A stretch of DNA of 64,000 nt, from positions 32,001 to 96,000 of the forward strand of contig CAWBHS010000078.1 of assembly GCA_963788655.1 (NCBI GenBank), read 5' to 3'. The stretch's first letter is position 1, and every line of letters begins with the position of its first letter. This document shows positions 1 to 64,000 of the stretch, piece after piece. The translations under genes were made by a program, and so were the position numbers. The notes below the pieces were generated by a model. That model was given only the letters and a program-made list of their open reading frames with translations, was not told where the DNA came from and made no database searches. This stretch comes from an uncultured Verrucomicrobiae bacterium (GTDB lineage: Bacteria; Verrucomicrobiota; Verrucomicrobiia; Limisphaerales; JAFGQR01).

Positions 1-12
1 ACCTTGGTCGGA

Positions 13-72
13 GCGCGGACATTCTTGTCCGCATTCGATTGCCGCTGGGCAGGCGGACAAGAATGTCCGCGC
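13..72. repeat. REP doublet (family 1), 20-bp perfect inverted repeat
   Basis: GCGCGGACATTCTTGTCCGC (13-32) and its exact reverse complement (53-72); each arm is itself a short palindrome. Confidence 0.85.
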
Positions 73-157
73 CCCCCCGACAACAAGGGGAGCAACCGTG
101 CGGAGGGCCCCAACAAGCAAGGCTTGCGCTCCGGATTCCAATGGCTAACGTTGGCTC

Positions 158-979
158 ATGATGCTGGAAGATCACTTGGGCGACATAATTCGCAAAGCAC
201 GCACGGCGGCGAACGTGCAGGTGGAAACCGCGGCGCAGGCGGCGGGGATTTCCGCGGCCGAGTTGCAGGCACTTGAGCAGTCCGGGCAGTTTGAGAGCCA
301 GCCCAACTTGGACCCCTTGGCCGAACTGATCCACCTGAACGCGGCCAAATTAAAGGAGATTGCCGCTGGGTGGCTGCCGGCAACACCGGACCTCAGTCAA
401 TGGCGTGAACTAAGGGTTATTACCACGACCCGGGGTGGCAATACAGTCAACTGTTTCCTGGTTTGGGACGAGGTATCGCGCGAGGCGGTGTTGTTTGACA
501 CGGGATGGGAGGCGCAGCCAGTGTTTGCCCTGCTCGAAGAAAACGGATTGCAGCTTCAGCATTTGTTTTTGACGCACACCCACGAGGATCACGTAGCAGC
601 GTTGGACGAAATTCGCGCCCGGTATTCCAAGGTGCGGCTCCACAGTAATGACGCCGGCGCTCCGCCCCAGCATCGCAACCGGGCCAATGACTTTATCCAT
701 CTGGGCAGTCTGCGCATCACCAACCGCGCGACCCCGGGGCATGCGAACGACGGGGTGACCTACATAATCGGAACCTGGCCGGAGGACGCTCCGCACGTGG
801 CGATCATTGGCGATACGATCTTCGCCGGTTCGCTGGCCAATGGTTTTATTTCGACGGACCAACTGAAACAAGCGGTGCGCGAGCAAATCTTTACGTTGCC
901 GGTCGAAACGTTGCTTTGTCCGGGGCACGGTCCCCTGACGACGGTGGCCGAGGAGAAGGTGCATAATCCGTTTTTCTGA
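158..979 (+). CDS. MBL-fold metallo-hydrolase (glyoxalase II-like) with N-terminal XRE-type HTH-like domain
   Basis: THTHEDH (HxHxDH), TPGH, GDTIF, PGHGP motifs; N-terminus LGDIIRKAR...AAQAAGISAAELQALE resembles an XRE HTH. Confidence 0.85.
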   Translation: MMLEDHLGDIIRKARTAANVQVETAAQAAGISAAELQALEQSGQFESQPNLDPLAELIHLNAAKLKEIAAGWLPATPDLSQWRELRVITTTRGGNTVNCFLVWDEVSREAVLFDTGWEAQPVFALLEENGLQLQHLFLTHTHEDHVAALDEIRARYSKVRLHSNDAGAPPQHRNRANDFIHLGSLRITNRATPGHANDGVTYIIGTWPEDAPHVAIIGDTIFAGSLANGFISTDQLKQAVREQIFTLPVETLLCPGHGPLTTVAEEKVHNPFF

Positions 980-1024
980 GGCAGGGCTTACCAGTAGCAT
1001 TTTAACAAAGCTCGGGCTCAGATC

Positions 1025-1495
1025 GATACCAACTTCCCTTGCATTATCGTCGGCCCCACCGACCTCGATGGCCGTCCGCGCATCGTGGGCGGGACGATAG
1101 ACATTGGCGCCTACGAATATCAAGGCCCCGGCATCAGCGAATTCATCGGCTGGCTTTGGCAATACCGGCTGCCCACCGACGGCTCGGCCGATGCCACGGA
1201 TCCGGATCAGGACGGCCTGAACAACGGGCAGGAATGGCGGTGCGGCACCGATCCCACCAACGCGCTCTCCGTGCTGCGCCTGCTTTCGCCCGCCCCGTCC
1301 GGCACCAACGTGGACGTGACCTGGCAAAGCATGCCCGGGGTGAGCTATGCGTTGGAATGGAGCACGAACTTGGGCGTGGTTCCCGCCTTCCAGCCGCTGG
1401 CCACGAACCTCCCCGGCCAAACCTACCTGACCACTTTCACTCACACCAATGGAGCCACCGCCAGTCCGCGCTTCTACCGCATCGGCGTGCCGTAG
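1025..1495 (+). pseudogene. 5'-truncated remnant of a secreted choice-of-anchor Q-type protein with Verrucomicrobia-style C-terminal domain
   Basis: Frame reads NFPCI..TDLDGRPRIVGGTIDIGAYE, DPDQDGLNNGQEWRCGTDP, then ...FYRIGVP; in-frame stop at 995 and no signal peptide or N-terminal body. Confidence 0.65.
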
Positions 1496-1522
1496 CCACT
1501 GGTCACGCCGCAACCCAACTTT

Positions 1523-1694
1523 GGTAGGGCAAGACTCCGTCGAGCCCTGAATTCTCCGGAGGGCATTCGCAAATCCAAGACCGACCAATGGGAAATTGTC
1601 GGTGTTCGATACCCCAAAGGCTTTCCGCGGTTTCAGCTCAATGTGTTCGAAGACGATGCGGGAAAGTCAGGGCTTGACGGAGTCTCGCCCTACC
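1523..1694. repeat. REPIN (family 2, GTAG-type) copy 1
   Basis: 28-bp inverted arms GGTAGGGCAAGACTCCGTCGAGCCCTGA (1523-1550) and TCAGGGCTTGACGGAGTCTCGCCCTACC (1667-1694). Confidence 0.85.
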
Positions 1695-1803
1695 TGCTTG
1701 GTCGTTCGCAACTGTGACCTTCCGAATGCGCGGAAATCGCCGCTGTTACGCGAATCGTTATTGCTTTCTCGGCGAAAACCCAGATGCTCACGGCTTGATT
1801 CTC

Positions 1804-3303
1804 ATGAACGCAAAATTCAATAAGACCGCTCTTAGTATTCTCGGACTGGCCGTCATTTCCCTGGCTGCCGCTCAAGCACAAGCCCAACCCCAACCCGATG
1901 CCAACGGTTGGTATTCATTGTTCGACGGTCGCAGTCTTCTGGGCTGGACTGCCAGTGAACATCCGGAGTCATTCAAGGTGGTTGATGGCCGGATTGCCGG
2001 GGGCGGGCCTCGGGCGCATTTGTTTTACACCGGCGACGTGAATCGAGGCGACTTCAAGAACTTCGAGTTCACGGCTGACGTGCTCTCCCGGCCCGGCGCT
2101 AATTCGGGCATCTACTTCCACACTACGTTCCAGCCCGATGGATTTCCTCGCCAGGGATTCGAGGTTCAAATCTGCAATACGTATAAAGGCAGCGGTAATT
2201 ATCGCGAACTCAAGAAGACCGGCAGTCTTTACGGCATCCGCAACCAATACAAAACCCTGGTCAAGGACGACGAATGGTTCAACGTCCGGTTCGCGGTGCG
2301 CGGCAAGCGGGTGCAGGTGTGGATCAACAACGTTATGACTGTGGATTGGGTCGAACCGGAATCGCCGATTGTCGAGGGGCTGCGGAACCGGCGTTTGTCG
2401 CACGGCACGTTTGCGCTCCAATGTCATGATCCGGGCAGCCAGGTCTGCTTCAAGAATCTCAAGGTCAAACCGTTGCCGGACGACCTGCCGACCGAAGCCC
2501 AGCCGCCCAAAGTGGATGATGTTTACCGCCAGATTCTCGCGTTGAACCGCAGCAACTTTCCAATCATCGATTTTCACAGTCATTTGAAGGGCGGCCTGAC
2601 GATTGACGAGTTGCTGGCTCACTCGCGCGAAACCGGCATTTATTATGGCGTCGCTCCGAACTGCGGCGTCGGCTTCAGCATTACCAACGATGCGGGCATT
2701 GAGGCGTTCCTCAAGACCATGCAGGGCCAACCGGTTTTTCTGGGGATGCAGGCTGAGGGCCGCGAATGGGTCCACATGTTTTCGCCGGCGGCGGTGGCCA
2801 AATTCGATTACGTGTTCACCGATTCGATGACCTGGACCGATCAGCGCGGCAAGCGCATGCGGCTGTGGATGAAGGACGAAGTGGATGTTCCGGATAAACA
2901 AGCCTTCATGGACACGCTCGTCGAGAAAACCGTCGGTATCCTGGAGAACGAGCCGATTGACATTTATGTGAACCCCACGTTTCTGCCCGAGGTGATTGCC
3001 AAGGAATACGATACGTTGTGGACCGAAGAGCGCATGCGGAAGGTCATCACCGCCGCCGTCAAGAACGGCGTGGCCATTGAGATCAATTCGCGTTTCCAGT
3101 TGCCCAGCCCGACCTTCATCAAACTGGGCAAGAAAATGGGCGCCAAGTTCTCGTTGGGCACCAACAACGGTGACCGCGACCTGGGCCGTCTCGAACACAG
3201 CCTGCAAATGATCCGCGAATGCGGCCTGACTGCCAACGACATGTTCCTGCCCAAACCAGCCGACCAGAAGCCCGTGTTGGTGAAGGGATTTAAAAAGCAG
3301 TGA
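1804..3303 (+). CDS. Secreted DUF1080 (3-keto-glycoside hydrolase-like) domain fused to a PHP-like domain
   Basis: Signal peptide; SLFDGRSLLGW, NSGIYFH, GSLYG, ALQCHD, FKNLKVK (DUF1080); C-terminal DFHSHLKGG and AIEINS (PHP-like). Confidence 0.8.
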   Translation: MNAKFNKTALSILGLAVISLAAAQAQAQPQPDANGWYSLFDGRSLLGWTASEHPESFKVVDGRIAGGGPRAHLFYTGDVNRGDFKNFEFTADVLSRPGANSGIYFHTTFQPDGFPRQGFEVQICNTYKGSGNYRELKKTGSLYGIRNQYKTLVKDDEWFNVRFAVRGKRVQVWINNVMTVDWVEPESPIVEGLRNRRLSHGTFALQCHDPGSQVCFKNLKVKPLPDDLPTEAQPPKVDDVYRQILALNRSNFPIIDFHSHLKGGLTIDELLAHSRETGIYYGVAPNCGVGFSITNDAGIEAFLKTMQGQPVFLGMQAEGREWVHMFSPAAVAKFDYVFTDSMTWTDQRGKRMRLWMKDEVDVPDKQAFMDTLVEKTVGILENEPIDIYVNPTFLPEVIAKEYDTLWTEERMRKVITAAVKNGVAIEINSRFQLPSPTFIKLGKKMGAKFSLGTNNGDRDLGRLEHSLQMIRECGLTANDMFLPKPADQKPVLVKGFKKQ

Positions 3304-3313
3304 AGGGCATGGC

Positions 3314-3475
3314 AAGGACCAATGGCCAAATCCCAATGACCAGAGAATGAGGAAATCCCAATGACCAGTTGCGTGTCGGCAGGGTGTTGAGATTTGGACT
3401 TGGGCTTGGGTTTTTGGGCATTCCGTGGTGCTTGGACATTGGACATTGGACATTGGACATTGGTCCCTGGACATT
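3314..3475. repeat. Heptamer-repeat imperfect inverted element
   Basis: Left arm CCAATGA/CCAATGG units; right arm (TTGGACA)x4 at 3432-3459 plus degenerate copies. Confidence 0.75.
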
Positions 3476-3537
3476 CTTCAAACCTAACGCCCCAGTTTTT
3501 GATTGGGGCCACAAGGTTTTTGCGGCTTAATCGCCGC

Positions 3538-4422
3538 ATGCATTGGCAGAAAGTCACGCTGGTTGGCGTCGGATTGCTGGGAGGCTCGCTGGGCCTGGCC
3601 CTCAAGCAACGCGGTCTGGCGCGTACGGTGGCCGGTTACGTCCGCCGCGAAGCCAGTGTTGCGGAATGCCTGCAAAAAGGCGTCGCTGACGACGTCGGCT
3701 TGGATTTGCTGCGGGCGGCTGCGGACGCGGATCTCGTCGTCCTCTGCACGCCGATCGCGCAAATGCACAGCCTGACCGAACGTCTGCTGCCCGCGCTCAA
3801 AGCGGGCGCAATCATTACCGACGTGGGTAGCGTGAAAGGCAGTGTGGTGCGCGCGCTCGAAGCGCCGGTGGCCGGCGCCGGTGGCCACTTCATCGGCAGC
3901 CATCCAATGGCGGGCGCGGAAAAAATGGGCGTCAACGCCGCGCGAGCGGATTTATTCGAAGGCGCCGCGTGTGTGGTGACGCCTACGGCCCAATCGCGCC
4001 CCGACTGCGTTCGCCGGCTGACGGAATTCTGGCGAAGTGTCGGCGCGGCACCCTTGGAAATGAGCCCCGAACGCCACGATGAATTGGTCAGCCGATCCAG
4101 TCACTTGCCCCATTTTGTGGCGGCGGCGCTGGCCAATTATGTGTTGGACGCGGCGAGCGCGAAGGAACAGTCCCTTTTGTGCGCCACCGGATTTCGCGAC
4201 ACCACGCGCATTGCCTCCGGCTCGCCGGAAATGTGGCGGGACATCGCGCAGGCCAACGCGCATAATCTGTCCCGCGCTTTGGACGATTTCATCAAGCAAT
4301 TGCAGCGGCTGCGCGAAACGTTGGGCAATGGTAACAGTAACGATGTGATTAAGTTCCTGGAAGACGCCAAAACACGTCGCGACGCCTGGTGCAAACAAAC
4401 GACCTCGCGCTCTTCCGAATGA
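3538..4422 (+). CDS. tyrA: Prephenate/arogenate dehydrogenase
   Basis: GVGLLGGS Rossmann motif, DVGSVK, HPMAG, HDELVSRSSHLPH, FRDTTRIASGSPEMW; sits before aroA-cmk. Confidence 0.93.
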   Translation: MHWQKVTLVGVGLLGGSLGLALKQRGLARTVAGYVRREASVAECLQKGVADDVGLDLLRAAADADLVVLCTPIAQMHSLTERLLPALKAGAIITDVGSVKGSVVRALEAPVAGAGGHFIGSHPMAGAEKMGVNAARADLFEGAACVVTPTAQSRPDCVRRLTEFWRSVGAAPLEMSPERHDELVSRSSHLPHFVAAALANYVLDAASAKEQSLLCATGFRDTTRIASGSPEMWRDIAQANAHNLSRALDDFIKQLQRLRETLGNGNSNDVIKFLEDAKTRRDAWCKQTTSRSSE

Positions 4423-4444
4423 ATGCGGCTCACTGACTATTGTC

Positions 4445-5728
4445 ATGCCCCTGCCTGACGTAATTGAAATCGTTCCCATGGCCTCGCCCGTGAACGCGGT
4501 GGTCACCGTGCCGGGTTCGAAGGGCCTCACCCACCGTGCGCTCGTGCTGGCCGCGTTGGGGGAGGGCGAAACCATCCTGGGCGGTGCGTTGTGGAGCGAA
4601 GACACGCAGGTCATGGTGGATTGCTTACGAACGCTGGGTTTCATGATCAACGTGGTGCCGGCCCCCGAAGAGCCGGGCAACCGGATCATCACTGTTTATG
4701 GCCGGGGCGGCAACGTGGGTTCGGGCGGTACGCTTGATAATCCGCTGGAATTGGACGTCGGCAACGCCGGCTCGGCGGCGCGCTTTTTGACCGCGATGGT
4801 TTGTCTGGGGCAGGGTGTCTATCGGTTGCAGGGCGGGCCTCGGATGCACGAGCGCCCTCAGGAGGCGCTCTTTGATGCCCTGCGCGAACTGGGCTATTGC
4901 ATCGACTCCGTCAACAGCCGGTTGCCCGCCGATGTGCATGGTGGCGGTTCGCGTGACGGCGCCTGTTGCGTCAGCATTGAAGCAAGCTCCCAATTTGCGT
5001 CCGCCTTGCTGCTGTGCGGGCTCACGGGCGGTTGGCACGTCAATATTGTCGGCGCCAATCCCGAGGAATTAACCGACGTACGAATGACCAGTCAACTGCT
5101 GCGAGCGTTTCCTCGTTTTGGCGGCAGCTTTGCGGTTGAGCCGGATGCGTCCAATGGTAGCTATTTCTGGGCGGCCAACGCGCTGCAGCCGTCCGTGGCG
5201 GAAGCCCCGCGGCACATCCGCGTGGCTGACTGGCCGCAGTCCGGCTGGCAGCTTGACGCGCGCTTCCCGGACTGCCTGCCGCTGCCCAAAGAATTGTCGC
5301 GGCAAACCGATTTGGGCGACAGCATTATGACGGCGATGATCCTGGCGCCGTTTGCCGCGCATCCGGTTCGCTTCAATGATTTGGGACGCCTGCGAGTGCA
5401 GGAGTGCGAACGGGTCAAAGCCATGCGTGCCGAGTTGGTGAAGTGCGGTGCCAGCGTTCACGAGAGCGGCGACACCCTGGAGATTCGCCCGTCCAAATTG
5501 CGCGGCGCCCAAATTAAGTCGCACGATGACCACCGCGTGGCGATGTGTTTTTCGATTCTGGGATTGAAAGTTCCCGGCTTGAAAATCAAGAATCCCGCGT
5601 GCGTCAAAACGACGTTTCCCAATTTCTATCAGAAACTCGCTGCGCCCCCGCCGGATGGTTTGGGGGTAACTCTATTGGAACCTGCCACCAACAAGCCTCT
5701 GGCGGCCGCCGAACTCATGGCCGAATGA
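4445..5728 (+). CDS. aroA: 3-phosphoshikimate 1-carboxyvinyltransferase (EPSP synthase), divergent
   Basis: PGSKxLTHRAL, GNAGSAARF, RMHERP, SSQF, DDHRVAM, FPNF motifs; between tyrA and cmk. Confidence 0.88.
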   Translation: MPLPDVIEIVPMASPVNAVVTVPGSKGLTHRALVLAALGEGETILGGALWSEDTQVMVDCLRTLGFMINVVPAPEEPGNRIITVYGRGGNVGSGGTLDNPLELDVGNAGSAARFLTAMVCLGQGVYRLQGGPRMHERPQEALFDALRELGYCIDSVNSRLPADVHGGGSRDGACCVSIEASSQFASALLLCGLTGGWHVNIVGANPEELTDVRMTSQLLRAFPRFGGSFAVEPDASNGSYFWAANALQPSVAEAPRHIRVADWPQSGWQLDARFPDCLPLPKELSRQTDLGDSIMTAMILAPFAAHPVRFNDLGRLRVQECERVKAMRAELVKCGASVHESGDTLEIRPSKLRGAQIKSHDDHRVAMCFSILGLKVPGLKIKNPACVKTTFPNFYQKLAAPPPDGLGVTLLEPATNKPLAAAELMAE

Positions 5729-5750
5729 CCGCCACGTTCTTTTCTCGCTC

Positions 5751-6458
5751 ATGCCCAAAACCAAACGTCCCAATGTAATTGCCATCGATGGCACGAGCGC
5801 CAGTGGCAAGAGCACCAACGCCAAACTGGTCGCCCAGGCCCTCGGCTACGTTTATGTCGATACCGGCGCCATGTATCGAACGCTGGCCTGGTATTGCCTG
5901 AAAAAGAGCGTCGATATTCATAACGCCAGGTCCGTGGCCAATCTGTGTCGCCGCTGGAAAACGAAGCTCGTTTGTGTGGACGGCGAGTTCCAGCAGGCGC
6001 GGCTCCTGGTTGATGATTACTACCCGGAAAAGGAGATCCGCACGGCCGAAACCAGCGCGGTCGTTCCCCACGTGGCGGCGGTGCCGGCGGTGCGCAAATG
6101 GATGAAGAACAAACAGCGCGAGTGCATCCAGTTCGGTAACCTGGTGATGGAGGGGCGCGACATTGGCACGAACGTATTCCCGGAAACTGACTTCAAGTTT
6201 TATCTCGACGCCTCACTGGATGAGCGCTCGCGCCGCCGGGAAGCGGAGGGTGTCCGCGAGAATCTCGCCGCGCGTGATCAGCGCGACAGCCAGCGGGCCG
6301 CGGCGCCGTTGATGATTCCGTTGGGAGCAATGGTGATCAACAATTCGGGCCAGACCGCCCCACAAACCAGCCGGCAAATCATCGACGAAATTCGGCGGCG
6401 GCTCAAGGAACGCGAAGACCGTGAGTTGCTGGCCGGAGCCAAACCCCGCTGGGATTGA
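5751..6458 (+). CDS. cmk: Cytidylate kinase
   Basis: IAIDGTSASGKST, DTGAMYR, MEGRDIGT, RDQRDSQRAAAPL. Confidence 0.95.
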   Translation: MPKTKRPNVIAIDGTSASGKSTNAKLVAQALGYVYVDTGAMYRTLAWYCLKKSVDIHNARSVANLCRRWKTKLVCVDGEFQQARLLVDDYYPEKEIRTAETSAVVPHVAAVPAVRKWMKNKQRECIQFGNLVMEGRDIGTNVFPETDFKFYLDASLDERSRRREAEGVRENLAARDQRDSQRAAAPLMIPLGAMVINNSGQTAPQTSRQIIDEIRRRLKEREDRELLAGAKPRWD

Positions 6459-6468
6459 CCGTAGCCCC

Positions 6469-7164
6469 ATGGCGAACTCCCAGGCCACGCGTCGGCCACC
6501 CCTCGGCCCGATGAACTTCAGCTACCGGCTGGGGTATCATGCCTTCCGGACACTCTACGCCACGTGGTTTCATTGGCGCGTGTTCAATCCGGAACGTGTG
6601 CCCGCCAGCGGCCCGGTGATCCTCGCGTCCAACCACGCCAGCTTTCTCGATCCGCCGCTGATCGGCTCCGGCATTCGGCGCATGGTCAATTACCTCGCGC
6701 GCGACACGCTGTTCGACGTGCCGGTGGTGGGCGCCTTGTTGCGCAGTTGGCGGGTGGTGCCGGTGGACCGCGAGGGCGGCGGCGCGGCCGGATTAAAAGG
6801 GATCATGGACCGCCTGCGCCACGGCGGGATCATTTTGCTGTTTCCCGAAGGCACCCGCACGCGGGATGGCCAATTGCGGGCCGCCAAATCCGGCGTCGGC
6901 CTGGTGGTCATTAAATCCGCCGCGCCGGTGGTGCCGGTGCGGGTGTTCGGCACCTACGAAGCTTACGGACGGCATCGGCACTGGCCCCGGCCCCGGCGGG
7001 TGGCGGTGAAATATGGTGTGCCGCTCGATTTCAAAATGTGGCGCGCCGAAGCGCAAACCTGTTCGAAAACGCGCCTCAAAGAGATTTACCAGGAAGTGTC
7101 CGACCAGATCATGGCCGCCATTGCGAAGCTGGAACCGTGCAAAGATGTGCGGACGTTTCCTTGA
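6469..7164 (+). CDS. plsC: 1-acyl-sn-glycerol-3-phosphate acyltransferase
   Basis: NHASFLD and FPEGTR motifs; follows cmk; start may be at 6469 or 6511. Confidence 0.88.
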   Translation: MANSQATRRPPLGPMNFSYRLGYHAFRTLYATWFHWRVFNPERVPASGPVILASNHASFLDPPLIGSGIRRMVNYLARDTLFDVPVVGALLRSWRVVPVDREGGGAAGLKGIMDRLRHGGIILLFPEGTRTRDGQLRAAKSGVGLVVIKSAAPVVPVRVFGTYEAYGRHRHWPRPRRVAVKYGVPLDFKMWRAEAQTCSKTRLKEIYQEVSDQIMAAIAKLEPCKDVRTFP

Positions 7165-7288
7165 GGGGAAGACGCGCCCCAATCCGGCAGAGACTCTGAC
7201 TTTCTTGGTTGGTCAGCGTGCCTTGGCTGGCTTGCTGGACGAGGCATCCTGCCCGGCCCACACCCGGTCGCAACTCGTTTGATACGAT

Positions 7289-7777
7289 TCAGGTTTGAGC
7301 GGCTTCGTCAGGGGATTTGCCCAAGCCAGCCCAAAGGCGTTTGAAGCTTGGTTCGTCCAGCGCCGCTGATTTGATGGCGTCGGCATCACCCAATTCGATG
7401 GCGCGATCCAACCAGTTCCAGGCTCCCGCCACGTCGCCCGATTCACCGGCATAGCAGGCCAGATTGTAAGCAATGCGCCAATCCTGAGGGAACCGTTTGG
7501 CGGCGGGCAGCAGCCCCAGCCAGGCTTCCCGGATGCGGCCCATCTGGTGCCACGCAAAGGAACGGTAGATCCAGCCGATTGGCTCCTGAGGCAGCGCGGC
7601 GATCAGGGCTTGGGCGGTGGAACAGGCCGAGGGCCATTGGCGATTGCGCACATTGATTTCCCAATGCACAAGGAGCACATGGGGATGAAAGGCCGGAGGC
7701 AACGCCGTCTTGCCGGGAACTTCGGTTTCTTCCGGCGCCGAATTGAGTTTGGATACATCGTCTGAGTTTGTTTCCAT
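7289..7777 (-). CDS. TPR-like protein
   Basis: YNLACYA, AWNWLDRAIELG, ALDEPSF pattern of TPR-end domains. Confidence 0.7.
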   Translation of the reverse strand: METNSDDVSKLNSAPEETEVPGKTALPPAFHPHVLLVHWEINVRNRQWPSACSTAQALIAALPQEPIGWIYRSFAWHQMGRIREAWLGLLPAAKRFPQDWRIAYNLACYAGESGDVAGAWNWLDRAIELGDADAIKSAALDEPSFKRLWAGLGKSPDEAAQT

Positions 7778-8027
7778 AGCTGAATTATGCTGGAACGTTC
7801 GCTCACTTCTTGGCCCTTGTCTGTGGCGGAAATTACCTTTGCCCGTCTCCGTAATCTTACGAAGGCTGCCAGGGGGAAATTGTAATCTCATCGCGCCATC
7901 TTTGGCGAAAACAGCGCGTGGGGTGGGAAGCCGCTCGTTGCGCAGGGCGCAATGAATTGCTGTGCCGGGTGCTTTACTGATGAGAGCTTGGGATGGACGA
8001 CGCATGGTGACATTCAATCGGCTCGTT

Positions 8028-8163
8028 CTCCCTCACCCTAACCCTCTCCCCAAGGAGAGGGAACCGATGGAGGTGCCGCTACGGAAACCAAGGGACATCG
8101 TGTTTTCAGAAGACCGGTCATCGATTCTCCCTCTCCCGGGGGGAGAGGGCCGGGGTGAGGGGG
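8028..8163. repeat. REPIN (family 3, CCCTCACCC/CCCTCTCCC type)
   Basis: CCCTCACCCTAACCCTCTCCCCAAGGAGAGGG ... CCCTCTCCCGGGGGGAGAGGGCCGGGGTGAGGG as inverted arms. Confidence 0.85.
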
Positions 8164-8327
8164 AAACAAAACCATCGGTTAATCCAAAGTGTATTCCATC
8201 CAGTCAACTGCTCAGTAACCGTTCATGTTTGGTCGGTTGAAAGTTCCAGATGCGCGGCACTCACCATGCCTCGCGCAAACTGACTGCGCAAACACCGGTT
8301 GCCTTCCAACGATTATCGGCGTTGCGG

Positions 8328-9549
8328 TCATTTGGAGAGGCTTGTTGAAGCAGCGGGGGAGTTTGTGGTTCGTCGCCAGGCGGCAAACTTGATCGTAAAC
8401 GGCGGCTCAGAACCGGTGGTATAGACCACGGAATGTTGTATCATCGCGGAGGAAGTGACGAGCGCGTTGAGGTTGATGCCGAGCTGGGGATTGGCGAGCC
8501 GGTCGCCCGACTCGTCCAGCCATGGCCAGGGCGCGGACCATTGCCCATCGATCATTTCCCGGCAGGTTACGACGTGCTTGGCGGTGTCGAGCCACGTCAC
8601 GATCAGACTGTTGGGGCCGGTCACGGTTATCGCGGTGTGCCCGCTGCCGGAGCCGGTCAGCTTGAACTCCGCGCCCCAGCCGGTTTGGGAGTCGCGCTTC
8701 CGGTAGCGAATGGTTCCGCCGCCGAAGACCAGGTGAACGTCATCGCCATCGGCCGCCAAGCTGTAGAGGCCATAGCCGGAGTGCGAATGGGTGACCGCCT
8801 CCTCCGCGTCCCAGGACTGCCCGTTCCACTCCCGGCCATAGTAGCCGTCGTCCAGCAGGTTCCGGTTGTAAACCCAGAACGTTTTGCCGTTCGTCAGTGG
8901 CACGCCGACCGGGTCCGGGTAGGCGGTCGTGTTGTCATCAACCAGAATACAGGGAAAGCCCGGAGCAGTCTGCCACGCCCCGTTGCTTTGGACGGATTTG
9001 GTGACGACGGCATCGTAGGGTGCCTGGTTGAATCCGCCATCATAAACCATGAAGGCGATCCACGGCACACCGGAAGAACCCACGATCAGCTTCGGATACA
9101 TCACATTCTTGCCCTTGGGCACCTTGTAGGCGGTCTGTTCCTCCGTTGCCCAGGTGATGGTCCCGTCCCGTTGCGGAGTGCCGCTTCGGTAAACCACGTC
9201 CTCGCCTTCACTGGCGGCGCAATGCGCGTAATGAATCCGGGTGCCATCAGTACCAGCAGCCGAACCGGTGCCCCAGAGAAGCACCCTTCCGCACGAGCAG
9301 CGGCTCGCTCCAGCGGACGCCATCCGCACTCGTCCGGCACACCGCGTCGCGACCATCCGAGTAAAAGACCCAGAACAATCCGGCCATGCAGAACAGCTTC
9401 CGTTGCTTGGGATAATTGACGGCCCAGCCGTTCTTGGTCGGCACGGTGCAGACTTTGGATTGGATGACCTCCACTTCCGAACGCACGGGCCCGCACCCCC
9501 AAGCGAGCACACAAAGAATGGCAGCCGCACGCATCATTGGGGGGGACAC
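8328..9549 (-). CDS. Secreted beta-propeller (BNR/Asp-box-like) protein, split by a frameshift near 9250
   Basis: ORF 9247-9549 has a signal peptide and SADGVRW Asp-box; it joins ORF 8328-9530 at ...GCWY/DGTRIHYAH. Confidence 0.65.
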
Positions 9550-9563
9550 GCGGCTTTCTTTCC

Positions 9564-9658
9564 GCCCAACGAGATCACCGATAACGGCCCTCTCTAAAAA
9601 CCTTCAAACTGCTGTCTGGCGTGGCTGAACTGTTATTCGGTGAATCGCATTTCTTCGC
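9564..9658 (-). other. Vestigial attC site
   Basis: Minus strand ends GTTGGGC; stem TCACCGAATAAC/GTTATCGGTGA with one extra base; R'' end eroded. Confidence 0.5.
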
Positions 9659-9666
9659 TTCGGTGG

Positions 9667-9963
9667 TCATGGCGAAAACCTTTTGAGTCCTAAATTCGGA
9701 GTACGGCGGTCATGACGGAGCACCCACCCCCGTATGCACTTCGCCTGAATGTCGTAAAGGAAATGATAGGGGAACCGGTCAAGATTACAGCGACGATGCC
9801 CGCTTCGATCAAAGTGGAAATACGTTGGGTTCTCGATGGCCTTGCCAATCCCGACCTGGAACTCCGCGAAGAAGTCGTCTCCAAGCTGCGGCGATATTTG
9901 ATAATACTTTTTGAGGATTCGGTCCAAATCCACCTGAACTCGCCTGTGAAACCTAGCTTCCAC
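9667..9963 (-). CDS. Type II toxin, RelE/ParE family (cassette-borne)
   Basis: 98 aa, RRCNLDRFPYHFLY...VLRHDRRTP; overlaps the upstream antitoxin gene. Confidence 0.85.
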   Translation of the reverse strand: MEARFHRRVQVDLDRILKKYYQISPQLGDDFFAEFQVGIGKAIENPTYFHFDRSGHRRCNLDRFPYHFLYDIQAKCIRGWVLRHDRRTPNLGLKRFSP

Positions 9964-10165
9964 GGTGCCTGAGTCCGGAAACCAACTCGTGAAAAGTGAT
10001 CAAAACGCTGGGATCTGCATCGGCCTCCCGTCGCCGGCTCAACACCTCCTCGTCCGACACCTCATAGACGGGTGTCTCCAGCCCATGCAACAGTTGGGAC
10101 GCGAGCGAAGCGCGCTCCTCCTCGGAGAGTTTTGCGGCTTCTGCAGAAATTTCTTGTAGCTTCAT
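9953..10165 (-). CDS. Addiction-module antitoxin
   Basis: 70 aa acidic protein, LSEEERASLASQLLHGL...EEVLSRR; directly upstream of the toxin. Confidence 0.82.
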   Translation of the reverse strand: MKLQEISAEAAKLSEEERASLASQLLHGLETPVYEVSDEEVLSRRREADADPSVLITFHELVSGLRHRGS

Positions 10166-10174
10166 AGCACTGAT

Positions 10175-10203
10175 ATTTTAGATGACACGCAACCCTGATG
10201 CCA
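10175..10203 (-). promoter_or_regulatory. Candidate sigma70 promoter of the TA cassette
   Basis: Minus strand TGGCAT-17bp-TAAAAT, 9 nt before the antitoxin ATG. Confidence 0.45.
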
Positions 10204-10214
10204 CTCCGATTTTT

Positions 10215-10324
10215 GGCAAACGCAGGCCACCGACAGCCGCCGGAACAGCAAGGACGCTGACGAGGAACCCGACATCGACAAACCGAGCGGCCGGCGGCGG
10301 TTTGATGGACTGTCTTGTGTGAGC
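10215..10324 (-). other. attC site (degenerate)
   Basis: Minus strand GCTCACAC...ACCGCCGCCGG / CCGGCGGCTGT...GTTTGCC hairpin, similar to neighbouring attCs. Confidence 0.65.
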
Positions 10325-10351
10325 TCAGCATAGGCGCCGTCCAAGAGGGGC

Positions 10352-10777
10352 TCAAGTTCCTACCCGATTGAGCGAATGACCAATGGTTTCGAGTCTTTGG
10401 CCCACTGTCAAACGCCCATCGGCCTCCATTACTGCACGTGTCTGGACGTATCCGAAGCCCGCCTGACAAATCCCAAAACGAAAAACCCGCCTCGTGGCCT
10501 CTGGAGGATCTCCATAGCCAATCTTTGGGAAGAACCAAATTGTATTGCCTTCCAGAATCACCATTAGCCCCTGAAAACACAGTAAGTCCTTCCGCTTGCC
10601 GGGAGGAATGCCGCCGCCGCATTCAGGATCTTTGGAAGCGACAGCAACAAAATGCCCCGTGTTGTTCTTGATGCACAGGCTGTGAAAGACGCAGCATCCA
10701 AATACACGGAACACCATGACCGCTACCACTGAGCAGAATACATTGCGACCCAAGGAATATGCAACGGCGTGCTTCAT
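10352..10777 (-). CDS. Integron cassette protein, hypothetical (N-terminal hydrophobic segment)
   Basis: ATG lies 3 nt after the GTTGGGC core; the ORF fills the space between two attCs. Confidence 0.6.
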   Translation of the reverse strand: MKHAVAYSLGRNVFCSVVAVMVFRVFGCCVFHSLCIKNNTGHFVAVASKDPECGGGIPPGKRKDLLCFQGLMVILEGNTIWFFPKIGYGDPPEATRRVFRFGICQAGFGYVQTRAVMEADGRLTVGQRLETIGHSLNRVGT

Positions 10778-10780
10778 CGC

Positions 10781-10903
10781 GCCCAACGCCAATCACCGGC
10801 CGCCGCCGGAAGCGGGCGCTGGCAGCGAATCCAGCGTCTGGATAATTCAGCGCGACCGAATTCAAACGCAGGCCGGCGGTTCGTGTGCGTCCGTTTGTCA
10901 TCC
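10781..10903 (-). other. attC site
   Basis: 123 bp, near-identical to attCs at 11758 and 12723; R' GTTGGGC, R'' degenerate (GGATGAC). Confidence 0.8.
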
Positions 10904-11380
10904 GATATGTTTGTCTAAAGGTAACCCTAGCTTGTGGGCCAGTACCTCTGCCTCTCCGTATGCGTGCTCGCAGGGATGTCCAGATGCAACCTCGAAATAA
11001 GTAATCTCCATCACTTTGCCGCTCTGGCGCCGTAAGCCAATGTAGATCATGTCGTTTTCGCGAACCCGCTCAAACCGACGATACGTAACAGCGGTAAAGC
11101 CCCCAATGGAATATCGTGTGAACCAAATGCGCAAACAGCCGAAAAGAAGGCTCTCTCTGGACACGACATGAGATTCCGTGTCAATGCGTGTCCAATGCTC
11201 GACAAACAAAGCGAATCCACAAATGAGAAATGCGTAACCGAAGATGGACCACGGCCCGGATTCCTGATGAGGCGCAACCAGAAGGGATACCACACCACAC
11301 GCAGTCGCAAAAATCCCGCCCAAGTAATGGTATGCCCGGCGATAAGGGTGCCAATGGTATGAGATGATCGCCTCGGACAT
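10898..11380 (-). CDS. Integron cassette membrane protein (2 TM plus soluble domain)
   Basis: Two hydrophobic segments; the ORF fills the cassette and its stop lies in the attC R'' box. Confidence 0.7.
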   Translation of the reverse strand: MSEAIISYHWHPYRRAYHYLGGIFATACGVVSLLVAPHQESGPWSIFGYAFLICGFALFVEHWTRIDTESHVVSRESLLFGCLRIWFTRYSIGGFTAVTYRRFERVRENDMIYIGLRRQSGKVMEITYFEVASGHPCEHAYGEAEVLAHKLGLPLDKHIG

Positions 11381-11395
11381 GGCGTTCAATATTTC

Positions 11396-11485
11396 GCCTA
11401 ACGCTGAACGCAGCCACGCCGGGACGATGGCGCTCGATTGAAACCCTGACGGCCTCCCGGTATTGTCTGACGTGACTGGTTCGGC
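11396..11485 (-). other. attC site
   Basis: Minus strand GCCGAAC...GTTAGGC, 90-bp imperfect hairpin. Confidence 0.88.
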
Positions 11486-11507
11486 GATCTGTCCCTCAGA
11501 AGCTCAA

Positions 11508-11742
11508 TCATGGTTTCTGTCCCTTGGAATGCTCGACTCTGAGCAAGTCGTCCACTGATGGCTTGGGGCTAGGCCGCTGTCGCCTGTTGCGACACATCGC
11601 CACCAACCTGCTCGCGATCCCGCAGACCGAGAGGCACAACCATAGAATCGTTAGTGTGGTCCATCCTGACGAGGTGCCGCGCACTACAAAGTATGCCCCC
11701 ACAGGCGGCAAACATCAGTATCAGCGCGATGTTGACTCTCAT
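11508..11742 (-). CDS. Integron cassette small membrane protein (probable +1 frameshift near 11705)
   Basis: MRVNIALILMFAA (ATG 11742) joins VGAYFVVRG...TILWLCLSVCGIA in another frame to give two TM helices. Confidence 0.55.
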
Positions 11743-11757
11743 GGCGCGTACGTTATT

Positions 11758-11883
11758 GCCGAACGCAAAGGATCACCGACCGCCGCGGGGAGCGCACGCT
11801 GGCTGCGAATCCAGCGTCCGAATAATCTGGCCTGTCCGAACTGAAGCACGGGGCGGCGGTTCGGGTGAATCCGATTGTTCGGC
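11758..11883 (-). other. attC site
   Basis: GCCGAAC...GTTCGGC, 126-bp hairpin. Confidence 0.88.
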
Positions 11884-11897
11884 GGCCCAATCATTGG

Positions 11898-12326
11898 TCA
11901 CTCTCTTTTCTTTCTGGCCGGCTTCGATGGCATCGCCTCAGTTTCGCGGATGATGCGTGCGGTGGCTCCGAACAACAAGTCACGCACTCCCCATACCGTG
12001 CCGTTGGTGCCGACACCTTCGTAACGAACAAACAACCAACCTGGATGAACGGTGATGGGCTTGCCCTCGTTCGCGGCAGGATCCCAGCGATACGTGTTCC
12101 AGCCGACGCGGGTGTAACTGCCGTCAGGGCTAGGACTGTCAAGGCCATGGTAAAAGATGACCCGGCCGTCGGCGTATCGGACGAAGGCGTGCAGGTCGCA
12201 CAGGTGGTAGGTGAGGTAGCCGGTCCAGTTACCTCGGAGCGGAATCGGAAGGACGAGCCGACACAGCACAAGAAACCCGATGGCAGTAAAGGCCAATTTT
12301 AGTCTGCGTTTTGCGACCGGTTTCAT
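11898..12326 (-). CDS. Integron cassette protein, membrane-anchored or secreted hypothetical
   Basis: MKPVAKRRLKLAFTAIGFLVLCRLVL; ATG 6 nt after the GTTCGGC core. Confidence 0.7.
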   Translation of the reverse strand: MKPVAKRRLKLAFTAIGFLVLCRLVLPIPLRGNWTGYLTYHLCDLHAFVRYADGRVIFYHGLDSPSPDGSYTRVGWNTYRWDPAANEGKPITVHPGWLFVRYEGVGTNGTVWGVRDLLFGATARIIRETEAMPSKPARKKRE

Positions 12327-12332
12327 TTTTCC

Positions 12333-12457
12333 GCCGAACGCGAAGCTCACCCACAGCCGCCGGAGCGAGGCGTCCGCAGCGAATCGGGCGTCTGCATTTC
12401 CGGGGACGGTGGGAACTGGCAGGGCGGGCGGCTGTTGGGTGTAGCGTCTGGTTCGGC
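12333..12457 (-). other. attC site
   Basis: GCCGAAC...GTTCGGC, 125 bp, CCCACAGCCGCC/GGCGGCTGTTGGG stem. Confidence 0.88.
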
Positions 12458-12709
12458 ATTCCGATTCCGACTCCGCAGCCGGCAGCCGGCCCCGACGAAA
12501 AAACCAAGGACTGCAAACAGGAACAAGATGACAGCAATACTCCTGATCGCATCTCCAGGCTCCCTGGCACTCATGCTTAGCACCTCAGCAACCCTCCGGA
12601 GCCCGACCAGACAAACCGCAATGCCCAAGACAGCAGCAATGAGCGCACCGGTCAATCCAGTCCAGATGACTGATCGAAGACTTGCTTTGTTGTGCGAGAA
12701 TTGTGACAT
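12347..12709 (-). CDS. Integron cassette 2-TM membrane protein reading through its attC
   Basis: Two TM helices; last ~36 codons are encoded by the attC. Confidence 0.7.
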   Translation of the reverse strand: MSQFSHNKASLRSVIWTGLTGALIAAVLGIAVCLVGLRRVAEVLSMSAREPGDAIRSIAVILFLFAVLGFFVGAGCRLRSRNRNAEPDATPNSRPPCQFPPSPEMQTPDSLRTPRSGGCG

Positions 12710-12722
12710 GGCTCCGTCTTAC

Positions 12723-12848
12723 GCCGAACGCAAAGGATCACCGACCGCCGCCGGAAACGGGCGGTGGCAGCGAATCCAGCGTCCGAATAACGCGGTCAGC
12801 CCGAACTGAAGCGCGGGGCGGTGGTTCGTGTGCATCCGCTTGTTAGCC
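12723..12848 (-). other. attC site
   Basis: GGCTAAC...GTTCGGC, 126 bp. Confidence 0.88.
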
Positions 12849-12861
12849 ATTCCGCGTCTCA

Positions 12862-13224
12862 TCAGTTCAAAATGTCGGCGACGCGTGCCGTGGCGAGATG
12901 GCCACAGACGCCACACGCCAGCAACACCAGTATGCCGAAGGAAACAAAGATGACCAGTCTCCGTCGCGGCGACCATGAAACGGTAACGGGGCTGGCCAAT
13001 AAGACACCACCAACCGTCAAGCAGCCAAAGCTCGTGAACGCTGTCGGCAAGGTGAAAGCTGAACAAACTTCGCCGAAAGTCGCTGGCGTCGGAAATCCTC
13101 CTCGGTAAAACGCGCCCTGGAGCCAGACGCCAAACAAGCCGCCGATCGTCGTGACCACTCCCAGTACCAGAATAATCCATGAGAGGATCTTCCGGTCGCG
13201 CGCAGTTATGGAGAGCGTGCTCAT
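12862..13224 (-). CDS. First cassette: 3-TM membrane protein
   Basis: Three hydrophobic segments; ATG directly follows the GTTAGCC core. Confidence 0.72.
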   Translation of the reverse strand: MSTLSITARDRKILSWIILVLGVVTTIGGLFGVWLQGAFYRGGFPTPATFGEVCSAFTLPTAFTSFGCLTVGGVLLASPVTVSWSPRRRLVIFVSFGILVLLACGVCGHLATARVADILN

Positions 13225-13308
13225 GGCTAACGCTGTTTAGGCGTACCAACGGGTGAAATAACAGAATTAGGCAGAAAAAAGTTACCTTTTACCCTGTTAG
13301 GCAGAAAA
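13225..13308 (-). other. attI-like site
   Basis: Minus strand GCCTAAAC-AGC-GTTAGCC simple site with no long hairpin; TTAGGC repeated on + at 13237, 13267 and 13297. Confidence 0.7.
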
Positions 13309-13544
13309 TCAGTTTCCATAGGAGCAAAGGAATACTTCGTCTGCACAACAAGTCAACTCCGTAGTTAAGTGGTTACGGTCATTCGGTTCCTCTTCAGACG
13401 CTCCCGAAGTTTCCCCGATGCTTGCCTCGGCTTTGAAGGCTTCCGCGCGTTCGCCGGCAACGGTGTTGCCAATGACGCAACTGCCGGGAAAATCAGTCGT
13501 GAAATACGCTTTGCTTGGCGCGGGGCATTTGTTTCCATCGCTTC

Positions 13545-14306
13545 ATGTCAACTGTGAAGCTGCCAACCATGGTCCGTTACTGCGACCGGATGCTGCGCCC
13601 GGATCAGGTCCAGGATTGGGACGGGGCCGTAAACGGCCTGCAAGTCGAGAATGCGGGGCCAGTGAAACGCCTCGCCGCCGCCGTGGACGCCAGTCTGGCC
13701 ACTGTCCAAATGGCCGCGGACGCCCAGGCGGATTTGCTGCTCGTTCATCATGGATTGTTTTGGTCGGCCCGCCAGCCCTGGACCGGCAAGAACTATGCGT
13801 TGCTCCGGTTGCTGCTCGATCACCACTTGGCGGTGTATAGCTCGCACTTGCCGCTGGACCGGCACCCTCGGTTCGGCAACAACGCGCTGTTGGCTGCCGC
13901 CCTCGGTTTCCAGCGACGGCAACCGTTCTTCTTTGACCGCGGGCAGTATCTCGGTTTCCAGGTCCAGGCCAACCTTCGTCGCGACGTGCTGGCCAAACGC
14001 TTGCACCAAGCCACCGGTGCGGAACCGCGAGTGGTGCCCGGCGGCCCGGCCGTGTGCCGGCGCATCGGGATTGTCACGGGTGGGGCTGGCGCCGAACTGA
14101 AGCTGGCCGCGAGTGAAGGCGTGGATACGTTCATCACCGGCGAAGGGCCGCATTGGACGTATGCGTTGGCGGAAGAATTGGGGATCAACGTGCTGTATGG
14201 CGGCCATTACGCGACGGAAACGTTCGGCGTCAAAGCCCTCGCCGAACATCTTGCCGAAAAGTTTAAGCTCTCGTGGGTGTTCCTGGATCATCCCACAGGG
14301 CTTTGA
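13545..14306 (+). CDS. Nif3-like dinuclear metal centre protein (YbgI family)
   Basis: NGLQVE, LVHHGLFW, SHLPLD, FITGE, GGHYATETFGV. Confidence 0.92.
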   Translation: MSTVKLPTMVRYCDRMLRPDQVQDWDGAVNGLQVENAGPVKRLAAAVDASLATVQMAADAQADLLLVHHGLFWSARQPWTGKNYALLRLLLDHHLAVYSSHLPLDRHPRFGNNALLAAALGFQRRQPFFFDRGQYLGFQVQANLRRDVLAKRLHQATGAEPRVVPGGPAVCRRIGIVTGGAGAELKLAASEGVDTFITGEGPHWTYALAEELGINVLYGGHYATETFGVKALAEHLAEKFKLSWVFLDHPTGL

Positions 14307-14386
14307 AAGACTGTGCAAAGACGATGTGCATCCTCACTTTGCGGATGAGTTTGGTCCGGTTGGGGAGGAATCAATAGAATGTTCGC

Positions 14387-15436
14387 GTGAAAGAAACGAT
14401 CCGTCACCGTGCGTTGGAGCTTGGCTTTGATGCCTGTCGTTTTACGACGGCGGAAGCACCGGAATCCGCTTCGCATTTGCAGCGCTGGCTCGAGGCCGGC
14501 CGACAGGGAGAAATGGCCTACCTGCAACGCACCGCCGCCAAACGCAACAATCCCCAACTGGTGCTGCCGGGAGCGCGGAGCGTGATCACCCTGGCGGTCT
14601 CGTATGCGCGCGACCCGAGCACCGCGACGACGAATTTGGAATCATCGCGCCCGTTTCCCGGCGTCATTGCCCGTTACGCCCGGTTTGACGATTATCACGA
14701 CGTGCTGGCGGGGCCGCTGAAAGAACTGAGCCAACTGGTGAACACCCTCGGCGGCGACGAAACGCGCTCGTTATGGTATGTCGATACCGGACCACTCCTG
14801 GAACGCGACCTGGCGCAACGGGCGGGACTCGGATTCGTAGGCAAGCACACCAACCTCATCAGCCGGTCCCTGGGAAACTGGTTCTTTTTGGCGGAAATCA
14901 TCACCACCCTCGAATTGCCACCGGACGCGCCGGAGAAGAACCATTGCGGCAACTGCACTCGCTGTATCCCGGCGTGCCCGACCGGAGCCATCCTTGGCCC
15001 GTTTCAACTCGACGCCCGGTTGTGCATCTCCTACCTGACGATCGAATTGAAAGGGGCCATTCCGGTGGAACTGCGTCCGTTGATGGGCAATCGCATTTTT
15101 GGCTGCGACGATTGCCTGGCGGCGTGCCCATGGAATCGGTTTGCGCACGCGGGACGATTGCTTGAATCCCACGCCCACACCGACCTGGCCCAGCCGGATT
15201 TGCTCGAATTATTGCAACTTGATGAGCCCGCATTGCGCCAACGGTTTCGGGGCACTCCCATCCTGCGCAGCAAGCGCCGCGGACTGCTCCGCAATGTCTG
15301 CGTGGCCCTGGGCAACGTGGGTGATGCCACCGCCTTGCCAGCGTTGCGCGAAGCCGCCAGCGATTCCGAGCCGCTGATTGCGGAGCATGCCCGTTGGGCG
15401 GTGCAACGCCTCGAGGAAAGGCTGGGCGGACAATAA
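14387..15436 (+). CDS. queG: tRNA epoxyqueuosine(34) reductase
   Basis: DYHDV, YVDTGPLLERD, CGNCTRCIPACPT, CISYLTIE, GCDDCLAACPWN; C-terminal HEAT repeat. Confidence 0.95.
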   Translation: MKETIRHRALELGFDACRFTTAEAPESASHLQRWLEAGRQGEMAYLQRTAAKRNNPQLVLPGARSVITLAVSYARDPSTATTNLESSRPFPGVIARYARFDDYHDVLAGPLKELSQLVNTLGGDETRSLWYVDTGPLLERDLAQRAGLGFVGKHTNLISRSLGNWFFLAEIITTLELPPDAPEKNHCGNCTRCIPACPTGAILGPFQLDARLCISYLTIELKGAIPVELRPLMGNRIFGCDDCLAACPWNRFAHAGRLLESHAHTDLAQPDLLELLQLDEPALRQRFRGTPILRSKRRGLLRNVCVALGNVGDATALPALREAASDSEPLIAEHARWAVQRLEERLGGQ

Positions 15437-15770
15437 ATCCGAAGACCGAAGGTCAAAATCTGAAAGACTGTAAACTACAGGGCGCGGTGGTAAGACGAGA
15501 CTCCGTCGAGCCCTGATTTCTCCGCAGCGCTATCGCAGTCCCGGCAGCGTAAATGTGGGAAGCCTTTGGCCGTTCGAAACACCAGGAACTTCCCTTTAGT
15601 CGCGTTTGCACTTTCGAACGCCTTTGGAAGAATCAGGGCTCGACGGAGTCTCGCCCTACCATCTGATATTGAGACCTCGAAGGTGTGGGGTGTGCGCAAG
15701 AACCATTTCGGGCCTCGGATTTCGGACTTCGGTTTTCTTTCGGATTTTGGATTCCGCGCTTCGGAATTTG
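15435..15770. repeat. Heptamer-repeat inverted element (CCGAA/TTCGG units) enclosing a REPIN
   Basis: AAATCCGAAGACCGAAGG... left arm and TTTCGGGCCTCGGATTTCGGACTTCGG... right arm. Confidence 0.65.
15489..15660. repeat. REPIN (family 2) copy 2
   Basis: Arms 15489-15516 and 15633-15660 match copy 1. Confidence 0.85.
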
Positions 15771-15831
15771 CCCTCGTTCCTTGACTTTGGTCCGGTGCCT
15801 CAGCAGCTTATGCCCACAACAAAAGGCAATA

Positions 15832-17103
15832 ATGCAAAAGAACGATTCAATCGACACGCTCATCATCGGCGCCGGACCCGCCGGAGCCGCCGCCGCCGCG
15901 GTGCTGGCCGAACACGGACACCGGGTCCTCGTGCTGGAACGGGAAAAGTTGCCGCGCTACCGCGTGGGCGAATCGATGGTCCCATTTACCTATTACCCGT
16001 TGGAACGGCTGGGGCTGATTGAAAAGATGCGCCAGTCGGCGTTCGTGAAAAAATACAGCGTCCAGTTTGTTACGCCGGGTGGCAAGGCCAGTCATCCCTT
16101 CTATTTTTTCAGCCGGTATGATCGCGACACCGTGGCGCAAACCTGGCAGGTGTTGCGCTCGGAATTCGACCAACTGCTGGTGGACAACGCCCGCCAACGC
16201 GGCGCGGTGATTCGCGAAGAAGTCGCGGTCAAAGAATTGCTGAAAGAGGGCGGCCGCGTCGTTGGCGTTCGTGCCGAAGACCGCGACGGTCGCCTGACTG
16301 ACTACCGCGCACCGATCACGTTGGACTGTTCGGGCAAGGAGGCGTTCGCCGCAGTGCGGGAGAACTGGCGGATGAAAGATCCGCGCCTTAACAACCTGGC
16401 GGTGTGGACGTATTACGAGGGCGCCATGCGCGACGAGGGTATCAATGCCGGCGCCACCACCATTGCCATGATTCCGGAACGCGCTTGGTTTTGGTACATC
16501 CCGCAGCACAATGACCGGGTGAGCGTCGGCGTGGTGGGCGAAGGCAAATACTTGACCCGCGATGGGGTGAAAACACCGGAAGCCATTTTCCAGCGGGAGA
16601 TGGAACAAGCCGCGTGGGTGAAGGATCACCTCGCACCGGGACGGCAGACGGGGCCATATTACCTGACCAACGAATACACGTTTCACGCCAAGCATTGCGG
16701 TGCCGAGGGGCTGCTGCTGGTCGGTGACGCTTTCTGTTTTCTGGATCCGGTGTTCTCTTCCGGCCTGCTCCTGGCTTTGAAGACCGGGGTCATGGCGGGC
16801 GAGGCGGTGCATGAAGCGATCCAGGCAAAGGACTTCCACCCCGCGCGGTTCGCCGATTACGCTGCCAGCGCGCGGCAGGGGATCGAAAACATGCGCAAAC
16901 TGGTCTATGCATTTTACGATCCCGAGTTCAGTTTTCGCCGGGTGATCGAGAAACATCCCAACCTGGCCAACGACATCACGGATTGTCTCTCCGGTGACGT
17001 GAATAAAGATTTTTCGTGCTTGTGGGAAGCCGTTGCTGAAATCGTCGAAGTGCCCGAAAACTTGCCCTACGGCGCGCCGTTGTCAGCCAAGGGTATGCAG
17101 TGA
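15832..17103 (+). CDS. FAD-dependent oxidoreductase, flavin-dependent halogenase family
   Basis: GAGPAG, RYRVGES, WFWYIP (WxWxIP), GDAFCFLDPVFSSG. Confidence 0.82.
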   Translation: MQKNDSIDTLIIGAGPAGAAAAAVLAEHGHRVLVLEREKLPRYRVGESMVPFTYYPLERLGLIEKMRQSAFVKKYSVQFVTPGGKASHPFYFFSRYDRDTVAQTWQVLRSEFDQLLVDNARQRGAVIREEVAVKELLKEGGRVVGVRAEDRDGRLTDYRAPITLDCSGKEAFAAVRENWRMKDPRLNNLAVWTYYEGAMRDEGINAGATTIAMIPERAWFWYIPQHNDRVSVGVVGEGKYLTRDGVKTPEAIFQREMEQAAWVKDHLAPGRQTGPYYLTNEYTFHAKHCGAEGLLLVGDAFCFLDPVFSSGLLLALKTGVMAGEAVHEAIQAKDFHPARFADYAASARQGIENMRKLVYAFYDPEFSFRRVIEKHPNLANDITDCLSGDVNKDFSCLWEAVAEIVEVPENLPYGAPLSAKGMQ

Positions 17104-17115
17104 CTGCAAGGATTT

Positions 17116-18492
17116 TCAATTTCGCAGTTCCGTGCGAGGTGGCGTTTGCCCGGTGCGCGCCTGACGGAATTTGTCTTCGAGATTCATTACCATGAGATGG
17201 CGTTGGGCCGCGAAGGCTTGGGGAGACTCGGGATGTTCCCGCACCAATTGTTCGAGCAATTGCCTGCCGGTGGTTTCGTCGCGACGAAAACGCAAGTGCC
17301 ACCCGGCCAGCAATTGCAACCATTCGGCGACTTTGGCCGCCGGCTGATTCGGCATGCCCAGCAGCAGTTCAACCTGTTCAATGGCGGGATCGATTTTGCC
17401 CAGGTCCTCGGCGAAAATGCGGGCCAGATCCTCCCGCGCCGGAACGTCGTCCGGATTCAGTCGGAGCTTTTCCACCCGCTGATTGGCACGGGCAATGGCT
17501 TGGTCGCGGCTGGTCGTTGGTTCGTCCGGCTCGGCCTCCGGATTCGCGCGCAGGGCTGGCAGGCGAATCCGTTTGCCCTGTCGTTGTTCCAGCAGTTCCT
17601 CCCGAGTGGCGGGCAGCAGGTTTATCCGTTGGCGTGCCATCAGGCTGACGTGCAGGTCGGGAAACAGATCACAAATAAACTGGAGCGTGCGCCGGGCGGC
17701 CACCGGATCGTTACCCAATTCCAATTGCCAATCGGCCAGGCGATTCAGGGCCACGCCGACCTCGGAAGGATTTGGGTTGGGCTGGAGGCAGAGATCAAGC
17801 ACCGCTTGCTCGGCGGACGCCAGATCGTGGAAATGTTTCGCGTAGAGTTCCGCCAACATCATCCAGCCCGCGAAATCGTTCTCCGCGGTTTCCAACTGAC
17901 GAATGATTTCCCACTCGGCCTCGGTGAATTTGCCGAATTTCATGCTGGCAATGGCGCGGGAATACGCCGGTGGGGGAGGGGGAGAAGGTTGTTCGCGCAG
18001 CAATACGTGAGTCACCGGCCCCAGCCAGACGGCCGCCGCGAGCCCCGCGCCGCCCCAGCCGGTCGAAAAGAACAGCACCAGCGCCACCGGAGCCAGCAGC
18101 ACACTCCACAAGCCGGCCGCGAGCAGCATATCCTTCCGTTGGCGGGAATGAATCACCACTTCGACCGCCAGCCAACCGCAGGTCACGGCCAACCAGTAGG
18201 TCGCAATGACCAGGGAAACAGCCGCGGAGCTGCGGGCCAGTCGCGTCAGCCAGTCCCAACTGCCCCACGGCATTTGCGCCGTCGTTGGCACCATCAGCGG
18301 CGGCAACCCGGGCAGAAGTCCGGAATTGAGCGCCAGCCAGGCCAGCACGGGGAAGCCGAGTCCTTTGAGCACCCAAGGCAGATACCAGCGTTTCAAGCGG
18401 GCGGGATCCGTGCCATCAAGCCGCTGCCACAGCATGTAACCCATCCCCACCGGGACGAAGCAGCAAGCCCAGGCTAGCAATAAAGCAATCAT
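17116..18492 (-). CDS. Membrane protein with C-terminal TPR repeats
   Basis: About five N-terminal TM helices, a Pro-rich linker and helical TPR-like repeats. Confidence 0.72.
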   Translation of the reverse strand: MIALLLAWACCFVPVGMGYMLWQRLDGTDPARLKRWYLPWVLKGLGFPVLAWLALNSGLLPGLPPLMVPTTAQMPWGSWDWLTRLARSSAAVSLVIATYWLAVTCGWLAVEVVIHSRQRKDMLLAAGLWSVLLAPVALVLFFSTGWGGAGLAAAVWLGPVTHVLLREQPSPPPPPAYSRAIASMKFGKFTEAEWEIIRQLETAENDFAGWMMLAELYAKHFHDLASAEQAVLDLCLQPNPNPSEVGVALNRLADWQLELGNDPVAARRTLQFICDLFPDLHVSLMARQRINLLPATREELLEQRQGKRIRLPALRANPEAEPDEPTTSRDQAIARANQRVEKLRLNPDDVPAREDLARIFAEDLGKIDPAIEQVELLLGMPNQPAAKVAEWLQLLAGWHLRFRRDETTGRQLLEQLVREHPESPQAFAAQRHLMVMNLEDKFRQARTGQTPPRTELRN

Positions 18493-18672
18493 GTTACCGG
18501 CGCACGCCAGTGAATGGACCGTCCGTGCGCGACTGACTCACGCGCGTTGAAGTTGTCCTCCGGTCCTTCATGCTGGTTGCCTTCAAGAGCCAAGCACAGT
18601 CCGGCGCGGTTTTCACGTTCTTTTGCCGATGGCGGCCAAGCGGTGTTCATTCCGTGGCTGGAGCGGCAATAA

Positions 18673-18944
18673 GAGCCTGTTTTAAAATTCGGCGTGGTCC
18701 TGTTTTCTCGGAAAAGGCCGGCTGGCGAGGCGCGACGAACGCGCATACCCGCCGCGGTCTGTAAGCGAGGAGCAACGAAGCCAGCCGGCCTTTTCCGAGA
18801 AAACCCGCAGGGCGGCGGGTCTTTTGAACGTGGGCTTCGTTGGCTCGATCCTTACAGCCCACTGCGGGGATGCGCGGACCGCGCCGCCTCGCCCGCGTCC
18901 AAAATCCCTCGCCGCAGGACCTCGCCCAATTTTAAAACAGGGTC
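18673..18944. mobile_element. MITE A, 272 bp, TAA target duplication
   Basis: TIR GAGCCTGTTTTAAAATT / AATTTTAAAACAGGGTC (1 mismatch), TAA on both sides, long internal hairpins. Confidence 0.85.
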
Positions 18945-18947
18945 TAA

Positions 18948-19141
18948 GCCGTGACTATTCAGTAGGACAGGCGTCCCGCCTGCCCCGAACGAGTGCAAAC
19001 CAACAACTTGTATCACGGCGCCGCGAGTATTTCTATGTCATCAAACGGTGAGGATGCCTTGGGCTATTCGAGACAGGCGAGACGCCTGTCCTACCACGCC
19101 GAACTGCCTCATCGCAGCACCAGCTACTGAATTGATACGGC
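18948..19141. mobile_element. MITE B copy 1, 194 bp, carrying a GTAG REP doublet
   Basis: Ends GCCGTGACTATTCAGTAG / CTACTGAATTGATACGGC, flanked by TAA; homolog at 29244. Confidence 0.8.
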
Positions 19142-19165
19142 TAAGACGATCTGGCGTGGTTGGAA

Positions 19166-19290
19166 TGGGGAGCGCGCCCGCCCCGGGCGCCGTGGGTGGC
19201 GCCTCGCCAACCACTTTCAAGCACTCCAAGTAGCGTACTATTCAGTGACGGCTCAGTCATCGGGCCAACCGAGGAGGGCGCGCCCCCTAT
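19166..19290. repeat. REPIN (family 5), partial
   Basis: GGGGAGCGCGCCCGCCCCGGGCGC arm similar to the element at 42566; right arm truncated. Confidence 0.6.
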
Positions 19291-19374
19291 TCTCTATTCC
19301 ACAGATAAGGCTTACCCGCATTCCAGACTCGACGGACTCTTCGGCTAACCGGTAGAACTCCTCCTGCAATTTTT

Positions 19375-19875
19375 ATGGCAACAAATGACAACCCGCTGGT
19401 CGGGATTATTATGGGCAGTCAATCGGACTGGGACGTGATGCAACATGCCGCCCGGCAACTGAAGGAACTGGGGGTGCCGCACGAAGTGCAGATTATTTCG
19501 GCGCATCGCACTCCCGATTTGCTGTTTGAGTATGCGTCGGGCGCCGCGGCGCGCGGCTTGGAAATCATTATTGCCGCCGCTGGCGGGGCCGCCCACCTGG
19601 CCGGCGTGACGGCGGCCAAGACCGTCCTGCCCGTATTGGGGGTGCCGATGGAGTCCAAAGCTCTCCACGGCATGGACTCACTACTGTCCATGGTGCAAAT
19701 GCCCGGCGGTGTTCCGGTGGGCACCCTGGCCATCGGTAAATCCGGGGCCATCAATGCCGCGCTGTTGGCGACCGCAATTTTGGGGAATAAACATCCGCAA
19801 CACCGGGCGGCATACGAAGCGTTCCGTCAGAAGCAAACGGCCCGCGGTTTGGAGAACCGGATGCCACCGGGTTAG
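19375..19875 (+). CDS. purE: N5-carboxyaminoimidazole ribonucleotide mutase
   Basis: [31 protein letters not shown]. Confidence 0.96.
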
Positions 19876-19949
19876 GACTGAACTCAGCCGGCTCATATTT
19901 TTCCGCTTTCTTTAGGGGCGAACATCCGGCATTTTGCGCTCTGCTATTT

Positions 19950-20582
19950 ATGTTTGGAATTAAGTTATCCTCCCTGGCGGTATTGTTGGGATTGGTGGTG
20001 GCGCTGGTCAATGGCTGGGGATTGTGGAATCCCGTGGCGTTCAAGACGGCGGCACGCAAGTTTCCGCGTCACACGCAGTTGGGCGTATGGCTCATGGTCA
20101 TTGCCACGGCATGGTTTCTTTACAATTTGAGCCTGGAAGAGGTTTCCGATTTCGTCAGCTTCAAGCCCGCCTTGTATGCCTTGTTCGCCGGGGTGGGCAT
20201 CGGCACTTGCATTTTTGTGCGCGACTTTCTGCCGATTCGGGCATTGGCCGTCCTGTTTCTGTTGCTGGGCAAGTTGATGGTGGATACTGCCCGGTGGGAA
20301 CGCACCGAGTGGCGCCTGGTAATCGTGATTTGGGCGTACGTGTGGATCATTGCGGGAATGTGGTTGACCATTTCGCCCTGGCGGCTGCGGGACTTCATCC
20401 ATTGGTCCACGGCGAATGACAATCGAATGCGGCTGATCTGCGGGCTGCGGGCCGGATTCGGCATCTTTGTGGTGCTGCTGGGATTGACCACGTTCCGTGT
20501 GTCGGAACATTCCCAACCCGCAACTGCCACGATCGGCCGTCCGGTGATCATTGCCGCAGCGCCCGGCCTTCCGACCTTGTGA
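19950..20582 (+). CDS. Hypothetical multi-pass membrane protein
   Basis: About six TM segments; overlaps the next gene by 4 nt. Confidence 0.75.
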   Translation: MFGIKLSSLAVLLGLVVALVNGWGLWNPVAFKTAARKFPRHTQLGVWLMVIATAWFLYNLSLEEVSDFVSFKPALYALFAGVGIGTCIFVRDFLPIRALAVLFLLLGKLMVDTARWERTEWRLVIVIWAYVWIIAGMWLTISPWRLRDFIHWSTANDNRMRLICGLRAGFGIFVVLLGLTTFRVSEHSQPATATIGRPVIIAAAPGLPTL

Positions 20583-21502
20583 CGCGCTCGCGCGGCAAGA
20601 TTCTGGTTATTCGCGGCGGGGCCATCGGCGATTTTATTCTGACAATTCCGGCCCTGGCGGCCCTGCGACAGCAGTTTCCTGAAACCCACCTCGAAGTCCT
20701 CGGTTACGCCCACATTGCCCAACTGGCGTTGGCGGGCGGGTTGGTGGACGCGGTCCGCTCCATCGATGCCCGGTCCCTGGCGGGTTTCTTCGCGCGCGAT
20801 GGTGTTCTGGCGGAGGAACTGCAGGAGTATTTTGCCAGCTTTGCGATCGTGGTTTCGTATTTGTACGACCCGGATGAAATCTTTCGCACGAACCTGGCTC
20901 GCTGCTCGAAAGCCCAATTCATTGCCGGCCCGCATCGTCCGGATGAAACCCTTGGCCTTCATGCCACCGAGACGTTTCTCAAACCGCTGGAGCGGGTGGC
21001 GGTGTTTGACGCCGATCCGGCGCCCCGGCTGACACTCCAATTTCCCCGCAGCCGTTCCGCGCAATTGGCCTTGCATCCGGGCAGTGGAAGTGAACGTAAG
21101 AATTGGCCCGAGCCGAAATGGGCCGAACTCATCGCCCAATTGGTGCAGACGACCGACTGGCAATTCCTCCTGGTCGGGGGCGAAGCCGAAGGCGACCGAC
21201 TGGATCGGCTGGCGGCGTTGATTCCACCAGACCGTTTACAGCTTGCCCGCAACCTTCCGCTGGTGAATCTGGCCGAGCGCCTCAGTCAATGCCCGCTGTT
21301 CATCGGCCACGACTCAGGCATTACGCATCTGGCCGCCGCTTTGAATGTGCCCGCGTGTGTGCTATGGAGCGAAACGCTCGAAGAGGTTTGGCAGCCTCGT
21401 GGTGAAAACGTGCGACTCTTGCGGCACCCGGACGGGTTGGCGGCGCTTCCCGTTCAAGAGGTCACCGCAATGGTAAAAGACTGGCGCTTGAAGCTGGTTT
21501 GA
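20579..21502 (+). CDS. Glycosyltransferase family 9 (heptosyltransferase-like)
   Basis: GAIGDFIL, LHPGSG, KNWP, FIGHDSGITHLAAA. Confidence 0.9.
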   Translation: MTRSRGKILVIRGGAIGDFILTIPALAALRQQFPETHLEVLGYAHIAQLALAGGLVDAVRSIDARSLAGFFARDGVLAEELQEYFASFAIVVSYLYDPDEIFRTNLARCSKAQFIAGPHRPDETLGLHATETFLKPLERVAVFDADPAPRLTLQFPRSRSAQLALHPGSGSERKNWPEPKWAELIAQLVQTTDWQFLLVGGEAEGDRLDRLAALIPPDRLQLARNLPLVNLAERLSQCPLFIGHDSGITHLAAALNVPACVLWSETLEEVWQPRGENVRLLRHPDGLAALPVQEVTAMVKDWRLKLV

Positions 21503-21532
21503 AACGGCGTTTTCGATTGAACGCAGTGCCAG

Positions 21533-21680
21533 AAATCAATGACCAAGGCCCAATACCCAATGACCAGAGAATGCCCAACTGCCAAGTTCCAACGGGAGAA
21601 TGGATGGGGTTGGGTTGATTAACTGGTCATTGGGTATCGGTCGTTCTTTGGTGCTTGGTGCTTGGTTATTGGTCATTTCT
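21533..21680. repeat. Heptamer-repeat imperfect inverted element
   Basis: CAATGACC/CCAATACC left units; TGGTCAT/TGGTGCT/TGGTTAT right units; same type as 3314-3475. Confidence 0.72.
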
Positions 21681-22358
21681 GGTCAGCGGCGTTAGCTGGA
21701 CCGCGCGAAACTGGATCTCTCCGCCTTCGGATTGAAGCCCAATCGGACCGGCGAGCACTTCGCAATCGGTCGCCTCGTTGACCAGTTTGCCATTCACCCA
21801 AACCTTGAGATTCGGACCGTTGAGCAGGATTTCATATTTGTTCCATTCCCCGGGCGGGTTCTCATTGCCGGAAATCTTCTGCACCCCGATGAAGTCTCCG
21901 AGCAACTCATGGCCTTTGGCTTCTTTGCGGCGAGCTGGGTCGCCATCGATCTTCATCCCGTGAAATCCATAGAGATCACCGGCACTGCCGCTCTTGAGTT
22001 GGGCCTCGATGCAGCGCGGCAATGCCTGTGGTTTGCCATTGATGCGCATCAGCACGCCGCTATTGCCGGGGTTCTTTCCGGGCGCCCAGCACCATTCCAC
22101 GACCAGGCGGAAGTTGGTGTAAGAGTCCTTGGTGCCCAGGTAACCCATGGGTTCGCCTTTGCAGTCCAAGAGGCCGTCTTGCACGCTCCAGACTTGGTCT
22201 TTGGTAACCTTCGGTTCGGCCAGGACCGCGGTCCAGTTGGTAAGATTCTGACCATTGAACAGGTCCACCGGGCGGATGGAAATCGGATCCTTCGTGGTGG
22301 AACAGGCCGTCAACCAGACACCGACTAATAGTGCGGAAAATAGATGGAGGTTTTTCAT
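21666..22358 (-). CDS. DUF1080 domain lipoprotein
   Basis: LTAC lipobox; LFNGQNL, GNSGVL, GEWN, IGLQSEG. Confidence 0.88.
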   Translation of the reverse strand: MKNLHLFSALLVGVWLTACSTTKDPISIRPVDLFNGQNLTNWTAVLAEPKVTKDQVWSVQDGLLDCKGEPMGYLGTKDSYTNFRLVVEWCWAPGKNPGNSGVLMRINGKPQALPRCIEAQLKSGSAGDLYGFHGMKIDGDPARRKEAKGHELLGDFIGVQKISGNENPPGEWNKYEILLNGPNLKVWVNGKLVNEATDCEVLAGPIGLQSEGGEIQFRAVQLTPLTRNDQ

Positions 22359-22568
22359 GGATATCTTTTGTGCTTTCAGGTTTGCGCGAACTATTCAGAC
22401 ATGTTCGCCAAAAGGCTACTCCAAAATAAGGACATCTCCTCTGACTTTCCCGTTGACAGTCGCCAGCCGTAAAGGTCTTAATGCGCCCATTGCTGTACCC
22501 ACTTTTGCACACGGAAAGTGTTTGCGGGACCGAACATCGAACAGGACACCGAATATCATTGAAACACC

Positions 22569-23682
22569 ATGAGTGATCGCAAAGTCAATGTCGCCATCGT
22601 CGGATTGGGTTTTGGCGCGGAGTTCATTCCTCTTTTTCAGCGTCATCCCCACGCCAACCTGGTTGCCATCTGCCAGCGGACCAAGGAAAAGTTGGACGCG
22701 GTCGGCGATGCGTTCGGGGTGGAAAAACGGTACACCCGTTTCGAGGATCTGATCAAAGATCCGGAGGTGGACGCCGTCCACATCAATTCACCCATCCATT
22801 TGCACGCCCCGCAGAGCATTGCGGCGCTGAAAGCCGGCAAACACGTGGCCAGCACGGTGCCGGCCGCCACCACGGTCGAGGAGTGCAAACAAATCGTCAA
22901 AGCCGCCGAACGCGCCAAAAAGAATTACATGATGATGGAGACGGTGATCTATTCGCGCGAGTTCCTGTACGTGCGCGAATTGCGCGACACCGGCAAATTG
23001 GGCCGCATCCAATTCATGCGCGGTTCCCATCTGCAAAACATGTACGGCTGGCCGGGGTATTGGGAAGGCTTGCCGCCGATGCATTATGCGACGCACTGTG
23101 TCAGCCCGTGCCTGGCCATTGTCAAAGGAGAGGCCGACTATGTCTCCTGCCTGGGCTCCGGCCGCATTGCGGAGAACTTGATTGGCAAGTACGGCTCACC
23201 TTTTTCCTTCGAAACCGCGCATTGCAAGGTGCGCAACCAGGACGTGGCCCTCGAAGTGACGCGCTATTTGTTCGACGCCGCCCGGCAATACATTGAAAGC
23301 TTCGATGTGTACGGCTCGCAGAACGTCCTTCGAATGGCAGTTGGTCGAGGGCGACGATCCGGTCTTGCACTTGGGCGGCGAGAAAGTCGAAAAGGTGAAG
23401 GTGCCGGATTATGCCCACTTGCTGCCCGAGCCTCTCCAGCCGTTTACGACCAAGGGTGTCTATGACGCCGAACAACACGCGCATCTTTCCTTCATCCAAG
23501 GCAGCGGGCATGGCGGTTCGCATCCGCACCTGGCGCACGAGTTCATCATGAGCATCGTCGATGGCCGGCCCTCATTCCCGGACGTGTATCAATCCGTCAA
23601 CTGGACCATGGTGGGCATTTGCGCCCATGAATCCGCCACGCGCGGCGGGGCCATCATCAAGATCCCTGATTTTCGAAAATAA
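22569..23682 (+). CDS. Gfo/Idh/MocA oxidoreductase (frameshift near 23320)
   Basis: VAIVGLGFG, AGKHVASTVP; C-terminus HGGSHPHL continues in another frame. Confidence 0.85.
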
Positions 23683-23768
23683 TTTGAATCCGTCTTTCAG
23701 TTACTGAGTCATTGGAAAGCAAATTTTTGGCTTGCGGTCCTACATAAGAAAAAGCGACAAAACCCTCT

Positions 23769-25298
23769 ATGAACAATCAATCGACCCAACCGGGCGCCCA
23801 ACTGCCCGATTATATCACGAGTGCGAAACCGAATCCCGCGACGAACCGCGCCGCCTGGTACAAGGGAACTGCTCCGACGTATGCGGGTATTTTCCTCTGG
23901 TTCGTCTTTTGGCAAGACGCGGTGAACGCATCCTCCGTTGGCGGGGCGCTGGCGCACGGCCTGGGAATTGCCTTGCTTGGCATTGTGCTCGCGGCGCTAA
24001 TCTGCCACTTCCTATTCTATCTCGTGCCGGGCTTGCTAGGGCAACGGACGGGGCTGCCGCTTTACATCGTAGGCACCTCGACCTTTGGGGCGACGGGTGG
24101 TTTCCTTATGCCCGGATTCCTGATGGGCGTCCTGCAGTTCGGCTGGTTGGGCGTCAACATCTATTTCTCTTCCCTGGCGTTGAGTGCGATGATTCCCATT
24201 CCCGCCAAGATCATCATGGTGATTTGGGGATTACTGGCGGCCTTTGTGGGATTAAAGGGCATTCAATACGTCGCCAAGGTGGCCACTTATTTGCCACTGA
24301 TCCCGCTGGGTGTGCTCTTGCTCCTGTTCTTCATGACCGTTGGTGGGATTGGTAAATTTGATCCCCAGACCATGGAGAACATTCACATGGAAGTGGCAGC
24401 GGGTCCGACCATGATGGGTTCGGCCGCCCCGGCCATGAGCACTTTTCAAGTGCTGGCCTTCATCTTGACGGTGATCGTTGGATTTTTTGCTACCGCTGGC
24501 GCCGCCGGTGTCGATTTCGGCATGGGCAACCGCGACAGCAAGGATGTAAAGATGGGCGGTCTAATTGGCATCGCCCTTGCCACGGTGGTCACCGCGGGTT
24601 TGTCCGCGATGATTATTGCCGGCATCTATGGCAATCCTGAATTGAGTGAGAAAGCGAAAAACGCGGCCACCGCAGCGGTAACCCAGGCCGTTGACAATCA
24701 GGCAAAAGCGGCAGGAACGACTTTGACGGAGGTGCAGCAGGAAGCGATTTCCGTGCGGGAAGCCCCTAACGCTTTATATCGTCCTACCAGTTTGATTAAA
24801 GTTGTCTTAGGCGAAACAGCTTCCGGCTGGTTGTTGTTCCTTTTGGCACTGGCAGCTTTCCCGCCGGCGTGTTTCTCTTCATTTATTGCGGCCAACAGCT
24901 TCAAAACCACCTTGCCCAAAGTGAATCCATTTATCTCGGTAGGCATTGGCGCGGCCGTCAGTATCATTTTGGCCATCTCAGGATGGGCTGGTGATGCCGT
25001 CAGGGTTTTCCAAATCATTGGCGCTTCCTTTGGTCCAATCTGCGGCGCCATGATGGTTGATTTCCTGCTGAACGGCAAAAAATGGTCTGGCCCCCGTAAT
25101 GGTTTCAACCCTGCCGGCTGGATCGCGTGGTTGCTGGGTTTTGGCGTGGGCATTGCCCCGAAGTTTGGCTTGCCAATTCCCGCGGCACCGGTTGCGGCGT
25201 TTGTCGTAGGAGCGGTCGTCTTCCTGATTTGTTCCAAGATTGGCTTGCAATCGAAGGTCGTTCCGCTGCCGGCGTCGCTGGCTGATGCAGCAAAATAG
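23769..25298 (+). CDS. NCS1/cytosine-permease family transporter
   Basis: About 12 TM segments; GQRTGLPL, STFG, QFGWLGVN. Confidence 0.8.
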   Translation: MNNQSTQPGAQLPDYITSAKPNPATNRAAWYKGTAPTYAGIFLWFVFWQDAVNASSVGGALAHGLGIALLGIVLAALICHFLFYLVPGLLGQRTGLPLYIVGTSTFGATGGFLMPGFLMGVLQFGWLGVNIYFSSLALSAMIPIPAKIIMVIWGLLAAFVGLKGIQYVAKVATYLPLIPLGVLLLLFFMTVGGIGKFDPQTMENIHMEVAAGPTMMGSAAPAMSTFQVLAFILTVIVGFFATAGAAGVDFGMGNRDSKDVKMGGLIGIALATVVTAGLSAMIIAGIYGNPELSEKAKNAATAAVTQAVDNQAKAAGTTLTEVQQEAISVREAPNALYRPTSLIKVVLGETASGWLLFLLALAAFPPACFSSFIAANSFKTTLPKVNPFISVGIGAAVSIILAISGWAGDAVRVFQIIGASFGPICGAMMVDFLLNGKKWSGPRNGFNPAGWIAWLLGFGVGIAPKFGLPIPAAPVAAFVVGAVVFLICSKIGLQSKVVPLPASLADAAK

Positions 25299-25338
25299 GC
25301 GACGGATCAGCTTTGCTCGAACTGTTCTGTTCTCAACG

Positions 25339-25380
25339 TCCGCCCGCGTGGAGTAATTCCCGCGGGCGGATTTGTCTTCT
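25339..25380 (+). terminator. Rho-independent terminator
   Basis: TCCGCCCGCG/CGCGGGCGGA stem followed by a T-rich tract, between convergent genes. Confidence 0.65.
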
Positions 25381-25529
25381 GGCCCGGGAGTTGTCTTTGG
25401 AGCGGCCGACGCGACGCGGCCCAAATTGCAGATTCCCCGATCAAGACGCTTCTTTTTCGGCAGGGACAGTGCGCAAACCCACGTCGTCCTTTCTGCTCTT
25501 GCGCCGGTCTGTTTCGTCGTGGAGGCGGG

Positions 25530-26550
25530 TCAAAGCAATGCGCCCTGATTACTGCTGCCCGGTTTGAGCCCGAGTTTTTGATAGCTCAATTCGGTCGCTA
25601 CCCGGCCTTGCGGGGTGCGCTTGAGGTAGCCCTCCATGATCAGATACGGCTCATACACTTCCTCGATCGTGTCGGGTTCCTCGCCCACGGCCACCGCCAG
25701 CGAATTCACGCCGACCGGGCCGCCGCCGAATTTCACGATCACCGCCTCCAAGAATGCGCTTGTCCATTTCGTCCAGGCCGTTCTCGTCGATCTCCAGCAT
25801 GGCCAGCGCCTGGTCGGCCATCTCCGCGGTGATGCGGCCGTCGCCGCGCACCTGGGCGTAATCGCGGACGCGGCGCAGCAGGTTGTTCGCAATGCGCGGC
25901 GTGCCCCGGCTGCGGCGGGCGATTTCGTGCGCGCCATGTTCCTCGATTTCAATGTTCAGCAGCCGCGAGGAGCGGACGACGATTTTTTGGAGGTCGTCGG
26001 CATGGTAATAATCCAGCCGTTCGCGGATGGGAAAGCGCGTCAGCAGCGGCGCCGTCAGCAGGCCGCTACGGGTCGTGGCGCCGATCAACGTAAAGCGCGG
26101 CAGGTTCAAGCGGACGCTGCGGGCATTCGGCCCCTGGTCGATGATGATGTCCAGTTTGAAATCCTCCATGGCCGGGTAGAGGTATTCCTCGATGGTCTTT
26201 TGCAGGCGATGGATTTCGTCCACGAACAGCACGTCGCCTTCGTCCAGATTGGTCAGCAAGCCGGCCAGGTCACTGGCCTTTTCGATGGTCGGTCCGCTGG
26301 TACACTTGATGGTGGCGCCCATGGCCTTGGCCAGGATATGGGCGAGAGTGGTTTTGCCCAGGCCGGGCGGGCCGTTGAGCAAAATATGATCCAGGGGTTC
26401 GCCGCGCTGCCGGGCGGCCTGCACGGTGATTTCAAGGCGTTCCTTGACCTTCGGCTGGCCGGTGAAATCCGCAAAGATCGATGGCCGCAGCGTCATTTCC
26501 AACGCTGCGTCCGGCTTCGTCAAAACATCTGAAACCATGCGTTCAGCCAT
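25530..26550 (-). CDS. ruvB: Holliday junction branch migration helicase RuvB (frameshift near 25752)
   Basis: [35 protein letters not shown]-terminal GGPVG...EPYL..RTPQGR in a second frame. Confidence 0.95.
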
Positions 26551-26703
26551 CGCCAGCCAAGCATGAGCAATGGCGCGCGTGGCGACAAGGGCAAAAGGCG
26601 GTGCGCGGGAACGAGTTCGAGTCGTCGGAGCAAAAAAAGGGGAATAGTTGGCAAAAATTTGCTTGGCACGCCTGCCGTTCCTCCGAAACACTCCGCGGCA
26701 TTT

Positions 26704-29157
<2,454 letters not shown>

Positions 29158-29183
29158 AACCGGTAGTGTCTCCTGTTTCATCG

Positions 29184-29214
29184 AAGAGCCGCCCGCGTGG
29201 GTGGCTCTTTATTT
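29184..29214 (+). terminator. Rho-independent terminator after hppA
   Basis: AAGAGCCGCCC-GCGT-GGGTGGCTCTT then TATTT. Confidence 0.75.
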
Positions 29215-29243
29215 GGCCGTGACCTTCAGTTTGAAGCATCTTA

Positions 29244-29436
29244 TTCGTGACTATTCAGTAGGACAGGCGTCCCGCCTGTCTCGAACGACTGCAAACCATC
29301 GATTTGCACGCGGCGTAGGAAGTCTCTCCAGGTCATCAAAAGGTGAAAATGTTCTTGGCTATTCGAGACAGGCGAGACGCCTGTCCTACGCCGCCGAATC
29401 GCGTCATCGCTGCTCCAGTTGCTGAATGGATACGGC
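29244..29436. mobile_element. MITE B copy 2, 193 bp, TTA target duplication
   Basis: Homologous along its whole length to 18948-19141; flanked by TTA on both sides. Confidence 0.8.
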
Positions 29437-29505
29437 TTATTCGCAGCGGCACTTTGCTTCAGTTTCAGTTTGCCTCGCGCCGCCGCGCGGCCTAAAGAGT
29501 AAGAC

Positions 29506-32213
29506 ATGCAACGCACATTTCCCTGGCTTTATGCTGCCTCATTAGCCCTGGGTCTGAGTCTGCTTCCGGCGGCTCGCGCGGTGGACCTGCACGTCGCGCC
29601 GGACGGCAACGATACTTGGTCCGGCACACTTGCGCGTCCAAACGCGGCTCGCACTGACGGCCCGCTGGCCACCTTGACCGGTGCGCGCGACATTCTGCGG
29701 CGTCTGCGCGCGCAAGGACATCTGAACGAGCCGGTTCACGTCCGGATCGCCTCGGGCGAGTACCCGCTGACAAAACCGTTCGTGTTGGAGCCCGAAGACA
29801 GCGGCACGGCGCAAGCCCCGGTCTTCTATGAGGCGGTTGCAAAGGCGAAGCCGGTTTTTTCCGGAGGACGGGAAATCCATGGTTTCAAGGTGGGTCCCAA
29901 TGGCATGTGGCAGGCGCACGTTCCGGAGGTCGCCAACGGCACGTGGTATTTCGAACAACTCTGGGTCAATGGCCGCCGGGCGACGCGCGCACGCTCACCC
30001 AACAAATTCTATTACTACATGCTCGAAGTGCGCGAGGAACCGTTGACCGGAGGCGGTTCGCGCCGTGCCCGAACGGCCCGCCAAACGATCCGGGTCAATC
30101 CCGCCGTGCTCGAGCCGTTGGCCCGGTTGACGCCGCAGGAATTCAAGGATGTCAATCTGGTGGCCTATCACAAGTGGGACAATACCCGGCGGTTCCTCGA
30201 CAAAATCGCTACCGATGACAGCGCGTTGGTTACCACCGGTGCCGGCATGAAGTCCTGGAACCCGATGACCAAAAACACGCGTTTCATTCTCGAAAACTTC
30301 CGGCTTGCGCTCGACGCACCGGGCGAATGGTTTCTGGCACGCGACGGCACCTTGTCTTACCTCCCACTTCCCGGCGAGGACATGACGCAGGCGCAGGTGA
30401 TCGCGCCAGTGACGGAAAAGTTTGTGCTCATCCAAGGTGATCCAACCAAAGGGAAGTTCGTGGAGCACGTAACGATCAGAGGTTTGACCTTCCGTCACGG
30501 CCAATGGCTGACCCCGCCCGAGGGCTTCGAGCCGGCCCAAGCTGCTTCGCCCATTGATGCCGTTATCCTGGCGGACGGCGCTCGCCACGTGACGCTTGAC
30601 GATTGTGAGGTCGGCCACATTGGTCTCTACGGCGTCTGGTTCCGTCAAGGCTGCACCGATTGCGCGGTGCGCCATTGTTTCGTACACGACCTCGGCGCTG
30701 GCGGCGTGCGCATTGGGGAAACGAGCATCGCCCGGAACGAAACTGAACGCACCAGCCGCATCACGGTCGATAACAACATCATCCGGCACGGCGGACGTAT
30801 TTTTCCCTGCGCGGTTGGCGTGTGGATTGGTCACAGTGCGGAAAATCGGGTGACGCATAATGAAATCGCCGATCTCTATTACACCGGGATCAGCGTGGGC
30901 TGGCGCTGGGGTTACGGCGAGAGCCTGGCCAAACGAAACACAATTGCCTTCAATCATGTTCACCACATTGGCTGGGGCGTGCTGAGCGACATGGGGGGCA
31001 TTTACACGCTTGGACCGTCGCAAGGCACCGTCGTAACCAACAACGTATTCCACGACGTGTATTCCTATTCTTACGGCGGCTGGGGACTCTATACGGATGA
31101 AGGTAGCACCGGCATCTTGTTTGAAAACAACCTCGTCTATAACGTCAAGAACGGTGGGTTCCATCAGCACTACGGTCGGGAAAACATTCTGCGCAACAAT
31201 ATCCTGGCATTCAGCAAACTCTACCAATTGCAGGCGACTCGCGTGGAAGATCACCTCTCGTTCACGTTTGAAAACAACCTGGTGTATTACGATTCCGGCG
31301 TATTGCTGCAGGGGCCGTGGGACAAGGTTCAGCACGTGATGCGCAGCAATTGCTATTGGAATGCCAGCGGTGGCCCGGTGGAATTTCTCGGCAAATCGCT
31401 GAAGCAATGGCAGGCGTTGGGGAATGATGCGGGCTCGATCATTGCCGATCCCCGGTTTGAGGACGCACCGCATCGCGATTTCCGGCTACGCACGGTTCGC
31501 CGGCGAGCAAGATCGGATTCAAACCGTTTGATCCTTCGCCAGCCGGAGTCTATGGCGACGCGGGCTGGAAGGCACAAGCCACGTCCGCAAGCTTTCCGCC
31601 ATTGGAGATCGCTCCCGAGCCGCCGCCGGTGCCTATTCGGGCCACGTTCGAGCGCGACCCGGTCGGCAAACGTCCGTCGGAAGGGGACGTTCACCTGGAG
31701 AACAAAGGCGACGCCATCGTGGTGACCGATGAAACGGCCGCCACCGGGAAGCGCAGCGTGAAGATCGTCGATGCGCCGGGGCTGCAGTTCACGTATAACC
31801 CGCACTACACCTACGGCGTGAACTACCCCGAGGGCCGGCTTCGCAATGGTTTCAGTCTGCGGATCGAACAGAATTCGGAGATCAGCTTCGAATGGCGCGA
31901 TTGGAGTGAAGGGCCGTACCAGACCGGTCCGAATTTTTCGATTTCTAACGGCGAACTGAGAGTCGGTAACTCTGCTCCAGTGAAGCTGCCGCTTGATCAA
32001 TGGGTCCATTTCCAAATTCGCGCCGGTATCGGCCAGCAATTCGATGGTCACTGGACGCTCACGGTCGCTGCGCCCGGCCAAGCTCCGCGCGAATTCAAGG
32101 GCTTGGATTTCCGGAGCTCGAAATTCAAGAAGTTGACCTGGCTCGGTTTCACGAGCAACGCCACGCGGGCGACGGCCTTCTATCTGGACGACTTCACGCT
32201 TGATTTGGAATAG
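29506..32213 (+). CDS. Secreted right-handed parallel beta-helix glycan-active protein (GH141-like), frameshift near 31495
   Basis: [39 protein letters not shown]; the C-terminal domain continues in ORF 31602-32213. Confidence 0.82.
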
Positions 32214-32252
32214 GCGTTGAGCACAGGCATTTCCAGGCCGGAACCCAACCCT

Positions 32253-32430
32253 GGTAGGGCGAGACTCCGTCGAGCTCTGACTGCTCCGAAGCACCTCCGA
32301 TAATAACATGACGATGAAGGAAAAACCCTTGGCGCTTGAATACGACAGCCGGCAGACTCCCCGCGATTTCGGTTTTTGGTGTTCGCCGGTGAAGGGGAGA
32401 AGTCAGGACTCGACGGAGTCTCGCCCTACC
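32253..32430. repeat. REPIN (family 2) copy 3
   Basis: Arms 32253-32280 and 32403-32430. Confidence 0.85.
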
Positions 32431-32542
32431 ATCATGGTGTAGGTTGCGGAACTGCCAATTTTGCTTTTCCCCGTTGCATCCGCTGCCATCCAATTCCCTC
32501 CTGTTGGCGTGACATTTGGCGACTTCTTCGATCTAATCACCA

Positions 32543-33118
32543 ATGTCATCGTTGGCACTCAAAGAACTCGTGGAGACGCCTGAACAAAGACCGCCGCCGG
32601 CCCGCACACTGGATTCGCCCCAGTTGGCGGCGATCTACGATGAAAATGCCCAATCGATTTACTACCTCGCGCTGCGTTTGCTCGGCGATCCAACCCAGGC
32701 GGAAGACGCCACCCATGACGTGTTCCTGAAGGCCTTTCGCAAACTGGACCAGTTCAAAGGCCGCTCCAGTCTGCGCACCTGGCTCTACCGGATCACCATC
32801 AACCATTGCCAAAACCTACTGCAAAACTGGCAGCACCGGCATATTTTCAGCAACGCGGACGAAGCCGTCTGGGAAACCACGGCGGGGCGGGCGGACAGTC
32901 CTTTGCGCCTGCTGGAAATCAAGGAACTCGGGCAGCGCATTCAAAAGACTCTCGACGCCCTGCCCGAAGAATATCGGCTGTTGATCCTGCTCGTGGCCGA
33001 CGAAAAACTGAGTTACGAAGAAGTCGGCCATTTGACCCAACAGACCGCGGATGCGGTCCGGGGCAAACTCCATCGTGCTCGCAAAGCCTTTACCGCCATG
33101 TTCAATCAAACCGCCTGA
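32543..33118 (+). CDS. ECF RNA polymerase sigma factor
   Basis: AEDATHDVFLKAF, TWLYRITIN (region 2); LPEEYR..LSYEEV..VRGKLHRAR (region 4). Confidence 0.92.
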   Translation: MSSLALKELVETPEQRPPPARTLDSPQLAAIYDENAQSIYYLALRLLGDPTQAEDATHDVFLKAFRKLDQFKGRSSLRTWLYRITINHCQNLLQNWQHRHIFSNADEAVWETTAGRADSPLRLLEIKELGQRIQKTLDALPEEYRLLILLVADEKLSYEEVGHLTQQTADAVRGKLHRARKAFTAMFNQTA

Positions 33119-33121
33119 CGT

Positions 33122-33367
33122 ATGAACGGCAAATCCAAGCTCACCCACCAACAACAAGCACAAACCGACGCTCAGCAGCAGACTTCCCAGCAGCAAGCCG
33201 GGAAGGAATTTGGCAGTGTCGAGGAAATGCTCCGCTTCGATGCCGCGCAGAATCCCGTGCCCGAAAAAGTGGCCGAGCGCCTTCAGGAATCGGTCGCGCA
33301 GGAGCCGACCCCGCCGCTTCAATCCTGGTGGAAACGGTGGTTTGGCAAGTCCTCCGGTAACGATTGA
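33122..33367 (+). CDS. Small hypothetical protein (Gln-rich N-terminus, SWWKRWF C-terminus)
   Basis: Starts 3 nt after the sigma stop and fills the gap to the ATPase. Confidence 0.7.
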   Translation: MNGKSKLTHQQQAQTDAQQQTSQQQAGKEFGSVEEMLRFDAAQNPVPEKVAERLQESVAQEPTPPLQSWWKRWFGKSSGND

Positions 33368-33398
33368 CGCCCCGCCCCACTACTCGCTCCCTTCGCGC

Positions 33399-34922
33399 AT
33401 GATCATGGCCAACGAAATTGAAGTTCTGATTCGCGCCCACTACCCGATCTTGTACCTGGTTACCAGTGAGGAATTGCGGGTCCAGGCGCTGATCGGCGAG
33501 ATCGCCCAGCACCGGCAGAAGAAAGTCTTCGAATGGAGTTACAGCACGGGCATCGTGCCCGCCGGCACGTCGATTCAGTCGCAGAAACACCGCAATCCCG
33601 CCACCAAAGATCCGCTGGCGGCGTTGGATCAGGTCATCGAGCAAGTCGAGCCGGCGATTTTTGTGTTCAAGGATTTTCACCCGTTCCTCAGCCGGAGCAA
33701 CTACGCCGTCATCCGCAAACTCAAAGACATTGCGCTGCACCTCAAGAACAGTTTCAAAACCGTCATCCTGGTTTCCCCGGTGATGGAAATCCCGACCGAA
33801 CTGGAAAAGGAAATCACCGTACTGAATTTTCCGCTGCCCACCCGCGAGGAATTGGGGGAACTCCTCGATCGCATCAGCGCGGAAGTGAAGCAGTTCAAGC
33901 AAGTGACCATCGACTTGGACGAAGCGGGACGCGAACGTCTGCTCCAGGCGGCGTTGGGCCTCACTTTGGGCGAAGCGGAAAATGTGTTCGCCAAAATTAT
34001 CGTCAAGGATCAACGGCTCAGCGGCGAGGACGTGGACGAAGTGTTCGCCCAAAAACAGCAAGTCATCCGCAAGAGCGGGCTGCTGGAATACTATGCTGCG
34101 ACTGAAACCTTCGATCACGTCGGCGGCCTGGCCATGCTCAAGGATTGGCTTACCAAACGCGGCGTGGCGTTCACGGACGAAGCGCGCGCTTTTGGCCTGC
34201 CCGCGCCCAAGGGCATCCTGATGCTGGGCGTGCAAGGTTGCGGGAAAAGCCTGTGTGCCAAAGCCGTCGCCCGCTTGTGGCAAATGCCCTTATTGCGCTT
34301 CGATATTGGCCGGGTGTTCGGCAGCCTGGTCGGCTCGTCCGAAGAAAACATCCGGCGCGCCATCGCCGTCGCGGAATCCGTGGCACCGGCGATTCTTTGG
34401 GTGGATGAAATCGACAAGGCCTTTGCCGGCGCGCGCGGCAGCGGCAGCGCCGACGGTGGCACCACCGCGCGCGTGTTTGGGACGTTTCTGACCTGGATGT
34501 CGGAGAAAAATTCTCCGGTGTTTGTGATGGCCACCGCCAATGACATCAGCGAACTGCCGCCCGAACTGCTGCGCAAAGGCCGGTTCGATGAAATTTTCTT
34601 TGTCGATTTACCGTCCGCGGATGAACGGTCCGCCATCTTTCGCATTCACCTGGAAAAGCGGCAGCGGGCCGCCGAGCAATTCGATCTCAACGCTCTGGCT
34701 GCGGCGAGCAATGATTTCAGCGGGGCCGAGATCGAAGAATCCATCATCAGCGCACTCTTTGACGCTTTTTCTCAGCGCCAGGAATTGACCTCCGAACATG
34801 TGCTGAACGAACTGAGTCAGACTGTGCCTTTGGCCCGGACGATGGATGAACAAATCAACCAGTTGCGACAGTGGGCCAATGGCCGCGCCCGCAACGCCAG
34901 TGTCCCCCGCGGCCTCAAGTAG
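33399..34922 (+). CDS. AAA+ ATPase, Ycf46 family
   Basis: IRAHYPILYLVTSEE, FKDFHPF, GVQGCGKS, WVDEIDK, LPPELLRKGRFDEIFFVDLP. Confidence 0.9.
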   Translation: MIMANEIEVLIRAHYPILYLVTSEELRVQALIGEIAQHRQKKVFEWSYSTGIVPAGTSIQSQKHRNPATKDPLAALDQVIEQVEPAIFVFKDFHPFLSRSNYAVIRKLKDIALHLKNSFKTVILVSPVMEIPTELEKEITVLNFPLPTREELGELLDRISAEVKQFKQVTIDLDEAGRERLLQAALGLTLGEAENVFAKIIVKDQRLSGEDVDEVFAQKQQVIRKSGLLEYYAATETFDHVGGLAMLKDWLTKRGVAFTDEARAFGLPAPKGILMLGVQGCGKSLCAKAVARLWQMPLLRFDIGRVFGSLVGSSEENIRRAIAVAESVAPAILWVDEIDKAFAGARGSGSADGGTTARVFGTFLTWMSEKNSPVFVMATANDISELPPELLRKGRFDEIFFVDLPSADERSAIFRIHLEKRQRAAEQFDLNALAAASNDFSGAEIEESIISALFDAFSQRQELTSEHVLNELSQTVPLARTMDEQINQLRQWANGRARNASVPRGLK

Positions 34923-34981
34923 CGCTGCTTCCAAATCTGTAGTCTGGCGGTTGCCGGCGAGCGAACGCCGGGACGGCTGGG

Positions 34982-36484
34982 TTATTCCGCCCGTCCGATC
35001 AACTGCGGCCATTTCGTTGGGCCGAAGCCCACGTTGGCTTCGGAGTTCAACGTCACTTGATTGTCGTTGAACTTCATCGTAAGCAGTGTGTGAAAGGGCG
35101 TCTCGTAGGCGCAGAGCTTGATTACGCAGGTGTCGTCGGTGGACCATGCGAAGGTGCCGGCAGTCGGTTCGTTGGGAAATTGCGCGAGCGGGCCGGCCAG
35201 GAACGGTGCCTGGGTTTTCTTCCATTCATGATAACCGCACGGGACGGTTATGTCCTTGCCATCGAGGCGGGTCGTCAGCGTCAGGGTCGGGTTGGTATCG
35301 GACGATTTGAGCGTCAGGCTTTCGAGCTTCTGAGCGTTGGCAGGAAAGACGAACTTGCGATTCAAAACCTTGACCGCCAGGGGAGACGTTGCCGCGCCGG
35401 GGGCGGGGCGGACTTCGAGATGCGCGAGCTTGTCTTTGAGTTGCTGGTCGGCGGTGCGATTGGCCGGCAAAGTCTGCGTTTGCAGCGCGGGCAGCAACTT
35501 GTCCCAAATCACGTTCAGCGTCGCCTGCATGTCTTTGACGCCGCTGGTGATCGCCACCACCGTATCCTGATCCGGCATGACCAGACAATACTGCCCGAAC
35601 GCGCCGTCCCCGCGAAAGGCATTGTGTCGGCAGCGCCAGAATTGGAAACCGTAACCCTGATTCCAATCGCTTTGCGGATTGTTGCCGTTCGATACCTGTT
35701 TCGCCGTGGCCATTGCCACCCATTCGGCCGCCAGCAATTGCTGGCCCTGCCATCGTCCGTGTTGCCGGTAAAGTTGGCCGAGCTTTGCGATGTCCTCGGT
35801 GCGCACACGTAGGCCGTAACCACCCAGCGAAATGCCCTGGAAGTTCGCATCCCAGACTGGATGTTCGATGCCGAGCGGGGCGAACAATCGGGGCCCTAGA
35901 AAATCGAGCACCGTCTGACCAGAAACCTTTTGGACAATCGCCGACAGCATGAAGGTAGCGGCGGTGTTGTACTTGAAGTAAGTGCCCGGTACGTGCGGAA
36001 CGGGGTGAGCGAGAAACGACCTTGCCGACACGGATTCCGGCGAAACGGACGGCTCATCCTGATGCCCGGTGGACATGGTCAGCAAGTCCCGGACGCGCAT
36101 GGCCTTCAAATGGTCGCTCGGATTCTCCGGGGCATCGTCGGGGAAGAATTTCAGCACCTTGTCGTCGATGTTCAACTTGCCCTCCGCGACCGCGAAGCCC
36201 ACCGCCGTCGAGGTGAAGCTCTTGCTCAAGGAATACAGCACGTGATTGTGTTCCGCGTCGTAGGGCGCCCACCAGCCTTCGGCGATTACCTGGCCGTGGC
36301 GCACGACCATTACGCTGTGCATGCCGTCGATCTGTTGGTCGAGCGCGTTCACGAATTCCAGCAGCGCGGCGGACGAAACATCTTGCGTCTCCGGAGCACT
36401 ACGAGGCAACGCGCCGGCGACTGGCGCCGCGTTCAGCGTTCCGGCCAAAATCAGGACGAAGCAAATTCGGAGTAGATATTTCAT
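34982..36484 (-). CDS. Secreted serine hydrolase, beta-lactamase family
   Basis: Signal peptide, SLSK (SxxK), LLTMSTG, YGFQFW, GAFGQY. Confidence 0.88.
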   Translation of the reverse strand: MKYLLRICFVLILAGTLNAAPVAGALPRSAPETQDVSSAALLEFVNALDQQIDGMHSVMVVRHGQVIAEGWWAPYDAEHNHVLYSLSKSFTSTAVGFAVAEGKLNIDDKVLKFFPDDAPENPSDHLKAMRVRDLLTMSTGHQDEPSVSPESVSARSFLAHPVPHVPGTYFKYNTAATFMLSAIVQKVSGQTVLDFLGPRLFAPLGIEHPVWDANFQGISLGGYGLRVRTEDIAKLGQLYRQHGRWQGQQLLAAEWVAMATAKQVSNGNNPQSDWNQGYGFQFWRCRHNAFRGDGAFGQYCLVMPDQDTVVAITSGVKDMQATLNVIWDKLLPALQTQTLPANRTADQQLKDKLAHLEVRPAPGAATSPLAVKVLNRKFVFPANAQKLESLTLKSSDTNPTLTLTTRLDGKDITVPCGYHEWKKTQAPFLAGPLAQFPNEPTAGTFAWSTDDTCVIKLCAYETPFHTLLTMKFNDNQVTLNSEANVGFGPTKWPQLIGRAE

Positions 36485-36537
36485 AGGAAACTTTGGAGTT
36501 GTTACCTGAGTCTGAGTGGGCTGTCCACTTTCTTCCT

Positions 36538-37325
36538 TCAAACGCCCTTTTGCTCCGGCGACCAAATCAGCTTGTGCAGTTGCACCTGAAAGCGCACCGG
36601 CAAGGCGTCGGCAATGATGGCTTCGGCCAATTCCTGGCGTTCGATGGCGGTCTGCCCGGCGGGGACTTGCTTCAAGGACGTGTCTTGCTGGGTCGGTGCC
36701 AATGGGTTGACCCAGGAAATCAGCAATGGGCATAACTCGGCCAATCGGGTACCTGGGCCATTTGCTGTTTGACCCACGCATAGTCCTCGTGCGTGCCGAT
36801 CACAAACTTGATTTCGTCCGTCGGGGTGAGGTGCAGGAGATTGTCCCAACGATTGCGGGCGACTTCACCGCTGCTGGGGCATTTCAAATCCATAATGCGA
36901 TGCACGCGCGGATCGACGGCAGCAATGTCCAGCGCGCCGCTGGTTTCGAGCAGCACGGTGTATCCGTCGTCGCAAAGCGATTTCATGAGCGGCAGGGAAG
37001 GGCGCTGGAGTAGCGGTTCGCCGCCGGTCAATTCGACCAATGGAAGTCGATAGGAACCGTCGCGAACCACCGTGCGGGGATTGTTGCCGAGTGCGACTGG
37101 GCGCTGGCTCGTAGGCGGCGCATACCGAGCGGCCAACCGGTTCACTTCGGCGTGAATCTCTTCCAGCGCCATTGGGTGCCCTTCCTTGAACGCATAGGCG
37201 GTGTCGCAATACGAGCAACGCAGGTTGCACGCGGTCAGCCGCACAAAAACGCACGGCAAGCCGGCGTAGGTGCTTTCGCCCTGCAAGCTCAGGTAGATTT
37301 CGTTGACAACCAATGTTTCAGCCAT
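36538..37325 (-). CDS. queE: 7-carboxy-7-deazaguanine synthase (frameshift near 36750)
   Basis: SLQGE, CNLRCSYCDT, TGGEPL, LETSG; C-terminal RFQVQLHKLIW in a second frame. Confidence 0.9.
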
Positions 37326-37414
37326 CTGCGGCACCAATGTAATGGTTGGGCGGAAAATGGGAAATTCGCATTTGGGGCATTCACATTTCGAGCTTCCCCC
37401 GCTACGGTTTCGCC

Positions 37415-38671
37415 GTGACGATTTACGACCATCCGACGTTCCAAATGGCCTGTCAGCAATTTGATCTGGTGGCTGACTACCTCGCGATTCCCGCGTGCGC
37501 TCGTGACCGGCTCAAGTATCCCAAGCGCGCGCTGGTGGTGTCCTTGCCCATTGAGCGGGATGACGGTTGCACGGAGGTGTTCTCGGGCTACCGGGTGCAG
37601 CATCACTTGACGCTCGGACCGACCAAAGGCGGGTTGCGGTATCATCCGGATGTGACCCTCGGCGAAGTGGCGGCCCTGGCGATGTGGATGAGTTGGAAAT
37701 GCGCCCTGACCGGGTTGCCGTACGGCGGCGCCAAGGGCGGCATTGCCTGCGACCCGTTGACGATGTCGCCACCGGAACTGGAACGGTTGACGCGGCGCTT
37801 CATGCAGGAAATGATTCCGTTCATCGGTCCCCAAGTGGACGTGATGGCGCCGGATATGGGCACCAATGAACAGGTCATGGCTTGGCTGATGGACACCTAT
37901 TCGATGAATATCGGCCACACCGTGCCCAGCATTGTCACCGGCAAACCGGTCGGCTTGGGTGGTTCGATGGGCCGCCGCGAAGCCACGGGACGCGGCGTCG
38001 CTTATCTGATCAAGAAGGTCATGGAAACCCTCGGGATCAATCCCGCCCAAGCCACTGCGGTGATTCAGGGATATGGCAATGTCGGTTCGGTCACTGCATC
38101 TTCATTGGCGCAATACGGCGTCAAGATTCTGGCCGTCAGCGACGCCAGCGGGGGCATTTACAATCCCAAAGGGATCGACCTGGCGAAGCTGGACCCCTAC
38201 GTGGCGACGAACAAAACGCTCGTAGGTTTTCCCGAAGCCGATCCGGTGACCAACGTAGAACTGCTCCTCACCCCGTGCGACGTCCTGGTGCCCGCGGCCA
38301 TCGAGCGGCAGATCACCGAGGCGAACGCCGCCAAAATCCAGTGCCGCATCCTGGCCGAAGCGGCCAATGGTCCCACCTCGCCGGAAGCGGACCGGATTCT
38401 GGAGCAGCGGGACGAAATATTTTTGATCCCGGACATTATCTGCAACGCCGGTGGCGTGGTGGTTTCGTATTTCGAATGGGTGCAAGACTTGCAAAGTTTC
38501 TTTTGGGCGGAGTCCGAGGTGGTGGAGAAACTGTTCCACATTCTTGACCGGGCTTTCACGCAGATCCTGCAACGGAGCCAGGAAGACAACATTTCGATGC
38601 GCATGGCCGCCCTCTGCCAGGGCATTGGCCGCCTACATCGCGCCAAACAAACCCGCGGTCTGTATCCCTGA
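37415..38671 (+). CDS. gdhA: Glu/Leu/Phe/Val dehydrogenase (glutamate dehydrogenase)
   Basis: GPTKGGLRYHP, GGAKGG, APDMGT, QGYGNVG, EAANGP, NAGGVVVSYFEW. Confidence 0.92.
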   Translation: MTIYDHPTFQMACQQFDLVADYLAIPACARDRLKYPKRALVVSLPIERDDGCTEVFSGYRVQHHLTLGPTKGGLRYHPDVTLGEVAALAMWMSWKCALTGLPYGGAKGGIACDPLTMSPPELERLTRRFMQEMIPFIGPQVDVMAPDMGTNEQVMAWLMDTYSMNIGHTVPSIVTGKPVGLGGSMGRREATGRGVAYLIKKVMETLGINPAQATAVIQGYGNVGSVTASSLAQYGVKILAVSDASGGIYNPKGIDLAKLDPYVATNKTLVGFPEADPVTNVELLLTPCDVLVPAAIERQITEANAAKIQCRILAEAANGPTSPEADRILEQRDEIFLIPDIICNAGGVVVSYFEWVQDLQSFFWAESEVVEKLFHILDRAFTQILQRSQEDNISMRMAALCQGIGRLHRAKQTRGLYP

Positions 38672-38730
38672 TCCAGTATCTGGCATCCGACATTTAACAA
38701 CCAGAATACGGTATCCGGCATCCAGCACCT
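38671..38730. repeat. Heptamer tandem repeats (ATCCAGC/ATCCGGC type)
   Basis: ATCCAGT ATCTGGC ATCCGAC ... ATCCGGC ATCCAGC between convergent genes. Confidence 0.55.
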
Positions 38731-38739
38731 TGCCCCTCT

Positions 38740-39129
38740 TTACTCCAGCCCTCGCTCCCCCAACTCCTCCTCGTCCAGTCCCAAATAGTGCCCCAGTTCG
38801 TGCAGCAGGGTGGTGCGAACTTCCTCTCGGAACCAGTCGGGATCGCCTTCCACCATGTCCCACAGATTCTCCAGAAACAGAAGGATCTGCGCCGGCATTA
38901 CCGCGTGATTCCCTTCGGCATAGGGGCCGCCAACAAACAGTCCCAGCGTGTCCGGCTCGATGCCGTCGGCGAGCAGCCCGCGATTGGGACGGCGTTCGTA
39001 TGTCACCGGCAGTGCCTGAGCTGCGGTGCGCAGTTTCGTTGGCAGCGACCGCAGCGTGGACGCGACTTCCGCTTGCGCCCAATTGACCAATTCGTCCCAT
39101 GCGGGCTGCTGACCTCTTGAGCGGCTCAT
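38740..39129 (-). CDS. Minimal zincin metallopeptidase family protein
   Basis: DTLGLFVG, TTLLHELGHYLGLDE. Confidence 0.88.
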   Translation of the reverse strand: MSRSRGQQPAWDELVNWAQAEVASTLRSLPTKLRTAAQALPVTYERRPNRGLLADGIEPDTLGLFVGGPYAEGNHAVMPAQILLFLENLWDMVEGDPDWFREEVRTTLLHELGHYLGLDEEELGERGLE

Positions 39130-39287
39130 GGGACGAACGAGTTAATTGGATGTGAACTAGCAAACACGCAGAGGAAAGTATTGATTTCACGGAACTGATG
39201 CCAGCTAGAACCAAGCTTGGACGGCATCCCCAATTACCCTCGGGAAAATGGTGTCAAAGACCTCGCTAAACCGTTAGTCTTGACCCA

Positions 39288-42200
39288 ATGAACACCGCAC
39301 TGCCGTTTTGCCGAAGGTACTACTTCGCCGTCATTGTTGCCCTATTTGTTTTTGGGTTGGTGTCAATAGTGATTGCCGCGGAACCCGCCGCCATCCGCGT
39401 GCTGATTTTCAGCGGCCAAAACAACCACAACTGGCGCGAAACGGCACCCAAGCTGAAGCAAATTCTTACGGCCAGCGGATGCTTTACCGTGGACGTCACC
39501 GAGCATCCTGAACGAGGCACGGCCGAGCAATTCGCACGGTACGACGTGATCCTCAGCGACTGGAATGCCTGGGGCAACGCGCCGGTCAAAGCTTGGCCGC
39601 CCGCAATGCGGAAGGCGTTCCTGGATTTCGTTCGCCAGGGCGGCGGACACGTGGTGGTGCATGCGGGCGGCGCCAGTTTCCTTGACTGGGAAGATTATCA
39701 AAAACTCATCGGCGGCACGTGGGGCAAGAACACCGGTCACGGCGCAATTCATGAGTTTACGGTAAAAATCGCCGACTCCAATCATCCCATCACACAGGGA
39801 ATGGCCGCCTTCAAGACCACGGATGAACTCTGGCACCGCATGGCGACGCAACCGAATATTCATGTGCTGGCCACCGCCTTTTCCGCGGTGGACAAAGGCG
39901 GATCTGGCAATGATGAACCCATGGCCTTCGTTACCCAATTTGGCCAGGGCCGCTGTTTCAACCTCGTGCTCGGCCACGATGTCCGCGCCATGGAGTCGCC
40001 CGGCTTCCAGGCGCTGTTGCTTCGTGGCACCGAATGGGCCGGCACGGGCAAAGTCACCCTCTCCGCGGCCGCGCTGCCCGCCGAAGGACAAATTGACGCC
40101 ACCTTGAAAGCCATGGCCTCGTATCGCTTCGGCGAGAGTCGGAAGTCTTTGGCTGAGGTTGAGAATCTGGTGAACGCCGCCGCCATCGATTCCACCGCCA
40201 AGCGAAAACTGGCCGCCAAACTTGCCGCGTTGCTTTCCAGCGATGCGACGCTTGATGCGAAACAATTTGTCTGCCGGCAGACTCTCCTTGATCGGTTCCG
40301 CCGCCGAAGTCCCGGCTTTAGCCCGGCTGCTGACCGAACCTGATCTATCCTACTTTGCCCGATTAGCCCTGGAGCGGATTCCTGCTGACGAGGCTGTATC
40401 GCTTTTGCAAAAGGCGTTGCTTTCCACGAAAGGCACAATGCGGATCGGGGTGTTGGATTCGCTCGCCGTGCGGAAGGCCAATCAAGCGGTTCCGGCCATC
40501 GCCGGTTTACTGACTGATGCGGATCGCAACACCGCGGCGGCTGCCATCGATGCGCTGGGTAAAATCGGAAGCGCCGATGCGGCTCACGCATTGCAGTCCG
40601 CCGAAGCTAATTTGCCGGCGGAATTGCGTCCCCGGCTCGCCCTCGCCTTGTTGCGGTGTGGGGAACAGTTGATCGCAGACAACCATGCTCGAACTGCGGC
40701 TCCCCTTGTGAAAGCTCTCTGCGCGTCGAATGAAACCGCGCGCATCCGTGCGGCCGCATTTCCGCTGTATGTGGAAACGCTGGGTGATCAGGCGGGCGAA
40801 GCAGTGCTGGCGGCTTTGTCTGGCAGTGACGCGGTTCTCCAATCGGCAGCGGTGGGTGCGTTGAAACCACGAAACATCTCGGCGTGCTGCAAGCCGCGGC
40901 TGAACAATTGGGTAAACTGCCGGCCGCATTGCAGGTCCAGTTACTGGCGGTGTGCGGTCAGCACGGAGATGTCTCATTGGCCCCAGTCGTCGGTCGGATG
41001 CTTTCCAGCCGGGAACCTTCCGTGCGATTGGCCGCAATCGGCGCGTTGGGCGCGGTCGGAAATGCGACGACTGTTTCCCTGCTTGCCGGTTTGCTCGGCC
41101 CGGCGGACCGCGACGAACAACAAGCAATCGGTGACGCCCTGATTCGGCTGCGGACTGCTGGTGTGGACGAGGCCCTCAGCCAATCGTTGCGGAGTGTGTC
41201 CCCGACGATTCAACCTGCGCTCATCAATGTCCTGGTTGGCCGCGCCGCTCATTCGGCCGTGCCAGTTCTGCTTGAACTTGCGCAAGCCAGTCAGGCGGAA
41301 GTCCACCGCGCGGCCATCGATGCCTTGGGCAAGTTGGGCGATACACGCGCCGCGCAAGCCTTGATCCGGCAACTCGATCAATCCGCTACCCGCGATCAGA
41401 CGGCCATTGAAGGCGCGTTGGTTGAGATTTGTGAACGCGAAAACACCACGGCGCCAGTGATTGAAGCGCTGCCGAGCGCCAGTGCTGCGGCAAAGCTCCC
41501 ACTGATCGGTGTGCTGGGCTCGGTCGGCGGTGATCCAGCACTGGCAGCGCTACGGCGCGAGATCAAAGCGAGCGATGCGGCAGTGCGTCTCGCCGCGGTG
41601 CGAGCCCTGTGCAATTGGCAAACCGCCGCGCCGCTCGATGATCTGGCCGCCGTGGCCGTGGAATCCAGCGAGGCGCAAGTCAAAGCCCTGGCCTTGCGCG
41701 GCGTGGCCCGCATGGCGACCTTGGCTAAGGACCGTCCCGACGAAGCGGCATCGGCCATCAAGCGCGTTCTGCCGGTGGCGAACAACGTCAATGAGCGGAA
41801 AGCTTTGCTGGCGGCATTGGGCAGTGTCGCCAGTGTCATTGCCCTCGAAACCGGAGAGTCACAGTTGGCCCAACCGGAAACCACCAACGAAGCCGCCACC
41901 GCCATTCTGCAGGTGGCAGAAGTCATTTACCCATGGTATCGCGCTGAAGTGCAAAAAGCGGTCGGGCGTGTCAAAGCTGCCAGCACGAGTCCGGTGATCC
42001 TTCAGCGGGCGGATGCGCTGGCGGCCAAACTAAAAGCTCCGGCCAACCTGGCTTTAGGTGGCATCGCAACTAGCCCCGACGACTTAGAAAAAGACGGCGA
42101 TGCCAGCGGCGACCAGGCGGCAATTGATGGCGATCTCAAGACCTATTGGGACGAGGCGAACGGCCAGAAATTGTATCGCTTACGGGTGCAACTGCGGCGG

Positions 42201-42461
42201 CCTTCCACGGTGGGACGGTTGCGGATTGTTGGCTGGCAGCATCAGAGCTATGCGGCGCGGGATTTCGAGGTATTGTGCGACGACCAAGTGGTCAAGACCG
42301 TGAAGAACGCTCGCTATGAGCAGAACGTGCTGAACGTTGAATTTCCGTCAGTAAAGTGCTCCACCGTGGAATTGAAGATCACCGGTTACTACGGACAAAG
42401 TCCCGCCGTTCGTGAACTGGAGATTTATGGGCCGACCGCCAGCGGTTCCGCGGACAAATAG
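39288..42461 (+). CDS. Secreted ThuA-like plus HEAT-repeat plus discoidin (F5/8 type C)-like protein (frameshifts near 40282 and 40875)
   Basis: SGQNNHNW, HPITQG, DELW, LGHD (ThuA); repeated AAIDALG-type HEAT units; NLALGG..AIDGDLKTYW..VRELEIY. Confidence 0.8.
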
Positions 42462-42495
42462 TGTAATGGAACAACGCAACTGAACCAATTGAACG

Positions 42496-44028
42496 ATGAA
42501 AACGAATTACCAACTTCGAAACCAAACGCTCGCCGTTGATCCATTACCCGATGATGCTTTTGACATGGGGAGCACGCCCGCCTCGGGCGCTGCCAACCGG
42601 CGCCCTCGCCGGTTGGCTCAGGAACGTCCAGGCCCGCCATACGGTGAAGGTTTTTATCATACCAAAGACTGGTTGGCGAGGCGCCAACCAGTGCGCCCGG
42701 GGCGGGCGCGCTCCCCAGTTGCACCGGGGCAAATTGAACTTTTTACCACTTCCCGGCGCGCCTTTCTCAAGCGGTCCTTGTTGGCTGCGGGGGCAACGCT
42801 CGCGGTGCCGGCTTTGGTGCCGTCATCCGTTCTCAGCGCAAACGCACCCAGCAACCGGGTGAACCTCGGCCACATTGGCGTGGGCGGGCAGGGGAGTGCC
42901 TTGCTGGGCGGCTTTCTCGGCTTGCCGCAGGGACAAAGTATCGCCATCTGTGATCCGATCAAAGACCGCCGCGAAGGAGCGGCCCGGCGGGTCGAGCAGG
43001 CTTACGCCAAGCAGCGTGACCGCGGCGATTTTTCAGGCTGCCAAACGTACAATGATTTTCGTGACCTGCTGGCGCGCGACGACATCGACGCGGTGGTGGT
43101 GGCCACGCCGGATCATTGGCACGTGCCGATTGCGTTGGCGGCGGTGCGCGCCGGCAAGGATGTTTATGTCGAAAAACCGCTTGGCCTCACCATGGAACAG
43201 GACCAGGCGTTGCGGGAAGCGGTTCACCGTTACGGTGCGATTTTCCAATACGGCACCCAGCAACGCTCGTTCAGCCGGCATTGCGGGTTTGCCTGTGAGT
43301 TGGTTCGCAACGGATACCTTGGCGATCTGAAGGCTATTCATGTCGTGGCCCCCAACGGCGTGACCGGCGGGAAAGCCGTTCCGCAACCCGTGCCCGCGGG
43401 ACTGGATTACGACCTTTGGCTGGGGCCCGCTCCGGTAACGCCTTACACCCATGACCGCGTGTTGGGCGTTGGCCGCTGGCACATTTACGATTACGCACTG
43501 GGCTTCATCGCGGGCTGGGGCGCGCACCCATTGGATATTGCGCATTGGGGCTATCCGCACATTCCTGTGGAATACGAAGGGACGGGGCTTATTCCCACAG
43601 AGGGATTGTTCGACACAATTGTGAATTGGGACGTGCGTGGCCGATACGCCAGTGGCATTGAGTTCACGCTGAAACACGGAGGCGACATGACCACCTTTGT
43701 CGGCACCGAAGGCTGGATCGCCGCTTCGCGCGGTGGCATCTCGGCGCAACCGGAGTCATTGCTGAAAGTGAAGATCAAGCCCGGCGAATTGCATCTCTTG
43801 CAGGACACGCACCATTACCACGATTTCCTGACCGGCGTGCTGACCCGCAAACCGCCCGTCAGCAACATCGATTCCGCCGTCCAATCCGACTTCATGAGTC
43901 ATCTCGGCGACATCTGCATTCGCACCGGGCGGACCATCCGCTGGGATCCGGAAAAGGAAACTATCATGGGCGATGACGCCGCCGCGCGCATGATGCGTCG
44001 TGCGATGCGGGCCCCATGGAGAATTTAA
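42496..44028 (+). CDS. Tat-exported Gfo/Idh/MocA oxidoreductase with a REP-derived N-terminal insert
   Basis: SRRAFLK twin-arginine motif, IGVGGQG, ATPDHWH, YVEKP, YDLWLGPAP. Confidence 0.88.
   Translation: MKTNYQLRNQTLAVDPLPDDAFDMGSTPASGAANRRPRRLAQERPGPPYGEGFYHTKDWLARRQPVRPGRARSPVAPGQIELFTTSRRAFLKRSLLAAGATLAVPALVPSSVLSANAPSNRVNLGHIGVGGQGSALLGGFLGLPQGQSIAICDPIKDRREGAARRVEQAYAKQRDRGDFSGCQTYNDFRDLLARDDIDAVVVATPDHWHVPIALAAVRAGKDVYVEKPLGLTMEQDQALREAVHRYGAIFQYGTQQRSFSRHCGFACELVRNGYLGDLKAIHVVAPNGVTGGKAVPQPVPAGLDYDLWLGPAPVTPYTHDRVLGVGRWHIYDYALGFIAGWGAHPLDIAHWGYPHIPVEYEGTGLIPTEGLFDTIVNWDVRGRYASGIEFTLKHGGDMTTFVGTEGWIAASRGGISAQPESLLKVKIKPGELHLLQDTHHYHDFLTGVLTRKPPVSNIDSAVQSDFMSHLGDICIRTGRTIRWDPEKETIMGDDAAARMMRRAMRAPWRI
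42566..42717. repeat. REPIN (family 5) inside a coding frame
   Basis: TGGGGAGCACGCCCGCCTCGGGCGC ... GCGCCCGGGGCGGGCGCGCTCCCCA inverted arms. Confidence 0.82.
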
Positions 44029-44101
44029 AGCGGACCTTTCTTTTTTCAGTACTTGCATTGCGGTCCTGGCTTGTGGCAATTTCCCCGCCGGTTTCGTTGA
44101 T

Positions 44102-44177
<76 letters not shown>

Positions 44178-44292
44178 GCTTTTCAACCCTCACTGCCTAA
44201 AGGACTCACGGGATTTTTTTCTGTTCCTTAATTGGTTGTTTTTAGCTCCCCAAGAATCTGTTTATCCCCTTTCGGTCTCTTCTTTCAGGTTT

Positions 44293-44560
44293 TCAACCGT
44301 GGTTACGCCCCTTTGGCTTTGGCTTCTTCGGCCTTGGCCGCGTCGCTGGCGTTTCCAACCTTGGCGGCGAGCTGATCCAAATCTCGATTGATTGCCCCCA
44401 ACTGGCCTTGCATGGTCGCGACGAGTTCAACCTTTTGCGCACAGGCACAGTGCTGCATTGCTTGCGCGGCCTCTTTGGCTTCCTGTGTGACCTCGTCGAA
44501 CTGCGGCACCGTGGCTTCTCCGGTTTTGGTCGCCGAAAATTGCGCCGCCGGTTTACCGCC
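44293..44560 (-). pseudogene. Degenerate coiled-coil (lipo)protein remnant
   Basis: EAKEAAQAM...QGQLGAINRDLDQLAAKV...AKAE helical sequence with no convincing start, ending prematurely. Confidence 0.4.
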
Positions 44561-44601
44561 CACCGCGAAGGCGGTGACGGCTCGGCCTGACTCCGTTCCA
44601 A

Positions 44602-44630
44602 CTGCCAGCAAGATGCCGGCAGCACGTTCC
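44602..44630. repeat. Single REP arm (family 6)
   Basis: CTGCCAGCAAGATGCCGGCAGCAC palindrome. Confidence 0.5.
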
Positions 44631-44963
44631 CCTGTCCTGCCGGGCAATTGGGTGGTCACTTCCTATAGCGCTCAGAAAAATGGAGTCGGGTCTGGTGAGA
44701 TAAGTGGAGCCACCGGCTGAGCGGCAGCGAGCCGAGTTCTTCTTTCCAAGGAGGCGATCGGGGCTTGGCTGCCCGGTTCCGGTGCTCCAACAAAAATCCC
44801 CGTCCCACCTTCTCGACACACCCGTGCCGATCCGGTAGGACGAGGACATTCATAATAGCGTTAGCATCCTAAGCGAGAGTTTCGCTTTTTTGCAATAACG
44901 ATCGCGGAGCATTTTGAGTTTACTCCAGACTGGTATCGCGGGGCGAAAATCCGGCGGCTGATC

Positions 44964-45485
44964 TTGGATTACTACCAAGTCCTGCGATCGATATTGCGAA
45001 GGCAGCCTCATCGGCGACGGTGCCTGACCCGCTGTCGGCACTGCCGCATCTTTTTTCTCACCGATCCGCGCAATACCGGGCGCAAGGATATGCCCCGAGG
45101 CAAGCGCAAGGACTTGGCCTGTCCCTTGGGTTGCCGTGAAGCCCACCGGAAGCACCAGTCCACATCACGCAGTGTTGCCTACTACCGGACAAAAGAAGGG
45201 CGAAGAAAGAAACGGGACCTGAACCAACGCCGCCCGGCGGCTTGCCGCCGCCCAGCGCCCGCGCCGCCGCCCAACGCCCCGAACGCACCGGCCCAGGCCG
45301 CCCGCGCACCGTGGCCGGAGCCGGTGGTGGAGCATGTCCGGAGGGTCGTCAGCTGGATCGAACACCGGCACATCCGCCGAGCGGAGATCCTGCAGGTGCT
45401 GGCGAAAGTTTTGAGACAACAGGGCATAGGCCGGCGACGCCGGATCGATCACACTGTGGCCTGGCTCAATGAACATCCGCCTTAA
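44964..45485 (+). CDS. Basic Cys-rich (putative Zn-finger) protein
   Basis: CRHC...CPLGC motif, Arg/Lys-rich; ends 11 nt before the ParB-like gene; start uncertain because the frame is open further upstream. Confidence 0.65.
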   Translation: MDYYQVLRSILRRQPHRRRCLTRCRHCRIFFLTDPRNTGRKDMPRGKRKDLACPLGCREAHRKHQSTSRSVAYYRTKEGRRKKRDLNQRRPAACRRPAPAPPPNAPNAPAQAARAPWPEPVVEHVRRVVSWIEHRHIRRAEILQVLAKVLRQQGIGRRRRIDHTVAWLNEHPP

Positions 45486-45496
45486 AGACATCCGGT

Positions 45497-46576
45497 ATGG
45501 CGCACGAGGTTGAACTGTCCGACTTGGACCTGCGGTACGAGGACTATCGCCTCAAACAGGCGGCGGTTGAAGCTCGGCTATTGACCTCGATTGCCCAACG
45601 CGGCATCGAGGAACCCCTGGAAGGCGTCGAGGTCGACCAAACCCAGGTTCTGCTCAATGGATTCAAGCGGTATCGCTGTGCCCGCAAGCTGCGCCTGAAC
45701 ACCGTGCCGTATACCTCCCTCGGCGCCGACGAGGTGAGCGGCATTCTGGGTTTGTTGCGCACGGCCAAGAACAAAAGCCTGAACATTCTGGAGCAAGCCC
45801 GCTTCATCGACGAACTCAAAAACGTGCGTCACCTGAGTGTGGCGGAGATCGCCACGGAACTCTCGGTCAGCAAAGCCTGGGTCAGTATGCGCCTGGGATT
45901 ACTGGGAGAGATGAGCCCCAAGGTACGTCAGCAGCTCTTCAGCGGTGCGTTTCCGGTTTATCCCTACATGTACCTTCTGCGTCAGTTCATGCGTATGAAC
46001 GGTGTCAAGAAGCAGGAGATCGAGCAGTTCGTCCTGGCCGTCAGCGGCAAAGATCTGAGCGTACGGGACATTACGCAATTAGCTCACGGCTGCTTTCGGG
46101 GACCCGCGTCCTTCCGCGAAGAGATTCTCAAGGGCAACGTGGCCCTGCCGTTGCGACAGATGAACCAGGTTCCTCTCGATCCGGAAGGATGCAACGAGTT
46201 CGAGCGGGTTTTGCTGAGCGACCTGGAAGTTCTCCAGAAGTACATGCAGCGCGTCATGGGCAAGAGCCAGGACCAACGCCTCCAGAGCCGGGTGTTCCAT
46301 TCCCAGTCGCATCTTTTAACCGGAGGGATTTTGAGCCGCGGCACGGCCTTCCTCCAAACCTTGAGACAACTCCATGATCGAAACGGACAAGCGCAAGGCG
46401 GTTTACCTACTCCACCAGGAAGGCATGAGCCAGCGGGAGATCGCCCGCCGGCTGGGCCTGGGCCGCAACACGGTGCGACGGATCATCCAGCAGCAGGGCC
46501 AGGTGGTGCACGCCATCCGCAAGGACAAGCAAACGATCGACCCGGATCTGCTCCGGCGCCTGCACCTGGAGTGTGA
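45497..46576 (+). CDS. ParB-like protein (ParB N-terminal domain plus HTH)
   Basis: SIAQRGIEEPL, LLNGFKRYRC (ParB box-like), SVAEIATELSVSKAWVSMRL HTH; 3' end overlaps istA. Confidence 0.75.
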   Translation: MAHEVELSDLDLRYEDYRLKQAAVEARLLTSIAQRGIEEPLEGVEVDQTQVLLNGFKRYRCARKLRLNTVPYTSLGADEVSGILGLLRTAKNKSLNILEQARFIDELKNVRHLSVAEIATELSVSKAWVSMRLGLLGEMSPKVRQQLFSGAFPVYPYMYLLRQFMRMNGVKKQEIEQFVLAVSGKDLSVRDITQLAHGCFRGPASFREEILKGNVALPLRQMNQVPLDPEGCNEFERVLLSDLEVLQKYMQRVMGKSQDQRLQSRVFHSQSHLLTGGILSRGTAFLQTLRQLHDRNGQAQGGLPTPPGRHEPAGDRPPAGPGPQHGATDHPAAGPGGARHPQGQANDRPGSAPAPAPGV

Positions 46577-47895
46577 GGGCCGCGTTCAACGCATGCACGA
46601 GAAGCTGGTGGAGGAGGAAGGGCTCGCCGTGAAGTATTCCACGCTGACCCGCCGGGTGCGGGAGTTGGGCTTGGGCGAACCGCCCCAGGTCCGTTGCCAT
46701 CGCGTGCCCGATGAACCGGGCTTGGAGATGCAGCATGACACCAGCGTTTATCGCGTCGAGCTGGGCGCGCAACGCGTCAAGCTCGTCGCCAGTCTGATCT
46801 ACCTGCGCTACTCCAAACGACGCTACTTGAAGTTCTACCGCCACTTCGACCGCTTCCACATGAAGTGCTTCTTGCATGAAGCCTTGATGTGGTGGGGCTA
46901 CGCGGCTCGCCAGTGCATCATCGACAACACCAACCTGGCGCGACTGCGAGGCACCGGCCGCAACGCGGTCATGGTCCCGGAGATGGCGGTCTTCGGTAAG
47001 CAGTACCGGCTTCGAGTTCTGCTGCCACGAGCTCGGGCACAGTAATCGAAAGGCGGGGGAAGAGCGCAGCTTTTGGACGGTGGAAACCAACTTCCTGCCT
47101 GGCCGCAGCTTTGCGAGCTTGGAGGACCTCAACCAGCAGGCCTTCGCCTGGTCGACCGAGCGCATGGAGCACCGCCCCCAAACCAAGGCGGCCATCATTC
47201 CCGCCAAAGCCTTCGAGCATGAACGCACCTTTCTGCTCCCGCTGGCGCCCCATTTGCCACCGCCCTACAAGGTCCTGCAACGGGGAACCGATGAATACGG
47301 CTACCTCAGCTTCGACGCCAATTACTATTGGGTGCCGGGCACCGATCGCGCTGACGTCACGGTGCTGCGCTACGCCGATCGGTTGAAAATCTACAAGCAA
47401 CGGGAATGTCTGGCCGAATATGGGTTGCCGCCCGACGGGGTCCGCAATGAGCGGTTTAGCCCGGAGGGACTGCCGCCGCCCCCCCACCATCCCAAGAACC
47501 GCCGCCAGCCCACCCAGGAGGAGGAAAAGCGCCTGCGGGCTATCGGAGCACCGGTCAGCGCCTACCTGGATTGGGTCCTCCCCCGCAAAGGTCCGGGGCG
47601 CCATCGTTTTTTAAGAAGCCTGCTGGCGTTGAGCCGGAAAATGTCTCCGGAGTTATTCCGGCAAAGCGTCGAGCGCGCGGCCCAATTCCGGATCGAGGAG
47701 ATCTCCACCCTCGAGCGCATCGCCTTCTTGTATCTGCAGCAAGGGACGGGCGTGCTGCCGGTGCCCCAAGTCGATGAGCAGTTCACGGAGCGCGAGGCCT
47801 ACTTGGAAGGCTCGCTGACCGAAGCCCCTGATTTATCCATTTATCAAGATCCTCCCCAAGACGATCCACCCCCACCACGCTCTGGACATGAATGA
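46374..47895 (+). CDS. istA: IS21 family transposase (frameshift near 47008)
   Basis: SQREIARRLGLGRNTVRR HTH; QHDT, IIDN, RKAGEERS as the DDE triad across two frames. Confidence 0.9.
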
Positions 47896-48655
47896 CGAAC
47901 TGACGCAACCACTAAAATATCTGCGCTTGAAAGGGCTGCTGGCCCACTGGGATGAGTATCTCCAGTTGGCGGCCCAAAAGAACTTCTCCCACGATCACCT
48001 CCTCCGGCACGTGGTGCAGGAAGAATACCGGACCAAGCGGGAGAACGCCCGCCAGTTCCGCCTCCGCAAGGCCGCCATCCCCGAACCGCTGGTCATCGAA
48101 ACCTACCCCTTCGCCCGGCAGCCCAAACTGAACAAGAAGAAACTGATGGCGCTGTATGACTCCCTGAACTTCATGCGGAACCACCAGAACATCCTCTGGC
48201 TGGGCCGCACCGGGTGCGGCAAGACCGGATTGGCCACCAGCTTTTTGATCCACGCCATCAATCACGGCTACAACGGACGCTTCGTCTCCTTCGCTGAACT
48301 CATCACCGAGCTGTTCCAATCGGTCGCCGACCACTCCGAACGCAAAGTCATGCGCAAATACCTGGCGTGGGATCCCTTGTTGGTCGACGAGATCGGCTAC
48401 ATTCCCATCGAACCCGTCCAAGCGGGGCTCTTTTTCGATCTGATGCAGCGGCGGCACAAGAAAAAGACCACTCTCATCACCTCCAATCTGGGCTTCAGCG
48501 ACTGGGGTTCCTTTCTCAAAAACGACCACCTCACCGCCGCGCTCATCGACCGCCTGACCGAAACCAGCCATGTCTTCAACATGAGGCAATGCAACGGCAT
48601 CCGTGACCGCCTCAGTTCGGACGATGAACTTCCCGCCGATCCGCCACAGGGCTGA
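47888..48655 (+). CDS. istB: IS21 helper ATPase
   Basis: GRTGCGKT Walker A, LLVDEIGY Walker B, LITSNL, AALIDRL; overlaps the istA stop. Confidence 0.93.
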   Translation: MNDELTQPLKYLRLKGLLAHWDEYLQLAAQKNFSHDHLLRHVVQEEYRTKRENARQFRLRKAAIPEPLVIETYPFARQPKLNKKKLMALYDSLNFMRNHQNILWLGRTGCGKTGLATSFLIHAINHGYNGRFVSFAELITELFQSVADHSERKVMRKYLAWDPLLVDEIGYIPIEPVQAGLFFDLMQRRHKKKTTLITSNLGFSDWGSFLKNDHLTAALIDRLTETSHVFNMRQCNGIRDRLSSDDELPADPPQG

Positions 48656-49493
48656 CCCACTGCGGGCCATCCCGTTGACCGCGGTGCTGCGGGCCTGGGG
48701 TGCTCAACCCGATGCCTCGGACCAGCGCAAGTGGCACACGCCTCAGGGTGTCCTTTCGGTCAATGGCGCCAAATTCATCAACTGGAGCCGCGGCGGGGGC
48801 GGCGGCGGCGCCATCGATCTGGTCATCCATTTGAACCGTTGCGGCTTCCGGCAAGCCCTGGACTGGCTGGCCGGCCATTTCCCCTCACCCCCAGCTCAGA
48901 CCGACCTGGGCTTGGCCCAACCCCAGTTCCAACTGCCCGTCCCGGATCCCGCCCAACTCGCCCGCGTCCGCCACTATTTGCTCCAGCAGCGCCGGCTGCT
49001 ACCCGACCTCATTGACCCGCTCATTCAAGCCGGTTCCCTTTACGCCGATCACCGAGCCAATGCCGTCTTCCTACTGCAGGGAGCTAACGACACTCCGGTC
49101 GGCGCCGAACTCCGGGGAACGACGGCCCAGTCCTGGCGGGGCATGGCTCCCGGATCCAAAAAGGATTGGGGCTTCTTCTCTATCCCTCGGGTCCCGTTTC
49201 CTCCCCAAGCCAATACGGGGCCAGGCGGCATCCTGCTGTGTGAATCGGCCATCGACGCCCTCAGCGGCCGCATCCTTCATCCGCAACTGGCGTGCGTCTC
49301 GACCGCGGGTGCTCGGCCCAATCCCCGCTGGCTTGGCCCGCTCCTGGCACAAAGTCGCACCGTCTATTGCGGCTTCGACACCGACACGACCGGTCAGACC
49401 ATGGCCCAGGCCATGATCGCCCTGCATCCGGCGGTCCAGCGCTTGGCGCCGTCGGACCACGATTGGAACGACGTTCTCGGTTTGCAGCCGTAG
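48624..49493 (+). CDS. DUF3991/TOPRIM primase-like protein
   Basis: GGGAIDLV, FRQALDWL, VGAELRG, LCESAIDALS, CGFDTDTTG (DxD), DWNDVL. Confidence 0.82.
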   Translation: MNFPPIRHRADPLRAIPLTAVLRAWGAQPDASDQRKWHTPQGVLSVNGAKFINWSRGGGGGGAIDLVIHLNRCGFRQALDWLAGHFPSPPAQTDLGLAQPQFQLPVPDPAQLARVRHYLLQQRRLLPDLIDPLIQAGSLYADHRANAVFLLQGANDTPVGAELRGTTAQSWRGMAPGSKKDWGFFSIPRVPFPPQANTGPGGILLCESAIDALSGRILHPQLACVSTAGARPNPRWLGPLLAQSRTVYCGFDTDTTGQTMAQAMIALHPAVQRLAPSDHDWNDVLGLQP

Positions 49494-49674
49494 CCCTCGC
49501 CGCTTCCGCTTCCTCCTTCGCTCCACTACTCGGAAACTGTTCTACTCGGAAAGCATGGCTCCTTGGAAAGAAGAACTCGGCTCGCTGCCGCTCAGCCGGT
49601 GGCTCCACTTATCTCACCAGACCCGGCTCCATTTTGCTAAGCGCCGTCGAACCCCGCCGGATGAGCATGATGCC

Positions 49675-49770
49675 GCCGAACAAGATCACTGGACCGAACG
49701 CGGGCCGGCCACGGCGGTTGGCAATTCGGATGTCACTGGCCGCCCGCGTCGGTCAGTTCTGACGTTCACC
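49675..49770 (+). other. Solitary attC site
   Basis: GCCGAAC...ACTGGACCGAACGCGGGC / GCCCGCGTCGGTCAGT...GTTCACC hairpin with unpaired extra bases. Confidence 0.72.
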
Positions 49771-49772
49771 AG

Positions 49773-50057
49773 TCAAGCGTTGGTGCGGGTGTCGGTGATG
49801 AGGCCGCAGATGACGGCGGCGACGGTAATCATGAGTTCGCAGTCGTTGTAGTGGTCGTCGCGGGCGATCTGTTTCCAGATGTATTTGAAGCGGCCACGGG
49901 GGGCGGTGACTTCTTCGCGGCGGACGGCGGAGAGTTGTTGGAGGTAGTCGCGGGTGACGGCCTGGGGGATGGTCCATTCGCCGACGAGGCCGGTGGTAAA
50001 GTTGGCCATCAGGTCGCGCGTGGCGGGGTTGGCCCAGTTGCACGAATCCCAGGGCAT
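49773..50057 (-). pseudogene. C-terminal fragment resembling a phage terminase large subunit (GpA-type nuclease end)
   Basis: WTIP...DYLQQLSAVRR...YIWKQIARDDHYNDCE resembles the GpA W..N(E/H)xxDC motif; N-terminus missing. Confidence 0.55.
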
Positions 50058-50198
50058 CGCCAGGGGGTTGGCGCGGCAGCGTCTTGGCGTGCGGTAGTCC
50101 TCTGCCGCTATCGAAAGACAGGGGCGCGTGCAAATGCGGCAGAGGACACAGCAGCTAAACGCAACTTTCTGAACCGGTGCTCCGCCGCCGCTGCTTGG

Positions 50199-50334
50199 TG
50201 TTGCACAGAATTATTGTCTGCTGTATCGCCGAGTGGCGCTCGGCAGGACATGCATGGTTACGGCAGTACTAGGAACTGCCAACGCCCGGCGGACGGCAAG
50301 GCCGCGATACAGCCGATTGAAAATCTGCGCTACA
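50199..50334. repeat. REPIN (family 7), left arm degenerate
   Basis: TGTTGCACAGAATT...CTGTATCGC versus GCGATACAGCCGATTGAAAATCTGCGCTACA. Confidence 0.65.
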
Positions 50335-50482
50335 CTTGGCGGCGGTCCCCATTGGCCCGTTCAACGGCGAAGATGCGTGTAAGGCACAGGGCGGGCCGGA
50401 CGCTCTCCAATCGCTGGCCTGACTGACAACCTACGGTGCCGGAACAGGCGCTGTTTGCCTACCGTCACCGTGGGAAGTTGCC

Positions 50483-52648
50483 TTATCTCACTTCGTGACG
50501 GATTTGGAACTGCCCGCTATCTCTTCGGACCAAATGGCTGATCTTCGCATCGACAGCGACGCCCGCCACCATCGTCTTCATACCGGCAGGATTCGCCACC
50601 AGGATCTGCTCGCCATGCGCCGTCTTGATGCGTACGGCCGCGACACCAATTTGCTTACCCGACGAGGTGTTCGGCAGTTCCACCGGTTCGGCGGTCAATC
50701 CCAGCGGTTCGTCTGGCGATGCCAAGGAAACGTTCCACAAATAGGTCGTTTCGTTGGTTTTGCGGCGGGCAATGACCAACGGGACGCGGTCTTCGGTGTG
50801 ATGCCCAACGCCGGTACCAATAAGGAAGGTGGTCGGCTGCCCGGACGCCATCGCCCAGCGCACTGACGGGCCGTCACGGTTCCCGAAAACGAGTTGAAGT
50901 CCACGCTCCGTACCGAGGGATTTCACATCTCGCAAATACGAGTATCCGGGCTTCTTCGGCAGTTCGAATGCCTGGGCGCCTTCTGGCGATTGCGCCAGCT
51001 TTCCCAAGTTATGATACGCGAGATCAAAGGTGTGTTCCTTGTCGGCGGTAATCTGATCCAGGAAGACCAACAGTTTGTCGTTTATCAGCGCCACCGTGCG
51101 CGTGAATCGGACTCCAGGATAAATCTTCCCCGCGTCAGCCATCACGGCGCTGAAGCCGTCCGCGGCAAGGAACGCTTCGCACTTGCCCGCGGCAGCTTTT
51201 TGCGAGGATTCGTCCATCGTGAGCGTGTTGTGGGCAATCGTGGTGCGATACCAACCACGCTGAATGGGCACCCCATAATTGGCCGTGCCCGGATCGGGCG
51301 CCAGAATTTGCCCGCGCCCATACAACACAAACCCCAGTTTGTCCGGGTGACCGTGACCGCCGCCGTGGGGACCGTAATCGAGACAAAACCATGTCGCCTG
51401 CTTGCCGTCACCCGCCGCCAAAATGGCATAACCCGAAGCCGGAAAATTGCGACTGAACGGTACAAAACTGGGGGCCGGTCCCTGGATGGGAACGCCGTGC
51501 AACAAGGCCGCATCGGTCTGGCGACTGCCGCGGTCGAGCACCAACCGGTAACGCTCGTCGTGATACCGTGCATAGGCCGTTTCATAAAGACCGGCACTGC
51601 GGGTCAGCGAAACTTCATGCGAGTCATTGAACGCCGGCAATTCCAAGTCCGGCATGGCCATGGCCAACGGCGCGTCAAACATGCCTTTGAATTCCGGGCC
51701 GTACAAATTGATGCCGCAATGGAAGGCGCCTTCGGTCAGATGCGTCACCGCCGACACGGTGTAGAAGTGGTAGCCCCAGGCGCCTTCGTACCACGCGCCG
51801 TCGGGTGTGATCCCTTTGGCCATCTGGTTCAAGTAACCGGAGGGACCGTTCAGCGCTTCGTCCACGAGTTTCATGTCGCCGATGAGCAACCCTGTCAATC
51901 CGACGGCGGAATTCTTCCAGCATTGGATATTGTGAATGCCCAGCTTGTGGCGGCGAATGACGTCCGTGGCGGGATAAAGCAATCCTTCCTTCACTTGTTG
52001 TTGCTCCGCGGCCGATAGCGTGTCCCAAAAACAATCCGCTCCCTCGACCACGTCAATCAACCAGGTGGACTCGTCGAGGGTTTGCGGTCCAACTTTGCCG
52101 CCGCCGGTCTTGGCCTCGCCCTTGGTGTTGTGCAACGGGTAGCTTTGGTATTGGGCCGCATAAGCCAGCAGGATTTCCCGGCCCTTGGCGGCGTAGCGCG
52201 CGTCGTGGGTCAGTTGATAAACAATTCCCAGCACTCGAATGGCCTCGGACAGGCGGTCGTGTTGGACACTGATGACCACGTCGTCATACGGGTAGCCGGT
52301 GAACACTTCGCCGTCCACTGGACACACATGGCGAGTGGGGCTTTCAGTGCGCAGGCGTGCGCCATGTTTCGGGCACGAGTAGTAGTGATACCATTGCCCG
52401 CCGCGATCCGGCAGAGTTACTTCGCGTTTGCGCCAGCCGTCCGCCTTGGCTTTGAGCGAGGCGAACCGGGCTTTGGCCCACGGCTGAGCCGCGATGCGTT
52501 CCTGGATGGCCGGAAGATCTTTGGCGGTGAATAACAGCCGTGGATGCGGCGGCAACTCGGCCGGGAGTTGGACGGCCCCGGACAACATCATCGGCGTCAA
52601 GATGGCGGCAAGCGTGCCCAATCCATTCAACATTGAAAAACTGATCAT
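50483..52648 (-). CDS. Polysaccharide lyase with alginate-lyase and heparinase II/III domains (PL17/PL15-like)
   Basis: HPRLLF, QTLDE, HNIQCW, WYEGAWGYHFY, PAFNDS, HGHPDKL, HNTL. Confidence 0.85.
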   Translation of the reverse strand: MISFSMLNGLGTLAAILTPMMLSGAVQLPAELPPHPRLLFTAKDLPAIQERIAAQPWAKARFASLKAKADGWRKREVTLPDRGGQWYHYYSCPKHGARLRTESPTRHVCPVDGEVFTGYPYDDVVISVQHDRLSEAIRVLGIVYQLTHDARYAAKGREILLAYAAQYQSYPLHNTKGEAKTGGGKVGPQTLDESTWLIDVVEGADCFWDTLSAAEQQQVKEGLLYPATDVIRRHKLGIHNIQCWKNSAVGLTGLLIGDMKLVDEALNGPSGYLNQMAKGITPDGAWYEGAWGYHFYTVSAVTHLTEGAFHCGINLYGPEFKGMFDAPLAMAMPDLELPAFNDSHEVSLTRSAGLYETAYARYHDERYRLVLDRGSRQTDAALLHGVPIQGPAPSFVPFSRNFPASGYAILAAGDGKQATWFCLDYGPHGGGHGHPDKLGFVLYGRGQILAPDPGTANYGVPIQRGWYRTTIAHNTLTMDESSQKAAAGKCEAFLAADGFSAVMADAGKIYPGVRFTRTVALINDKLLVFLDQITADKEHTFDLAYHNLGKLAQSPEGAQAFELPKKPGYSYLRDVKSLGTERGLQLVFGNRDGPSVRWAMASGQPTTFLIGTGVGHHTEDRVPLVIARRKTNETTYLWNVSLASPDEPLGLTAEPVELPNTSSGKQIGVAAVRIKTAHGEQILVANPAGMKTMVAGVAVDAKISHLVRRDSGQFQIRHEVR

Positions 52649-52721
52649 AGATAAATGGACCGGATTGGGGAATGAAAATTCAAACGTTGTCTTTCACTCG
52701 CTGACCGTTATTGTCCTCCTC

Positions 52722-53504
52722 ATGAAACTGGTGCCACTCTTCGCTGTCGTTCTGTTCAGCCTCACGTCTTCTTCGATTTCCTTTGCCCAATCGGCATCGT
52801 CCAAAGACCGACTTCCACCGCTGCCTGATGGCCAGCAGTGGAAGCTTATCTGGCATGACGAATTCGACGGCGCCAAACTGGACGAAACGAAATGGAACCG
52901 CCTGGGCGATTGGAAACGCCGGGATGGCTATTGGGTCAAGGACGACGCCTACCTCAGCGGCCAAGGCACCCTGCTGCTGCGCACGCGGAAGGACGGCGAC
53001 CGTTACACGTGCGGGGCCATCAGAACCCAGGGAAAGTTCGAGCACGCCTTTGGCTATTACGTCGCGCGCTGCAAAATGCCGAAGGAACCGGGGCATTGGC
53101 CGGCATTCTGGATGATGTGTCCGGGCGTCGGCAAAGTGGGCAACGGGGGCCGCGACGGCACGGAGATCGACGTTGTGGAGATTCCCTGGCGCACCGGCAA
53201 AGTCACCTTCAACCTGCATTGGGATGGTTACGGCAAGGACCACCGGTCGGCCGGCACGAACACAACCATCGCCGCGTTAACCGAAGGCTTCCATGATTAC
53301 GCGCTGCTCTGGACCCCGGAGGAATATTGCGTCTATGTGGACGGACAAGAAGTTTGGCGCACGAAAGCCGGCGGAGTCTCGCAGGTGCCGGAATACCTCA
53401 AGCTGACGGAGGAAATTGGCAAATGGGGCGGCGACATCACCAAAGCCCGACTGCCGGATTATTTCGAAGTCGATTACGTGCGGGTTTATGAAATGGTCCC
53501 GTAA
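52722..53504 (+). CDS. Glycoside hydrolase family 16
   Basis: Signal peptide, WHDEFDG, WPAFWM, EIDVVE catalytic motif, VDYVRVY. Confidence 0.92.
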   Translation: MKLVPLFAVVLFSLTSSSISFAQSASSKDRLPPLPDGQQWKLIWHDEFDGAKLDETKWNRLGDWKRRDGYWVKDDAYLSGQGTLLLRTRKDGDRYTCGAIRTQGKFEHAFGYYVARCKMPKEPGHWPAFWMMCPGVGKVGNGGRDGTEIDVVEIPWRTGKVTFNLHWDGYGKDHRSAGTNTTIAALTEGFHDYALLWTPEEYCVYVDGQEVWRTKAGGVSQVPEYLKLTEEIGKWGGDITKARLPDYFEVDYVRVYEMVP

Positions 53505-53548
53505 GGGACGAGAAATCGTTGGAACGAATTGAAGAGCGTTGTAGGAAA

Positions 53549-53809
53549 TTAACGACGATAAATCTCACGCCGATGTCCAAGCGTAACCAGCAAAAGCTCA
53601 TTTCGCTCCACATTGAAAACGTAAATGATGCGGTAGTCCCCGATGCGCAAGCGAAACTCCGAACGGCCCTGCAATCGATGGTGGGGAAAATCTTCTAATC
53701 TGCGCCCCAGCTCCCGAATCCGATTTTCGATGTGGTATTGCACCGACGATGGCAGACCGAAGAAAATCGAATCAAACTCTTGGGAGTAAATTTCCGTAGC
53801 TTGGCTCAC
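53549..53809 (-). CDS. Type II toxin, RelE family
   Basis: FRLRIGDYRIIY...LGHRREIY. Confidence 0.9.
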   Translation of the reverse strand: MSQATEIYSQEFDSIFFGLPSSVQYHIENRIRELGRRLEDFPHHRLQGRSEFRLRIGDYRIIYVFNVERNELLLVTLGHRREIYRR

Positions 53810-53817
53810 TGAGGACG

Positions 53818-54003
53818 TCAGTTTCGGTGAACGCGCACCCGCCCCTCGCGCAAATCAGCTTGGCCACGTTCGATGCTGGCGACGAATTCAGGGGTGAGTT
53901 CGGCCTCATCTTCGAGATAATCCGCAAGCCAATCCTGAAGTTTTACGGCTTCCTCCGGCGGCAACTTCCGGACCTCGGCTTCGATTGCTTCAAGCTTACT
54001 CAT
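53818..54003 (-). CDS. Cognate antitoxin
   Basis: 61 aa acidic protein, IERGQADLREGRV; directly upstream of the toxin. Confidence 0.8.
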   Translation of the reverse strand: MSKLEAIEAEVRKLPPEEAVKLQDWLADYLEDEAELTPEFVASIERGQADLREGRVRVHRN

Positions 54004-54048
54004 TAGCGAACTATATTTGGACGAGATCGCTGGCGTCAAGACTCGCCT

Positions 54049-55165
54049 TCAGGACTGAACCCTGCCATCAGGCAACAAGGGCAACCGCACCGGCTTCCTC
54101 GTCCGGTAGCACCGTTGGATCGCGAAAACGACTTCGTGCGTCTGGATGGCGTCTTCAAGATTGCAGTGCGACTCCACGTCGCGTTGCAGGCATTGCACGA
54201 AGTGGTCCATCTGCGCTTGAAACGGATGATGGGAAACGTCGCTGGAATCCGGCGGCAATCGCTGAGAGAACCTTCCAGCTCTTCTGCCGGGGAAATTGGT
54301 GCGACCAAATCTGGTTGTCGATCACGGTGCCACGGTCGCCAAAGATCCGGATCGGGAAGCGATAAGGCATGACGCAGTCAAAATTGACGCTGACCTTGCC
54401 CAGCACGCCGTTGGCAAATTTGACGAAAGCCATTTCCAGGCCGTCGTATTCCATCGGCGGCGTCCCATCGATGAACGTGTTGGTGAGCGGATTGTATTCG
54501 CGGTTGATTCCCTGGCGATAGCCTCCGGCCACGGCAAACACCTCGACGGGTTGCGCCGTTTCAAACTCTCCCGTAGCCGCGAACCAACGCAGCGCATCAA
54601 TGGCATGACAGCCGGCCACCAGCATGGCGCTGACTCCATTCTTCCGGGTGCAAGTGTCCGCCCATCCCGACCACCAACTGCCGTTGTGGCTCAGATAGTC
54701 GGCTTCGACACAGTAGGGTTGGCCGAAGGCGCCGGCGGCCAGCAGGGACTTGAGTTTGCGAAAGAGCGGATTCCAACGCAGAACAAAACTCACCACCGTT
54801 TTCACGCCGGCTCGACGAACAGCGTCACGCATTCGGCGCAGCTCGACCAGAGAGATCCCCACCGGCTTCTCAATCACCAGGTGCTTGCCGGCTGCCGCTG
54901 CGGCGAGAACATTTGCGCAATGCACGTGCTGCGGCGTGCAGATCGAAACAATATCCACCCCCGGATGCCGCAGTGCTTGCGCCAGGTCGCCGTACGTTGA
55001 CGCGTCGGGCAGGCCGGCTTCACGAGCCAACCGCCGGGCACTGGATTTGCGACGGCTGGAAACGGCTACAATCCGCGTGGCGGGATTGTTTTGAAACGCG
55101 GCGAGGTGTTGGCCAGCCACCCAACCGGCGCCGTGGATCAATACGCCAAAAATCGATTTTCTCAT
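54049..55165 (-). CDS. Gfo/Idh/MocA oxidoreductase (frameshift near 54258)
   Basis: GAGWVA, ICTP, GKHLVIEKP; C-terminus HHPFQAQMDHF in a second frame. Confidence 0.85.
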
Positions 55166-56181
55166 GAGGGCAATCTCAACATGGCGTCCAGGTTTTCAAA
55201 AGGTGTTTCCATTGCCAAGGTGCAACCGGAACTCAACACAAACCGCCGATGGCCGGTCGCCGAAATCTGCGCGATGGCTTCTCTGGAGGCTGCGGTTACG
55301 GCTTGAAGTGTGCCTTGAGCCAATAATCCAACTGGATCCAGATTTCCCCAGATGGCGATGTCCGGTCCGATCACGCGGCCGGCTTCGGTCAAATCGACTT
55401 GCCAATCCAATTCCAACACGTCGGCGCCAGAGGAAGCCATGTCCTCCAGCAGCGGGGTGGTATCGCCACAAATGTGCAAGGAGACGGGCTTGCCCGTGGC
55501 GGCCTGGAGATCCGCGATGACGCGTTGCTCAAAAGGCAACGCTTTTTGGCGATAGGACTGCGGCCCGATCAGTCCCGCCGGTGAATCCCCGCCGCTCAGC
55601 AAGTCGGCGCCGGCCGCCGCCAAGGCTTTCCCGTAAGCTACGGCATACTCTGCTGATCGCACCATCAGCGCTTGCACCAACGGCGGATCGTCCGTGAGTT
55701 TCAACATGAGTTCCTGGATACCCATCAGCGCAGCCGCCAGGGAGAATGGGTATTGGTCGAAACAGGCGACGATAAAGACTTCACTCCCCAGCTCCCGGAC
55801 AAGGTGCGACAAGGCTTCAAGCATCAGCGGGTAACGTCCCTGCCGAGTGACGTCGGGTGGCGGGAGGCGGTCAATGTCCGAAGGCCGTTGCACCACGGGC
55901 GGCCCAAGACCGCCAAACGGCTGGTTGTCACTGGTCGCCCCGACGCGGGCGCCCACGGCTTCGGCGCTGACCCACGTGTCCGCAGACAACCAAACCGCAT
56001 CCGGCCGGAACCGTTCGTAGTATCGCAGGACGCAATCGGCGAGTGTCCGAGCGTTGGTGGAATACTCCCGCAACGTTTTCCCAGCCACGCGCGCACAAAA
56101 ATGAACGGCCAATGGGCCGGTGGCAACACGCGGGATCCCCTGCCCTTGCAACGCGGCACTGACCAATTGCCTCGAGTTCAT
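55162..56181 (-). CDS. Uroporphyrinogen decarboxylase-fold protein (MtaA/CmuA methyltransferase-like)
   Basis: PFSLAA, LHICG, WGNLDP, LSSGC (HxC...C zinc-type ligands). Confidence 0.85.
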   Translation of the reverse strand: MNSRQLVSAALQGQGIPRVATGPLAVHFCARVAGKTLREYSTNARTLADCVLRYYERFRPDAVWLSADTWVSAEAVGARVGATSDNQPFGGLGPPVVQRPSDIDRLPPPDVTRQGRYPLMLEALSHLVRELGSEVFIVACFDQYPFSLAAALMGIQELMLKLTDDPPLVQALMVRSAEYAVAYGKALAAAGADLLSGGDSPAGLIGPQSYRQKALPFEQRVIADLQAATGKPVSLHICGDTTPLLEDMASSGADVLELDWQVDLTEAGRVIGPDIAIWGNLDPVGLLAQGTLQAVTAASREAIAQISATGHRRFVLSSGCTLAMETPFENLDAMLRLPS

Positions 56182-57672
56182 GGAAGAGACATCGCTCGAT
56201 CAACTGGCCTGGGTTGTTCTGGGGCGCGGTTCCAGGTTCGTTCGATTTCTTCCAAGCTTCGTCCCTTGGTTTCGGGCACGAACTTCCAAAAGAACACGGT
56301 AGCCACCAGACAAATCCCCGCCGCGGTCAGAAAACTGGCGTGCATGCCCAACGCGGCCGCATACCAAGGGGAAAAGCAACGCGCTGGCGGTGTTGGTGCT
56401 CCAATTGGCAAAGGTGGCGATGGAAACCGCCCGGCCGCGGACACGATTCGGAAAGATCTCGGGCGTCAATACCCAGATCACGGCGCAGATTGACAACGCG
56501 ATACACGCCATATAGACGCAGATACTGATCCCGATCCAGAGCCCAACTGTCTTGGAGACAACGACGGCCTCGCCGGCCCCTTGAACGCCCGTAAGAAACA
56601 GGGCGCCGATCACTCCCAGCGCCACGGTGACCACGGCCATCCCACCAATCAACAACGGCCGCCGTCCCCAGCGGTCAATCACGAGCAAGGCCAGGATCGT
56701 GAATATCAAATTGATGAGTCCAAACCCCACCTGGCTCAACAATGCCGCCAAGTCCTGAAAGCCCGCCGCCATGAGGATTTTCGGGCCGTAATAGACGACG
56801 ATGTTGACGCCGGACAATTGCCCAAACACGGAAAGCATCACGCCCACCAACAAGGCTGTGCGCAGACCGGGACGCAGCAGTTCCCGAATGGAACCTTCCT
56901 CGCGAGCCAGCGCGGCTTTGATCTCCGCAGCTTCCCGTTGGGCGACCTCCGGTCCACTGATGCGCGTGAGAATGTCGAGTCCCTCCTGCGAGCGTTCGGC
57001 TTTGATCAGCCAGCGCGGGCTTTCCGGCACGAGAAAGAGCAGCAGGAAGAACAAGACGCACGGCACCATTTCCGCGCCAAACATACCGCGCCAGTACTCA
57101 CTGACGAACACCCGATGCAACCCCCCGCCGTCGCCGAACGCCCCGGCATGGTTCTGGGCAAACCATAGAATCAGCCAGTTGGACAAATACGCCGCCAGAA
57201 TGCCGATCACAATCGACAGTTGGTAGAACGCCACCAACCGCCCGCGCAATGACGGCGGCGCGAATTCAGTGATGTACATGGGGGCCAGCACCGAAGCCAT
57301 ACCCACCCCCACCCCGCCAATGATGCGCGCCACAATCAGTAGTTCGAAACTGGGCGGAATGGCGGAACCCAGCGCTGAGACAAAGAAGAAGACCGCCGAG
57401 ACGATCAATAGCGGTTTGCGTCCGAAACGGTCTCCCAGAAATCCCGCAATGGCAGCGCCGACAATGCAGCCGACCAGCGCCGAACTGGTGAACCAGCCTT
57501 CCATCAAAGTGGTCAAGGCATACTGCTGTTTCACTCGCTCCACCGTGCCGGAGATGACTGCAGTATCAAAACCGAAGAGCAAACCGCCGAGGGAAGCGAC
57601 CAAACAAACCAACGGCAGGTACCAGCCACGGTGTCCGGCGGTCGCAATGGCCGGCGTGACAGATCGTGGCAT
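56178..57672 (-). CDS. Sugar porter family MFS transporter (frameshift near 56370)
   Basis: GGLLFGFDTAVISG, DRFGRK, PESPRWL, DRWGRR, PEIFP, PETKG. Confidence 0.92.
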
Positions 57673-57686
57673 GTAATTGGATCGAC

Positions 57687-58892
57687 TCACGGCTTCCGGT
57701 CCTTTCCGCCCTCCGCGGCGATTTGCTCTTCGAGCCGTTGCCAGCAATACCATTGCATGCGTGGCAGGTGAAACGGGCCTTTCCACATGTTCCCTTTAAG
57801 CCGCGTCGAAACGCTGCCGTCCCGGTGCAGATAGCCAAACCACTCGCCGTGCAACGGATCGGGAAAATGCGCGTAAGCCCAATCGTGAACTGCCTGGTGC
57901 CAGCGAGCGTATTTGGCGTCCCCGGTCAGTTGCCAGGCAAGCAAGGTGCCGATAATGGCCTCGTTGTGCGGCCACCAGAATTTCATGTCATGCCAGTACT
58001 CGGTGGCTGGCCGGCCTTTGGCGTCAGCGTAGTACAGAATCCCGCCATGCTGCCGGTCCCAACCCAATTCGAACGACCAATCGAAAATAGTCGTACCCAG
58101 CTTCACCAGACGAGGATCGCCTTGGCGTTGGCGCGCTTCTTCGAGGATGAACCAACCAACTTCCATCGCATGCCCCGGGCAAATCATGCGTCCCTCGAAC
58201 GTATCCAGGAACTCTCCCTGTCCGCCGACCGTTTCCAGCAAGCAATGGAATTCCGGTTTCAGGAAATCGCGTTCTACCTCGCGGAGACATTGGTCGATCA
58301 CCTCGGCGCAAAGCGGATCGTCGGTCGCCTTGCGGAGTTCCTGCGCGGTCGCCAGCAGAATCATGGGCATGGCCAATCCCTTGAGGGCGCGGGTTTCTGG
58401 GATGACTTTGGGCGGACACAAGCCCGGCGTGGAATGGTAACGCAGCACCAGCCGGAACAAATCAAGCGCTTGTTCGATGTAGCGCGTCTCCCCCGTAGCG
58501 CGTCCGTAGGCGGCCAGCGCAATGATGGCGAACGCTTCGGAAAACAAGTAGCGTCGTTTGCGCAACGGTTTTCCTTCGCAGGTCGTCCAAAAGAACATGC
58601 GCCCATCCGTATCGAAACAATGCCGGTTGATGAAGTCGATACCGGTTCGGGCGCCTTCGAGCCATTCGGCGCGTCGTTCCACCGTGAGATAAAGAGTAGC
58701 CAACATCCAGGCAAAGCGGCCTTGGAACCAGACGGCCTTGTCCGTGCTTAGAATCGTGCCGTCCTGATCGAGCGCGGTGAAGTATCCCCCCTGGTCGTGG
58801 TCGATGGCGTGTGCCATCCAAAACGGCAGGGTGTCGCGCAGCAATCCGTCGCGGTAGATGGCCCGCAAGGAAATGAGACGTTGGAAAGTCAT
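57687..58892 (-). CDS. N-acylglucosamine 2-epimerase (AGE family)
   Basis: PFW, WFQGR, PGHAMEVGWF, KFWWPHNE, GEWFGYL, KGPFHLPR. Confidence 0.92.
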   Translation of the reverse strand: MTFQRLISLRAIYRDGLLRDTLPFWMAHAIDHDQGGYFTALDQDGTILSTDKAVWFQGRFAWMLATLYLTVERRAEWLEGARTGIDFINRHCFDTDGRMFFWTTCEGKPLRKRRYLFSEAFAIIALAAYGRATGETRYIEQALDLFRLVLRYHSTPGLCPPKVIPETRALKGLAMPMILLATAQELRKATDDPLCAEVIDQCLREVERDFLKPEFHCLLETVGGQGEFLDTFEGRMICPGHAMEVGWFILEEARQRQGDPRLVKLGTTIFDWSFELGWDRQHGGILYYADAKGRPATEYWHDMKFWWPHNEAIIGTLLAWQLTGDAKYARWHQAVHDWAYAHFPDPLHGEWFGYLHRDGSVSTRLKGNMWKGPFHLPRMQWYCWQRLEEQIAAEGGKDRKP

Positions 58893-58971
58893 GGAAAATG
58901 GATTTGAAATGCTGGATTGTGCCTGGTTGTGGGGGTGACCTGCGGTAGGGATGGTGCCATTGCATTGGATG

Positions 58972-59119
58972 TCGCGCAGCGTTTGGAGTGCGTGAAGCTT
59001 TCTCCCGCTTTCGGTGGGCGGACGGGGTCAATTACTCCAGGCGGCGGCTTTGGCATTAGGGCACAACTGTTTCCTGCGAAAGCGCCGGCAAGCCGGGCGC
59101 ACTCCAAACGCCGGCGCGA
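58972..59119. repeat. REPIN (family 8) copy 1
   Basis: TCGCGCAGCGTTTGGAGTGCG...CGCTTTC / GAAAGCG...CGCACTCCAAACGCCGGCGCGA. Confidence 0.85.
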
Positions 59120-59250
59120 AGAATGACGAGTCCTTCCCCAATCGATGCCGACAAGAAAATGAATGTCCTGGTCAGACTGCATCGGGCACTCCGCTTTGAG
59201 GCTCTTGCAGTTGCTGGCTTGAAAAACACCTTGGGAGTGGTCCTTTAACA

Positions 59251-60540
59251 TTACTTGGTTTCCTTCAGGTATCCGGTCGCTTCAAGAATCGAACGCCATT
59301 TGGCCGCCGTGCGGTCGAGCGCCGTCCGGGGCGTCAAATGGCCGGCGATGGTTTCCGCAATTTGGGTGTCAAGATAGTCGCAGAGTTCTTGCGAAGGCGG
59401 GATGCGGAACCGCGGTTCACTGTGCTCCAATCCTTTGAGCAGTTGCGGCAGATAAAACATCCGTGCCCGGCAGGCGGCATCCTGGTAGGTGGAAAGGCGC
59501 GGCGATCCTTTTCCGTATTGCAGAAACAACCGGCAGGTGTTGGTGGGATTGAGCTGGAACTGAATCCACTGAAAGGCCGCCTCCGGGTCGGGGCAGGCGC
59601 GATTGATGCCCAACGACCAGGCGCTCAGTTGCGGTTTCCCGCCGGGAATGACCGCCGCCGCAATTTGGCCGGAAACCTTGCACAAATTGGTGTCCTGCAT
59701 CTGCGCCCAAATCAGCGTGGGCCAGGTCAGATACATCGCGCCCTTCCCCTGGAGAAACAACGCGTTGGCCTCCTCGATCCCGAGCCGCTGCGAATGGGGC
59801 GGTGCGTAGCGGAACATCTCGACAAATAGTTTCAAGCTGCGCACGCCCGCTTCCGAATTCAGCGTCGGCTGCCACCGATCATCGACCAGGCGCCCCCCCA
59901 GGCCGAAGAGAATGCCCGACCATACAGTGAAGTTCTGTTCCTTCAGGCCCATGATGACGTTGCCGTGCAGCGATTCCGTGTTCAGAAAACGGGCGATCTC
60001 CAGGTATTCATCCCACGTGCGGGGCGGCTCGAGTTGACGGCCCGTTTGGCGTTGGAACTCCTCCGCGCGGGCGGCGAATATATCGGTTCGATAGAGCAGC
60101 GTGATCACGTCGCATGCCAGCGGCAAGGCCCTGGTGTGTCCTTGCCATTCCCCGGCGTTTTGGCGAACGGCGGAAATGAAATCGGATGTCTTCACATCAT
60201 GGCCGGCAAGGAAATCGTCCAACGGACGCAAGTGCGGCATGATTTCGCCGTCCCATTGCTGGGCGACCTGCATCACGTCGTATAAGTCCGTGTCGTTCGC
60301 CAGGTCCGTGATTTCCTTCTCCCGCAGCGTAAGGTACGGGGCGGATACCACCTTGACGCGGATACCCGTTTGATGCTCGAACTCCGTTGCTAGAGCTTGA
60401 GCCGCTTCGGCATAGATGCCGTTCATGTGGAAGGAAGTAATTTCGCGCTCCGGAACGGACAGCTGGCGTCCGCACCCGATAAGCAGCAACGAGCAAGCAA
60501 GTAACAACGCTGCCAAGTTTGGCTGGCGAATCAAAAACAT
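59251..60540 (-). CDS. Sugar ABC-transporter-type solute-binding lipoprotein
   Basis: LIGC lipobox, FEHQTGIRVKV, LLYRTDIF, PRTWDE, FLQGKGAM. Confidence 0.88.
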   Translation of the reverse strand: MFLIRQPNLAALLLACSLLLIGCGRQLSVPEREITSFHMNGIYAEAAQALATEFEHQTGIRVKVVSAPYLTLREKEITDLANDTDLYDVMQVAQQWDGEIMPHLRPLDDFLAGHDVKTSDFISAVRQNAGEWQGHTRALPLACDVITLLYRTDIFAARAEEFQRQTGRQLEPPRTWDEYLEIARFLNTESLHGNVIMGLKEQNFTVWSGILFGLGGRLVDDRWQPTLNSEAGVRSLKLFVEMFRYAPPHSQRLGIEEANALFLQGKGAMYLTWPTLIWAQMQDTNLCKVSGQIAAAVIPGGKPQLSAWSLGINRACPDPEAAFQWIQFQLNPTNTCRLFLQYGKGSPRLSTYQDAACRARMFYLPQLLKGLEHSEPRFRIPPSQELCDYLDTQIAETIAGHLTPRTALDRTAAKWRSILEATGYLKETK

Positions 60541-60590
60541 CGTGGCAGCAAAGAAATGGTCAACATTGTGGTTGCTTTGATTTTAGCGTT

Positions 60591-60748
60591 CACCGTCGCG
60601 CAGCGTTTGGAGTGCGCGGAGCTTGCTCCCGCTTTCGTTTGATCCCACATGTTCCCAAAACCAACTCCACGTCCGCACACATTGCCCGCCATGCTCCAGG
60701 CGAAAGCGCCGGCAAGCCAGGCGCACTCCAAACGCTGGCGCGACGGTG
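60591..60748. repeat. REPIN (family 8) copy 2
   Basis: Same arms as 58972-59119 with a different spacer. Confidence 0.85.
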
Positions 60749-60835
60749 GCACACCATTCCAATTGGGGCGGCAAGCGCTTAAAGCGCTTCCGCCCCAGCC
60801 TTGGCAGATTCTTCCAGTGACGCAACCAAGAAACC

Positions 60836-63800
60836 TTACGGCTGATTGCGCAGCCGGTAATAGCCGGTGCCCGGGCCCGGCAGCGTAAGGTTCACCGGAC
60901 TGGCGTCGCCGCCGTCCACGTCGGTCCAGCCATCCGGGTTGGTAACGTCATCATTTTCTTGGAGCACATAACCCGCACCAACCCACGAGATGGTCACCTG
61001 ATCCGCCGAGCGCTCGATCGTCAACGAAGGCGGCGGATTCGTTGCCACCAGTAGATGACGCGTCATCAGCTCGTTGGCTTTGGCGGTAACCGCAGCTTCG
61101 TCTGGCAGATCGCTCAAGTCGTAAACGGCCAATTCATCAAGGCGCCCCTGGAAACCGTTTGCGTGGGCGGTGTTGGCGGCGCCGACGACCAGCAAGCTGC
61201 TGACCGTGATGCCCCGCGAAAAGGTGTCGCGGACATTGCCGGAAGCCACCCCATCCAACCAGCATTCCAGGCGATCCGCCACCCCGTTGATGCCATCGCC
61301 GTAAAACACCCACATCACATGGTGCCAGTTACTGTCGTTGAAGGTGGGACCCGCGTCGCTGCGACCCGCAGCCCCACCAAAGGTTTCCAATTGGTCCGGC
61401 TTGAAGTCATAAATAAACGCGGGCGAATTGTCGGGGGCGCCGCCGAAGTTTATCAGATAATTCTGGCGATCTCCGTCATCAGGCGTGTTCGGTCCCAGGG
61501 GCTGCATCCAGAATTCGACGGCCCAAGGGCCTTCCAGTTCGCCCTTGGAAGTCGAAAGCTCGGCAGCCTCGAAGAAATTGCCACCGTTGAAATTGGCCGC
61601 CAATCCCAGTTGGAGACCGCTGCCAATGACGCTGTGTTCCACGCGTCCGGCCCCATTCGGCACGAGCTCATTCTGAGCATTCACCGGAGGTGGCAGCGTA
61701 ATGGGTGCGAGTTGGAGCGCATTGCCATCGACCTCGTCGAAATTCCAATAAAGGACGGGAGAATCCGCCAACACCGTTTCGGCGTAACTTAGACCGCCAC
61801 TGGTCATGGCCGAATTTCGATGGCTGGCCACCATGGCGCTAACTTGCGTTTCGACTTCCTGCTCGGTGACCAGACCGGAGAGGTCATAAACGGCAAGTTC
61901 GTCGAGACGCCCTTCGAATCCGTTCGCCCCATCCGTTGTCGCGGCGCCGACCAGCAGGAGGCTGTTCACGGTAACGCCTGCCGAATAAGTGTCGCGAACA
62001 TTGCCGGAAACCACCCCGTCCAACCAGCATTCCAAGCGATTCGCCACCCCCACGGTACCATCACCGTAGAATACCCACATCACATGGTGCCAATTGCCGT
62101 CGTTGTAGGTCGGGCCCGCCATTGCTCCGACCGGCGGCACCGCCAAAGACTTCCAGTTCATCCGGTTTGAAGTCGTAAATGAACGCCGGCGTGTTGTTCG
62201 GCGAACCGCCAAAGTTGATCAGGTAATCCGCCCGATTATCGGTGTTCGGTCCCCTTCGCCTGCATCCAGAACTCGACCGCCCACGGCGCGCCCACCATGA
62301 CTCGGCCAGTGCGAAGGGCATTGGCTTGGTAAAAGTTGGCTCCGTTGAAGTCGGCCGCGTTGCCCAGTTTATCCAGGCCGCTGCCAATCGCGCTGTGACT
62401 CACCCGTCCGGCGCCAGCCATCGGAACCAAGTCGTTCTCCGAGGTTACTTGCGGCTGGCCCAGCGTAGCCTGTTGCACGGCGTTCCCGACATACTCATCA
62501 AAGGACCAGTACAGGAATGGATCATCGCGCAGCACTTCAAACGCATAACCAGTCTGGGCGGGCGGTTCGGCTGGTTCAGGGACGGTCAGGATCGCATCGT
62601 CGCTTTGCTGCACGGCCGCACCGGACGTCAAGCGGACGCTGTACGAACTGGTGCCGATGTCGGCAACCTGTAAGATGTGGGGTGGTGAAAGAGGGATCGG
62701 TGGCCCCGGCAATGGCCAGTCCATTCTTCAACCACTGGTAGTGCAGAGACTCCGGCGGCGCGTTCAAGACGTTGGCCACCACGCCGAACGAAGCCGTCGT
62801 ATGAATCTCCGCCGTGGTATCCGCCGGTTGTTGCGTAATCACAATCTCAATATTCCCGGGATCGCCAAAACCCGCAGCGTAATGCGTTGGTGCCATGTCC
62901 GAAACCTTGGCCAGCACGTCCGCTTCGGTGCCCAAACCGCTCAGATCGTAAACGGCCAATTCGTCCAGGCGGCCTTCGAAACCACCAGCACCGGTGTCCA
63001 GTGCGGCGCCAAACAGCAGGCTGTTGTTCAGGATGAGAGAACGGGAAAAGTTGTTTCGAACATCGGGCACTACCGCGCCATCGATATAGGCATCGACGCG
63101 GTCAGCCACGCCGTTGGTGCCATCCCCGTAATAGACCCAGAACACATGGTGCCATTGCGTGTCAGACACATGGGGCCCACTACCCGTCCGCCCAAAAACC
63201 TGGGCATACATTTCCAGTTCCTCCGGATTGTAATCATAAATGAAGGCGGTGGCGTTGCCGTCGAAGTTGGCGATGTAATCCTGGCGATCGCCTGCGCCGA
63301 GAGTATTGTCGCCCTGGACCTGCATCCAGAACTCCACCGCCCACGGCGGCCCCAGCGAAGAGCGGCCACTATCAAGTTTCATCGCCTGGAAGAAGTTGGT
63401 GCCGCTCAACTCAGCCGCACCTCCGAGTTCCAAACCGCTGCCAATCGCGCTGTGTTCCGACCCGCATCGCGTCAAACGTTGCCACCAAATCATTGTTCGC
63501 ATTGTCCGGCGGCGGAAGGACCACCGGTGCTAACTGGTGCGCGTTGCCATTCGCTTCATCGAAGTTCCAGTAAAGCATCGGTTCATCCAGGAGTACCACG
63601 TCCGAATAGGTGTTGCCGGTGTCAAAGCTACCTTCAAAATAATGATCGACTGCCATTTGTCCCGCCTTCGCCGCCACGGCGGTTTCATCGGCCAAGCCGC
63701 TGAGATCATAGACTGCCACTTCGTCCAAGCGACCTTCAAAGCCATTCGAACCATCCGGCTTGGCCGCCCCAATGCGGACCACGGTCGCGTTAAGCCGCTT

Positions 63801-64000
63801 GCCAAAGCCGTTGGAGATGTTGTCGCCCACTTGCGTTCCGTCCACATAGGCGTCCACACGCGCGGCAACGCCATCGACCCCGTTGCCGTAATAGACCAAT
63901 AGCACGTGGTGCCAGTCCGAATCGGTGATGGCCGGCCCGAGCGTTCCCGTGCGACCGCCGGTGCCCCCGAACAGTTCGAGCACGTCCGCATTGAAGTCGT
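60836..64000 (-). CDS. Large secreted multi-LamG (ConA-like) protein with an Ig domain and C-terminal sorting-type domain; 5' end outside the window, several frameshifts
   Basis: Four repeats of LYWNFDE...WAVEFWM...WHHV...GRLDELAVYDL; ITQQP...YQWLKNG Ig domain; VTISW..YVLQ..W..YYRL terminus. Confidence 0.82.

What the first reader, a model, noticed from the sequence alone, without database searches (positions are those of the whole stretch)
9564..13308. Integron cassette array without an integrase (CALIN) inserted among chromosomal genes
Seen: seven minus-strand cassettes, each followed by a 90-126 bp hairpin with RYYYAAC/GTTRRRY-like ends. For the first four cassettes the entry core site is the exact complement of that cassette's own R'' box (GTTAGCC/GGCTAAC, then GTTCGGC/GCCGAAC three times), as expected for integrated circular cassettes. 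No tyrosine recombinase gene lies next to the array; Nif3 follows directly. Established: such arrays are CALINs. Inference: the integrase was lost or acts in trans.
Basis: partly seen in the sequence, partly recalled or inferred. Interest (0 to 1): 0.78.

Follow-up and report, generated by a model that had tools for sequence, protein, structure and literature searches.

The report
Integron cassette array lacking its integrase
This is a genuine seven-cassette integron array in a soil verrucomicrobial genome that keeps its docking site, promoter-like box and a small leader reading frame but has no integrase gene beside it; it is one of about a dozen such orphan platforms that integrases encoded elsewhere in the genome could serve.

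Summary
Seven co-oriented cassettes (362-651 bp) lie on the minus strand. All seven attC sites match a covariance model built only from arrays that sit next to integron-integrase genes on two other contigs of this genome (E 5e-18 to 0.006). No tyrosine recombinase lies anywhere on the 137.6-kb contig.

- Nif3 is divergent, not next in line.
- The 315-bp gap holds an attI-type leader whose 49-nt core is 49/49 identical to the attI beside intI on contig C59. The genome has 13 copies of this leader, and only one is next to an intI.
- A 30-codon frame spans the attI. Its stop is the TAG inside the first cassette's core site, the same geometry as ORF-11 of class 1 attI1.

Cassette 3 recurs, bounded exactly G|TT to G|TT, at 96.4% identity in the intI-linked C49 array.

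By the operational definition this is a CALIN. More precisely it is an integrase-less integron platform, probably served in trans; one intact intI lies on C69.

The four proximal attC sites look intact and the three distal ones are eroded. The last cassette is a ParE toxin-antitoxin pair.

The scan already noted the same pattern on another piece of this genome (e1-7762615).

Trans activity, the promoter and translation of the leader frame are inferred, not shown.

The parts
13352..13356 (-). TTGAC box, inferred -35 of a cassette promoter (Pc-like)
   Evidence: Present in 13 of 13 leader copies, inside a segment that is otherwise only 48% identical. It lies 36-38 nt upstream of the conserved ATG in 11 of 12 copies. 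The consensus promoter scan did not flag it because the -10 is weak. Promoter function is inferred.
13227..13319 (-). Leader ORF of 30 codons spanning the attI. Its stop, TAG, is positions 3-5 of the core site GTTAGCC supplied by cassette 1.
   Evidence: Translation. Across 12 leader copies, frame 0 has a stop in 0 of 12, frame +1 in 10 of 12 and frame +2 in 12 of 12. The ATG-to-crossover lengths (89, 92, 71, 62, 59 nt) are all 2 mod 3. Same geometry as ORF-11 of attI1 (review PMC8876359, passages).
13296..13308 (-). DR2, distal direct repeat of the attI (TTTTCTGCCTAAC)
   Evidence: Mean pairwise identity is 74% in the 8 copies that have it. Integrase binding is inferred.
13262..13280 (-). DR1, proximal direct repeat of the attI
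   Evidence: Part of the DR1-to-GTT core, which is 90% identical among 8 copies and 49/49 identical to the intI-linked C59 copy.
13225..13242 (-). attI simple site: L box GCCTAAAC, 3-nt spacer, R box GTTAGCC, with the crossover at G|TT (G = 13231)
   Evidence: Similarity among the 13 leader copies stops exactly at GTT: 90% identity before it, 46% after it.
12729..13230 (-). Cassette 1 (502 bp). ORF 13224-12862, 120 aa, membrane-like, no family. attC1 12848-12723.
12339..12728 (-). Cassette 2 (390 bp). ORF 12709-12347, 120 aa, which runs into its own attC. attC2 12457-12333.
11764..12338 (-). Cassette 3 (575 bp). ORF 12326-11898, 142 aa. attC3 11883-11758. Also present as the second cassette of the intI-linked array on C49.
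   Evidence: 96.4% identity (558/579 aligned columns) over exactly the cassette, against 64% and 50% in the flanks.
11402..11763 (-). Cassette 4 (362 bp). ORF 11742-11569, 57 aa. attC4 11485-11396 (90 nt).
   Evidence: (E 6.5e-8).
10787..11401 (-). Cassette 5 (615 bp). ORF 11380-10898, 160 aa, no family. attC5 10899-10781 with a degenerate R''.
   Evidence: (E 1.7e-7).
10221..10786 (-). Cassette 6 (566 bp). ORF 10777-10352, 141 aa. attC6 10314-10215, eroded.
   Evidence: E 0.11 with R1; E 0.006 with R2.
9570..10220 (-). Cassette 7 (651 bp), a toxin-antitoxin pair. Antitoxin 10165-9953 (PF09720, E 1.3e-3, below cut-off). ParE-like toxin 9963-9667. Own promoter-like site 10204-10175. attC7 9659-9564 with a degenerate R''.
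   Evidence: Atlas score 0.97, and 30 of 30 hits carry PF05016. R2 E 1.2e-5.
13545..14306 (+). Flank: Nif3-family gene, divergent from the array, followed by queG (14387-15436)
   Evidence: TIGR00486 E 1.1e-46. queG domains. The Nif3-queG order is kept in the same-genus genome G001.
8328..9549 (-). Flank: lipoprotein-like gene of no family, read in two frames (apparent frameshift near 9250-9275)
   Evidence: No attC-like site beyond 9564. No repeated right end.

Best explanation
The locus is an integron platform without its integrase. Read on the minus strand it has four parts:
- a promoter-like TTGAC box;
- a conserved ATG 37 nt downstream, which opens a 30-codon frame running through two direct repeats and the attI simple site;
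- the crossover G|TT;
- seven cassettes, each ending in an attC hairpin.

Cassettes were inserted as circles at this attI by an integron integrase (attI x attC, bottom strand of the attC). The integrase is encoded elsewhere: an intact intI on contig C69, a nonsense-bearing intI beside the same attI type on C59, and another on C49.

The first cassette supplies the stop codon of the leader frame (TAG at positions 3-5 of GTTAGCC), and its own ATG follows two bases later. Translation of whichever cassette lands first would therefore be coupled to the leader, as with ORF-11 of class 1 integrons.

The four proximal attC sites look recombination-competent. The three distal ones have eroded R'' boxes, and the terminal ParE toxin-antitoxin cassette probably stabilises the array.

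Shown: the attC identity and structure, the attI homology and its break at GTT, the absence of a recombinase on the contig, a cassette shared with precise ends, and conservation of the leader frame.

Inferred: present-day activity in trans, promoter function, a leaderless start, translational coupling, and toxin-antitoxin function.
For: 1. attC identity. Model R1 was built from 4 window sites. It found 66 matches in the genome at E<=1, including clusters right beside intI on C49 and C59, in the divergent orientation of classical integrons. Model R2, built only from those two arrays (20 sites), recovers 7 of 7 window sites.
2. attC structure. On 58 distinct genome sites, 90.4% of cells pair against 73.7% in shuffles. 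29 of 33 pairs show changes on both sides, and 0 of 500 shuffles reach the observed values. Pairing falls to 26-44% when the partner columns are slid.
3. Extrahelical bases. The bottom-strand fold of attC1 has single-base bulges at positions 16, 20 and 24 from the R'' end. The V. cholerae repeat has extrahelical bases G16, T20, T24 (PMC2727003, passages).
4. attI. Window 13229-13345 matches the attI next to intI on C59 at 96% over 81 nt, and 49/49 in the DR1-to-GTT core.
5. Leader family. There are 13 leader copies. Similarity stops at GTT in all of them, and 10 of 13 have model-detected attC sites downstream in the right orientation.
6. Uneven conservation of the leader: 48% / 74% / 52% / 90% / 46% across its five segments.
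7. Leader ORF. Stops occur in 0 of 12 copies in frame 0, against 10 of 12 and 12 of 12 in the other frames. Five different lengths all keep one phase.
8. Cassette 3 is shared with the C49 integron, bounded exactly by the crossover points.
9. No integrase here: 0 of 32 TIGR02249 matches and 0 of 20 PF00589 matches lie on C78. C69 carries an intI above cut-off with no stops.
10. The array is absent beside Nif3 in relatives: 0 hits at E<=0.01 in 8 loci and 0 in 80 loci.
Against: - attC6 (E 0.006) and attC7 (E 1.2e-5; only E 6.5 with R1) are weak and lack a clean R'' box, so cassettes 5-7 may be frozen.
- R2's training sites were themselves picked by R1, which came from this window, so the test is not fully independent.
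- IntegronFinder's own attC model could not be run.
- The only intI next to this attI type (C59) has an in-frame TAA in its N-terminal part. Its neighbour intI is split by a GIY-YIG gene, and the C49 intI has a TAG. Whether the intact C69 integrase recognises this attI is unknown.
- The two copies of cassette 3 differ at 21 columns, including four 1-nt indels, so the exchange is not recent or the assembly has errors.
- No read evidence for excision or turnover was obtained.
- The genome is a metagenome-assembled bin (86% complete, 5.6% contamination).
- Conservation of the attI core could reflect coding constraint on the leader frame, integrase binding, or both.
- The -10 region is weak, and the consensus promoter scan did not report this site.
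Confidence: 0.8

Rival explanations
1. Dead remnant. A once complete integron lost its intI by deletion at this locus, and the array is now frozen. The attI and cassettes are simply decaying and nothing acts on them in trans.
For: The three distal attC sites are eroded. The cognate-looking intI on C59 carries a nonsense codon and its neighbour is disrupted. intI fragments beside other arrays (C100, C62) show that decay does happen in this genome. The cassette 3 copies are only 96.4% identical.
Against: The attI core is 49/49 identical to the intI-linked copy, while the adjacent leader segments are about 50% identical. That is not uniform decay. The leader frame is open in 12 of 12 copies. The four proximal attC sites score as high as sites in intI-linked arrays. 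An intact intI exists on C69. No intI remnant is left in the 188 nt between the TTGAC box and Nif3, or anywhere on the contig. All 12 orphan leaders end near the same TTGAC box, which random deletions would not give.
Confidence: 0.15
2. A bare CALIN built by integrase-mediated insertion of cassettes at a non-att genomic site (attG), as proposed for SALINs and small CALINs. It was never an integron platform.
For: Loot et al. (preprint 10.1101/2022.09.11.507474, passages) show that cassettes insert at many genomic sites. A solo attC lies at window 49675-49770.
Against: The entry site is not an arbitrary GTT. It is a 125-nt leader homologous to the attI beside intI on C59, with direct repeats and a simple site.
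Confidence: 0.03
3. Assembly chimera. The array really belongs next to an intI (for example the one at the end of contig C69) and was joined to the Nif3 flank through the repeated leader.
For: This is a metagenome bin with 5.6% contamination. The leader is repeated 13 times. The C69 intI sits 75 nt from a contig end and lacks its array. The one public run found gives only 151-447-nt contigs that do not bridge 13309-13505.
Against: The promoter-proximal part of the window's leader is unique, only about 50% identical to other copies. Eleven other orphan leaders each abut different housekeeping genes, which would need many independent chimeras. The contigs with intI and the window's contig share G+C content (0.59-0.60) and a MITE family.
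Confidence: 0.04
4. The hairpins are some other repeat (REP or MITE), not attC sites.
For: The genome is rich in other palindromic repeats. Folding z-scores of single sites are modest, from +0.2 to -2.6.
Against: The same family flanks intI genes in the classical orientation. It has invariant AAC...GTT triplets (56 of 58 sites), strand asymmetry and strong covariation. It also delimits a cassette shared between arrays exactly at G|TT.
Confidence: 0.01

Closest known systems
CALIN, cluster of attC sites lacking an integron-integrase (Cury et al. 2016, PMC4889954; passages read)
   Same: [quoted passage not shown] In that survey most CALINs (264 of 279) also lacked a nearby intI pseudogene.
   Different: This array keeps a recognisable attI, a promoter-like box and a leader ORF. 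That survey looked for attI only by exact match to class 1-3 sites, so it could not have seen such a case. The leader is one of 13 copies in one genome.
Sedentary chromosomal integrons of Vibrio, with VCR-type attC sites (Bouvier et al. 2009, PMC2727003; passages read)
   Same: Long (about 125 nt), mutually similar attC sites with three extrahelical bases at positions 16, 20 and 24 of the R''-L'' arm, an unpaired central spacer and a variable terminal structure. Toxin-antitoxin cassettes sit inside the array.
   Different: No adjacent integrase. The first extrahelical base is C or A, not G. The host is a verrucomicrobium. The arrays are many and short rather than one large array. I could not check the origin of that paper's numbering, because figures are not held.
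ORF-11 (and ORF-18) of the class 1 attI1 site (Fonseca and Vicente 2022 review, PMC8876359, section 3.1 passages; Hanau-Bercot et al. 2002 seen only as cited there)
   Same: A short frame spans the attI crossover. Its stop is supplied by the first cassette, typically TAG at positions 3-5 of GTTRRRY. Where the core lacks a stop, the frame runs on into the cassette's 5' end, as in ORF-18. The cassette start codon lies close by or overlaps.
   Different: 30 codons instead of 11. No Shine-Dalgarno sequence. The ATG lies 36-38 nt after a TTGAC box, which suggests a leaderless transcript. The frame reads through both direct repeats. Nothing has been tested experimentally.
Xanthomonas chromosomal integrons and their CALINs (PMC12444791; passages read)
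   Same: The integron platform is progressively inactivated, and cassette arrays persist without a proximal intI at several chromosomal loci. That paper states that CALINs can be mobilised in trans by a functional IntI.
   Different: In Xanthomonas there is one ancestral platform at ilvD plus a few CALIN loci. Here about a dozen copies of one attI leader, plus copies of two other leader types, are spread among unrelated housekeeping genes.
SALIN / attG route of cassette insertion (Loot et al. preprint 10.1101/2022.09.11.507474; passages read)
   Same: Cassettes lie away from any integrase gene. The solo attC at 49675-49770 fits this class.
   Different: The array in question enters through an attI-type site, not an arbitrary genomic site.

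Membership tests
attC recombination site | Imperfect palindrome R''-L''...L'-R' with conserved AAC...GTT triplets | tested here: met
   GTT is present at R' in 7 of 7 sites, and AAC at R'' in 5 of 7 (attC6 unclear, attC7 not). Across 58 genome sites the three AAC/GTT pairs hold in 56 of 58.
attC recombination site | Structure conserved more than sequence (covariation in the L stem) | tested here: met
   In the L stem, 16 of 17 pairs have changes on both sides and 96.9% of cells pair. 0 of 500 shuffles reach the observed values, and slid controls pair at 26-44%. The alignment was fitted to the model, which favours the structure.
attC recombination site | Two or three extrahelical bases on the R''-L'' arm of the bottom strand, plus an unpaired central spacer | tested here: met
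   attC1 has bulges C16, T20, T24 and a 4-5 nt unpaired spacer. The R2 consensus has two bulges plus one optional bulge on that arm. Forward-strand scores are 72-76 bits, against 12-24 bits on the reverse strand.
attC recombination site | Match to IntegronFinder's attC covariance model | not testable with these tools
   That model is not held here, and Rfam gave no attC family hit.
attC recombination site | The same kind of site occurs next to integron-integrase genes | tested here: met
   On C49, intI lies on the minus strand at 288364-289293 and the sites at 290282-299245. On C59, intI lies on the plus strand at 66134-67021 and the sites at 60052-65479. Both arrangements are divergent.
Integron gene cassette | The first six bases (TTRRRY) complement the cassette's own R'', the signature of a circular intermediate | tested here: met
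   Exact in cassettes 1-4. Informative in cassettes 1 and 4, where the following core differs. Not met in cassettes 5-7.
Integron gene cassette | A discrete unit found in different arrays with ends at G|TT | tested here: met
   Cassette 3 against C49:290404-290982: 96.4% identity inside the cassette, 64% and 50% outside. Tested for 7 cassettes; only this 1 of 7 has a full-length second copy.
CALIN (operational definition) | At least 2 attC sites spaced under 4 kb, with no integron-integrase within 4 kb | tested here: met
   Seven sites 362-651 bp apart. 0 TIGR02249 hits and 0 PF00589 hits on the whole 137.6-kb contig.
Complete integron | An intI gene adjacent to the attI and the array | tested here: not met
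   Nif3 occupies the divergent position. No intI remnant was found.
attI site | Lies between intI and the first cassette, and contains the crossover GTT | tested here: met
   This holds for the C59 copy, where the intI start codon overlaps the TTGAC box. The window copy is homologous to it (96% over 81 nt) and ends at G|TT.
attI site | A double-stranded site with direct repeats and a simple site, not an attC-like hairpin | tested here: met
   Two direct repeats and an L/R inverted pair share the GCCTAA motif. There is no R2 hit at 13225-13356 at E<=5. That attI1 binds four integrase molecules is recalled from memory, not taken from a call.
attI site | Recombines with attC under its integrase | not testable with these tools
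   This needs an in vivo or in vitro recombination assay.
ORF-11-like attI leader frame | The frame spans the crossover, and the stop is supplied by the first cassette at core positions 3-5 | tested here: met
   In the window the stop is TAG at 13229-13227. The frame ends at core positions 3-5 in 4 of 12 copies, within 26 nt after the crossover in 11 of 12, and runs on in 1 of 12.
ORF-11-like attI leader frame | Its translation enhances expression of the first cassette | not testable with these tools
   No RNA or protein data. The one run found was DNA.
ParE/antitoxin type II TA pair (cassette 7) | Family match for both partners, and overlapping genes | tested here: inconclusive
   PF05016 E 0.12 and PF09720 E 1.3e-3, both below their cut-offs. 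Atlas score 0.97, and 30 of 30 hits carry PF05016. The genes overlap by 11 nt.

The most novel reading that the evidence does not exclude
In this verrucomicrobium the integron has been taken apart. A promoter, a leader ORF and an attI form a compact module of about 125 nt that is kept under selection. It is dispersed to a dozen or more chromosomal sites among housekeeping genes (13 copies of this type, and further copies of two other leader types). Each module captures and expresses its own short cassette array, while a few integrase genes elsewhere serve them all in trans.

Closely related copies end sharply at the TTGAC box with unrelated DNA upstream. This would mean the docking module itself spreads by a mechanism not yet described for integrons. 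Many arrays filed as CALINs in environmental genomes would then be live platforms.
Probability: 0.3. Interest if true: 0.75.

Novelty: new variant of a known kind. Interest (0 to 1): 0.55.

Why it matters
CALINs outnumber complete integrons in genome surveys, yet their origin and activity are unsettled: decayed integrons, translocated array pieces, or insertions at genomic sites.

This locus shows that an array filed as a CALIN can keep every cis-acting part of the platform: docking site, promoter-like box and a translation-coupling leader frame. It also shows that one genome can hold many such platforms per integrase gene.

If the platforms are served in trans, the capture capacity of an integron system is not limited to the site next to intI. 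Tools that look only for intI and attC would then undercount functional platforms.

A class-1-like leader frame, with the stop supplied by the cassette core site, appears here in a distant phylum. That suggests the core site consensus GTTAG and cassette expression are linked more generally than one clinical integron class.

The claims are directly testable with a standard recombination assay and reporter fusions.

Tried and rejected
- RNAalifold on the MAFFT alignment of all seven sites gave a meaningless consensus, because the variable loops misalign. I therefore set the structure by hand from the fold of attC1 on the four long sites.
- Rfam at gathering thresholds found only a tRNA in the window.
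- Reads. One public soil-metagenome run held 9% of the sampled words. Its 151-447-nt contigs match a few stretches exactly but bridge no junction and show no joints. There is therefore no evidence either way on excision, turnover or the Nif3-leader junction.
- Synteny. Only Nif3-queG is kept in the same-genus genome G001, and nothing is kept on the array's other side. Among 80 named relatives, no left-flank gene of the window sits upstream of Nif3. A clean empty site could therefore not be shown.
- Leader DNA in 300 other genomes of the order: none found, but the tool scored at most two candidates per genome.
- Search for a transposon-like right end after attC7: nothing is repeated there except attC-like similarity.
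- Upstream flanks of the leaders share only a MITE, not a common element.
- Cargo. Pfam, NCBIfam and PADLOC gave no family above cut-off for any of the eight cassette ORFs. The Atlas gave only unnamed clusters for the cassette 5 protein. The large homology searches and structure prediction were not spent on cargo.
- The idea that the leader is itself a cassette bounded upstream by G|TTGAC was dropped. Only 6 of 13 copies have G before TTGAC, some copy pairs stay similar for about 10 nt further upstream, and no matching R'' box exists.
- The palindrome at 8030-8161, weakly hit by both models (E 0.43 and above), is a different repeat, not an attC.
- The C49-type and C69-type leaders were only counted. 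They were not analysed for crossover point or leader frame.

Full report
**What is there**

Read on the minus strand, window 13356 to 9564 holds a 125-nt leader followed by seven cassettes of 502, 390, 575, 362, 615, 566 and 651 bp, cut at G|TT. Each cassette has one co-oriented ORF starting 6-25 nt after its 5' end. The last cassette has two overlapping ORFs. Each cassette ends in an imperfect palindrome. G+C in the array is 0.53-0.61, against 0.60-0.65 in the flanks.

**Are the hairpins attC sites?**

The repeat finder groups them into families. I aligned the four long sites. I set a structure from the DNA fold of attC1: an R box, an unpaired spacer, an 18-bp L stem with three bulges, and a small terminal hairpin. 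From this I built model R1.

In the window's own genome R1 found 66 matches at E<=1, with only 150 of 5269 candidates scored. Among them are two clusters that begin about 1 kb from integron-integrase genes and run divergently from them:
- on C49, intI at 288364-289293 (minus strand) and sites at 290282-299245;
- on C59, intI at 66134-67021 (plus strand) and sites at 60300-63561.

I then collected sites from those two loci only. This gave 20 matches at E<=0.05 with filters off, one of them a reverse-strand echo. From these I built model R2.

R2 was run over the whole window on both strands with filters off. It hit all seven sites on the expected strand, at E 4.7e-18, 1e-17, 7.5e-17, 6.5e-8, 1.7e-7, 1.2e-5 and 0.006. 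It also hit one solo site at 49675-49770 (E 8.4e-12). The best unrelated hit had E 0.19.

With the narrower R1, attC4 scored E 7e-4, attC6 E 0.11 and attC7 E 6.5. The two distal sites therefore rest on R2.

R2 gave no hit at E<=0.01 in 846,534 bases from 80 related genomes.

One caveat applies: the sites used to train R2 were chosen by R1.

**Structure**

On 58 distinct sites of the genome, 90.4% of cells pair, against 73.7% in shuffles. 29 of 33 pairs change on both sides. No shuffle of 500 reaches the observed values, and slid controls pair at 26-44%. The AAC/GTT triplets hold in 56 of 58 sites. The outer four R-box pairs are looser, as expected because the outer half of R' comes from the neighbouring cassette (the alignment was fitted to the model).

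In the bottom strand of attC1 the bulged bases are C, T and T at positions 16, 20 and 24 from the R'' end. Bouvier et al. 2009 (PMC2727003, passages) describe extrahelical bases G16, T20 and T24 in the V. cholerae repeat and report that replacing G16 has a minor effect. I could not check where their numbering starts.

**Register**

Cassettes 1-4 begin with the exact complement of their own R'' box. This is informative for cassettes 1 and 4, where the following core site differs. Cassettes 5-7 do not keep the register, and their R'' boxes are degenerate.

**No integrase here, integrases elsewhere**

None of 32 TIGR02249 matches and none of 20 PF00589 matches in the genome lies on contig C78, which is 137,582 bases long.

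Three intI genes exceed the family cut-off:
- C59 has one TAA. It falls in the N-terminal part, and a 293-aa frame remains open after it.
- C49 has one TAG.
- C69 has no stops and a complete N-terminus, but lies 75 nt from a contig end.

A second intI next to the first on C59 is split by a small GIY-YIG gene.

The contigs that carry intI share G+C content (0.59-0.60) and a MITE family with C78.

**The leader**

In fact Nif3 is on the plus strand (ATG 13545; TIGR00486 E 1.1e-46), divergent from the array.

The 315-bp gap contains, at 13229-13345, a sequence 96% identical over 81 nt to the stretch between the C59 intI start codon and its first cassette. An nhmmer profile finds 13 full copies in the genome at E<=6e-13, plus three partial hits.

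The leader has these parts:
- a TTGAC box (13 of 13 copies);
- a conserved ATG;
- a distal repeat;
- a proximal repeat;
- an L box;
- GTT.

Similarity ends exactly at GTT in all copies. In the eight long copies the mean pairwise identity by segment is:
- 48% from TTGAC to the distal repeat;
- 74% in the distal repeat;
- 52% in the spacer;
- 90% from the proximal repeat to GTT;
- 46% after GTT.

The window's 49-nt core is identical to the C59 copy.

Ten of 13 leaders have R2 sites downstream in the right orientation; none was listed for C28, C115 or C110, and only 150 of 6775 candidates were scored.

Only the C59 leader has an intI. In 3.4 kb upstream of the other eleven, 20 of 32 ORFs of at least 120 aa matched a Pfam family. 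None was a recombinase; they are ordinary genes such as tilS, a tRNA synthetase, a decarboxylase and a histidine kinase.

The leader is not attC-like: R2 has no hit there at E<=5.

**A leader reading frame**

From the conserved ATG (13319) a 30-codon frame reads through both repeats and the simple site. It stops at TAG, positions 3-5 of the core GTTAGCC of cassette 1. The ATG of cassette 1 follows two bases later.

In the 12 copies that have the ATG, frame 0 has no stop, frame +1 has stops in 10 copies and frame +2 in all 12. The five different ATG-to-crossover lengths (89, 92, 71, 62, 59 nt) are all 2 mod 3.

The frame ends 4-25 nt after the crossover G in 11 copies and runs on in one. In several copies the stop overlaps or abuts the cassette's start codon.

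The TTGAC box lies 36-38 nt before the ATG in 11 of 12 copies. That is the spacing expected between a -35 box and a transcript start, so I infer a leaderless message. The -10 region is weak, and the consensus scan did not call this promoter.

The review by Fonseca and Vicente (PMC8876359, section 3.1 passages) describes ORF-11 of attI1. It overlaps the crossover. Its stop, usually TAG at positions 3-5 of GTTRRRY, is supplied by the first cassette. It drives translation of cassettes that lack their own initiation region. The geometry here is the same, but the length and the start signal differ.

**Cassette exchange**

Cassette 3 matches C49:290404-290982, the second cassette of the intI-linked C49 array, over exactly its own length. 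Identity is 558 of 579 columns (96.4%). The attC-bearing upstream flank is 64% identical and the downstream flank 50%. The differences include four 1-nt indels. The other six cassettes share only their attC part with other loci.

**Cargo**

No family above cut-off was found for any ORF. Cassette 7 pairs a PF09720-like antitoxin (E 1.3e-3) with a ParE-like toxin (PF05016 E 0.12; Atlas score 0.97, with 30 of 30 hits carrying PF05016). It also has its own promoter-like site.

**Genome and relatives**

R2 finds at least 107 sites at E<=0.01 in this genome. By my reading of that list, they fall into about 24 clusters of two or more sites. Two other leader types, C49-like and C69-like, are also multi-copy.

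Relatives found with Nif3 are named Verrucomicrobiota: Limisphaerales, Pedosphaera, subdivision 3. The attC type occurs in 27 of 40 sampled relatives. No site lies near Nif3 in 8 loci or in 80 loci. The leader DNA was not found in 300 other genomes of the order (the scoring there was shallow).

**Earlier notes of this scan**

The scan had already described, on another piece of this genome, an array with docking site and promoter but no integrase, one of about 25 (e1-7762615). It had also described a decayed integron with an intact attI (e1-7604345). My counts agree. A word search of the notes for the leader frame returned nothing.

**Literature**

- Cury et al. 2016 define CALINs, found intI pseudogenes near 15 of 279, and looked for attI only by exact match to class 1-3 sites.
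- Loot et al. propose insertion at genomic attG sites as the origin of SALINs and small CALINs.
- The Xanthomonas study states that CALINs can be mobilised in trans.
- In four searches and the passages read, I saw no report of attI-bearing CALINs or of many orphan attI copies in one genome. That is not proof that none exists. No supplementary files were opened.

**Verdict**

This is a real integron cassette array, and by the operational definition a CALIN. More exactly it is an integron platform that lacks only its integrase. How the leader module came to stand at a dozen sites is unexplained.

Noticed in passing
window 49675-49770 (top strand +): A solo attC site (R2 E 8.4e-12) follows a small ORF, just after a 296-aa ORF at 48603-49493. 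It looks like a single inserted cassette (SALIN-like). Another solo hit lies on the same contig outside the window (C78:110662-110761).
   Followed up: partly
window 15489-15661: A MITE-like element of about 175 nt with terminal inverted repeats of about 35 bp. There are 45 loci with alignments of at least 90 nt on 30 of 115 contigs, and more partial hits (197 BLAST rows). Copies or end fragments lie within 3 kb upstream of 6 of 13 attI leaders.
   Followed up: partly
L010 10153-11726 (C59:67152-68725): A second intI gene beside the first is split in two. An 87-aa GIY-YIG nuclease-like ORF (L010 10927-11190) sits between the halves.
   Followed up: no
window 8030-8161; also L009 about 4355-4395: A G/C-rich palindromic repeat (CCCTCACCCC...GGGGAGAGGGTTAGGGTGAGGG type), distinct from attC and weakly hit by both models. 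A similar unit lies upstream of the C49 intI.
   Followed up: no
window 8328-9549 (minus strand): The gene just past the array reads in two frames. A lipoprotein-like N-terminus runs from ATG 9549 to a stop at 9247, and the rest lies in the 400-aa frame. This is an apparent frameshift near 9250-9275, either a pseudogene or an assembly error.
   Followed up: no
G000 C110:198784-198986 (L043): Two attI cores in tandem about 140 nt apart. The stretch between the two crossover points looks like a cassette whose recombination site is an attI. This copy lacks the conserved leader ATG.
   Followed up: no
G000 C49:289659-289929 and C69:40941-41040: The leaders of the other two integrase-linked loci are also multi-copy. 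C49-type copies lie on C9 (two), C27, C47, C59, C3 and at the ends of C56 and C39. C69-type copies lie on C46, C44 and C100, and the C100 copy abuts an intI fragment.
   Followed up: partly
window 11764-12338 versus C49:290404-290982: The two copies of cassette 3 differ by four single-base indels inside the coding part. One copy is therefore frameshifted, or the assembly has homopolymer-type errors.
   Followed up: partly
G000 C113:20547 and C115:10963 versus C38:51396: Three closely related leaders differ by loss of one direct-repeat unit (27 nt, in frame). Upstream of the TTGAC box they have unrelated DNA. This sharp left boundary has no explanation yet.
   Followed up: partly

Follow-up and report, generated by a model that had tools for sequence, protein, structure and literature searches.

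A conserved five-gene transposon, most likely a deep branch of IS21, carries ParB-like and DnaG-like genes

The segment at 44663–49649 of the window (the whole 64,000-nucleotide stretch of DNA analysed here, from an uncultured Verrucomicrobiae bacterium) is most likely one copy of a conserved, ~5-kb, five-gene transposon that, judged from its sequence, branches deeply within the IS21 family. This five-gene element is apparently widespread and undescribed. On balance we lean towards the reading that its extra genes serve the element itself, with a ParB-like protein and a palindrome probably exerting control in cis and a primase-type protein assisting repair or replication, mechanisms that we infer from sequence comparison. 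The features of the window copy are as follows.

44663..44753, plus strand: left terminal inverted repeat, placed from the inverted repeat pair and 85 aligned ends
44865..45485, plus strand: ORF1, Cys-rich; TTG start at 44964 (44964–45485), from alignments
45497..46576, plus strand: ParB-like gene; ParB/Spo0J-type N-terminal domain and HTH at about residues 6–197, then a family-specific C-terminal part
45985..46000, no strand: 16-bp palindrome GTTCATGCGTATGAAC, candidate parS-like site, over codons QFMRMN of the ParB-like gene
46374..47895, plus strand: istA, IS21-family DDE transposase with N-terminal HTH, split into 46374–47045 and 47080–47895
47888..48655, plus strand: istB, AAA+ helper ATPase with Walker A GRTGCGKTG and Walker B LLVDEIGY
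48603..49493, plus strand: DUF3991 and Toprim gene, DnaG-like, putatively primase-type; likely start ATG 48624
49559..49649, minus strand: right terminal inverted repeat, mirror of the left end, placed from the inverted repeat pair and 85 aligned ends

Two arms of 86 nt, at 44668–44753 and 49559–49644, are 97% complementary, which bears out the near-perfect 86-bp terminal inverted repeats described in the first-pass annotation. That annotation had set the limits of the element at 44668..49644; the arms are real, but the consensus of 85 aligned ends of related copies moves both limits outwards by 5 nt, to 44663 and 49649. At the right boundary, a contig from another sample (run X4) matches the window over 49559–49649 and diverges from it exactly after 49649. 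The 85 aligned ends also gave the tips of the repeats, CTATAGCGCT on the left and CGACGGCGCT (minus strand) on the right, and a conserved block, TTCTTTCCAAGGAG, at the inner end of the left repeat. Each end has two direct repeats, 24 nt apart and conserved across the 85 ends; on the left these are GCTCAGAAAAATGGA (44670–44684) and GGTGAGATAAGTGGA (44694–44708), and the same spacing is found in relatives L012, L024 and L126.

Inside the repeats are the five co-oriented genes that had been annotated there, in the order ORF1, ParB-like, istA, istB and Toprim. Their initial assignment to an IS21-type element held: both transposition proteins have homologues in the IstA and IstB of IS5376, and each end has its two direct repeats. 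An IstA family profile matched IS5376 IstA (8q4d, 8b4h; E 2e-14) over residues 10–284 with D, D and E aligned, and IstB matched IS5376 IstB with E 3.6e-32. Both window istA halves also matched the NCBIfam IS21 transposase NF033546 (80.2 and 29.3 bits; cut-off 160), and window IstB matched Pfam PF01695 (E 1e-50) and, at 190.7 bits, fell below the cut-off of 200 for NF038214.

The overlaps that had been reported between the ParB-like, istA, istB and Toprim frames are all present, but istA is not a single frame. The layout of overlapping genes, with the istB start lying 8 nt within the istA end, suggests one translationally coupled operon. The ParB-like/istA overlap, 203 nt in the window, reflects a read-through that the window copy shares with only some others: CAA (46394–46396) stands where a stop codon usually follows residue 299, and the frame extends over istA to 359 aa. 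Among 18 aligned relatives, 11 have a gene of 299 aa that ends 23 nt within istA. A 1-nt insertion at 47006 interrupts the frame after the second D of the DDE triad and before its E, so the window copy, as assembled, is unable to encode full-length IstA. Barring an assembly error at this base, it would depend on a transposase supplied in trans; a 99%-identical contig from another run is without the insertion. A target duplication was looked for at the flanks of the window copy and none was found. The first-pass annotation had mentioned neither the istA frameshift nor the palindrome within the ParB-like gene, and it had not noted that the entire Toprim protein is DnaG-like in its predicted fold.

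The relationship of the second gene to ParB was apparent from its profile, which matched Bacillus subtilis Spo0J (6sdk) with E 3.8e-10 over residues 6–197 and also matched ParB, Noc and other Spo0J proteins. Matches to NCBIfam Noc/ParB and to Pfam HTH_ParB and KorB were below cut-off, and Pfam ParBc was unmatched. A GFKRYR box is invariant in 66 sequences (G55, K57, R58, R60), with Phe replacing the Glu of GERRxR, and in the profile alignment the Glu and Asn of Spo0J box III align to unlike residues. We take the GERRxR box and the box III Glu/Asn to be the CTP-binding and hydrolysis motifs of ParB, and the alignments suggest only partial retention of the CTP pocket. Pfam and NCBIfam searches found no ParA-type partner ATPase among the five genes within the ends.

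The palindrome in the ParB-like gene, GTTCATGCGTATGAAC, matches the family consensus, GTTCATGCGCATGAAC, except at one central position. It is a single site per element at a fixed position within the gene, and its symmetry, compared across 96 loci, is perfect in 57, kept at 7 of 8 pairs in 35 and at 6 of 8 pairs in 4. Its Arg codon is CGC or CGT in 68/68 loci, against 37% of Arg codons elsewhere in the ParB-like gene, and its Phe codon is TTC in 65/68, against 55% elsewhere, while its two Met codons inflate its third-position conservation. In the variants GTTTATGCGCATAAAC and GTTTATACGTATAAAC, symmetry is retained by paired changes that cost Met-to-Ile replacements. Within the 8.96-Mb host genome, the palindrome at ≤1 mismatch was found in the window element only. 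Since codon choice and compensatory changes hold the palindrome, and it is unique in the host genome, we consider it a candidate parS-like binding site for the ParB-like protein.

The fifth gene had been called TOPRIM primase-like, a description supported by a predicted DnaG-type fold and by acidic residues (E214, D218, D259, D261, D287, D290) that are invariant in 14 sequences. Its product consists of an N-terminal domain resembling CHC2 but lacking zinc ligands, followed by DUF3991 and Toprim (Pfam: DUF3991 1e-13, Toprim_2 9e-8). The N-terminal motif, KWHT...FMNW...GGGGAIDL, offers no Cys or His ligands, and Zn_ribbon_DnaG matched one of four N-terminal pieces (E 0.0016). When the AF2 model (pLDDT 82.8) was searched with Foldseek, it matched Aquifex DnaG (2au3, E 1.7e-7), the E. 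coli DnaG core and a T7 primase fragment; 2au3, 1eqn, 3b39 and 1nui had probability 1.00, with TM by query of 0.35–0.44 and, for 1nui, TM by target of 0.51. In a diverged sister group (Desulforapulum plasmid pHRM2a, L045), the fifth gene encodes a 178–186 aa CHC2 zinc-finger protein that has no Toprim, so that in this group at least the element can do without primase catalysis.

ORF1 is a small zinc-type protein whose linker is basic and whose C-terminal part is helical. Its first canonical start is the TTG at 44964, and conserved coding extends from the start of the stop-to-stop frame at 44865; numbered from the TTG, its invariant residues are C24, H26, C27, N37, C53 and C57. The window ORF1 has an 8-aa insertion. 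It matched no Pfam or NCBIfam family and no PDB entry by sequence or by fold, and its relatives form 868 clusters (E≤1e-3) among 1.84 billion proteins.

We found the same gene order within homologous ends at about 100 loci, from genomes and metagenomes and with differing flanks, so that the three accessory genes are consistently inside the repeats. Gene order was constant in the 34 genome loci ascertained by ParB, among which ORF1 is present in 31, IstA in 33, IstB in 28 and Toprim in 17; 11 of the 17 without Toprim are cut by a contig end. Among IstA-ascertained metagenome loci with contig room, counted from the best 80 of >576 loci, the ParB-like gene is present in 71/71, ORF1 in 66/67, IstB in 60/60 and Toprim in 44/46, and the two Toprim-less loci are truncated copies. 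Of the 51 testable loci, 34 have inverted repeats (alignment score of at least 40) around the full five-gene set, in elements of 4.8–5.4 kb. A host range taken from the titles of MAGs is unreliable where contigs are 5 kb long.

Several copies carry marks of transposition. Exact 6–8 bp direct repeats flank the element at L018, L022, L024, L113 and L114; a target duplication was absent at most metagenome copies examined, and no shared sequence was found among insertion sites or target duplications. The genome that holds the window element carries a second one, E2, with 45–64% protein identity, the same gene order, a 6–8 bp target duplication, two right junctions that are 99.5% alike and its own variant of the palindrome. 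Runs from separate soil and sediment studies also contain near-identical pieces of the window element, minus its flanks.

The five proteins also co-diverge; congruence of their phylogenies was a check that the first-pass annotation had proposed. Across 48 loci with all five genes intact, distance correlation with IstA was 0.84 for Toprim, 0.83 for IstB, 0.75 for the ParB-like protein and 0.63 for ORF1, and ORF1 correlated with the ParB-like protein at 0.83; these values were reached by 0/999 permutations. Mean pairwise identity in the same loci was 0.66 for the ParB-like protein, 0.65 for IstA, 0.68 for IstB, 0.59 for Toprim and 0.50 for ORF1. The consistent gene set in homologous repeats and its co-divergence with istA therefore favour the idea, raised at the outset, that the extra genes are machinery rather than cargo.

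If they were cargo, the extra genes would be a host-useful or anti-defence module riding on IS21, with no part in transposition or control. Plasmids and conjugative elements often carry ParB-like and primase genes. Excerpts from papers naming DUF3991 mention DUF3991/Toprim proteins in conjugative-element contexts, and ParB-fold proteins have, according to parts of one article (PMC12704722), many roles outside segregation. Against cargo, the extra genes' co-divergence with IstA (0.63–0.84) was rated as tight as that of IstB (0.83), the overlapping genes suggest a translationally coupled operon, a cis palindrome is private to each element, and the ParB-like gene was found apart from istA only in L035, a truncated remnant. 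Transposon cargo usually differs between copies, whereas this gene set is invariant although IstA has diverged to about 56–65% identity between copies. We consider the cargo reading quite improbable.

Under the reading that we favour, in which the extra genes serve the element, IstA and IstB would act as they do in IS21, cleaving the ends, capturing the target and transferring strands. The ParB-like protein may bind the internal palindrome as a dimer and from that site exert its effect in cis. Like KorB or BisD, it could repress the single operon by clamping or spreading; alternatively, it might mark the DNA of the element against self-insertion or help in end pairing. ORF1 is a likely partner of the ParB-like protein since it co-diverges best with it, and the DnaG-like protein could prime DNA synthesis at strand-transfer gaps or forks. 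A bolder form of this proposal, which we offer tentatively and regard as doubtful, is that the element owns a complete ParB–parS and primase set: from a loading site at the palindrome the clamp would spread to cover the 5-kb element, barring self-attack by IstA/IstB or pairing the ends, and the primase, together with the DnaC-related IstB, would start synthesis at forks, giving a self-contained replicative or repair step without the host restart primosome.

The combination of ParB, cognate site and primase is also the make-up of a plasmid maintenance module, and the element could spend part of its time as an excised circle or small replicon, with ParB and the palindrome for partition-like maintenance and the primase replicating the circle. 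Abutted IS21 ends in tandem copies are reactive junctions, according to parts of PMC10122671. No ParA, initiator or helicase gene is present in the element, and every long contig shows chromosomal or plasmid integration. Junctions of right end to left end, which the first-pass annotation had suggested looking for, were found in 0/116 loci, and matching prefix and suffix in 0/107 contig-sized loci, assemblies being a weak test for rare circles. We think a circular phase unlikely.

Target selection by the ParB-like protein, which would bring IstB to chosen target DNA, has a precedent in Tn7-like elements, where TnsD/TniQ recruit TnsC to targets. The ParB-like gene lies directly 5′ of istA with overlapping frames, and both elements of this genome are <500 bp from a tRNA-Phe gene; against this, a tRNA gene was nearby in 0/17 other loci with flanks, target duplications lack a shared sequence, and the sole conserved cognate-looking site is inside the element and not in targets. 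These observations make a target selector very unlikely. A chance composite, in which an ordinary IS21 inserted in or beside a ParB–primase operon in this genome only, was rejected, as about 100 independent loci with differing flanks repeat the gene order inside homologous repeats and target duplications lie outside all five genes.

We found no published description of a five-gene IS21 element in the literature, and a 2025 survey of the ParB fold has no transposon context in its main text. In RefSeq, the isolate copy is not named as an IS, and genome annotation at present labels the genes 'ParB', 'HTH protein', 'ATP-binding protein' and 'CHC2 zinc finger protein', leaving the mobile element unrecognised. 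Parts of PMC10122671 and PMC11208146 present IS21 as a current structural model of transposition in which a dedicated AAA+ ATPase drives the transposase. If our reading is true, three further components, namely a DnaG-like enzyme, a zinc protein and a ParB-fold protein that has its private palindrome, are obligatory in a large natural branch of IS21. This would offer testable answers on self-regulation, avoidance of self-insertion and DNA synthesis after strand transfer, and would extend ParB-fold biology to transposons.

Among known systems, IS21 and IS5376 share with the element a DDE IstA with N-terminal HTH and an AAA+ IstB immediately downstream. The two direct repeats per end match the L1/L2 and R1/R2 repeats of IS21 described in parts of PMC10122671, and short target duplications, as in IS21, flank some copies of the element's family, though not the window copy or most metagenome contigs. 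Canonical IS21 has two ORFs, istA and istB, whereas the element's family has five conserved genes within its ends, a length of ~5 kb, a third conserved block in each end and an internal palindrome. The element's IstA, of ~500 aa, has ~27–28% identity over ~70% of its length to IstA in 642 plasmid records, and its IstA and IstB score under the curated NCBIfam IS21 cut-offs.

The predicted fold of the Toprim protein resembles DnaG and the T7 gp4 primase domain in pairing a zinc-binding-like domain with an RNA-polymerase/Toprim domain. Unlike DnaG, this putative primase is transposon-encoded, has ~290 aa, no helicase-binding domain and, in its clade, no zinc ligands. KorB and BisD are ParB-family CTP clamps that regulate mobile-element genes, according to parts of PMC11790492 and PMC12409273. 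In KorB/KorA of RK2 and BisD of ICEclc, too, a ParB-fold HTH protein of a mobile element goes with a palindromic site and a small protein that resembles a partner, and action from a loading site over the range of KorB or BisD would take in a 5-kb element from end to end. KorB and BisD sit on a plasmid or an ICE, whereas the ParB-like protein, a putative regulator, sits on a transposon; unlike KorB systems, there is no ParA/IncC here and the CTP motifs are kept only in part. ORF1 is zinc-type and, compared with KorA, has no sequence relation to it.

The Mu enhancer lies ~1 kb from the Mu left end, and like Mu's internal enhancer/operator the element has a cis site, ~1.3 kb inside its left end. 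Mu is a 37-kb phage and is not known to have a ParB-like protein at its enhancer. Mu depends on host restart proteins and primase; like Mu, the element would need replication after strand transfer if its transposition is replicative. MuA/MuB and IstA/IstB are both pairs of a transposase and an AAA+ protein, and parts of PMC10122671 place them in the same superfamily.

The window element is a five-gene transposon of the IS21 type with defined ends, and its gene set is conserved and has moved as a unit. The first-pass annotation had described 86-nt near-perfect terminal inverted repeats around five co-oriented genes with overlapping frames; we found the arms to be 97% complementary, all five frames between them to share one orientation, and the overlaps to be as claimed. 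Its istA stood in part: the gene is present inside the repeats and overlaps its neighbours, but it is not one intact frame in this copy.

Features of the window element and its left neighbour (window positions)
44102-44177, tRNA-Phe gene, about 490 bp left of the element
44668-44753 and 49559-49644, inverted repeat arms, 86 nt each
44964-45485, ORF1, Cys-rich, no family in Pfam or NCBIfam
45497-46576, ParB-like frame, weak HTH_ParB, KorB, Noc and ParB matches
45985-46000, palindrome within the ParB-like gene, one central mismatch
46374-47895, istA, frame broken in this copy
47888-48655, istB, PF01695, E 1e-50
48603-49493, DUF3991 and Toprim frame, from Pfam and NCBIfam domain searches

By end consensus the element runs from 44663 to 49649, and this right boundary fits a contig of the public sequencing run X4, which matches 49559-49649 and diverges from the window just beyond. 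The neighbouring genes are ordinary host genes, encoding a Gfo/Idh/MocA oxidoreductase and a heparinase II/III-like lyase. Within the element no sigma-70-like promoter was found and terminator-like sites numbered 1 against 4.9 expected; the Rfam search matched only tRNA. To the left, a stretch of about 38 nt (44591-44628, in the 5' part of a minus-strand ORF at 44303-44659) recurs at about ten places in the host genome at 89-97% identity, including five copies at 229-nt spacing close to one end of host contig C65 (83715-84791).

Searching species-representative genomes with the ParB-like protein yielded 34 loci with identical gene order throughout, many of them from contigs roughly 5 kb long. 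ORF1 was found in 31 of these, IstA in 33, IstB in 28 and Toprim in 17. For 11 of the 17 loci missing Toprim, the contig stops at or before its place. Elsewhere, L035 is a remnant, L032 is a truncated copy, L026 and L042 have short frames alone at that place, L045 has a 186-aa CHC2 zinc-finger protein instead, and in L025 an IS110-family (DEDD) transposase gene (10421-11419) directly follows istB in Toprim's place, which looks like an insertion into that copy. To escape ascertainment through ParB, the IstA alignment was also searched against metagenome contigs, and the best 80 of more than 576 relatives were kept, each with 62% identity or more to the query IstA. Among these best 80, wherever the contig left room, the ParB-like gene was present in 71 of 71 loci, ORF1 in 66 of 67, IstB in 60 of 60 and Toprim in 44 of 46, both Toprim exceptions (L061 and L066) being truncated copies.

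Two checks named in the first-pass annotation, gene order inside homologous repeats and congruence of the five proteins, both came out in its favour: the order is constant across genome and metagenome loci, with the repeats flanking all five genes in 34 of 51 loci examined, and the pairwise protein distances correlate (0.63-0.84). In 48 loci with all five genes uninterrupted, IstA distances correlated with those of Toprim (0.84), IstB (0.83), the ParB-like protein (0.75) and ORF1 (0.63), and ORF1 with the ParB-like protein at 0.83, values that, because related sequences are not independent, show joint inheritance and not interaction; 0 of 999 permutations equalled them. Mean pairwise identity is similar for accessory proteins (ParB-like 0.66, Toprim 0.59, ORF1 0.50) and core proteins (IstA 0.65, IstB 0.68), so the accessory genes experience a comparable degree of constraint. 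In a sister clade, consisting of L045 and the copy on Desulforapulum autotrophicum plasmid pHRM2a (L126), the fifth gene encodes a true CHC2 zinc-finger protein of 178-186 aa (in L126 at 9125-9661). RefSeq labels the five genes of the plasmid copy hypothetical protein, ParB, HTH protein, ATP-binding protein and CHC2 zinc finger protein. In L045 (6902-8643) the fifth gene is followed, just beyond the right end of the element, by genes for a tyrosine integrase and tRNA-Ala.

We examined the ends in 51 loci that had ORF1, Toprim and enough flank, aligning the left flank locally to the reversed right flank. Inverted repeats scoring at least 40 lay outside all five genes in 34 of the 51, delimiting elements of 4.8-5.4 kb. 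In the consensus of 85 aligned ends, the tip CTATRGCGCT is followed by two direct repeats, GCTCAGaTAAATTGA, set 24 nt apart, a spacing that L012, L024 and the plasmid copy share. Beyond a stretch that varies comes a third block, TTTTCTTTCCAAGKAG, some 85-95 nt in from the tip. This block lies at the inner edge of both terminal repeats in the window (44737-44753 and 49559-49575); it does not resemble the two direct repeats of transposase type, and another protein may bind there. Several loci carry exact direct repeats abutting the ends, against a chance expectation of about 0.01 exact 6-mers in the 38 loci tested with the boundary fixed.

Flanking direct repeats
L018, GCGGGG
L022, ATAAGA, with a 1-nt offset
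L024, AAATGAA; the element is single-copy in this genome
L114, CTGAAGAA
L113, ATCATTGC(C)

A second, diverged element in the 8.96-Mb host genome, E2, has its five genes in identical order, 45-64% protein identity to the window element, 89-nt inverted repeats and a palindrome variant of its own. At least two copies of E2 are present, broken at contig ends: C60 runs on into both C65 and C66 (C60:404189-406906 with C65:1-3733 and C66:1-3480; loci L002-L006 and L009-L011), and the two right junctions are 99.5% alike. CCAACAA stands directly outside the E2 ends, on C60 at the left and on C65 at the right, and is therefore a 7-bp target duplication. By tblastn, the C65 copy carries frameshifts. Contigs from public runs of soil, sediment and marine sediment, from different studies, contain pieces of the window element at 99-100% identity but not its flanks; gaps in this coverage were not counted as absence of those parts, nor were RNA-library contigs with 90-95% likeness to the stretch counted as expression.

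No target duplication was found at the window copy, nor were flanking direct repeats found on most short metagenome contigs; the missing duplications may come from chimeric assembly of multicopy elements or later rearrangement. An empty site was found in none of 30 relatives searched with the left flank, because the left-flank matches were tRNA and a small gene only. The junctions between inverted repeats that had been proposed as a further check were looked for in the assembled loci, where head-to-head end junctions occurred in 0 of 116, and matching prefix and suffix, as in a circular form, in 0 of 107 contigs. A tRNA-Phe(GAA) gene lies within about 500 bp of both elements of the host genome (44102-44177; L002:381-467) in differing relative orientations; tRNA targeting was rejected, as no tRNA gene lies close to any of the 17 other loci for which flanks are available.

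The window copy itself is probably defective. Its istA frame shifts after ...GKQY, and relative to L014 a single additional C stands at about 47006, in the part of the gene that separates the second Asp of the DDE triad from its Glu. Since IstA is a single intact frame of about 500 aa in most other loci, the frameshift is specific to this copy. A 542-nt contig of the public run X1 spans 46816-47358 with four other letters and without the extra base, and an intact istA of the element's own lineage therefore exists; X1 is possibly the source sample, so that the frameshift is either a real copy defect or an assembly error. Also peculiar to the window copy is a 24-nt near-duplication at 45080-45119 that gives an 8-aa insertion in ORF1. 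The ParB-like stop is read through in this copy (CAA at 46394-46396). The usual stop, TAA, sits within the istA overlap and goes with the istA Arg codon CGT, CAA going with CGC: a synonymous istA change toggles a ParB-like tail of 25-60 aa, present in 7 of 18 aligned copies.

The IstA family profile matches IS5376 IstA (8q4d, 8b4h; E 2e-14, residues 10-284) with the three catalytic residues aligned, and IstB matches IS5376 IstB at E 3.6e-32. Among 72,556 plasmids the sole close IstA relative is the pHRM2a copy (52.9%). The best listed of the other 642 plasmid records, annotated as IS21 family transposase, reach 27-28% identity over about 70% of IstA length, which suggests that the clade is a deep branch. 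The Toprim profile found no match among PDB sequences. For its structural model (pLDDT 82.8) the top of the fold-match list holds primases only, pointing to a DnaG-like protein: Aquifex DnaG, matched at E 1.7e-7 in its zinc-binding and polymerase domains, then the core of E. coli DnaG and a T7 primase fragment. Residues E214, D218, D259, D261, D287 and D290 are invariant. The N-terminal motif KWHT...FMNW...GGGGAIDL is without zinc ligands; we take this region to be kin to CHC2 because of the fold match, a weak Pfam match in one of four pieces, and a short profile match to the sister-clade CHC2 protein.

ORF1 proteins share an invariant C, H, C ... N ... C, C pattern followed by a basic linker and a helical tail, and the family comprises 868 clusters at E<=1e-3 among 1.84 billion representative proteins. 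Its profile matched no PDB sequence, its fold none in pdb by Foldseek at E<=0.001, and a wide VIA fold search gave a best Z of 4.3, within noise. From the ESM Atlas came nothing but unnamed clusters of its own and rows resembling HNH at TM 0.27-0.33, and none of 66 members hit any Pfam HNH family at E<=1; as the fold and Pfam searches gave no support, an HNH or endonuclease-VII-like nuclease is a bare lead. Conserved ORF1 coding (FFAIxIxEHFEFxPDWYR...) occupies 44865-44963 and so reaches about 33 codons further upstream than the first ATG, GTG or TTG of the window copy. In many relatives, ORF1 coding begins right after a stop codon, without a canonical start.

The ParB-like family profile matches B. 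subtilis Spo0J (6sdk; E 3.8e-10, residues 6-197) as well as ParB and Noc of other species. The box LLNGFKRYRCA, with G, K, R and R invariant, occupies the place of ParB GERRxRA; it has another residue for the Glu, and Glu/Asn of box III are unmatched, so that CTP use is a possibility. Complex prediction for IstA 1-505, ORF1 and the ParB-like protein with their own alignments scored 0.10 and 0.04 against a mark of 0.32 and weighs neither way.

A scan for short palindromes revealed GTTCATGCGCATGAAC, encoding QFMRMN, at the matching place in most elements. Symmetry was perfect in 57 of the 96 loci with the region, with 7 of 8 pairs kept in 35 and 6 of 8 in 4. Codon use follows the palindrome: in 68 loci with FMRMN, Arg is CGC in 54 and CGT in 14, and never CGG, CGA or AGG, three codons that jointly account for 60% of Arg in the rest of the gene. 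TTC serves for Phe in 65 loci, against 55% elsewhere, and AAC for Asn in 67; in 65 the codon just before these residues has a final G. Symmetry stays perfect in the variants GTTTATGCGCATAAAC and GTTTATACGTATAAAC, where paired changes cost Met-to-Ile replacements, and the E2 variant is GTTTAGGCGTCTAAAC. Third-position conservation across the six codons is 0.90, inflated by the two Met codons, against a gene mean of 0.65. Seventeen loci extend the palindrome by 3 bp per arm, to 22 bp. A degenerate pattern occurs exactly once per locus in 87 loci, the isolate plasmid included, always about 490 nt into the ParB-like gene. The window palindrome is unique in the host genome at <=1 mismatch, the E2 version is confined to E2 within that genome, and half-sites in the window are not enriched (71 against 66 expected). 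As a spacerless perfect palindrome, the site would fit binding by a dimeric HTH protein more readily than formation of an RNA hairpin. Chromosomal parS sites are known to lie inside or beside parB genes.

We propose that IstA and IstB work as in IS21 (PMC10122671; PMC11208146), and that the ParB-like protein acts in cis from the internal palindrome, to which it would bind. Left and right ends of the element are 1.3 kb and 3.6 kb away from this site, and a clamp loaded there could reach the operon start and both ends. Operon repression, shielding from self-insertion and end pairing are each possible roles, among which we rank repression or self-marking first. ORF1 is the likely partner of the ParB-like protein, because it is ORF1 whose divergence tracks that protein most closely. 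The DnaG-like protein would most likely prime synthesis at post-strand-transfer gaps or forks; the CHC2-only sister clade shows that not every member of the wider group has Toprim catalysis.

Our full-text literature search found no description of an element of IS21 type that carries ParB, primase or zinc-protein genes, and the terms transpos-, IS21, IstB, primase and Toprim are all absent from the main text of a survey devoted to the ParB-CTPase fold in 2025 (PMC12704722). This five-gene variant of the IS21 family with its private ParB/palindrome pair is real and widespread, and apparently undescribed so far; for its ORF1, ParB-like and Toprim genes we infer the roles proposed here. The best analogies for the proposed cis action of the ParB-like protein are KorB, which is locked by KorA in RK2, and BisD of ICEclc, ParB-family clamps that regulate mobile-element genes over kilobases (PMC11790492, PMC12409273).
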